Source: Pirellula staleyi DSM 6068 (GTDB lineage Bacteria; Planctomycetota; Planctomycetia; Pirellulales; Pirellulaceae). From it: a stretch of 32,000 bases of DNA. Under the pieces are notes generated by a model. It was not told the DNA's origin. It did not search any database and was given only the letters and a program-made list of their open reading frames with translations. The stretch spans positions 5,520,001-5,552,000 of the forward strand of contig CP001848.1 of assembly GCA_000025185.1 (NCBI GenBank), read 5' to 3'. A program made the translations under genes and the position numbers. This document shows, one piece after another, positions 1 through 32,000 of the stretch (the first letter of the stretch is position 1; the number at the start of each line of letters is the position of its first letter).

Positions 1-539
1 TCGAGCGTAAAGTAGCCGCCAGCTGGCTTGTTCACACCACGCTCAAAATTGTCGATATACGGCTCGACCACCTGATGAAACTCGTTGGGCAACAGCGCAT
101 CGGCTTTGTCCAGCAGCATGGCGATATAGTAGCCCGACTTCGAACTGAAGATCGCCTTTTGCTGTCCTTCGGGAAGGAGCGTGACGGCGAACAGCGTGAT
201 GAAGACGCACAGGAGCACACCTTTCGCAAAACCGAAGACAGCTCCGACGTGACGATCGAACTCCTTCAGCTTAACCCGTTCCATCGCCTCGCTCACCAGG
301 TTGAAACCGACCCAGACGACGAGGGAGGTTCCGAGAAACAGAATGAGCATCGAGAGAAAGATGTTCCAGGGTGGCGAGGCCTTGATCATGGCCGCCAGCG
401 GCGAACGGAAGTTGAGCGCAACGAAGTACGAGAGCACCATCGACGCCAGCGACGCCAGTTGCCATGCGAGCCCCTTCCAGAAGCCCCACACTACTGCTGC
501 CGCGAGCACCACGATCATGAAAACGTCGTACGCCTGCAT
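1..539 (-). CDS. cvpA: CvpA-family inner-membrane protein (colicin V production protein-like); C-terminus runs off the window
   Basis: Own minus-strand translation from ATG at 539: MQAYDVFMIVVLAAAVVWGFWKGLAWQLASLASMVLSYFVALNF...EFDRHVGAVFGFAKGVLLCVFI. It stays open to position 1, so it is absent from the ORF track. Multi-TM, and the DRxxGxxFGxxRG-like motif matches E. coli CvpA. Confidence 0.8.
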   Translation of the reverse strand, partial: MQAYDVFMIVVLAAAVVWGFWKGLAWQLASLASMVLSYFVALNFRSPLAAMIKASPPWNIFLSMLILFLGTSLVVWVGFNLVSEAMERVKLKEFDRHVGAVFGFAKGVLLCVFITLFAVTLLPEGQQKAIFSSKSGYYIAMLLDKADALLPNEFHQVVEPYIDNFERGVNKPAGGYFTL

Positions 540-670
540 CCTTGCCCACTCCACGCAAAAAAGTCCGGTCCTTGAGGCGCGAACATAGCAGCCAACCTCA
601 GCTGCGTGAAGATCAATCAGCGTAGTTCATGTGGCAGTTCGCACGCTGTCGCGATTTGCCTGCGGCGGGT

Positions 671-714
671 GCTATCTCTGACGGAGCTAGCGGCACAAAG
701 AGCTAGCAGATAGC
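671..714. promoter_or_regulatory. Operator-like composite site in the cvpA/ydjM-like divergent promoter (function unknown)
   Basis: GCTATCT(671-677)-ctgacg-GAGCTAGC(684-691)-ggcacaaa-GAGCTAGC(700-707)-AGATAGC(708-714). The outer 7-nt arms are exact reverse complements. The inner 8-mers are exact direct repeats 16 nt apart. Confidence 0.35.
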
Positions 715-862
715 TGCGGGGAGATTGCTCTTGGAAGAAAGGCAGGGGGTCGATAGAGTCTCGCACCCTTGGTGAGGAACCAGGAGTCGTGCGCGCTGCG
801 GCACCATGGACGGTGTGTCAGCGAGCAGGGTCCGGATCACGCGATTGGAAGGAACCAGGCAA

Positions 863-1615
863 ATGGCAGGATTTCGCGAGCACATTGGTTTCAGCACGGT
901 GATTGGCATTGGCTACGGCCTGGCCGGTTATCAAATGGGCCTTCCGATCGAGAGCTGCATCCTGGCTGGCGCGCTGTGCAGTGTTTCGGGCATGCTCCCT
1001 GATCTCGACAGCGATTCGGGAACTCCAGTGCGCGAGATGACTTCGTTTGCAGCCGCCGTTGTACCGATCTTAATGGTACCACGCTTTGAGAGTTATGGCT
1101 GGAAGCCTGAAATGATTGCGCTCGGCGCGGCACTCTTATATGCCGCGATACGTTTTGGTGTGGCCGAGATCTTTAAACGTTATACCGTGCACCGCGGAAT
1201 GTGGCATAGCGTTCCCGCTTGCGTCGCCTGTGGATTGCTCTCCTTTCTTATTATTGGTGGCGAAGACCTTAATTTAAGACTCTTTAAGTCGAGCGCTGTC
1301 ATGCTTGGCTTTATGTCCCATTTGTTGCTCGACGAAATTTGGAGCGTTAGCCTTCGGAGTGGTCGTCTTAATATCAAAAAGTCTTCTGGAACTGCTATTA
1401 AGTTTTGGGGCAAAGATAATTGGGCCAACTTCTCTACCTATGCCAAAGTGGTCGTCTTAAGCTTTTTAGCCGTGGGTGATCCGATGCTGATGAATCACTT
1501 TGGTTATGAGACTCGCTTTGGCGAGCAAACAGCCAAGCAAGTGATTCATCGCGCGATGCGGATGGCGGGTGTGAATGATGCCACCGAGAACCCACCTGGC
1601 GAAGTCCAGCGTTAA
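863..1615 (+). CDS. Membrane-bound metal-dependent hydrolase, YdjM/DUF457 family
   Basis: ORF 806..1615. Start taken at the internal ATG 863 (MAGFREHIGF), preceded by ggaagg. Motifs LPDLD, HRGMWHS and GFMSHLLLD match the YdjM pattern LPDID / HRGFTHS / GYLSHILAD. Several TM helices. Confidence 0.75.
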   Translation: MAGFREHIGFSTVIGIGYGLAGYQMGLPIESCILAGALCSVSGMLPDLDSDSGTPVREMTSFAAAVVPILMVPRFESYGWKPEMIALGAALLYAAIRFGVAEIFKRYTVHRGMWHSVPACVACGLLSFLIIGGEDLNLRLFKSSAVMLGFMSHLLLDEIWSVSLRSGRLNIKKSSGTAIKFWGKDNWANFSTYAKVVVLSFLAVGDPMLMNHFGYETRFGEQTAKQVIHRAMRMAGVNDATENPPGEVQR

Positions 1616-1636
1616 CGCTCGCCGCGTCACTTGGCC

Positions 1637-2092
1637 TTAAACAAACAGATCGTGTCGCGTGTCGACCACGATCGTGACAGGGCCGCTATTGACGAGGTGC
1701 ACCTGCATGTCAGCGCGAAACTTTCCACGCGCCACCGGGATACCTCGCGCGGCAATTTCGCCAACGAACTTCTCGTAGAGCCCTTCGGCCAGTTCGGGAG
1801 GTGCTGCTTTCACGTAGCTCGGGCGCCGACCTTTCGCGCAGTCGGCCAAGAGAGTGAACTGACTCACCACCAGCACACTTCCGCCGGCATCGATCACCGA
1901 GAGGTTCATCTTCCCCTCGGCATCGTCGAAGATCCGCAGCAACACGCACTTATCGGCGAGTTGCTTCACGTCGGCCTCGGTGTCTCCCGTTTCAACTCCC
2001 AGCAGAATGCATAGTCCGGCGCCGATCGATCCGACCACTTCTCCCGCGACTCGCACTTCGCACTCGGCGACTCGCTGCAGCACTGCTCGCAT
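1637..2092 (-). CDS. dtd: D-aminoacyl-tRNA deacylase
   Basis: 151 aa: [16 protein letters not shown]...[26 protein letters not shown]...A.P.....LY..F. This is the canonical Dtd signature along the full length. Confidence 0.95.
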
Positions 2093-2131
2093 GGGGAGCG
2101 CCTTATCCTGGCAGAAAATGCGCGAAGAGAA

Positions 2132-2809
2132 CTACGCCGTCGCGTCGTTCTCGGTGGGAAGACCACGCTCGGCCCGGATGCGCCGGACGTTATCGAGGAT
2201 CTCGTCGATGATGGCATAGTTGGCTGCAATGCGCTGGGCCTGAATCCAAAACGAATAGCCGATCACAACCACGCCGAGCATCGCGCCGAGATAGTGAGGG
2301 GTCACAAGCGACGCGCTATATTCCCGATTAGCGCCACGCGGATCAGCAGCCGCCCCGAGTCCCACCAGCAGAATGACGGTCAGAATCGAGAGCATCGCCC
2401 AGGGGAACGTTTTCCGTTTGAGCAGTGTGCTGCGGTAGGCCAGCTCATCGGGGAGTCGATAGGTCTCGGCCACTTCCTTGCACCAGCGACTCGTGCCGAT
2501 GAAGTAGGTGATCGTGATGCTGCTGACGAGCACCGCTACCAGAGCGGCTGCTGTGCCGAGCAGCCGGTGTGCGACCATCCGCAGATGGGGCGTGGTGAGC
2601 TCGCCACGGGCTGCTAGGTACGTCGCTTCCGCAGCGGCCAATTCGGCCTTATCGACGTCGGGATCGCGGCGCAGCTGATCGAGTTTCTGAAGAGCCCCGT
2701 CGGCAGTCCGCGCGAGCGTATTGAAATCGCCAATCGCCAGACCCGCGATGAAGTTCAAGGCCAAGAGGAGCATGGCCACGATTGCAAGAACACCGAAAAT
2801 ACGTGCCAC
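2132..2809 (-). CDS. Hypothetical integral membrane protein (about 4 TM)
   Basis: ORF 2132..2929. The N-terminal 40 aa are Arg-rich junk, so the start is placed at GTG 2809 (VARIFGVLAIVAMLLLALNF). ATG 2773 is an alternative. Hydrophobic helices throughout. No family recognised. Confidence 0.55.
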   Translation of the reverse strand: MARIFGVLAIVAMLLLALNFIAGLAIGDFNTLARTADGALQKLDQLRRDPDVDKAELAAAEATYLAARGELTTPHLRMVAHRLLGTAAALVAVLVSSITITYFIGTSRWCKEVAETYRLPDELAYRSTLLKRKTFPWAMLSILTVILLVGLGAAADPRGANREYSASLVTPHYLGAMLGVVVIGYSFWIQAQRIAANYAIIDEILDNVRRIRAERGLPTENDATA

Positions 2810-2965
2810 AGAAAGTTCAACGATTGCGAGAGGTTTGCGGGCCCAAAGTCGACTTCGCAGTCTACGCCTCTCCCCCTTCGCTGACCAGTGGCGGAAGGGG
2901 TGCGGGCTCGAGCGCGCGTGGGTGCACAACCTTGCTAAAGATGTCGCCGTCAGCCCCTTACGCTT

Positions 2966-3015
2966 TTGCTACGATAGAGCCGCCGCACTGTGCGATCCTG
3001 CTCCGTTGCTACGAT
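2966..3015 (+). repeat. Exact 10-nt direct repeat TTGCTACGAT x2 (2966-2975, 3006-3015) upstream of the histidine phosphatase gene
   Basis: Read directly from the sequence. Copies are 40 nt apart start to start. The second copy ends 35 nt before ATG 3050. Confidence 0.6.
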
Positions 3016-3049
3016 TCCCCGCCCCAAGGCCCCGGAAAATTCCCTACCG

Positions 3050-3706
3050 ATGTCGACTCCGCTGACGCAAATGATTTTGGTGCGGCATGGCGCTACCGAT
3101 AGCAATTTGGCGCGCCCTGCGCGGCTGCAAGGACGAGGCGTGAACCTGCCTCTCTCGACCATCGGCCGGAGGCAAGCAGCGCTAACCGCCGAGCTGCTGA
3201 AAAGCCGCCCCGCGACGACCCTCTATAGCAGCCCTCTGCTCCGGGCAGTGGAGACAGCTGAGGCGATCGCAGCTCCCCTCGGGCTCGAGGTGCGGGTCGA
3301 ACCACGTCTCGTCGAAGTGCATGTCGGACGCTGGGAAGGGCGCGACTGGGGCGAGATCGAGCAGAACGATCGGGAAGCGTTCGAAAACTTCCAGCGCGAC
3401 CCCGCCACCTTTGGCTATGCCGATGGCGAAACGATGCAGCAAGTGCAAGATCGAGTGCGGCCGGTGTTCGCCGAACTCCTGGCACGGCACATCGGCGAGC
3501 AGATTATTGTCGTGAGCCACAATGTGGTGAACCGGACCTACCTGGCCCACTTGCTCGAGATCCCCACGCGCTATTGCCGCCACGTTCAGCAGGACAATTG
3601 CGGGGTTAATCTCATCGAGCATCGTCCCGGAAGTGAACGGGCGATTGTCCGCTCGCTCAATCTTATCGATCACCTGGCCGAAGCGTTTACTGAGTACCCT
3701 GCTTAG
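3050..3706 (+). CDS. Histidine phosphatase family protein (phosphoglycerate mutase-like)
   Basis: ORF 2990..3706, start at ATG 3050 (MSTPLTQMILVRHGATDSN). RHG catalytic motif, then LS..G..QA and a late VVSHN (SH motif) typical of the family. Confidence 0.85.
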   Translation: MSTPLTQMILVRHGATDSNLARPARLQGRGVNLPLSTIGRRQAALTAELLKSRPATTLYSSPLLRAVETAEAIAAPLGLEVRVEPRLVEVHVGRWEGRDWGEIEQNDREAFENFQRDPATFGYADGETMQQVQDRVRPVFAELLARHIGEQIIVVSHNVVNRTYLAHLLEIPTRYCRHVQQDNCGVNLIEHRPGSERAIVRSLNLIDHLAEAFTEYPA

Positions 3707-3711
3707 TGCCT

Positions 3712-3745
3712 ACCCAAGCAAAAAGACTGCTTGTGCTGCTTGGGT
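3712..3745. terminator. Hairpin between convergent genes (possible terminator, no clear U tract)
   Basis: ACCCAAGCA (3712-3720) pairs with TGCTTGGGT (3737-3745). 9-bp stem, 16-nt loop. It sits between the stop codons at 3706 and 3750. Confidence 0.4.
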
Positions 3746-3749
3746 GTCC

Positions 3750-4730
3750 CTATTTCGGTGCCGCGAGGCTTTTGAGCCCGAGCTGATCGAGGTAGAGCGT
3801 GGTGAGATCGGCTACTTCCTGATCCCCCGGGTTGTAGAAGAACTCGCGCGGGTCGACTTCACTCGACCGCGACACGCCATAGAACTCGAGCACCATCAGC
3901 GGCGTGCGAGGCGGGGCTTCGCCGCTAGCGTCCCCCTTCCCCTTGCGATAGTAGCTAATGCGATAGGGAAACAGCGGCAGCACTTTTTCGACCCGCCCGA
4001 GGACCAGTTCCACCTCGTCCGGAATCTGAGCTCCTGTGGGGATCTTCTCGGGCTTCCATTCGGGGTCGAACTTCCCTCCCACAATCCAGACCGGCAGCGA
4101 CTGCACTTGCTTTCCATCGCTCGAGGGGAACTCGATTTGCGACGGCGTGGCAGACTCCATGGCAAAGTTGCGCTGAACCCGCTCGAGCAGCCGCGGCAGC
4201 CCTCCGAGCAGAATCCAAGGTTCGCTAGCAGTCATTTGCGACTGACCACGGCGGGCAATTTCGTCCCGGATGTCGCGGAGCGAAACACGCCCGAGCGTAG
4301 TGCCAAGGATCGGCAACTCGCGACGGATCCAGTAATAGTCGCTCGTGCAAACCTCGAGCAGCGACGCCAGGGAGTCCCCGACGCGCGACTTCATCTCCAG
4401 CCGCAAAAGTTTTTCGTTCCCTTCGCCCAGCTGAGAATAGCTACCCGATCCGACCACTTCTTGGCCATTGGCCCAGATGCGGTAGCGGAGGCCAGCCTTA
4501 ATCGCAGGCTCCTGGTGCACCGCTTTCGCCGCCGCTGCCACCAGCCTCTCGCCATCGACCGCTTCGCCTAAGTCGCTACCAGGAATGGAGATATCGCTGC
4601 CAGACGAGCTGCCACTCAAATTGCCACTCACCTGCTGCGCGTTACAAAAATCGACGTCGGCGAGCCCTGGCACCACGAGCAGGAGTGCCCCAGTGATAGC
4701 GAGCGTGAAGTTAGGCAATTTGGATTTCAT
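3750..4730 (-). CDS. Secreted hypothetical protein (N-terminal signal peptide)
   Basis: ORF 3750..4790, start at ATG 4730 (MKSKLPNFTLAITGALLLVVPGLA). GC3-rich codon usage on this strand. The overlapping + ORF 3633..4571 is Arg-rich shadow. No family recognised with confidence. Confidence 0.7.
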   Translation of the reverse strand: MKSKLPNFTLAITGALLLVVPGLADVDFCNAQQVSGNLSGSSSGSDISIPGSDLGEAVDGERLVAAAAKAVHQEPAIKAGLRYRIWANGQEVVGSGSYSQLGEGNEKLLRLEMKSRVGDSLASLLEVCTSDYYWIRRELPILGTTLGRVSLRDIRDEIARRGQSQMTASEPWILLGGLPRLLERVQRNFAMESATPSQIEFPSSDGKQVQSLPVWIVGGKFDPEWKPEKIPTGAQIPDEVELVLGRVEKVLPLFPYRISYYRKGKGDASGEAPPRTPLMVLEFYGVSRSSEVDPREFFYNPGDQEVADLTTLYLDQLGLKSLAAPK

Positions 4731-5136
4731 GCAACGGTCGTACTGATTTTGCCAAAGATTCGCGATAAGCCGCGCCGAGTAATACTCCACAGAGACGTGT
4801 CTGGACCAGACGCGGCGATGTCGTAGTTTGTCCCGGGAAGTTCCGGGCAGACAAACCAGTGCGACGTGGCTGCGAGGATCTCTGCCGCTTTGAGATTGGC
4901 AAAGCGGATTGCTTGACGCTGGCTCGGAAGGTTTGCCCGGAGTGGCATCTTACGAGCGGGACGCAAGACAGGTCCACGCCAAAGTTGAATCGAACGTTCG
5001 GAGATTCACTTGCGGCGTCGCGAAATGAAAACATCGGACATTGGTCGTGCGCAGGGAAGCAAACCGCTTGTGCCTCGATTTCGATAGGGCCACGCTGGCA
5101 ACCGATCGAGCGAAGTGACGAGTCAGGGGGGACATC

Positions 5137-6240
5137 ATGAAAATCCGTCTGTCGTTTTGGATCCTTTCGATTGCCGTGGCCTTCACGGCAGTGGGATGTG
5201 CGTTCCCAAAAGCGCACAATCTGCCACCAGCTCAGCAGTTGCTCGAGCCTGGTCCTGGCGTTGGTGGACCTGGGCCGGGTGTTCTGCCCCCTGCCCTGCC
5301 TCCAATGGTCATTCCAGTCTCGATGCCGAGCGTGCAAGTGCTGTTCGCGAAACCTGAAGCGATGCAAGTTCGCTGGGACGTGACCGGTGTGGCACAGTTC
5401 GACTCGACTCCGCTGATCGTGCCAGGTCGTCAGAACTTTCCACAGAACGGCATCTATCGCCTGAAGGTGACGAACATCGCCGGTCGCGAAGGTGTCGAGC
5501 TCTACCCCACGGTAGAAATTGGTGCCACTACGCCTCGCACCGAAGCGTTCCTGGCCCACAACGCCATTCCTGTTCAATTCACCGAAGAGGACTTCGACCA
5601 AGTTCTCGCCGGCAACTTTGTGACGAAGGTGATCTACCTGCCTGATCCCGAGTTCCAAGAACTCGCTCTGGCCGGCGTAGAAACCCTCGTCAGCACCCGC
5701 CTCGATCCAGGCGTCGACCCGATCGACGAAGCTGATCGTCGTGGTTCGATCCTTGCCGTCATCCGTGTCGGTAACAAGGATATCGAACTGGCTGGTGCCG
5801 AAGACGCTGGTCTCGGTGGTGGTGGATTTGGCATCGAAGGTGCTCAGTACTGCCCACCCGGTTACCCCATGGGTCCTACCGGCGGCATGATGCCGAACTA
5901 TGTGGCGGGTGTCACGGCTCCTCAGTACGGCATGCCAATCACCGGCACGCCGATTGGTCTGCCTGGCCCTCCTCACATTCCACTCGGAGGTCCAGCTGGT
6001 CTCCAAAAGCATGTGATCAAGAATCACACGCACATGGACATTCCAGAACCGACCGAGAAGTTCAAGATCCACGTTCGTCAGCAACCTGGTCAGAGCTATC
6101 CCAAGCCACCAAGCCGAGTCTGGATTCGCGAACAAAGCATCCACCCCAGCTTGCCCTACGGACAGCCTCACTACGACAAGCACGAGCAAATTCCCGCCGG
6201 CATGCCTGCTGGTGGCGAGTATTGCCCACCCGGTCAGTAG
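5137..6240 (+). CDS. Secreted/lipobox-like hypothetical protein, paralogue A (shared domain with 6432..7274), Pro/Gly-rich C-terminus
   Basis: MKIRLSFWILSIAVAFTAVGC signal with Cys. ggggga lies before the ATG. Core YRLKVTNIAGREGVELYPTVEI (nt 5455-5520) is shared with the next gene. YCPPG occurs twice in the C-terminal region. Confidence 0.75.
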   Translation: MKIRLSFWILSIAVAFTAVGCAFPKAHNLPPAQQLLEPGPGVGGPGPGVLPPALPPMVIPVSMPSVQVLFAKPEAMQVRWDVTGVAQFDSTPLIVPGRQNFPQNGIYRLKVTNIAGREGVELYPTVEIGATTPRTEAFLAHNAIPVQFTEEDFDQVLAGNFVTKVIYLPDPEFQELALAGVETLVSTRLDPGVDPIDEADRRGSILAVIRVGNKDIELAGAEDAGLGGGGFGIEGAQYCPPGYPMGPTGGMMPNYVAGVTAPQYGMPITGTPIGLPGPPHIPLGGPAGLQKHVIKNHTHMDIPEPTEKFKIHVRQQPGQSYPKPPSRVWIREQSIHPSLPYGQPHYDKHEQIPAGMPAGGEYCPPGQ

Positions 6241-6290
6241 TGTGACCGCGCTACGCCGCCCAGCGACGTAGCCACGATTAAAACCTGGCG

Positions 6291-6316
6291 GGGGACTCAC
6301 CCAAAAACGAGTCCCC
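6291..6316 (+). terminator. Terminator-like hairpin between paralogue A and B (no U tract)
   Basis: GGGGACTC (6291-6298) pairs with GAGTCCCC (6309-6316), 10-nt loop, followed by TGCTTGC. A second GGGG-cgaggt-CCCC-TGCT hairpin lies at about 6367-6383. Confidence 0.35.
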
Positions 6317-6431
6317 TGCTTGCATAGAACGAGCCAGCCAGAGATCTCGCCACAGCTTATCCGCTGGGGCGAGGTCCCCTGCTCTTTCGCACCATCTTCC
6401 CCCACGCGTGACAGATCAAGGATCGATCGCC

Positions 6432-7274
6432 ATGCAAGTTGCATCACGACTAACGCGAAACGGACTGCTGCTGATCGTCGCCTGCTTGGCGCTGATCATC
6501 GCTGACCGCTCAGCGAGTGCCCAAGTCCCGTCGGTGCAACCTCCGATGCACTACCAGCATTGGTCGGACCTGCCGATCGGCGCGATTGGTCAAAATCAGC
6601 TGCAACGTGGTGGTCCCCTGGGTGGCTACTTCCAGCCGGTCGAAGCGATTGCTCCTAAGGGAGCCCTCGTCTCGCTCGCCGTGGAAGGGACCTTTCAAGA
6701 TCCTACGAACAACGCGGCGCTGGCTGGCATGCTCATCGGCCATGCCTACCGCCTGAAGGTTTCGAACATTGCGGGACGCGAGGGGGAGGAAGTCTATCCT
6801 TCGATCGAAGTGATCGACCGCCTTTATCCACCACCCGGACAAGCGGCCCGCTTTCCAATTCCGATCGAGTTGACGCAAGCAGAGCTCGAGATGGCGCTCG
6901 ATGGGCGTTATGTGGTTCGCGTCATCTATGTCGAAGATCCTCGCACCGCGCTTCCTGTCCGCGGCGATGCAGAGCCACAGCGGTACTTTGAAATTCCCGC
7001 CGATCAAGACCCGATGGAAGTGGCCGATCGACTCGGCCGCCCGGTTGCGATCTTGCGCATGGGTTCGCGGACTCCCACAGACTTTGTCGATGGCCGCTTT
7101 CTGCATGGTTCCCCTCCACTGATGGTCTACGCCGGGAAGCCCGCTCCCCTGCCCCGCCAGGATGGACTCGAACCACCGCTCGAAATTCCCGGCGCTGGTG
7201 GCCAAGCTCGCCGCCCGTTGGAACGGATTCCTGGCGAACAATTTGGGCCCTCGCGCACGCAGATGTGGCGCTAA
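6432..7274 (+). CDS. Secreted hypothetical protein, paralogue B
   Basis: ORF 6408..7274, start at ATG 6432 (MQVASRLTRNGLLLIVACLALIIADRSASA signal peptide). Core YRLKVSNIAGREGEEVYPSIEV (nt 6747-6812) lies at almost the same residue offset as in paralogue A. Confidence 0.75.
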   Translation: MQVASRLTRNGLLLIVACLALIIADRSASAQVPSVQPPMHYQHWSDLPIGAIGQNQLQRGGPLGGYFQPVEAIAPKGALVSLAVEGTFQDPTNNAALAGMLIGHAYRLKVSNIAGREGEEVYPSIEVIDRLYPPPGQAARFPIPIELTQAELEMALDGRYVVRVIYVEDPRTALPVRGDAEPQRYFEIPADQDPMEVADRLGRPVAILRMGSRTPTDFVDGRFLHGSPPLMVYAGKPAPLPRQDGLEPPLEIPGAGGQARRPLERIPGEQFGPSRTQMWR

Positions 7275-7372
7275 CAGCTCGCACGCGAGTGCACGAACGA
7301 CAAATCAACTGGCCGACTGAACTGGCTCCCCACGCTTCCCCCCGAAGTTGCAGAAACACCGGAGATTCCGCC

Positions 7373-8776
7373 ATGAAACGCACCCTCAGCTTGGCCTTGA
7401 TGCTGGCTGTTATCTTGGGCGGATGCAAAACCCCGATGGGGGGCCTCGGTTTTTGGAACAAGCAAACGCCGGTCGCTGTCAGCAGTTCGGCGACACCAGC
7501 TGCCGCTCCTTTGACGACAGCCGCTGCTCCGCAGTCCGCGGGTGATGTGCGACTCGTCTCGGGTGAAGAAGCGATTCCGCTGCAAGGGGAAACGCTGCAC
7601 GTGGGTGACGAGCTTCCAGCTCCGCAGTTCGAGCAATTGCCTCCGCAGCAGCACGTTCCGCAAACGCTTCCGCGCGAAGCGTTCACGGGACCTCCGAGCT
7701 TCATGGCTGTGCCACCACCCGGCTATGTTCCACCACATCTCGCCGCCCCTGAAGCGCATCAGCATCACCAGGGACAGCCCTGCCCTTGCTGTGGTCCCAA
7801 AGCGCCTTTCAAGTTCTCGGAAGATATGGGACCGATGTGGCATCCCGATGGGATCGCCTTGCCGTGGCCCTCGGATGAATACTTGTGCGATGGTGGCGAC
7901 CTGAACGACGACGTTCGGATTCGTGCGCGCGATCGCTTGGTGGCGGGGCTCGACCAAGAGGATACGGTGGTGCACTACGACACCCGCGATGGCAAAACCG
8001 AAGTGAGCCGCAGCAATCGTGTCTGCATTTATGCACCTCGCTTTGCCTCGGTACGCAAAGTCACCTCCCCAGTGCTGCACGAAGCTCACGAGCGGATGGC
8101 GGGACTCGATCAGCCGGAGAAGGTGAATTTGCATCTCGAGCGGACACCGGTTAACACAGCCACGCAGCCTCTGGAGCCTGCTTCGCAGCTGGCGCTTGAT
8201 CCTGTGATTATCTACAACGATCGGACCAAGGGCTTGCTGGTCGAAAACAACCAGTCGCTGCTGCTGGCCGAACGTGGATTCATGCCGCACGAAGATCTGC
8301 TCTTCATTCAGCGTGGCGTGTTTGAAGCGACCGAAAAAGCTCGCCTGGCCGAGCGGACGCAGGCAGCGATTGCCTGGTCGAGCGATCAAGCGGTGCAGCT
8401 GATCATCGATGGCAAATTGGCGAGCGAAGATGTCGGTGTCAGCAAAGCGCAAGAGACGGTGGTGTATGAACTGCATGGCACGCCTCGGATGCGGATTTGC
8501 AAGATCGCCAGCCGAAGCGAAGCGCAAGTGGGTGAGACGGTCGACTTCACCTTGCGGTTTGATAACGTCGGCGATCAACGTGTCGAGAAGGTGGTGATCG
8601 TCGACAACCTGACGACCCGGCTCGAGTTCGTCGAAGGCTCGGCCTCGTGCACCGTTCCAGCGAAATTCCTGACCGAACCCAACGACGGCGAGTCGCTCGT
8701 GCTACGCTGGGAAATCGAGCAGCCGCTGGAAGTGAACCAAGGTGGCATCATTCGCTTCCAGTGTCGCGTGCGGTAG
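7373..8776 (+). CDS. Lipoprotein with C-terminal DUF11-type (conserved repeat domain) Ig-like module
   Basis: ORF 7265..8776, start at ATG 7373 after ggaga (MKRTLSLALMLAVILGGC lipobox). The C-terminus VGETVDFTLRFDNVGDQRVEKVVIVDNLTTRLEFVEGS resembles the DUF11/TIGR01451 repeat. Mid-region has the motif EYLCDGGD..EDTVVHYDT..SNRVCIYAPRF. Confidence 0.7.
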   Translation: MKRTLSLALMLAVILGGCKTPMGGLGFWNKQTPVAVSSSATPAAAPLTTAAAPQSAGDVRLVSGEEAIPLQGETLHVGDELPAPQFEQLPPQQHVPQTLPREAFTGPPSFMAVPPPGYVPPHLAAPEAHQHHQGQPCPCCGPKAPFKFSEDMGPMWHPDGIALPWPSDEYLCDGGDLNDDVRIRARDRLVAGLDQEDTVVHYDTRDGKTEVSRSNRVCIYAPRFASVRKVTSPVLHEAHERMAGLDQPEKVNLHLERTPVNTATQPLEPASQLALDPVIIYNDRTKGLLVENNQSLLLAERGFMPHEDLLFIQRGVFEATEKARLAERTQAAIAWSSDQAVQLIIDGKLASEDVGVSKAQETVVYELHGTPRMRICKIASRSEAQVGETVDFTLRFDNVGDQRVEKVVIVDNLTTRLEFVEGSASCTVPAKFLTEPNDGESLVLRWEIEQPLEVNQGGIIRFQCRVR

Positions 8777-8962
8777 TGGAAGAGGGATCGGAGATAAAGC
8801 CCTGGGACCAGAGTCAACCAACTCGGTCCCCTTCGTCCTGTCGCTGGTCTCCTTGTCTCTTGGCCTCGAAGGGCTGACCTCTTTTTTCCGCTTGCAATCG
8901 CTGGCGGTGTGCGCGACATTACGGCAGTTCTCACTCCGCCCACCTACCTCGGAGTTCCTGCC

Positions 8963-11077
8963 ATGCGAAGTTTCTTTCGCCCCTTGTCGCTACTGACGCT
9001 TGCGCTACTCAGTTTTTCCGCAGCTGCACAAGAGACCCCGCCTGTAGCCAAACCACAGCCGACCGCCATCGATACCACGCGTGGCGATGCGCTGTTTGCC
9101 CGCTATTTCGAGCGTGAAACGGCCAAGCTCGAGGCCGATTGCCTGAGCGGAATCAAGTCGCTCGACGACTGGAAATCGCGCCGCGTGGTGATGCAGCTGC
9201 AGCTTCACAAAATGCTCGGCCTGTCACCGATGCCCGAGAAGACCGACCTGAAAGTGACAGTCACCGGCCGCGTGGAGCATCCCGATTTCATCGTCGAGAA
9301 GCTGCACTATCAATCGAGTCCCGGGCTCTATGTGACCGGCAATTTGTACCTGCCACGCGACACCACTAAACCCGCGCCGGCGATTCTTTACGTCTGCGGA
9401 CATGGCAAAGTGACGCACGAAGGCAAAAGCATGGGGAACAAAACCCATTACCAGCATCACGGCGGCTGGCTCGCGAAGAACGGCTATGTTTGCCTGGTGA
9501 TCGATACGATTCAGCTCGGCGAGCTCGAGGGGATTCATCACGGCACCTATCGCGAAGGGATGTGGTGGTGGCTCTCGCGCGGCTATACACCGGCGGGAGT
9601 GGAAGCCTGGAACTGCGTGCGCGGCATCGATCTGCTCGAGTCGCGGAAAGAAGTCGACGGCGAGAAAATTGGCGTGACCGGCCGCAGCGGTGGTGGCGCA
9701 TACAGCTGGTGGATTGCTGCGATCGACGAGCGAATCAAAGTGGCGATTCCCACCGCAGGGATCACCGACCTGCGGAATCATGTGGTCGACGGCTGTGTCG
9801 AGGGACATTGCGACTGCATGTTCATGGTGAACATCTATCGCTGGGACTATCCGGCTGTCGCGGCGATGATTGCTCCCCGCCCGCTCCTGATTGCGAACAC
9901 CGACAGCGACCCGATTTTCCCGCTCGATGGCGTGGTGCGGACGTTCGACAAAGTCCGCTCGATCTACAAGCTCTATGACAAGGCCGACAACCTGGGCCTG
10001 AATATCACCAGCGGTGGGCACGTCGATACGCAGGAACTGCAAGTGACAGCGATTCGCTGGCTCGATGTGCATTTGCGCGGCGAGTCGCGACCAATCTTAA
10101 ACGCGGCCGAGAAATACTTTGAGCCACCGACGCTGAAAGTGTTCGAAACGCTCCCTGCCGATGAAATCACGACGAAAATCCACGACACGTTTGTCCCCCT
10201 TCCCCCCTCCCCTGCTGTTCCGCAAAACGGGGCGCAGTGGAACGAGATGACAACCAGCTGGCAAGCTGCACTGAAGCAGCTGCCGCTCCGCAACTGGCCA
10301 GCGAGCGCACCGACTTCACTTCCCAAGCCGGTGTTCGATGTTTCGAAGGAGGGCGTCCGTTTTCGCGCGATCGATTTCCTGAGTGAAGAAGATGTGCCGC
10401 TGCGGATGTACATCGCGCATCGCGCGGGGCTCGAGAAGTTCGATCTCGCCGTGCTTCAAGTGCTGGGAGACAGCGACTGGTCGAATTTTTTAGCGACCTA
10501 CCGCGTCGGTTTTGAAGAACAGCTGCGTGAGGAAACGCTCCCCCCTGCCGATGCCAAATCGGCCGAGAGTACGACGAAGATGTTCGCGGCATTTCCGTGG
10601 GTGATGTGCTATGTCGCGCCGCGCGGAGCGGGACCGACTGCTTTCAACCAGACCGATCGCAAGCAGATCCAGAATCGACGTCGGTTTTATCTGCTGGGGC
10701 AAACGCTCGAGCTGATGCAGGCATGGGATATCCGCCGCGCAATGCAGACGATTCGCTCGGAGCAGTTGCTCGGAAAAACTCCCCTTTGGATCGAAGCGCA
10801 TGGGCCGCTGGCCTCGACGTCGCTCTACGCCGCGCTCTACGAACCACCGCTTGACCGCATCGATCTGCACGATCTTCCCACGAGCCATGCGACCAGCGCA
10901 ACGCCGCTGCTGGGGGTTCAGCAGATCCTCGACCTGCCCCAAACGGTGGCGATGGTCGCCACTCAGTCGCCGGTGGTGATTTACGGCGACGAAACTCCGT
11001 GGAGCTATCCTCGCGAGGTCGCCAAATCGCTCGGCTGGAATGCCAAACAGCTGCAATTCCGCAAAGCAGCTCCGTAG
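8963..11077 (+). CDS. Secreted alpha/beta hydrolase (acetyl-xylan-esterase / dienelactone-hydrolase-like) with a long C-terminal extension
   Basis: ORF 8909..11077, start at ATG 8963 after ggag (MRSFFRPLSLLTLALLSFSAAAQ signal). Nucleophile elbow GVTGRSGGG, then DSDPIFP and GGHVD as candidate Asp/His. Confidence 0.75.
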   Translation: MRSFFRPLSLLTLALLSFSAAAQETPPVAKPQPTAIDTTRGDALFARYFERETAKLEADCLSGIKSLDDWKSRRVVMQLQLHKMLGLSPMPEKTDLKVTVTGRVEHPDFIVEKLHYQSSPGLYVTGNLYLPRDTTKPAPAILYVCGHGKVTHEGKSMGNKTHYQHHGGWLAKNGYVCLVIDTIQLGELEGIHHGTYREGMWWWLSRGYTPAGVEAWNCVRGIDLLESRKEVDGEKIGVTGRSGGGAYSWWIAAIDERIKVAIPTAGITDLRNHVVDGCVEGHCDCMFMVNIYRWDYPAVAAMIAPRPLLIANTDSDPIFPLDGVVRTFDKVRSIYKLYDKADNLGLNITSGGHVDTQELQVTAIRWLDVHLRGESRPILNAAEKYFEPPTLKVFETLPADEITTKIHDTFVPLPPSPAVPQNGAQWNEMTTSWQAALKQLPLRNWPASAPTSLPKPVFDVSKEGVRFRAIDFLSEEDVPLRMYIAHRAGLEKFDLAVLQVLGDSDWSNFLATYRVGFEEQLREETLPPADAKSAESTTKMFAAFPWVMCYVAPRGAGPTAFNQTDRKQIQNRRRFYLLGQTLELMQAWDIRRAMQTIRSEQLLGKTPLWIEAHGPLASTSLYAALYEPPLDRIDLHDLPTSHATSATPLLGVQQILDLPQTVAMVATQSPVVIYGDETPWSYPREVAKSLGWNAKQLQFRKAAP

Positions 11078-11133
11078 CGGCATTGCAGCGGCGTAAAGCC
11101 TCCCCTTTCCACCTTTCTCGACGCGATTCTCTT

Positions 11134-11172
11134 GCGGCTGCGCCCTCTTCCTCTGCAGCCGCTTGCTTTTCA
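11134..11172 (+). terminator. Rho-independent terminator after the hydrolase gene
   Basis: GCGGCTGC (11134-11141) pairs with GCAGCCGC (11155-11162), 13-nt loop, followed by TTGCTTTTCAT. Confidence 0.6.
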
Positions 11173-11241
11173 TACTTGAGGCGTGGCCCGCCGCTCGCGC
11201 GGGCCGCCATCCAGTTCCTCTCTCGCCTCGAGGCTCAGATT

Positions 11242-12345
11242 ATGTCGTGGATTGCCGATCGTACCCGTGCTTTTGATTCCAGCGGCATCCGCAAAGTGTT
11301 CGATCTGGCCGGGAAGATGAAGGACCCGATCAACCTGTCGATTGGGCAGCCCGATTTCGACGTTCCCCCCGAGATTAAAACCGCCTGCATCACCGCCATC
11401 GAGCAAGGGAAGAACGCCTATGCTTTGACGCAAGGGATGCCGGTGCTGCGCGACAAGCTGCAAGCCTCGATCGAGCAAGAGTATCGGCACGCCGATCGGA
11501 AGGTGTTTGTCAGCAGCGGCACCAGTGGCGGCCTGACCCTCGCGATGCTGTCGATCATCAATCCGGGCGACGAAGTGATCGTGTTCGATCCGTACTTCGT
11601 GATGTACACCTCACTCACACAGCTGGCCGGTGGTGTGCCGGTGATCATCGATACCTACCCCGATTTCCGGATCGATCTAGCGAAAGTGAAAGCGGCGATC
11701 ACTCCGCGCACGAAGATGATCCTGCTCAACAGCCCGGCCAATCCGACCGGTGTGGTGGCGACACAAGCCGAAGTGCAAGGGCTCGCCGAAATCGCTGCCG
11801 AGAACAACATTGTGCTGCTCTCGGACGAGATTTATCGAAGCTTTTGCTACGACGCGCCGTTTGAATCCCCGGCCAAGTACAACGACAAAGTGCTGGTGAT
11901 CGACGGCTTCTCGAAGAGCCACGCCATGACCGGCTGGCGTCTCGGTTTTGTGCATGGCCCGGCCGAGATCATCGACACGATGATCAAGCTGCAGCAGTAC
12001 ACGTTTGTCTGCGCGCCGCAGCCGGTGCAATGGGCTGGCGCGGTGGCGATGGATGTCGATATCCAGCCCTATGTCGATGCGTATCGCAAAAAACGCGACA
12101 TGATCACCGAGGGGCTGCAAGATCTCTACGAGCTACCAAGCCCAGGTGGTGCCTTTTATCTCTTCCCCAAAGCGCCTTGGGGAACGGGAAGTGAGTTTGT
12201 CGCCAAAGCGATCGAGAACTCGCTGCTGATCATCCCGGGCAATATTTTCAGCAAGCGCGACAGCCACTTTCGGATTTCGTATGCCGCCTCGGAAGCAACG
12301 ATCGCTCGGGGCATTGAAGTGCTGCGTAAGATCGCCAAACAGTAG
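11242..12345 (+). CDS. Pyridoxal-phosphate-dependent aminotransferase, class I/II (aspartate-aminotransferase-like)
   Basis: ORF 10999..12345, start at ATG 11242 (MSWIADRTRAFDSSGIRKVFDLA). NSPANPTG, and SKSHAMTGWRLG containing the PLP lysine. Confidence 0.9.
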   Translation: MSWIADRTRAFDSSGIRKVFDLAGKMKDPINLSIGQPDFDVPPEIKTACITAIEQGKNAYALTQGMPVLRDKLQASIEQEYRHADRKVFVSSGTSGGLTLAMLSIINPGDEVIVFDPYFVMYTSLTQLAGGVPVIIDTYPDFRIDLAKVKAAITPRTKMILLNSPANPTGVVATQAEVQGLAEIAAENNIVLLSDEIYRSFCYDAPFESPAKYNDKVLVIDGFSKSHAMTGWRLGFVHGPAEIIDTMIKLQQYTFVCAPQPVQWAGAVAMDVDIQPYVDAYRKKRDMITEGLQDLYELPSPGGAFYLFPKAPWGTGSEFVAKAIENSLLIIPGNIFSKRDSHFRISYAASEATIARGIEVLRKIAKQ

Positions 12346-12381
12346 GCAAGTCGGTGAAAAACTCGCTGTCGTAAAAAATAC

Positions 12382-12424
12382 GGGCCGGTCTTCTCCAGGT
12401 GCAGAAGTCCGGCCCTCTTTTTTT
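12382..12424. terminator. Bidirectional rho-independent terminator
   Basis: GGGCCGGTCTTCT (12382-12394) pairs with AGAAGTCCGGCCC (12403-12415): 12 bp plus 1 mismatch, 8-nt loop. The T run at 12418-12424 serves the + strand. The A6 run at 12373-12378 gives a U tract for the - strand gene. Confidence 0.8.
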
Positions 12425-12448
12425 GTCGTTCGTGACAGGCGTTTGGCC

Positions 12449-13036
12449 TTAAGGATTATACGGCCAAGGTGGGAGCCGATTCAGATAATCGGGATGCACC
12501 CCCTTGAGCCAAACGTAGTTGTCGTCGATCCGCTGGGGAACAACGAGTCGACAGCCGACGATGCCATAGACCGCAGCCCCGAGGACCATCACGATCCCCG
12601 CGAGGATCAAAAACCCGACAATATCGGAATTCGCATTGGCGACGCCCGCGATGAAAGCGACCACTCCCAGGAGGGCAATGCTCCAAGCGATCAGCATCCG
12701 TGTTTGTCGCCGCTTATACCACTCTTCGGTGAGCGGAATATCGATCACCGCTTTCTTCTGCATGATCATCGCAATGACGGCGTAGATGATCAGATTCGCC
12801 AAGAGCGCCAGGTAAACCAGTGGCGGATGCCAGGTCAGGTTTCGCTTCAGTGTGCGTGTGGCTGGCTGATTGCTGAGGATGCAGATTTCCTTCGGAATCG
12901 GCGCGTGCTTAAACATCACGAGCACATTTCCCTTACGCCACATCGTCACTTGAGGGCCAGTCGGGACAGCAACTTGCTCGGCGAAAGGATTCGGAGCGGC
13001 TGGTGTGTAAGCGTACGGGTTAATGTTGCTCATCAA
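12449..13036 (-). CDS. Hypothetical membrane protein (3 predicted TM helices)
   Basis: 195 aa. Soluble N-terminal part, then LVYLALLANLIIYAVIAMIM, MLIAWSIALLGVVAFIAGVA and IVGFLILAGIVMVLGAAVYGIV. The competing + ORF 12281..13063 overlaps the aminotransferase 3' end and the terminator and looks non-coding. Confidence 0.65.
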   Translation of the reverse strand: MMSNINPYAYTPAAPNPFAEQVAVPTGPQVTMWRKGNVLVMFKHAPIPKEICILSNQPATRTLKRNLTWHPPLVYLALLANLIIYAVIAMIMQKKAVIDIPLTEEWYKRRQTRMLIAWSIALLGVVAFIAGVANANSDIVGFLILAGIVMVLGAAVYGIVGCRLVVPQRIDDNYVWLKGVHPDYLNRLPPWPYNP

Positions 13037-13077
13037 GGCTGCCTATCGAAGGAAAAAGCTTAGGGCTCGACTGACGA

Positions 13078-14001
13078 TCAGCTGGCAAAAATCTTATCCA
13101 TGCGGGCTGCGACATCGGTCAGCCACTCGCGATCGCCGCCAGGAATTTCGGCCGTTCCCCAGCCACTCGTGAAGCCCACCTTCTTGAGTTCGGCCATCAC
13201 CTTGGGGAAGTCGGAATCTCCTTCGAGCAGTTTGGCGGCGAAACCTTTGCCGAGCGACTCCCCTTCGGCCACTTTCTTATAGTCCTTGATGTCGAGCTTC
13301 TTGATCCGTTTGCCAAGAATCGGCACCCACTCGGCTGGAGGCGAATAGCGGACCGTGTTGCCGATGTCGAAGTATGAACCGACGCGCGACGATTCGCAGG
13401 CGTCGATGAAGTCGGCCATCTGCTGCGGCGCGACAAGGAAATCGTTCCAGACGTTTTCGATGAGGATGTCGATCCCCATTTCGTCGGCCAGTCCGGTCAC
13501 TTTCTTGATCTCAGCGACACTGCGCTCGAACGCTTGCTCGTAGGTGGCGTCGGCGGTGACGCGACCGGGAACCAGCAGCACGCTGGTGCCGCCAATATCT
13601 TTGCTGAACTTCATGGCGGTCTTGAGCGCTTCGAGCCCCTCGGCACGCACGTCGGGATTGGGGTCCGAGAGACGCTTGTTCCAGTGGACCGAATCGACGA
13701 CACCGGGGACTTCGAGCCCCGTTTCGTCCTTGGCCTTCAGCACCTCTTCGACAGTTAAGGGGCCGGGGCTATCGAGTTCGACACCGTCGAATCCGAGTTC
13801 CTTGAGGAGCTTGAACTTGTCGAGCACGCTGCCGGGAACCTGAACCATGTACCATTTCACAGCCTTCCTGAAGCCCGGCATTTTGTCCTCAGCAGCGGCA
13901 AATGGCGAAGAAAAGAGCGAAGAGCCGGCGAGGGTGGCAGCGGCAGCTCCGGCGAGGAAGTGACGACGCGAAAGTGCAGCGGGTGCGTGATCGGAGTTCA
14001 T
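13078..14001 (-). CDS. Tat-exported sugar phosphate isomerase/epimerase (xylose-isomerase-like TIM barrel)
   Basis: Twin-arginine signal MNSDHAPAALSRRHFLAGAAAATLAGS. GFDGVEL, a candidate IENVWN metal-site motif, and YFDIGN are typical of the AP-endonuclease 2 / xylose-isomerase-like family. Confidence 0.85.
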   Translation of the reverse strand: MNSDHAPAALSRRHFLAGAAAATLAGSSLFSSPFAAAEDKMPGFRKAVKWYMVQVPGSVLDKFKLLKELGFDGVELDSPGPLTVEEVLKAKDETGLEVPGVVDSVHWNKRLSDPNPDVRAEGLEALKTAMKFSKDIGGTSVLLVPGRVTADATYEQAFERSVAEIKKVTGLADEMGIDILIENVWNDFLVAPQQMADFIDACESSRVGSYFDIGNTVRYSPPAEWVPILGKRIKKLDIKDYKKVAEGESLGKGFAAKLLEGDSDFPKVMAELKKVGFTSGWGTAEIPGGDREWLTDVAARMDKIFAS

Positions 14002-14017
14002 AAGCCTTGCGTTTTCG

Positions 14018-14045
14018 AAGCGGAACAGATTTTAAAAGCGGAACA
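14018..14045 (+). repeat. Exact 10-nt direct repeat AAGCGGAACA x2 (14018-14027, 14036-14045) in a divergent promoter region
   Basis: Read directly from the sequence. 18-nt period. The first copy starts 17 nt from the isomerase start codon. Each copy contains GGAAC. Confidence 0.6.
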
Positions 14046-14318
14046 CAAAAGAAGGTTCGCCGTGGTGGTCGCGGAGAGGCGCGGAGAGAAGCTGACAGCA
14101 AAAGCGAGACTCGAAATATACTCGCCCGCTGTGGTCGCATTCAACCCAAACGTCTCCGCCGTCGGCTTTTGGGTGGCGGCTGGGGGCTCGAAAGTTCACC
14201 CCAGGGGAAAGTTGGTCGCGAGCGCGACAACGATCGGATAAACTTTGACCGACTCCACGGGAGCCGCTTCCCTGAGCGCTCTTTATCCCCACACTCTCCC
14301 TGCTTTGCAGATTTCACC

Positions 14319-15638
14319 ATGCCGATCACGCTCCCCCGTTGGTTCACCGGCCGCTTCCAAGTTACGCGTCTCGTTTTGATCGCCGCTGGACTGCTCCCAT
14401 CCCTGGGCTGCATCAATTCGTACTCCGAAACCACAACGGCCCCAAGTCCAGTCGCCTCCACCGAGGTCGCGGCGAAAGACAAGCCAGCCCCTTCAGCCGC
14501 TGCTGATGCCGAGCAGCGCCAACCGGTCGCCCAGGCCCCGCGCGTGCTGAGCGACGCCGATCTAGCGGCTGGCTGGATCGCCCTGTTCGATGGCGAGACC
14601 TTATTTGGCTGGAAGGCTTACAGCAAAGCGAACTGGGCCGTGAAGGAGGGGGCCATCACTGTTTCTGAAGGTGAAAAGGGGCTCCTCTGCACGCACGTGC
14701 AATTTTCCGACTACGAGTTGCGGCTCGACTACCAAGCGACCCCCGAGACCAACAGCGGCATTTTTCTGCGCACTCCCACGGTGGCTGAACTCGAGGATGT
14801 GACAACCCGCTGCTATGAGCTGAACATCGCCCCGCCATCGAACGGTTTTCCGACCGGCAGCCTCGTGGGCCGCGAAAAAGCGGAAGGAATTGTGACCGAC
14901 AATGCATGGCACACGCTGCATGTGACGTTGCTGGGCGACAAAGTGACGGTGAAGCACGACGACAAGGAGCTGTATACCTACACCGACAAGATGCCCCCCG
15001 GACGAGGCTATATCGGGCTGCAACTCAACTCCGGCGCGATCGCTTTCAAGAATGTGCATCTGAAGCCACTGGCGCTTGCGCCAATTTTTAACGGCAAGGA
15101 TCTAACTGGATGGTCGCAGCCCGAGGGGTCGAAGAGCGAGTTCAGTGTCAGCGAGGATGGACTGCTGAAGGTGAAGAATGGGCGGGGAGCGCTCGAGAGC
15201 GACGGCGCCTACGGCGATTTTGTCCTGCAACTGGAGTGCATGACGCACGCCAAAGAGCTGAACAGCGGCATTTTCTTCCGGTCGATTCCGAAGGAACTAA
15301 CCAACGGCTACGAGAGCCAAATTCACAACGGCTATAAAAACGGCGATCGGACCCAGCCGGTCGATCATGGAACCGGCGCGATCTTTCGTCGCGTGAATGC
15401 CCGGCTCGTCGTGGCCGACGATCTCGCCTGGCTTTACAAAACCGTGGTAGCCGATGGGGCCAATATCGAGGTGTGGGTGAACGGCTATCCGGTCACCGCC
15501 TGGACCGACGAGCGCAAGGCCGATAAAAACCCGCGCAATGGCCTGCGAACCGAAGCTGGCACGCTGCAGATCCAAGGACACGACCCCACGACCGATCTCT
15601 CGTTTCGCAACATCAAGATCGCCGAACTGCGAAAGTAG
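14319..15638 (+). CDS. Lipoprotein with two DUF1080 (3-keto-disaccharide hydrolase-like, concanavalin-type) domains
   Basis: ORF 14007..15638, start at ATG 14319 (MPITLPRWFTGRFQVTRLVLIAAGLLPSLGC). Two repeats of the pattern LF.G..L.GW......W.V..G.......L.....Y.DF.L..........NSGIF.R........IAFKN / LSFRNI. Confidence 0.85.
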   Translation: MPITLPRWFTGRFQVTRLVLIAAGLLPSLGCINSYSETTTAPSPVASTEVAAKDKPAPSAAADAEQRQPVAQAPRVLSDADLAAGWIALFDGETLFGWKAYSKANWAVKEGAITVSEGEKGLLCTHVQFSDYELRLDYQATPETNSGIFLRTPTVAELEDVTTRCYELNIAPPSNGFPTGSLVGREKAEGIVTDNAWHTLHVTLLGDKVTVKHDDKELYTYTDKMPPGRGYIGLQLNSGAIAFKNVHLKPLALAPIFNGKDLTGWSQPEGSKSEFSVSEDGLLKVKNGRGALESDGAYGDFVLQLECMTHAKELNSGIFFRSIPKELTNGYESQIHNGYKNGDRTQPVDHGTGAIFRRVNARLVVADDLAWLYKTVVADGANIEVWVNGYPVTAWTDERKADKNPRNGLRTEAGTLQIQGHDPTTDLSFRNIKIAELRK

Positions 15639-15683
15639 TTCGCGCGATCACAACGGTGTTGACCTACGCCGAGCAGAGTCACT

Positions 15684-16232
15684 CTAACGCAACGGCTTAC
15701 GCTCTTGGAAAGTCGCTGGATAACGTTCTTTTACAAACTTCCAGAAGTTGTCGCGAATGGCAACTTCTTCGTCGTGATATCGCTCCCAGTATCCGGGCAC
15801 GTGCCAATGCATGGGTCCGTTACAAGCAAACTCTTCCGGTTCAGATGAGTGCGACCAGAAGTCGGGAACCGTGGGATCGACTATCTGAAACAACGACCGA
15901 TGAAACAGGCATGGATCGTTGACATTATTGAGGAGACGATAGCGACTCGCCTCTATAGCTAGAACTTCGTAGTGGCGATCAACGGTCAGACTCCAATGTT
16001 CACGAACACTCCACTTCGCCTGCGAATTTGTCGATTCACTACAAACAGTGCCCAAGCAAACGATCCAGTCACGGTGATACAAGTCAACGAGGATTTCCAG
16101 CATTTTGCTAGGAGACAATCCAATGATTGCTGCTAGTTCATCTGCGGTAAATGATTTGCTCGGCGAGGATGCCGATACCTTTCTAGCAATCTGGCAGATG
16201 TTGTCGTAATTGCCTAGGAATTGAACGATCAT
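15684..16232 (-). CDS. Orphan hypothetical protein; possible N-terminal winged-helix segment; lower-GC gene
   Basis: 182 aa. FTADELAAIIGLSPSKMLEILVDLYHRDWIV resembles a wHTH recognition region. The C-terminal half is rich in W, H, Y and F. Lines I counted inside the gene are 42-52 % GC, versus 63 % in a flanking line. Confidence 0.55.
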   Translation of the reverse strand: MIVQFLGNYDNICQIARKVSASSPSKSFTADELAAIIGLSPSKMLEILVDLYHRDWIVCLGTVCSESTNSQAKWSVREHWSLTVDRHYEVLAIEASRYRLLNNVNDPCLFHRSLFQIVDPTVPDFWSHSSEPEEFACNGPMHWHVPGYWERYHDEEVAIRDNFWKFVKERYPATFQERKPLR

Positions 16233-16315
16233 TTAAGCAGCACTCGCATAAGCCACGAGGTTTGTACCGCTTTGGCATTTTTTAGGGCTGTCCCTGGGGA
16301 GACGTGGCGTACGAC

Positions 16316-16342
16316 AGCTCAGGCTGGCAAGCAACCTGAGCT
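16316..16342 (-). terminator. Hairpin downstream of the SPFH gene (weak terminator candidate)
   Basis: AGCTCAGG (16316-16323) pairs with CCTGAGCT (16335-16342), 11-nt loop. No U tract on the minus strand. Confidence 0.3.
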
Positions 16343-16389
16343 ATCAAGACGCGTGGTGCGCTGCGATTCCGCCGAGCGAACATGCGCCC

Positions 16390-17760
16390 TTAATTCTGGT
16401 CGCTGCCGACGATTTGCTCTTCCACTTTGTCGGCCTGCCAGGCAATCGTGTTGATCGAGCGGCTGACATCGAGCGCCGTTGTCGTGCTGGCGAGCTGGCT
16501 CGTGCAAACCACCACCACATCGCCGCTGGCGGTGCTTTGAATCGCAAAGGCTCCCAGCACCATCTGGGTGTTGAACTTCAGCAGCTGAATGGCGTTTTCT
16601 GGCGTGCTCGGTCCGCAAACGCTGGTGTAGCTGATCACCGGCAAGCCGCTCGAGTCCTTCTGATCGAAGCGGACCACCACCGTTTGCTTGCGCAAACTTC
16701 CGACCGGGACCACAATTTGCCACGCATCGCCCGATTCGAGCAGTTGCCAGGCAGAGGTCTGCGCAACACTGCGAACCAGTTGCTTTGGGTCAACCGGCGT
16801 CACCTTCGCCGCTGCCAGCCCCGAGAGATCGAGTCCTGCGGTGCCCGCAGCAGGCGAGGCTGCAGTTGCAGTGCCAGGGGGTGGTGCAAACTGGCTGCTA
16901 TTCACCTGCGGATTATTTGCCATCGCCTCGCGAATCATCTGCGGCAGCATCATGCCGTAGCCAGCTCCCATCCCCATGCCCATCGCTGCGCCGGCTCCTC
17001 CCCCCTGCTGTTCGGCTAGTTTGGTGAGGCTGCTGGCTGCCTGATACGCTGTAAATGCCTGCAAATCGCCAATCACTCCCATGCTGCTGCGCGTATCGAT
17101 CGCCTTCTGCACTTCTTCGGGAGGTGTGATCGCGTTGATGAAAAAGTCGACCAGTTCGAGGCCAAATTTTTCGAAGTCGGCTTTGATCGAGTTGGTCGAA
17201 TCTTTTCCCAGCTCGTCGAATTTCGCGGGTAAATCGAGCAGGCTGATTTGCTGCGTCCCGATGATGTCGGTCAGCCGCGCAACGATCAAATCCTTGAGAT
17301 ACGCTGTGATCTCCTCGGTGGTCGTTTTCCCTTGCGTTCCCACCAGTTCATCGAGCAACTTCACGCTGTCGGCCACGCGGTAGGCAAACTTGCCATTGGC
17401 CCGCAGACGGACGATGCCGAAATCGCGATCGCGCACCGTAATTGGCTGACGCGTTCCCCATTTTTGATCGAGGAATGTCTGCAGCCCTACGAAGTAAACT
17501 TGGGCCTGAAACGGCGATTTTTCCCAAGGAATCGTGAGCAAACGGGTGAGGATCGGCACGTTCCAAGTGGTCAGGGTGTGTCGCCCGGGACCAAACTTGT
17601 CGAGCGCCTGACCACTCCGCACAAACACCGCTTCCTGGTTCGGCTGCACGATCAGCTGCGCGCCGATCTTAATATCGGCCGAGCCATCGGGTGGCACGCG
17701 GTGCACCAGGGTGCGGTTTGTCTCGTCGAAGAAATCAATGACTTCGATTCGAATGCCCAT
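16390..17760 (-). CDS. SPFH/band-7 domain protein of the YdjI / virion-core-like (COG4260) type with a Gly/Met-rich linker and a YbjN-like C-terminal domain
   Basis: The N-terminus [71 protein letters not shown] matches the COG4260 pattern. Linker [19 protein letters not shown]. The C-terminal 130 aa are assigned to the YbjN-like family by pattern only. Confidence 0.75.
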
Positions 17761-17968
17761 CGTCGCTTTTCTCTACTTTTTTTCTAAGAAATCGTCGTCG
17801 CCTGTTGAAGAGCCGTGCGGGGTCGTGCTCTAGCGCATGTTCTACGTCACCCGCGCTGAACTTGCCAGCGCACATCGCCTGGTCGATGATAGACCAACCC
17901 AGTGCCCCCGCAAAAGTGATTCGCTCGGCGGCGTCAGTTCTTCCCTTGTCACCCTTGAAGGTCCTTGT

Positions 17969-18628
17969 ATGGCCTCGTCGCGCACTTCTCCCGTGCCTAA
18001 GCCCCGCACGCCTCGGTTTACCCTCGCCGGCATCGCTACGCTGGCGGCGATCCTGGTCGTCATGTTCGTGCTCGATCGGGCCGGGATCGTGCAGGTGAAC
18101 TGGGGAAAATTCGATCAGCTCCTCACTTCTGCACCTGAGGATCCCGCCGCCGACGACGCTTCGGCCGACAGCAGCGTCGACGACCAGCTTGATGCTACGC
18201 CCGAAACTACCACGCAGAAGCGTCCCAACGTCCGTACGATCGAGAAGTCAAAGCCGCTCGAGAAACCGGCCCCGACGCCTCCTCCCAGCACCGAGCGCGA
18301 CAGCCAACTGACGACGCTGATCGAGGATGTGACGATCACCGATCAATCGGGGCGAGTGGTTTTTCGGGGCGATGTCGATCTCTCGGAAACCCTCGAGCGG
18401 ATCGATCGCGGGGAAGAATTGCCGCAATATCGCAACGACGGAATCGTGTTCCAAAATCGCGAGCGCCGGCTCCCGAGCAAACGACGGGGGCACTATCGCG
18501 AATGGGTCCACCCGACGCCACGCCTCGGCGGCCCTGGCCCGCAGCGGATCGTTTCGGGTGAAGATGGGGAACGCTACTACACAGCCGACCATTACGAAAC
18601 GTTCCAGCGCCTCGATCGGGCCGATTAG
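17969..18628 (+). CDS. Membrane-anchored guanyl-specific ribonuclease (RNase Sa / N1-T1-barnase superfamily)
   Basis: ORF 17837..18628, start at ATG 17969 (MASSRTSPVPKPRTPRFTLAGIATLAAILVVMFVL = one TM). The C-terminus DGIVFQNRERRLPSKRRGHYREWVHPTP....GPQRIVSGEDGERYYTADHYETFQRLD aligns with RNase Sa DGVVFQNRESVLP..YYHEYTVITP..GTRRIICGE...YYTGDHYATFSLID. Confidence 0.9.
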   Translation: MASSRTSPVPKPRTPRFTLAGIATLAAILVVMFVLDRAGIVQVNWGKFDQLLTSAPEDPAADDASADSSVDDQLDATPETTTQKRPNVRTIEKSKPLEKPAPTPPPSTERDSQLTTLIEDVTITDQSGRVVFRGDVDLSETLERIDRGEELPQYRNDGIVFQNRERRLPSKRRGHYREWVHPTPRLGGPGPQRIVSGEDGERYYTADHYETFQRLDRAD

Positions 18629-18744
18629 AGCGCAGCTCACGCACTAGCCAACGGCCACGCACTCGATCGATAGACGCTCCCTTGCATCCCTCGACACCAA
18701 TCTCGCCCCACCAATCACGACTTTCGCCACGAGACTTCCCACGC

Positions 18745-19125
18745 ATGTTTGTCTACCGCGATACGGCTGATGATTCTGCTGAATCGAGCTCCGAAGCGAG
18801 CCGCGACAAGTTCGTGGCCCGTTTACCCGCCGGGCTCCGTAGTAAGCAGAAGTTGCTGCGGGCCCTCGCCACGAAACTTCAGCTCCCCCACTACTTCGGG
18901 CAAAACTGGGACGCGCTCGAAGAATGTCTGGCCGATTTTTCTTGGTTCCCGCAGAAAAAAATCGAGCTCGTGCATGCCGACCTGCCGCTCTACACCGGGG
19001 GCGATCAACTCGGGATTTATTTGAGTGTTCTGGCCTCCGCTTGCGAGCGCTGCGAGCGGTTAACGGTGATCTTTCCCACCTCGGCGAGGCAGGAGGTTGA
19101 AGAGACCCTCGCCGGCGAGCGATAA
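18745..19125 (+). CDS. Barstar-family ribonuclease inhibitor (cognate immunity protein)
   Basis: ORF 18682..19125, start at ATG 18745. LPHYFGQNWDALEECLADFSW matches the barstar core LPEYYGENLDALWDCLTG. Located immediately downstream of the RNase gene. Confidence 0.85.
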   Translation: MFVYRDTADDSAESSSEASRDKFVARLPAGLRSKQKLLRALATKLQLPHYFGQNWDALEECLADFSWFPQKKIELVHADLPLYTGGDQLGIYLSVLASACERCERLTVIFPTSARQEVEETLAGER

Positions 19126-19289
19126 CGGCCCGCCAGCCGCCGAGCAGCCCCCTGCTACCTTGCGACCGCGCGTTGCAACCGGTAATTTTGAAGGTTTCCC
19201 CACTGCCCGTGCCTGGCCAAGTGGCCACACGCTGGAAGGCGTCGCCTTCGGCAGTCCTTTTCGTGTCCCTCTCCGGTAGTCACTGTGCC

Positions 19290-20555
19290 ATGACAGCCCC
19301 CGCCTGCGAGCAGCTGCCCGACAGCCAGCGGATTGTGATTACCGGCATCGGACTCACTTCTCCTAACGGCAACAACCTGACGGAGTTCCGTGCAGCTCTG
19401 CTGGCCGGCAAGAGCGGCGTGGTGCAGTACGAAATCCGCTACGTCGGCGACACACTGGCCGGTGTTTGCTCGTTCGACGCCCTCCGCTATCAGTCGAAAA
19501 AAGATATCCGCCGCGGCACCCGCGCAGGCAGCGTGGCGATCTACGCCTGCAACGAGTCGGTGCGTGATGCGGGGATCGATTTGGCCGCCATCGACCGCTC
19601 GAAAGTCGGTATCTATCTTGGAGTTACCGAGCACGGCAACGTCGAAACCGAGAACGAAATCTACGCCCTCAAAGGGTACGACTACGACGTCACTTACTGG
19701 TCGCACCACCATAATCCCCGCACCGTCGCTAACAATCCGGCGGGCGAAGCGGCCCTCAACATGGGGATCACCGGTCCGCACTACACCATCGGCGCCGCTT
19801 GTGCCGCTGGCAATGCAGGGCTGGTGCAAGGGGCACAGATGCTCCGCCTGGGGGACTGCGATCTCGCCCTGGCTGGTGGTGTGAGCGAAAGCATTCACAC
19901 TTTCGGCATTTTTGCGAGCTTCAAGAGCCAAGGGGCACTCGCCACCCACACCGATCCGACCAAGGCTTCCCGCCCGTTCGACGTCGCTCGTAACGGCATC
20001 GTCGTCGCCGAAGGAGGCTGTGTCTTCACGCTCGAGCGGCTGAGTGATGCCAAAGCCCGCGGCGCAAAGATCTATGCCGAACTGGCTGGCTACGCCATCA
20101 ACACCGACGCCACCGATTTCGTCCTCCCGAACCCCGAGCGGCAGGCAGAGTGCGTCGAACTGGCCCTGAAACGTGCCGGACTCACCGCGAGCGATATTGA
20201 TATCGTCAGCACCCACGCCACTGGCACCGGCCAAGGGGACACGCAGGAATGCGAAGCCCTACGCAAAGTCTTCGCTTCCAGCAACCGCACGCACTTTAAC
20301 AACACCAAGAGCTTCATCGGTCACGCGATGGGGGCTGCTGGCGCCCTGGAACTGGCAGGCAACTTGCCATCGTTTGTCGATGGCATCTGCCACCCCACGA
20401 TTAACGTTGACGAGCTCGACCCCGATTGTGCACTCACCACCCTCGTCTCGGGCACACCTCGCGAAATCGGCAAAGTTCGTTATATTTTGAATAACTCGTT
20501 TGGCATGCTTGGCATAAACTCGGTGGTGATCGTCGCTCGCTATGACGACAAGTGA
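19290..20555 (+). CDS. Beta-ketoacyl-ACP synthase I/II family (FabF/FabB-like elongating KAS)
   Basis: ORF 19173..20555, start at ATG 19290 (MTAPACEQLPDSQRIVITGIGLTSPNG). Cys-His-His triad contexts GAACAAG, STHATGT and GHAMGAAG. Confidence 0.9.
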   Translation: MTAPACEQLPDSQRIVITGIGLTSPNGNNLTEFRAALLAGKSGVVQYEIRYVGDTLAGVCSFDALRYQSKKDIRRGTRAGSVAIYACNESVRDAGIDLAAIDRSKVGIYLGVTEHGNVETENEIYALKGYDYDVTYWSHHHNPRTVANNPAGEAALNMGITGPHYTIGAACAAGNAGLVQGAQMLRLGDCDLALAGGVSESIHTFGIFASFKSQGALATHTDPTKASRPFDVARNGIVVAEGGCVFTLERLSDAKARGAKIYAELAGYAINTDATDFVLPNPERQAECVELALKRAGLTASDIDIVSTHATGTGQGDTQECEALRKVFASSNRTHFNNTKSFIGHAMGAAGALELAGNLPSFVDGICHPTINVDELDPDCALTTLVSGTPREIGKVRYILNNSFGMLGINSVVIVARYDDK

Positions 20556-20605
20556 TCCGCCGCTGAACTGAACCTTATCGACCGTTTTTCGGAGACTGGC
20601 ATTTC

Positions 20606-20866
20606 ATGACTCCCGCTGAAATCCGCGAGGAAATCCTCGACATTCTGTCCGACATTGCCCCCGATGAGGATCTCAGCGGACTGGTCGATGAAAAAGCGTT
20701 TCGCGAACAGCTCGAACTCGACAGCATGGACTTCCTCGATATCGTGATGGAACTCCGCAAGCGCCATCGCATTCAGATTCCCGAAGAAGACTATAAGAAT
20801 CTCGCGAGCATGCATTCCACCGTCACCTATCTTGAACCCAAGATGAAGGACATCGTGAAGAAGTAG
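20606..20866 (+). CDS. Acyl carrier protein (dedicated, non-AcpP type)
   Basis: 86 aa. Phosphopantetheine attachment context ELDSMDFLDIV. Small acidic 4-helix pattern. Confidence 0.85.
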   Translation: MTPAEIREEILDILSDIAPDEDLSGLVDEKAFREQLELDSMDFLDIVMELRKRHRIQIPEEDYKNLASMHSTVTYLEPKMKDIVKK

Positions 20867-20978
20867 GAGCCGCGAGTTTCTGGGCGACCGCTGGCGAAGA
20901 AATTCCCCGCCGTCGCCAGCGACTCCCTTGTTGCTCGCTGCGATGCTCTCTCGCTTCCGATATTGCGAGCCACCGGCT

Positions 20979-22448
20979 ATGACCGCTTCCGATACGCCGC
21001 CCGCCGCGAGCCCCAGCGAGTCGACCGCTCCCGCACTTGCGACCACGATTGACGGCAAAAACGCCTACGACACCATTATCATCGGCGCCGGGATGTCGGG
21101 CCTCGCTGCCGGCATTCGCCTGGCCTACTACGACCAAAAAGTGTGCGTCCTCGAGCGTCACACCACCATCGGCGGCCTGAACTCTTTCTACCGCCTCCGG
21201 GGTCGCGACTACGATGTCGGCCTGCATGCCCTCACCAATTTCACCCCCCGCGGCGCGAAAAAAGGGCCTCTCGCGCGGCTGCTTCGACAGCTCCGCTTTC
21301 AGTGGGACGATTTCGCCCTCGCACCCCAAATCGGGTCGAGCATCGCCTTCCCCGGCGTGCAGCTGAAGTTCAACAACGATCCCGCGCTCCTCGAAGCCGA
21401 AATCGCTGCCCGCTTTCCTCATCAAAAAGATCACTACCAAAAGCTCCTCGGAAAAATTGTCGACTACGACGATCTGAACCAAGAGCTATTCGAACTTTCG
21501 GCCCGCACCGTCCTGGCCGAAACCATCACCGATCCGCTGCTGATCGAAATGCTCCTCTGCCCCCTCATGTGGTACGGCAACGCCCGTGAAGACGACATGG
21601 ACTGGGGTCAGTTTTGCATCATGTTTCGCAGCATCTTCCTGGAAGGAATGGCGCGGCCCCATGCCGGCGTTCGTCTGATTCTGAAGACGCTAGTGAAACG
21701 TTTTCGCGAACTCGGTGGTCAGCTCAAGCTGCGCAGCGGCGTGAAACGGATCCTCACCGACGGCCATCGCGCTGTGGGGGTCGAACTCGAGAATGGCGAG
21801 CACCTCACCGCCCGCAACATTCTTTCGTCGGCCGGTTCGGTGGAAACGATGCGGATGTGCGACGACGTCCCTCGACTCGCCCCCGATAAAGCGGGGCAGC
21901 TCAGCTTTTGCGAGTCGATCAGCATCCTGGCGAAAGAACCCAAATCGCTCGGCCACGACCGCACGATTGTGTTCTACAACGACAGCGAAAAATTTCACTG
22001 GCGACGCCCCACGAGCGACCTCTGCGATGTTCGGACCGGTGTCGTCTGCTCGCCGAACAATTTTGAATATGCCGCCAGCGATGCGCCGCTCGCCGATGGC
22101 GTGGTCCGCATCACCGCCATTGCCGACTTCGGCCGCTGGCAAACGCTCACCCCCGACGAGTATCGCCTCGCGAAGCTCCGCTGGTACGATCGACTGGTCG
22201 CCTCCGCCGTCCGTTTTGTTCCCGACTATCGCAGCCAGGTGATCGACACCGACATGTTCACCCCCAACACGATCCGCCGCTTCACCTGGCACGACAACGG
22301 CGCGGTTTACGGGGCCCCTCAGAAAAAACTCGACGGCCGCACCCATCTCGATGGGTTGTTTTTGTGCGGCACCGACCAAGGATATGTCGGCATCATCGGC
22401 TCGATCATGAGTGGCATCGGCATGGCCAACATGCACTGCCTCAAATAG
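20979..22448 (+). CDS. NAD(P)/FAD-dependent oxidoreductase, phytoene-desaturase (CrtI)/amine-oxidase family, copy 1
   Basis: ORF 20928..22448, start uncertain (ATG 20979 chosen). Dinucleotide fold YDTIIIGAGMSGLAAGIRLA..KVCVLERHTTIGG. C-terminal GLFLCGTDQ..GIIGSIMSG is typical of the family. Confidence 0.8.
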   Translation: MTASDTPPAASPSESTAPALATTIDGKNAYDTIIIGAGMSGLAAGIRLAYYDQKVCVLERHTTIGGLNSFYRLRGRDYDVGLHALTNFTPRGAKKGPLARLLRQLRFQWDDFALAPQIGSSIAFPGVQLKFNNDPALLEAEIAARFPHQKDHYQKLLGKIVDYDDLNQELFELSARTVLAETITDPLLIEMLLCPLMWYGNAREDDMDWGQFCIMFRSIFLEGMARPHAGVRLILKTLVKRFRELGGQLKLRSGVKRILTDGHRAVGVELENGEHLTARNILSSAGSVETMRMCDDVPRLAPDKAGQLSFCESISILAKEPKSLGHDRTIVFYNDSEKFHWRRPTSDLCDVRTGVVCSPNNFEYAASDAPLADGVVRITAIADFGRWQTLTPDEYRLAKLRWYDRLVASAVRFVPDYRSQVIDTDMFTPNTIRRFTWHDNGAVYGAPQKKLDGRTHLDGLFLCGTDQGYVGIIGSIMSGIGMANMHCLK

Positions 22449-22543
22449 CAGCGGCAGAACACTCGCCGATCGTTCCGGCCCCGGCTCCCGCTTGATCGCT
22501 GAGCCTCGTCAGCACCATTTCCAGCTAGAACCATTTTTCAGAT

Positions 22544-23989
22544 ATGCCAAAAGACTTTCTCAAAGATGCCCGCGATGAGTACGACGTGGTCGTGATCGGC
22601 AGCGGTCTCGCGGGGCTCACAGCTGCGAATATCTTGGGCCGCGCTGGCTATCGCGTGATGCTCGCCGAACAGCACTACAAACTCGGCGGCATGGCCACCT
22701 GGTTCAAACGTCCCGGCGGTCACATCTTCGACGTTTCGCTCCACGGCTTTCCCTACGGCATGATCAAATCGTGTCGCCGCTACTGGACCAAGGAAATCGC
22801 CGACTCGATCGTACAGCTCAAAGCGATTCGCTTCGACAACCCGATGTTCTCGCTCACCACGAGCTACGATCGCGAGGACTTCACGAATTTGCTCACCACC
22901 AAGTTTGGCATCGCGCCACAAACGGTGAATGACTTTTTCGATGCCGCGCGAAACATGAATTTCTACGACGATCAGTCGATGACCACCGGTCAGCTGTTCG
23001 AGCGATTCTTTCCCGGTCGCCAAGATGTGGTCCGGCTGTTGATGGAGCCGATTGTCTACGCCAACGGCAGCACGCTTGAAGACCCCGCCATCACCTACGG
23101 CATCGTCTTTTCGAACTTCATGTCCAAAGGGGTCTTCACGTTCGAAGGGGGAACCGATCGCCTCGTCGAGCTGATGCATCAAGACCTGCTCAAAAGCGGC
23201 GTCGATGTCCGAATCAAATGCAACGTCGAAAAAATCAATGTCGAGCAAGGCTCGGTCCGAAGCGTGCAAATCAATGGCCGGACGATCAAGACGCGCGCAG
23301 TGGTTTCGAATTCGAACTTGAAGGCCACGATTCTGAAGCTCGTGGGGCCTGAACATTTCGATCGAAAGTTTCTCGACGACACGCAAGCGGTGCGGCTCAA
23401 CAACAGCAGCACCCAGGTCTACATCGGCATGAAACCGGACGAGCTGATCGACGAGAGCATGGGAGATCTGTTCTTCACGTCGACCGCCAAAGAGTTTCGG
23501 ACCGATCTGCTCCTCAGCCGCGATGTCACGAGCCGGACCTACTCGTTTTATTATCCGCGCACTCGTCCGCAAGGACGTCCCCGCTGCTTGATCGTGTCGA
23601 GCACCAACGCTCACTACAGCGACTGGGCCACGCTCGACGAAGCAGCGTACGAAGCGAGCAAACAAGAGCTGATCGAGAGTACGCTCGACCATCTCGATCA
23701 GTACGTGCCGAACATTCGCCAGCGGCTCGATCACGTCGAAGCTTCGACCCCCAAGACGTTTCAGCACTACACAGCGCATGTCGAAGGGGCCAGCTTTGGG
23801 ACCAAGTTCGAGGGGCTGGCTGTCAGCCGCGCGCTCCCCGAGCAAGTGCGCGGGCTCTATCACGCGGGAAGTGTCGGCATCATCATGTCGGGCTGGCTCG
23901 GCGCGATTAATTATGGGGTGATCGTCGCCAGCAGCGTCGATGCGCAGCTCATGAAAGCTCCCGACACCTCGGCGACGGTCGAGCTGTAG
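22544..23989 (+). CDS. NAD(P)/FAD-dependent oxidoreductase, phytoene-desaturase (CrtI)/amine-oxidase family, copy 2
   Basis: [38 protein letters not shown]-terminal [18 protein letters not shown]. The minus-strand ORF 22538..23863 is a codon-aligned shadow. Confidence 0.8.
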
Positions 23990-24034
23990 CGATCCCCTTT
24001 TTCACTTCCCCCTTTTGCCTCGAGATACTCTCCG

Positions 24035-24466
24035 ATGACGCTCGCTCAAATCCATGCTGCGATCCCTCACCGCCCGCCGATGCTGCTCGTCGACGAGGTT
24101 GTTTTGTGGGAGCCCGAGCGGATTGTTTGTAAAAAAACGCTCTCGGGGGAGGAGTTCTTTTTTCAAGGTCACTACCCAGGCTTTCCGCTGATGCCGGGGG
24201 TGATGATGTGCGAAGCGAGCTTGCAAACCGGGGCTGTGCTGATGAGCAAAATCCATCCCGACGATGGATCGGGAGGAGTTCCGGTCGCCACTCGCTTAAA
24301 CGACGTGAAATTCAAGCGAATGGTTCGGCCGGGTGACACGATCGAAATCGACGTGAAGCTCGACGAGCGTTTGGGGGATGCTTACTTCCTGTCGTCGAAG
24401 GTCACCTGTGGCGGCAAAGTGACCGCGACGCTGTCGTTTGCCGTGACGATCACCAAGGTGGCTTAA
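24035..24466 (+). CDS. fabZ: 3-hydroxyacyl-ACP dehydratase, FabZ family
   Basis: IPHRPPMLLVDEVV...FFFQGHYPGFPLMPGVMMCEASLQTG aligns with E. coli FabZ LPHRYPFLLVDRV...[24 protein letters not shown] (catalytic His and Glu present). Confidence 0.9.
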   Translation: MTLAQIHAAIPHRPPMLLVDEVVLWEPERIVCKKTLSGEEFFFQGHYPGFPLMPGVMMCEASLQTGAVLMSKIHPDDGSGGVPVATRLNDVKFKRMVRPGDTIEIDVKLDERLGDAYFLSSKVTCGGKVTATLSFAVTITKVA

Positions 24467-25273
24467 ATGGACTTCCTCAAGCTCAGCGGAAAGCGGTTTT
24501 TGATTTTCGGTGTCGCCAACAAAAAAAGTGTCGCGGCGGCGATCACCAAATCACTTCTCGAATGTGGCAGTCTGGTGACGCTGGTGGTGCGCAGCGTAGC
24601 GCGGCGCGAACAAGTTGCCAAGCTCTTTCCGGCGTGCGAAGTGCTGGTCTGTGACGTCGAGTTCGAAGATCAAATCGCGCAGCTAGCTGCCGAACTTTCG
24701 TCGCGTGAAGAAGTATTCGACGGCTTAGTGCATTCGCTCGCCTTTGCCGACTACAGCGACGGGATGAAGCCGTTTCACGAGACGCCCAAAAAGGCGTTTT
24801 TGCAGGCGGTTGATATCTCGTGCTACTCGCTCACCGCTCTTTGCAACGCGCTGAAAAACAAGCTCGCCCACGATGCGTCGGTCGTGACGATTTCGATCAG
24901 CACGACGAAGATGGCGAGCGAGAACTACGGCTATATGGCGCCGATTAAAGCGGCGCTCGATTCGTCGATTGCGTTCCTTACCAAGTCGTTCAGCCGATTT
25001 TCCAAAGTCCGCTTCAACACAGTCTCTCCGGGACTGCTGAAGACGAGCGCGTCGGCGGGGATCCCCGGGTATGTCGATTCGTACTTGTACGCCGAGCAAG
25101 TGATTCCGCGAAAAAAGGCGGTCGAGACGCAGGAAGCGGCCGATGTGGCGGTGTTTTTGCTCAGCCCACGTTCAAGCGGCATCGTGGCGCAGTCGCTGGT
25201 GGTCGATGCCGGCATGAGCATCAATTATTTCGACGCCGACATCATCAGCCGCGCGATGAAGAGCGAGTCGTAG
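24467..25273 (+). CDS. fabI: Enoyl-ACP reductase, FabI-type SDR
   Basis: [48 protein letters not shown] (Tyr-x6-Lys), [18 protein letters not shown]. Collinear with E. coli FabI. The ATG directly abuts the fabZ TAA (gcttaaATG). Confidence 0.85.
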
Positions 25274-25315
25274 CAAGCTTGACCAGTGCAGTGATTTTGT
25301 CCGGTGCAGCCGGAG

Positions 25316-25340
25316 CTACGACTTCGTTTATCGATCAATG
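25316..25340 (+). repeat. Direct repeat copy 1: CTACGACTTCGTTTATCGATCAATG
   Basis: Exact 25-nt match to 25516-25540, exactly 200 nt downstream. Confidence 0.95.
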
Positions 25341-25358
25341 TCAGGCGTTTTAGGGTGC

Positions 25359-25377
25359 CACTGGCATTTTGCCAGTG
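25359..25377. other. Hairpin H1 (CACTGGCA-ttt-TGCCAGTG)
   Basis: 8-bp perfect stem. It begins 43 nt after the start of direct-repeat copy 1. Confidence 0.8.
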
Positions 25378-25440
25378 CAGAAGCTGGAACCGATGTTTTG
25401 GGCAAAATCTGTCTGAAACATAGAACCTATTTACACTTCT

Positions 25441-25459
25441 CACTGGGCAGAGCCCAGTG
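25441..25459. other. Hairpin H2 (CACTGGGC-aga-GCCCAGTG)
   Basis: 8-bp perfect stem with the same CACTG...CAGTG core as H1 and H3. Confidence 0.8.
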
Positions 25460-25488
25460 GCACACTGGATGGAAGCCTGCTTATTGCT

Positions 25489-25513
25489 GCCTGACATTGA
25501 TCGTTAGACGAAG
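25489..25513 (-). repeat. Inverted copy of the repeat head (pairs with 25322-25346)
   Basis: GCCTGACATTGATCG (25489-25503) is the exact reverse complement of CGATCAATGTCAGGC (25332-25346). Extending the arms to 25 nt gives 23/25 complementarity, with 142 nt between them. Confidence 0.9.
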
Positions 25514-25515
25514 CA

Positions 25516-25540
25516 CTACGACTTCGTTTATCGATCAATG
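25516..25540 (+). repeat. Direct repeat copy 2: CTACGACTTCGTTTATCGATCAATG
   Basis: Exact match to copy 1. With the adjacent inverted copy it forms a palindrome, arms 25495-25513 and 25522-25540 (17/19), with an 8-nt spacer. Confidence 0.95.
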
Positions 25541-25558
25541 CCACGCAAAACTGGGTGG

Positions 25559-25581
25559 CACTGCTGGCTTGTCCAGCAGTG
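25559..25581. other. Hairpin H3 (CACTGCTGG-cttgt-CCAGCAGTG)
   Basis: 9-bp perfect stem. It begins 43 nt after the start of direct-repeat copy 2, the same offset as H1. Confidence 0.8.
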
Positions 25582-25664
25582 TGCAAAGCGAAGAAGCCCA
25601 AACTGTTTTGAGCTGCGCCAAGTACAGCCACACCGTCGCACCTAGGCTTAGCGCAGGTCAAGAT

Positions 25665-26744
25665 CTACGGAGAGACTAAAGCGGTTTTGCGGCGGGTGGA
25701 GAGGGTCGTTTGCCAGTCGACCGCCATCATCAGGCAGTTGATTCCTGAACCGATGCCGAGCCACGCCACGCGGTCGCCACGCGTCACAAAGTTCTCTTCG
25801 ACCGCGAGTGCCATGGCGAGTGGCAAAGCGACACTACCGGTGTTTCCCATCCAAGGAAACGTGGCGTAGTCGCGCTCCGCTGCCAGACCGAGCGACTGGA
25901 GCATCCGCGTGCGATGCGCGCCGCCAACCTGGTGGCAAATCGATTTGCTGATCACGTCGCGCGTGAGGCTGAGTTCGGCGAGAAAGTCGTCGAATGTCTC
26001 CCGGCCGGTTTCAAGCCCAGCGATGAGTAGCCGTTCGGAGTCGGTTTGCATCAGGATCGAATTGCCCGACTCCACTCCCCCTTCGCAAAGTTGATAGTGC
26101 TCGGTGTGAGCCCGGGCGGCGAAGCCGAGGAGCTTATTGCCGGTTCGGCTCAGCTTCTCGTGGACGAGAACGGCAGCGACACTGCCGGAACCGATCGTCA
26201 GGGAAGCGAACGCTGGTTTCACCGACTCGCGGGTGAGGGACTCGTTTCGATTGAGTTCGGCAATGGTGCTTTCCAGCAGCGAGCGCGAGTCTTCACTGCC
26301 GACGACAATGCCGGCGTCGATCTGTCCGATTTCGATCATCGTGGCAACTTGCGCTACGCCACTCAGGATGCCGAGACAGGCGTTCGACAAATCGTGGACG
26401 AGGCATTTTTTGGGAAGTCCCAGATTGTGGTGAACCCGGGCGGCTGTGGCCGGTTCGAGATAGTCGCGGCATACGCTGCCGTGAATGAGGACGCCGATGC
26501 GCGCGGGATCGACCCCTGTTTCGCGAATTGCATCGAGCCCGCTGGCGATGCTGTGATCGCTGGGCCGAGTTCCCCGGGGCCAGAGCCGACGCTCGCGAAT
26601 CCCCGACATCAGTTCGAGCCGACCTTCGGGCAACCGAAGCCGGCTGTAGAGGGGCGCAAGCTGCCGCTCGATCTCGTCGCTGGAGATCGTTTCGGGGGGG
26701 AGCGAATAGCCAAAACCTTCGAGACACACCTTTTGATAGCGCAT
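25665..26744 (-). CDS. 3-oxoacyl-ACP synthase III family (FabH-like initiating KAS)
   Basis: ORF 25665..26855, start at ATG 26744 (MRYQKVCLEGFGYSLPPETISSDEIE). Cys-His-Asn contexts DLSNACLGILSG, HQVGGAH and MGNTGSVALP. Confidence 0.85.
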   Translation of the reverse strand: MRYQKVCLEGFGYSLPPETISSDEIERQLAPLYSRLRLPEGRLELMSGIRERRLWPRGTRPSDHSIASGLDAIRETGVDPARIGVLIHGSVCRDYLEPATAARVHHNLGLPKKCLVHDLSNACLGILSGVAQVATMIEIGQIDAGIVVGSEDSRSLLESTIAELNRNESLTRESVKPAFASLTIGSGSVAAVLVHEKLSRTGNKLLGFAARAHTEHYQLCEGGVESGNSILMQTDSERLLIAGLETGRETFDDFLAELSLTRDVISKSICHQVGGAHRTRMLQSLGLAAERDYATFPWMGNTGSVALPLAMALAVEENFVTRGDRVAWLGIGSGINCLMMAVDWQTTLSTRRKTALVSP

Positions 26745-26848
26745 CTCGGTAGAATAGTGGGTTGGCCTGGGGTGGTAAACCGGCCAGTGACACGCGACCA
26801 GCTTCCGGGCTTCGCGTACGACGAACTCAGGCGAGAAGGACCTACGCG

Positions 26849-28924
26849 GTGCCATTCCAACTCGAAAGTCAGTTTCAGCCTGCCGGAGATCAGCCGCAAG
26901 CGATCGAAAAACTGGTGCAGGGAATCCGCGCCAATAAACGGAGCCAGGTGCTGCTCGGCGTCACCGGTTCGGGCAAAACGTTCACCATGGCGAACGTGAT
27001 TCAGCAGGTGCAGAAGCCGACGCTGGTGATCTCGCACAACAAGACGCTGGCAGCGCAGCTGTACTCCGAATTCAAAGAGTTTTTCCCACGCAACGCGGTG
27101 CACTATTTCGTCAGCTACTACGACTACTATCAGCCGGAAGCCTACATTCCGCAGCGCGATATCTATATCGAAAAAGATGCGTCGATCAACCAAGAGATCG
27201 ACCGCTTGCGATTGGCCTCGACCAGTTCGCTGGTAAGCCGGCAAGATGTGATCATCATCGCCAGCGTGTCGTGCATCTACGGTTTAGGATCGCCCAAAGA
27301 TTACAAGGCGATGATGGTGCCGCTGCGTGTGGGCCAAGCGATCGACCGCGATGAAGTGCTGAGCCGACTCGTTGATATTCAGTACGACCGAAACGACATT
27401 GCGTTTGAACGTGGCAAGTTTCGTGTGCGTGGCGATTGTGTCGAGATCTGGCCTTCGTACGAAGAGTATGCGTTTCGCATCGAGCTGTGGGGAGACGATA
27501 TCGAGAAGCTGTCGTTCATCAACCCCATCAGCGGCGAGACATTGGCGACGCAAGATCAGCTGTTCATCTACCCGGCCAAGCACTTTGTCTTGCCAGAAGA
27601 GCGGATTGCGGGAGCTATCGAGACGATTAAGCAGGAACTCGACGAGCGGCTGAACGAACTGCGCGAGCATGGCAAACTGCTCGAAGCGCAGCGGCTGAGT
27701 GCGCGCACGCGGTTTGATATCGAGATGCTGCAGGAAGTGGGACATTGCCCAGGGATTGAGAACTACAGCCGACCGCTAGCGGGGCGTCCCCCGGGAAGCA
27801 CCCCCGACACGCTGTACGACTTTTTTCCCGAAGACTATCTGCTGATCATCGACGAATCGCACGTCACGATTCCGCAAGTGCGAGCGATGTACAACGGCGA
27901 TCGTGCACGCAAGATCACACTCGTTGAGCACGGCTTTCGCTTGCCCAGTGCGCTCGACAATCGGCCGATGAAATTCGAGGAGTGGGAGCAGAAAATCAAG
28001 CAAGTGGTGTATGTCTCGGCGACACCAAACGACTACGAACTGCTGCAGTCGCAAGGCGAAGTGGTGGAGCAAATCATTCGGCCGACAGGGCTGCTCGATC
28101 CGGTGATCGAAGTGGTTTCTGCGCGGGGTCAGGTGCAGCACTTGCTCGAGCAAATTCGCGAGCGGGCAGCGGTCGGAGAACGTGTGCTGGTGACCGCGCT
28201 CACGAAACGTTTGGCAGAAGATTTGTCGGCCTATTTGGTGCAGCAGAAGGTGGCGTGCAAGTGGCTGCATAGCGAGCTCGATGCGTTTGAACGGGTGGAG
28301 CTGCTGCGCGATTTGCGACAAGGGAAGTTCGAAGCGCTGATTGGAGTGAACCTGCTCCGCGAAGGGTTGGACTTGCCCGAAGTTTCGCTCGTGGCGATTT
28401 TGGATGCCGATAAAGAAGGCTTCTTGCGGAGCGAAACATCGCTGATTCAAACGATTGGTCGCGCGGCACGTAACGTGAATGCCAAGGTGATTCTGTATGC
28501 CGACAAGATCACCGAATCGATGCGGCTGGCGATGGAAGAGACCTCGCGCCGGCGCGCGATTCAAGAGGCTTACAACCTCGAGCATGGGATTACGCCCGAG
28601 ACGGTGAAAAAGCATATTCGCGCAGGAATCGAAAGTGCGATGGCCGCGCATCGCGACGCAAACGCCGCTGTCGGACGGGTCGACGAAGAGGAAGTGATCA
28701 CCGAAGAGCTCCTGAGCGAACTCGAAGCGGAAATGCTTGAAGCTGCCGAGAAACTCGAGTTCGAACGGGCCGGTGCGCTGCGCGATCGGATTACACAGCT
28801 GCGCGACGCCAAAGGAAAACGAGTGAGCGAGGTGAAACTCGAAGCCTATCGTCCTGGGGCGAATCGCAAGAAGGGGAAGCGGAGCCAAGGTGGCGCGAAG
28901 GTGCCACGACCCAAGCGAGGCTAG
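26849..28924 (+). CDS. uvrB: Excinuclease ABC subunit B
   Basis: [39 protein letters not shown] (Walker A), DESH box, and the C-terminal UVR motif [15 protein letters not shown]. Start placed at GTG 26849 (aagga lies 8 nt upstream), because UvrB normally starts a few residues before this conserved N-terminus. The track ATG 26762 would add 29 junk residues. Confidence 0.95.
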
Positions 28925-28974
28925 TCGGCAAGAACTCAGGTGACAGCTCAAGCAACTCGCCAAGAAAAACAAAA

Positions 28975-29003
28975 CGCCCGGCGCTGGTTCATTGCGCCGG
29001 GCG
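28975..29003. terminator. Bidirectional rho-independent terminator
   Basis: CGCCCGGCGC (28975-28984) pairs with GCGCCGGGCG (28994-29003), 9-nt loop. AAAAACAAAA upstream gives a strong U tract for the minus-strand gene. TGTTCGTTT downstream gives a weaker one for uvrB. Confidence 0.8.
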
Positions 29004-29072
29004 TGTTCGTTTAGCGAGGCTCTGCTTCTGCTCCCGCGAGGCAATCACGAGCGAGCAGATAACTGCGGAAGC

Positions 29073-30302
29073 TTACGAAACAGCAGCGCCATACTTGCCG
29101 GCGATTGCGCGACGATCGGTATCGATCTTCTTGGCCAGCGTGTCGACTTGCGAGGCGGTGGTGCCGCCCATGGAAGCAAGGTATTCGACCCCTTCATCCA
29201 GCACCTTCTTGGCTTCGGCGATGGGGGCGGTGCAGCGTCGTACGGTGTCGAACACAGTCGACCGCCAGTCGCGGACCACGCCGTTCAGCTCGGGGCCAAA
29301 GCCAGGCTTTTTGGTGAGATCGGTGTAGAACTTTTGAATATCGCCAGCCGCATTGCGCGAGCGGTAGCTCTCGGCCAGCATCTCGTCTTCGTAACTGTCG
29401 AGTGCATCGTGCAGTTTGCCGAGGACAGTAATCAACTTGCTGGTATCGGTTTCTTGCGAACCTTTCACCGCTGTCACGCCGCGAGTGGTTTGCGACAACA
29501 GCTGCTTCGCTCTGGTGGCGTAGCCTTTGATCGTTTGATTGGTTTGCTTGTACAAGTCGACCAGATTCTTGGTCTCGCGTTCCAGGGGACCATCCCCTTG
29601 CACGTTACTTTGTGCCTCGACCGCATCGGCCAAAGCTTCCCCCATCAAATCGCAGAGCTGTTCGAGCGCCGTGTTTTTGGTCTCGATCTGTTTGCAGACT
29701 TTCGGCATCTCGATCTTCTTCACATCGAGTCCATCCTTATGGAATGGATCGAGGAACTTGATCAATCCGATGAACGAGCTGCGAGTGGTTGCCTTGTTGC
29801 CGTCGCGCAGTGCGTTGCGGAAGTTCTGCAGATCGATGGCGAGTTTGGGAACATCGATCGTCTTACCATCTCGAATATCTTTGGTGAGGGTGGTCGTCAG
29901 CCGCGAAGCTTGAACGATCGAATCCTCGACTTGCTCGAGAATGGTGTTCATTTTCTCTTCGACCGCTTCTTCAGCCAGCTTGTAGGCAAGCTTGTTCTTT
30001 TGGAGCGCAACCATTTGCGCCGCTTCGGTCACTTCCTTTTGCCAATCCTTCACTTTGCCAGCAGCGCCATGCTTGTCGTCCTTGGCGTTCTTTTTGAGCT
30101 GTCCGGCGGCGTTGTCGAGTGCCTTGTCCAGTTCATTAAGCAGAGCGATCGCTTTCTCGCACTCTTTGTCGGTGTCGAGCGACTTGATGTCGTTGGGCAG
30201 TCCCTTGAGAACTCCCTTGATGGCATCACCGATGCCAGTCTTTTTGACCGACGAAGGACGAATCTTATCCCACTCTTTTTCTGTGAACGAGAACATTGGC
30301 AT
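29073..30302 (-). CDS. Hypothetical all-alpha, Lys/Glu/Asp/Thr-rich cytoplasmic protein (no family recognised)
   Basis: ORF 29073..30350, start at ATG 30302 (gaggtg lies 9 nt upstream; MPMFSFTEKEWDKIRPSSVKKTGIGDAIKG). No signal peptide and no TM helix. Codon usage is consistent with coding. The + strand ORF 28992..30353 is a codon-aligned shadow. Confidence 0.7.
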   Translation of the reverse strand: MPMFSFTEKEWDKIRPSSVKKTGIGDAIKGVLKGLPNDIKSLDTDKECEKAIALLNELDKALDNAAGQLKKNAKDDKHGAAGKVKDWQKEVTEAAQMVALQKNKLAYKLAEEAVEEKMNTILEQVEDSIVQASRLTTTLTKDIRDGKTIDVPKLAIDLQNFRNALRDGNKATTRSSFIGLIKFLDPFHKDGLDVKKIEMPKVCKQIETKNTALEQLCDLMGEALADAVEAQSNVQGDGPLERETKNLVDLYKQTNQTIKGYATRAKQLLSQTTRGVTAVKGSQETDTSKLITVLGKLHDALDSYEDEMLAESYRSRNAAGDIQKFYTDLTKKPGFGPELNGVVRDWRSTVFDTVRRCTAPIAEAKKVLDEGVEYLASMGGTTASQVDTLAKKIDTDRRAIAGKYGAAVS

Positions 30303-30443
30303 GTAACGACACCTCACTTTGGATCTGAAAGGAAACGGCACTGTGGTCATTGAAACGCACCACTAGTTCGCCTGCATCGCCCCATTATTGCCAGCCGCCC
30401 GAAAAAAAATCGATCGCCCTACTGCCGATCGGGGCAAGAAACG

Positions 30444-30490
30444 AAAAAAGCTGCGAGAAGATAGTTCCGAAGAACGTCTTCCCGCAGCTT
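30444..30490 (-). terminator. Rho-independent terminator of the PEAPA lipoprotein gene
   Basis: On the minus strand AAGCUGCGGGAAGA pairs with UCUUCUCGCAGCUU (14 bp including one G-U), 15-nt loop, followed by UUUUUUCGUUUCUU. An extra 9-bp hairpin (30508-30530, CTGAATCAG/CTGATTCAG) lies just after the stop codon. Confidence 0.8.
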
Positions 30491-30536
30491 CTTATGTGTG
30501 CGAGTGGCTGAATCAGCGGGGCTGATTCAGAACCGA

Positions 30537-30866
30537 CTACGAACCTTCAGCAGGAGCTTCGGCGGCTGGTGCTTCAGCAGCAGGAGCTTCTGGAGCTGGG
30601 GCTTCAGGGGCAGGAGCCTCTGGAGCTGGGGCTTCAGGAGCAGGAGCTTCTGGAGCTGGTTCGGTGGCTGGTGCTTCAGCGGCTGGGGTTTCAGCAGGAG
30701 CTTCGGCTGGTGCTTCGGCGGCTGGGGTTTCAGCAGGTGCTTCGGCTGGAGCTTCAGCAGCTGGGGTGTCGGTCGAGGTGGTTGGAGCTGGAGCTGGAGC
30801 TTCGCCGCAACCGAGAGCGAACATGCCAAGGCCGAGGACGGCCACGATCGAGAAGAACTTCTTCAT
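30537..30866 (-). CDS. Small lipoprotein with (E/T)APA / PEAPA low-complexity repeats
   Basis: MKKFFSIVAVLGLGMFALGC signal plus Cys. The remaining roughly 90 aa are almost entirely Ala/Pro/Glu/Thr repeats (AEAPAEAPAETPA x2, PEAPA x5). Confidence 0.75.
   Translation of the reverse strand: MKKFFSIVAVLGLGMFALGCGEAPAPAPTTSTDTPAAEAPAEAPAETPAAEAPAEAPAETPAAEAPATEPAPEAPAPEAPAPEAPAPEAPAPEAPAAEAPAAEAPAEGS
30581..30659. repeat. 30-bp tandem repeat, about 2.6 copies (encodes PEAPA x5)
   Basis: caggagcttctggagctggggcttcagggg / caggagcctctggagctggggcttcaggag (28/30) / caggagcttctggagctgg. Confidence 0.9.
30671..30748. repeat. 39-bp tandem repeat x2 (encodes AEAPAEAPAETPA x2)
   Basis: Units 30671-30709 and 30710-30748 are 37/39 identical. 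Confidence 0.9.
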
Positions 30867-31520
30867 GTCAAAATTTCCTGCAAATTTGGCAGAAACACGT
30901 ATACGGACAGCAGGAACAGCCCTGCATTGTCGTTGGCGTATGAAAGATTGATCCGCCGAGGGGCGGCTCTATTCCCGAAAGATTCAAAAAAAGTGAATTG
31001 CGAGCTAGCCCGCCCCAAAAACAACTCTTTAAGGTGGATTTAGCAATTCTATAGTGTTATCCTACAATCCCAGTAGGTCGAACCGCCGACCGATTGGGAC
31101 GTACGTAGAACGTAGCTCGTGCTGGCAGCAATGCTGGCTAGCGCGCCCGGCGATTTTTCCAATAGTTCTACTTTTCTTGCGAAGTGCTGGAATAACCCGC
31201 AGGCTCCCGGGTTCTTTCCTTGTGGTTGATGGAGCTGTTGAACGTTGCCGATTGTCAGCCTGGCAGAGCGACTCTGACGAGTTTGCGGACCAGATGCATG
31301 TAGCAACTCTTTGGTGTACAACGTTTTGCATGTGCCGGGCGTAGTATTGCTAGCAGGTGCTTGGTCGCGATGCGATCGAGCCCGCAGGCAAGCTACTGAC
31401 CGCTGGGCCCATTCACGACGAAGCCCCCTCCCCTGCTCTGGCTGCTAGATCCGAGGCTCGAGTCCGCAAGCGACTTCGGCGCCGGAAATCGCTAGCGAGG
31501 CAGGTGTGCGATGGAAAGCA

Positions 31521-32000
31521 ATGGCGAACCACTCAACCCCTAGGCCTGAAAACTTCGACTCGCCTGCCGATGCGGCAGCGAGCTTGGAGTCTTTGTCGCG
31601 CGATGCCGCAGGTGTCGCGCAACTGGCCGAGCGTATGTGCCAACTGGTGGAAACGCACCACGCGCCGCTGTATCGATATGCCTATCGACTCACCGGCTGC
31701 GTGGCCGAAGCGGAAGACATCACGCAGCAGACCTTCCTTCTAGCCCAAGAGCGGATTCATCAGCTCCGGGAAGAAGATCGCGCTGCTGCCTGGTTGTTTG
31801 CCGTTTTGCGAAGTTGTTTTCTGAAGAGTGTCCGTCGCAAGCGTCCTCAAGTAGGTGCGGGCGAACTGCTCGAGAAAACAGCCGATCAAGAGAATTCGCG
31901 CTCGATCGATCCCATGGATTGCTCGCTCGTGAATCGCTCGCTCGAGGAACTTCCGGCCGACTATCGCGTCGTGGTGCTGATGTATTACTTCGAAGATTTG
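31521..32000 (+). CDS. ECF-type RNA polymerase sigma-70 family factor; 3' end runs off the window
   Basis: Own translation from ATG 31521: MANHSTPRPENFDSPADAAASLESLSRDAAGVAQLAERMCQLVETHHAPLYRYAYRLTGCVAEAEDITQQTFLLAQERIHQLREEDRAAAWLFAVLRSCFLK...LEELPADYRVVVLMYYFEDL. Region 2 (AEDITQQTF..WL) and the start of region 4 are visible. It is open-ended, so it is not in the ORF track. Confidence 0.85.
   Translation, partial: MANHSTPRPENFDSPADAAASLESLSRDAAGVAQLAERMCQLVETHHAPLYRYAYRLTGCVAEAEDITQQTFLLAQERIHQLREEDRAAAWLFAVLRSCFLKSVRRKRPQVGAGELLEKTADQENSRSIDPMDCSLVNRSLEELPADYRVVVLMYYFEDL

What the first reader, a model, noticed from the sequence alone, without database searches (positions are those of the whole stretch)
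19290..26744. Stand-alone FAS-II-like operon with two CrtI/amine-oxidase-family flavoproteins and no ketoreductase
Six co-directional genes are separated by gaps of 50, 112, 95, 45 and 0 nt. They encode an elongating KAS (intact Cys-His-His), a dedicated ACP (ELDSMDF), two divergent FAD Rossmann proteins of the phytoene-desaturase/amine-oxidase type, FabZ and FabI. A FabH-like KAS III (Cys-His-Asn) converges on the 3' end. Housekeeping FAS II operons (fabH-fabD-fabG-acpP-fabF) contain no such flavoproteins. This cassette lacks FabG, FabD, and any thioesterase or acyltransferase. The gene mix suggests that an ACP-bound acyl chain is built and then oxidised, desaturated or isomerised by the flavoproteins into a specialised unsaturated or polyene-type lipid. 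The chemistry is not predictable from the sequence. Established context: comparative-genomic proposals for ladderane lipids in anammox Planctomycetes invoked FAS II genes clustered with phytoene-desaturase-like and radical SAM genes, and no radical SAM gene is present here. The flavoenzyme FabX of Helicobacter pylori, an unrelated fold, shows that flavin-dependent desaturation on acyl-ACP exists. The product and role of this cassette are unassigned as far as I can tell from the sequence alone.
Basis: partly seen in the sequence, partly recalled or inferred. Interest (0 to 1): 0.75.

Follow-up and report, generated by a model that had tools for sequence, protein, structure and literature searches.

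The report
Fatty-acid cassette wired to olefin genes
A conserved set of fatty-acid-building genes with two carotenoid-desaturase-like flavoproteins in Pirellula staleyi sits next to, and in relatives inside, the gene set that joins two fatty chains into long hydrocarbons, so it probably makes the unsaturated chains for the polyunsaturated C31 hydrocarbon of planctomycetes by a route not yet described.

Summary
Window 19290-25273 (Pirellula staleyi DSM 6068) encodes, co-directionally, an elongating KAS, a dedicated ACP, two distantly related CrtI-fold flavoproteins (FL1, FL2; 20% identical), FabZ and FabI. A thiolase gene converges on the 3' end.

The main correction is that the convergent "FabH-like KAS III" is an OleA homolog. 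OleA performs the head-to-head Claisen condensation that starts olefin biosynthesis. The window protein has the OleA-specific Glu-Pro as well as Cys/His/Asn.

In relatives the cassette is embedded in ole genes:
- oleC-oleD-KAS-ACP-FL1-FL2-fabZ-fabI converging on oleA, in two metagenome contigs.
- oleD directly upstream of the KAS in about half of the informative Pirellulales genomes.
- KAS-ACP-FL1-oleB-oleC-oleD in a Bacteriovoracaceae MAG.

The cassette behaves as two modules (KAS-ACP-FL1 and FL2-FabZ-FabI). It occurs in at least four phyla and carries its own FabG in Nitrospinota. It scores below the cut-offs for housekeeping FAS II and for all carotenoid enzyme families.

Best explanation (confidence about 0.55): a dedicated type II synthase makes unsaturated acyl chains for OleABCD. 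It takes the place that the Pfa PUFA synthase holds in Shewanella and Geobacter, and the end product is n-C31:9. The flavoprotein chemistry (isomerase or dehydrogenase) is not resolved. I found no description of this link in the papers searched.

The parts
19290..20555 (+). Elongating beta-ketoacyl-ACP synthase (cassette KAS). Divergent FabF-type with an intact Cys-His-Lys-His set. It carries the family signature NSFGMLGIN where FabF has NSFGFGGTN.
   Evidence: Pfam ketoacyl-synt N and C domains. TIGR03150 fabF scores 296 bits against a cut-off of 494. Orthologs are 71-82% identical across Pirellulales and 58-70% identical in Nitrospinota, Opitutaceae and Bacteriovoracaceae. The motif is conserved across phyla.
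20606..20866 (+). Dedicated acyl carrier protein (86 aa). The phosphopantetheine-attachment Ser lies in ELDSMDF.
   Evidence: PP-binding, E 9e-6. The best AcpP models score 39 bits against cut-offs of 66-84. The gene lies directly upstream of FL1 in 57 of 76 informative Pirellulales loci and in Bacteriovoracaceae, Opitutaceae, Nitrospinota and Thermoguttaceae loci.
20979..22448 (+). Flavoprotein FL1. CrtI/amine-oxidase fold with FAD-binding motifs. Family signature GLHAxTN.
   Evidence: Amino_oxidase plus NAD_binding_8. Best named model is carot_isom, 101 bits against a cut-off of 587. AF2 model pLDDT 87.6. The nearest solved folds are 4rep and 4dgk (CrtI family), TM 0.56-0.70 at 17-20% identity. 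The family has 331 clusters (50% identity) at E<=1e-30.
22544..23989 (+). Flavoprotein FL2, a distant paralog of FL1 (20% identity) with the CrtI/amine-oxidase fold.
   Evidence: Amino_oxidase, E 9e-20. CrtD model 110 bits against 550, and crtI_fam 86.5 against 238. FL1 versus FL2 gives E 5e-14 at 20% identity. The listed orthologs are 78-92% identical across Pirellulales. FL2 is paired with FL1 in Nitrospinota, Thermoguttaceae and L087.
24035..24466 (+). FabZ-type 3-hydroxyacyl-ACP dehydratase with the His (GHYPG) and Glu (CEA) motifs.
   Evidence: FabA-like domain. fabZ models score 106 bits, just under the cut-offs of 113 and 155. The best solved relatives are the anammox amxFabZ structures 7QV0 and 8AYB-D at 71-75 bits, only marginally above canonical FabZ at 71 bits. 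The amxFabZ Ile69 position is Ala here.
24467..25273 (+). FabI-type enoyl-ACP reductase. Its start codon abuts the fabZ stop codon.
   Evidence: adh_short_C2, E 9e-54. FabI equivalog models score up to 160 bits against cut-offs of 299-477. The Tyr-x6-Lys motif (NYGYMAPIK) is read.
25274..25664 (.). Convergent intergenic spacer (391 nt) between the 3' ends of fabI and oleA. It contains a terminator-like hairpin for the minus-strand gene.
   Evidence: Terminator-like site on the minus strand at 25614-25595. This is a consensus match only.
25665..26744 (-). OleA homolog, a thiolase-superfamily enzyme for head-to-head Claisen condensation.
   Evidence: NCBIfam PRK09258 scores 466 bits against a cut-off of 285. 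Full-length match to the Xanthomonas OleA structures 3FK5, 3ROW, 4KU5 and others, E 2e-56 and 33% identity, while the best FabH scores 66 bits. Glu97-Pro (equivalent to Glu117), Cys123, His271 and Asn301 are invariant with XcOleA. The Glu-Pro is the OleA hallmark (PMC7064751).

Best explanation
The six-gene cassette is a dedicated type II acyl-chain synthase that supplies the olefin (Ole) pathway.

Proposed steps:
1. The KAS elongates a chain held on the cassette's own ACP. Keto-reduction comes from a FabG encoded inside the cassette in other phyla, and in Pirellulales is presumably supplied in trans.
2. FabZ dehydrates and FabI reduces.
3. The two CrtI-fold flavoproteins act on the ACP-bound intermediates, so that some double bonds are kept or introduced without oxygenase chemistry.
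4. The resulting unsaturated acyl thioesters are condensed head-to-head by the adjacent OleA.
5. OleD, OleC and OleB, encoded next to the cassette in relatives, process the product into a long-chain polyolefin. The most likely product is the n-C31:9 hydrocarbon typical of planctomycetes.

On this reading the cassette is the type II functional counterpart of the Pfa PUFA synthase, which supplies 16:4n-3 to OleABCD in Shewanella and Geobacter.

Shown: gene identities, the OleA assignment, and the physical linkage to oleA, oleB, oleC and oleD across lineages.
Inferred: that the cassette's product is the OleA substrate, that it is polyunsaturated, and what the flavoproteins do. My preferred guess is that they are enoyl isomerases (2-trans to 3-cis, and 2-trans to 2-cis) standing in for the FabA-like DH domains of PfaC. 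The alternative is allylic or alpha,beta dehydrogenases.
For: (1) The convergent gene is OleA-type. PRK09258 scores 466 bits, above its cut-off. It aligns over its full length to the Xanthomonas OleA structures, with the essential Glu-Pro, Cys, His and Asn conserved.

(2) Ole genes lie on both sides of the cassette in relatives.
- L110 and L120 carry oleC-oleD-KAS-ACP-FL1-FL2-fabZ-fabI converging on oleA.
- L063 carries oleC (603 bits to the Xanthomonas olefin beta-lactone synthetase model; PRK09274 703 against a cut-off of 478), an unassigned ORF, oleD (376 bits to 2-alkyl-3-oxoalkanoate reductase) and then the whole cassette.
- oleD sits directly upstream of the KAS on the same strand in 20 of 43 informative Pirellulales genome loci, and somewhere upstream in 28.
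- oleA converges on fabI in 9 of 48 informative metagenome loci seeded with OleA, often across unrelated inserted genes.

(3) An independent arrangement exists in another phylum. A Bacteriovoracaceae locus (L083) carries KAS-ACP-FL1-oleB(haloalkane-dehalogenase-like)-oleC-oleD as one co-directional run.

(4) The position matches the pfa genes. In Geobacter bemidjiensis the order pfaDABC-oleABCD-pfaE is tandem, and C31:9 is thought to come from two 16:4n-3 chains (PMC4882568).

(5) n-C31:9 is reported in the Pirellulales member Lacipirellula and is 'often present in planctomycetes' (PMC6995999, PMC3327967). The 2011 survey of pfa-like clusters lists only Gemmata and P. limnophilus among planctomycetes, and no Pirellula-group or Opitutaceae genome (PMC3098273).

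(6) Rattray et al. found polyunsaturated hydrocarbons in pfa-less Desulfotalea, which has FAS II clusters with amine-oxidase-like genes (PMC2649909).

(7) The cassette is not housekeeping and not carotenoid-related.

(8) There is precedent for a phytoene-desaturase-like enzyme acting on fatty acyl chains: UfaD (PMC7380195).
Against: - No lipid or genetic data exist for P. staleyi. Its oleB, oleC and oleD are not in the window, and I could not read the rest of the genome.
- The cassette also occurs with no ole gene within 10 kb: Nitrospinota L089, Thermoguttaceae L088, L086 and L087. L087 carries a PlsC-like acyltransferase instead, which hints at a membrane fatty acid product.
- Most OleA-seeded loci (39 of 48) show no cassette nearby.
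- OleB was not found next to the cassette in Pirellulales.
- The OleC and OleD homologs score below NCBIfam's equivalog cut-offs.
- Where the cassette lacks FabG, the 'OleD' upstream of the KAS could instead be the cassette's ketoreductase.
- FabI in the cassette argues that many cycles are fully reduced.
- Flavin-dependent desaturation at unactivated carbons is chemically difficult.
- Much of the linkage within Pirellulales may reflect shared ancestry rather than independent events.
Confidence: 0.55

Rival explanations
1. The cassette is a specialised elongation/modification system for membrane or lipid A fatty acids. Candidate products are the (omega-1)-hydroxy C28-C35 monounsaturated or cyclopropyl acids of planctomycetes, or another unusual unsaturated fatty acid. 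On this view the proximity to ole genes only reflects loose clustering of lipid genes.
For: Lacipirellula contains (omega-1)OH-C28 to C35:1 omega-11 acids as well as C31:9. In L087 the cassette lies beside a PlsC-like acyltransferase, MAT and PPTase, with no ole genes. The cassettes in Nitrospinota and Thermoguttaceae have no ole gene within 10 kb. FabI implies largely saturated chains. The ACP's closest solved relatives include the meromycolate-extension AcpM.
Against: Four different ole genes are found adjacent to cassette modules, in three different arrangements and two phyla. One of these is a single co-directional run, KAS-ACP-FL1-oleB-oleC-oleD. No hydroxylase, acyltransferase or lipid A gene is conserved next to the cassette in Pirellulales.
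Confidence: 0.2
2. The cassette is an oxygen-independent route to ordinary monounsaturated membrane fatty acids. It would be a functional analog of FabA/FabB, FabM, FabN/FabO plus FabI, or FabX. The flavoproteins would make or isomerise one double bond, and the KAS would elongate the cis-enoyl intermediate.
For: The proteins are extremely conserved, with FL2 78-92% identical among the listed Pirellulales homologs and the KAS 58-70% identical between phyla. In some genomes the genes are scattered among housekeeping genes such as nusA and dnaA. Enterococcus clusters fabI with the unsaturated-fatty-acid genes fabN and fabO (abstract of PMC9671860 listed). FabX shows that flavin-dependent unsaturated fatty acid synthesis on acyl-ACP exists (my own knowledge).
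Against: The ACP is dedicated and not AcpP-like. Distribution across bacteria is patchy. The main unsaturated acids of Pirellulales are 18:1 omega-9 and 16:1 omega-7, which fits an aerobic delta-9 desaturase (my own knowledge). This rival does not explain the recurrent fusion with oleB, oleC, oleD and oleA.
Confidence: 0.1
3. The Ole-like enzymes and the cassette make a non-olefin head-to-head product, for example a beta-lactone or a 2-alkyl-3-hydroxy (mycolic-acid-like) lipid.
For: No oleB was found next to the cassette in any Pirellulales locus. oleACD clusters without oleB are thought to make beta-lactones (PMC7064751). The OleC and OleD homologs are divergent and score below their equivalog cut-offs.
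Against: The Bacteriovoracaceae operon includes a haloalkane-dehalogenase-like OleB candidate. Planctomycetes are documented producers of n-C31:9. ole genes are often dispersed in these genomes.
Confidence: 0.08
4. The flavoproteins are carotenoid or other isoprenoid desaturases or isomerases that happen to be co-located with fab genes.
For: The best named model hits are the carotenoid isomerase and CrtD families, and the nearest solved folds are CrtI-family enzymes.
Against: All carotenoid models score 4- to 10-fold below their cut-offs. Identity to CrtI structures is 17-20%. No carotenoid gene appears in any of roughly 170 neighbourhoods. Instead ACP-FL1 and FL2-FabZ adjacency is conserved across phyla. 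The anammox homolog-class proteins did not complement crtI (PMC4790861).
Confidence: 0.03

Closest known systems
Pfa (polyketide-type PUFA) synthase coupled to OleABCD, as in Shewanella oneidensis and Geobacter bemidjiensis (pfaDABC-oleABCD-pfaE)
   Same: A dedicated KS/ACP/KR/DH/ER machinery is encoded next to ole genes. It is thought to deliver an unsaturated acyl chain (16:4n-3) to OleA for n-C31:9 (PMC4882568; PMC3098273). In L110, L120 and L063 the cassette occupies the same position relative to oleA, oleC and oleD.
   Different: Here the proteins are discrete type II enzymes, not multidomain megasynthases. There are no tandem ACPs and no FabA-like DH/isomerase domains. Two CrtI-fold flavoproteins are present, which Pfa systems lack.
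OleA of Xanthomonas campestris (PDB 3ROW, 4KU5 and others) and the OleABCD olefin pathway
   Same: The window gene 25665-26744 aligns end to end with OleA at 33% identity. It keeps Cys143, His285, Asn315 and the Glu117-Pro that defines OleA.
   Different: The published oleA genome contexts are oleABCD, oleA with an oleBC fusion, and oleACD (PMC7064751). Here oleA converges on a FAS-II/flavoprotein cassette, and oleB, oleC and oleD are absent from the window.
Anammox and Desulfotalea extended FAS II clusters with phytoene-desaturase-like genes (kuste3603-3608, kuste3335-3352; DP1860, DP2405, DP2406). Proposed to encode a novel anaerobic PUFA route and ladderane precursors (Rattray 2009; Javidpour 2016; Dietl 2023).
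   Same: A dedicated ACP, FabZ and FabF-type KAS are clustered with amine-oxidase/CrtI-like flavoproteins. The window FabZ's top solved relatives are the amxFabZ structures. Desulfotalea makes polyunsaturated hydrocarbons without pfa genes.
   Different: The window has no radical SAM, SAM methyltransferase or non-canonical KAS gene. FabZ lacks the amxFabZ Ile69 signature (Ala instead). The anammox cluster functions are themselves unproven.
UfaD of Rhodobacter sphaeroides (furan fatty acid pathway)
   Same: UfaD is a phytoene-dehydrogenase-like NAD/FAD-binding protein that desaturates a fatty acyl chain next to an existing double bond (PMC7380195). It shows that this fold can act on fatty acyl substrates.
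   Different: UfaD acts on phospholipid-bound 11Me-12t-18:1 and appears to depend on O2. It is not associated with an ACP, a KAS or ole genes. Its sequence relationship to FL1 and FL2 was not tested.
FabX of Helicobacter pylori, and FabA/FabM/FabN-type isomerases
   Same: Conceptually, these are enzymes that create or reposition a double bond on acyl-ACP so that elongation yields unsaturated chains without O2.
   Different: FabX has an unrelated fold and cofactor set, and FabA, FabM and FabN are not flavoproteins (my own knowledge). The resemblance is functional only.

Membership tests
OleA (head-to-head condensing thiolase) | Catalytic Cys143, His285 and Asn315, plus the OleA-specific Glu117 followed by Pro | tested here: met
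   E97-P98, C123, H271 and N301 of the window protein are invariant in the alignment with XcOleA and two relatives. The hallmark is described in PMC7064751.
OleA (head-to-head condensing thiolase) | Closer in sequence to characterised OleA than to FabH; passes the curated family cut-off | tested here: met
   OleA structures score 189-195 bits and the best FabH 66 bits. PRK09258 scores 466 bits against a cut-off of 285. Identity to XcOleA is 33% over 344 residues.
OleA (head-to-head condensing thiolase) | Encoded with oleB, oleC or oleD | tested here: inconclusive
   None is in the window. In relatives, oleC and oleD sit at the other end of the cassette on which oleA converges (L110, L120). The rest of the P. 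staleyi genome could not be read.
OleA (head-to-head condensing thiolase) | Non-decarboxylative Claisen condensation of two long acyl thioesters | not testable with these tools
   Needs an enzyme assay.
Housekeeping FAS II (FabF / AcpP / FabZ / FabI equivalogs) | Scores above the NCBIfam equivalog cut-offs | tested here: not met
   KAS 296 against 494. ACP 39 against 66-84. FabZ 106 against 113 and 155. FabI 160 against 299-477.
Housekeeping FAS II (FabF / AcpP / FabZ / FabI equivalogs) | Is the only fab gene set of the genome | tested here: inconclusive
   This could not be checked in P. staleyi. In a Pirellulaceae relative (L035) a second FabZ-AcpP-FabF set lies 5 kb downstream. Its ACP scores 66.8 bits and passes the NF002150 cut-off of 66.
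CrtI / phytoene desaturase family (TIGR02734 and the CrtD, CrtISO, CrtO equivalogs) | Score above the family cut-off | tested here: not met
   crtI_fam scores 54.7 (FL1) and 86.5 (FL2) against 238. carot_isom scores 101 and 91 against 587. CrtD scores 47 and 110 against 550.
CrtI / phytoene desaturase family (TIGR02734 and the CrtD, CrtISO, CrtO equivalogs) | CrtI-type fold with an N-terminal FAD Rossmann motif | tested here: met
   For FL1: model pLDDT 87.6. The top Foldseek hits are 4rep and 4dgk, E about 1e-24, TM 0.56-0.70. GxGxxG and the conserved Glu are invariant. The FL2 model was too poor to use (pLDDT 65). Pfam Amino_oxidase matches it at E 9e-20.
CrtI / phytoene desaturase family (TIGR02734 and the CrtD, CrtISO, CrtO equivalogs) | Carotenoid or isoprenoid synthase genes as usual neighbours | tested here: not met
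   No such gene appears in any neighbourhood examined. The conserved neighbours are ACP, KAS, FabZ, FabI, oleD, oleC and oleA.
Pfa PUFA synthase | Multidomain PfaA-D proteins with tandem ACPs and FabA-like DH domains | tested here: not met
   All the proteins are single-domain type II enzymes. PfaA matches only the KS domain, at 81 bits against a cut-off of 1010. The claim is 'works like', not 'member of'.
Anammox amxFabZ/amxACP 'ladderane' FAS cluster | amxFabZ signature Ile69 in the substrate tunnel | tested here: not met
   The window FabZ has QTGA where amxFabZ has QASI, so Ala sits at the Ile69 position (signature from PMC10139942).
Anammox amxFabZ/amxACP 'ladderane' FAS cluster | Radical SAM or SAM methyltransferase genes and non-canonical KAS paralogs in the cluster | tested here: not met
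   None is present in the window. A B12-binding radical SAM gene does sit between the two modules in one distant homologous contig.
Anammox amxFabZ/amxACP 'ladderane' FAS cluster | Flavoproteins orthologous to kuste3607 or kuste3336 | not tested

The most novel reading that the evidence does not exclude
The cassette encodes a third, previously uncharacterised way to make polyunsaturated acyl chains. The two known ways are O2-dependent desaturases and Pfa megasynthases. This would be an oxygen-independent type II FAS in which two CrtI-fold flavoproteins do the double-bond chemistry on ACP-bound intermediates. It would be spread across Planctomycetota, Verrucomicrobiota, Nitrospinota, Bdellovibrionota and others. 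It would be the source of n-C31:9 in Pfa-less bacteria. It would also be homologous to the flavoprotein-containing FAS clusters of Desulfotalea and anammox bacteria, and so bear on the polyene precursor proposed for ladderanes.
Probability: 0.35. Interest if true: 0.85.

Novelty: new variant of a known kind. Interest (0 to 1): 0.72.

Why it matters
n-C31:9 is a widespread bacterial hydrocarbon and a chemotaxonomic marker of planctomycetes. Its only established precursor supply is the Pfa synthase, and the surveyed Pirellula-group genomes were not found to carry that synthase. A type II, flavoprotein-dependent route would fill that gap. It would assign a function to a large family annotated as 'phytoene desaturase-like' (331 clusters at E<=1e-30). 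It would turn the 2009 proposal of a novel anaerobic PUFA pathway in Desulfotalea and anammox bacteria into something testable in cultivable, aerobic organisms such as P. staleyi. It would also offer small, discrete enzymes for engineering polyunsaturated chains and hydrocarbons.

Tried and rejected
- Carotenoid role: rejected. All models are sub-threshold and no carotenoid gene is a neighbour.
- Housekeeping FAS: rejected as the main reading.
- Biotin (BioZ-like) or sphingolipid idea, prompted by a nearby aminotransferase (10999-12345): rejected. It is an ordinary class I aminotransferase. BioZ structures match the thiolase gene at only 42 bits (9j6e), against 195 bits for OleA.
- The 'epimerase' beside the KAS in Opitutaceae L085 was first read as OleD, then rejected. 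It is GalE (412 bits) and only 25% identical to the OleD homologs. The similar genes on the P0127 and P0135 contigs stay unverified because no DNA was available.
- Genes inserted between the two modules, and between fabI and oleA, were checked for further pathway members. All are unrelated: ABC transporter, NamZ, kinases, LuxR, HINT toxin. The 372-aa ORF between oleC and oleD in L063 has no family hit and is not conserved.
- Search for oleB near the cassette in Pirellulales: nothing found. The OleC look-up (P0430) gave an isolated gene.
- The attempt to show P. staleyi's own OleC by homology search did not list it among the best 120 hits.
- The first metagenome scan with the single OleA protein found nothing. 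The alignment-based scan worked.
- The promoter/terminator scan gave nothing above background.
- Sukovich et al. 2010 (PMC2893475) is not held, so its list of ole-bearing phyla is cited from memory only.

Full report
**Source and observation**

The window is from Pirellula staleyi DSM 6068. The second flavoprotein is 100% identical to an NCBI protein of that strain.

The spacers are 50, 112, 95, 45 and 0 nt. Domain and family scans confirm each assignment:
- an elongating KAS with Cys, His, Lys and His;
- an 86-aa ACP (ELDSMDF);
- two Amino_oxidase/NAD_binding_8 flavoproteins, FL1 (20979-22448) and FL2 (22544-23989);
- a FabZ with its His and Glu;
- a FabI with Tyr-x6-Lys;
- a thiolase-fold protein with Cys-His-Asn on the minus strand (25665-26744).

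The flanks are unrelated. Upstream lie an SPFH protein and a barnase-barstar pair, and downstream lies uvrB. No FabG, FabD, thioesterase or acyltransferase is in the window.

**Not housekeeping and not carotenoid**

Every cassette protein scores below the NCBIfam equivalog cut-off of its housekeeping counterpart:
- KAS 296 against 494
- ACP 39 against 66-84
- FabZ 106 against 113 and 155
- FabI 160 against 299-477

A Pirellulaceae relative (L035) has a second FabZ-AcpP-FabF set 5 kb beyond the cassette. Its ACP is 46% identical to E. coli AcpP and reaches an AcpP cut-off.

FL1 and FL2 are only 20% identical to each other. They score far below all carotenoid family cut-offs, with crtI_fam at 55 and 87 against 238. 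They hit solved CrtI-family structures only weakly by sequence.

A confident FL1 model (pLDDT 87.6) has a CrtI-type fold. The best matches are 4rep and 4dgk, with TM 0.56-0.70 at 17-20% identity. The FL2 model was poor.

**The key correction: the convergent gene is OleA**

The convergent 'KAS III' is an OleA homolog.
- It passes the PRK09258 cut-off (466 against 285).
- Its best solved relatives, over the full length at E 2e-56, are 3FK5, 3ROW, 3S21, 4KU5, 5VX* and 6B2*. I know these to be Xanthomonas OleA structures, and 4KU5 co-occurs with OleA in PMC8180931.
- The best FabH scores 66 bits.
- Identity to XcOleA is 33% over 344 residues.
- The Glu-Pro equivalent to Glu117, essential for the head-to-head Claisen condensation and diagnostic of OleA (PMC7064751), is conserved, as are Cys, His and Asn.

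**Conservation and modularity**

A profile scan of one genome per species found at least 599 FL1 relatives. The 80 best are all Pirellulales or other Planctomycetota. In them the cassette behaves as two modules, KAS-ACP-FL1 and FL2-FabZ-FabI.
- An ACP lies just upstream of FL1 in 57 of 76 informative loci.
- FL2 follows FL1 within 400 nt in 20 of 62 loci, and lies somewhere in the locus in 32 of 80.
- Where the modules are separated, the inserts are unrelated genes.
- In some Pirellula MAGs FL1 stands alone.

Orthologs are unusually conserved. Within Pirellulales the KAS is 71-82% identical and FL2 67-80% in the loci; the 120 closest FL2 homologs listed in the protein search are 78-92% identical. 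Between phyla the KAS is 58-70% identical. The KAS family carries NSFGMLGIN in place of the FabF gatekeeper motif NSFGFGGTN.

The FL1 family has 331 clusters (50% identity) at E<=1e-30. Named members come from Opitutaceae, Victivallales, Thermoguttaceae, Phycisphaerae, Bacteriovoracaceae, Nitrospinota and Chloroflexota.

In 'Ca. Nitrohelix vancouverensis' the order is KAS-ACP-FL1-FL2-FabG-FabZ-FabI. The missing ketoreductase is therefore a Pirellulales peculiarity.

An unassigned contig (L087) adds FabG, a PPTase and a MAT, and has a PlsC-like gene nearby.

**Linkage to ole genes**

(i) In a Bacteriovoracaceae MAG (L083) one co-directional run reads KAS-ACP-FL1, then three more genes:
- a haloalkane-dehalogenase-like alpha/beta hydrolase, which is the OleB type;
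- an AMP ligase that scores highest against the generic PRK09274 fatty-acid-CoA-ligase model (454 bits, just under its cut-off of 478); its best specifically named hits are the two olefin beta-lactone synthetase (OleC) models, at 339 and 322 bits;
- an extended SDR whose best hits by far are the 2-alkyl-3-oxoalkanoate reductase (OleD) models, at 340 and 310 bits.

(ii) In the Planctomycetota MAG L063 the order is oleC, an unassigned ORF, oleD, then KAS-ACP-FL1-FL2-FabZ-FabI. The oleC scores 603 bits (PRK09274 703 against 478) and the oleD 376 bits.

(iii) oleD lies immediately upstream of the KAS on the same strand in 20 of 43 informative Pirellulales loci, and somewhere upstream in 28. oleC is also there in L035, L054 and L063.

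(iv) I seeded a metagenome scan with an OleA alignment, which samples independently of the cassette. oleA converges on the fabI end of the cassette in 9 of 48 informative loci. L110 and L120 show the complete set, oleC-oleD-KAS-ACP-FL1-FL2-fabZ-fabI converging on oleA. Genes inserted between fabI and oleA are unrelated, yet the adjacency persists.

(v) A distant contig (P0127, no DNA held) shows FL2-FabZ-SDR-KASIII-alpha/beta hydrolase co-directionally.

One early reading was wrong. The 'epimerase' beside the KAS in Opitutaceae is GalE, not OleD.

**Biological context**

- n-C31:9 is reported in Lacipirellula (Pirellulales) and is said to be frequent in planctomycetes.
- It is thought to arise from two 16:4n-3 chains through OleABCD.
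- In Shewanella and Geobacter the Pfa synthase supplies those chains. Geobacter bemidjiensis carries pfaDABC-oleABCD-pfaE in tandem.
- The 2011 survey of pfa-like clusters names only Gemmata and Planctomyces limnophilus among planctomycetes. It names no Pirellula-group or Opitutaceae genome.
- Rattray et al. (2009) found polyunsaturated hydrocarbons in pfa-less Desulfotalea, whose FAS II clusters contain amine-oxidase-like genes. They proposed a novel anaerobic PUFA route shared with anammox bacteria.
- Javidpour et al. showed that the anammox homolog-class proteins do not replace CrtI.
- I found no paper that mentions both oleC/oleD and phytoene-desaturase-like genes. The 2020 survey of oleA contexts lists only the oleABCD, oleBC-fusion and oleACD types.

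**Interpretation**

The cassette most likely builds the acyl chains that OleA condenses. It stands where pfa genes stand in Geobacter.

Shown: the gene identities, the OleA assignment and the recurrent linkage to four ole genes in at least three arrangements and two phyla.

Inferred: that the product is polyunsaturated, and what the flavoproteins do.

Flavoenzymes do not readily dehydrogenate unactivated methylenes. The best named hits are carotenoid isomerases. So I favour non-redox or allylic chemistry close to the thioester. That would be 2-trans to 3-cis and 2-trans to 2-cis isomerisation of enoyl-ACP, the two activities a methylene-interrupted polyene needs. This would explain why two different flavoproteins are always paired, and why FabI is kept for the cycles that are fully reduced. 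UfaD shows that this fold can act on fatty acyl chains.

This step is speculative.

**Caveats**

- There are no lipid data for P. staleyi, and its oleB, oleC and oleD were not seen.
- The cassette also occurs without nearby ole genes.
- Most oleA loci lack the cassette.
- No oleB lies near the cassette in Pirellulales.
- The OleC and OleD homologs are below equivalog cut-offs.
- The upstream 'OleD' might double as the cassette's ketoreductase.

**Relation to the ladderane clusters**

The window FabZ's top solved relatives are the anammox amxFabZ structures (7QV0, 8AYB-D), but only marginally above canonical FabZ. The amxFabZ Ile69 signature is replaced by Ala. There is no radical SAM gene here. 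The resemblance is in gene content, and family membership is not shown.

**Verdict**

The finding becomes more specific and more interesting: a widespread, uncharacterised type II FAS/flavoprotein cassette that is physically wired to the olefin pathway. Novelty: a new variant of a known kind (the precursor supply for Ole-type hydrocarbons). There is a roughly one-in-three chance that it represents a new oxygen-independent route to polyunsaturated acyl chains.

Noticed in passing
window 17837-18628 (+) and 18682-19125 (+): A barnase-like ribonuclease and barstar inhibitor pair lies directly upstream of the KAS. Many Pirellulales relatives carry oleD (and oleC) at this position. This suggests an insertion or replacement in P. 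staleyi that split the ole genes from the cassette.
   Followed up: partly
L087:1-15900 (Logan SRR17347195 contig): An extended version of the cassette: FabG-FabZ-KAS-ACP-FL1-FL2-ACPS(PPTase)-FabI-orf325-MAT. On the other strand there is a second KS/DH/KR/DH/ER/MAT set, a PlsC-like acyltransferase and a BcrAD_BadFG/DUF2229 protein. No ole gene lies within 10 kb. The taxon is unknown.
   Followed up: partly
contig carrying P0127 (ENA ERZ1426827, no DNA held): A B12-binding radical SAM protein (DUF4070) is encoded between the KAS-ACP-FL1 and FL2-FabZ-SDR-KASIII-hydrolase modules. This recalls the radical SAM genes of the anammox and Desulfotalea clusters.
   Followed up: no
window 19290-20555; L083, L085, L089, L063: The cassette KAS is 58-70% identical across four phyla. 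It carries NSFGMLGIN (Phe to Met, Gly to Leu) where FabF has the gatekeeper motif NSFGFGGTN. This points to altered substrate gating and possibly horizontal spread.
   Followed up: partly
L035:17024-19507: A second FabZ-like, AcpP-like (46% identical to E. coli AcpP) and FabF-like gene set lies 5 kb downstream of the cassette in a Pirellulaceae MAG. The ACP ORF appears to be extended at its C-terminus or frameshifted.
   Followed up: partly
L047:9128-10600 and L082:10001-11368: FL1 homologs stand alone beside housekeeping genes: nusA-infB in a Pirellula MAG, and dnaA/comEC in an unnamed 3.4-Mb genome. In some lineages the system is fully dispersed.
   Followed up: no
window 24035-24466: The FabZ has the motif QTGA in its central helix. 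The tunnel glycine is shifted by one position relative to canonical FabZ (QxxG), and Ala sits at the position of amxFabZ Ile69.
   Followed up: partly
window 13078-15638: An AP_endonuc_2 (xylose-isomerase-like TIM barrel) gene and a large 3-keto-disaccharide hydrolase gene lie upstream. A 3-keto-disaccharide hydrolase also sits between oleA and fabI in L120, and an AP_endonuc_2 gene sits between the modules on the P0127 contig. These families are abundant in planctomycetes, so this is probably coincidence.
   Followed up: no
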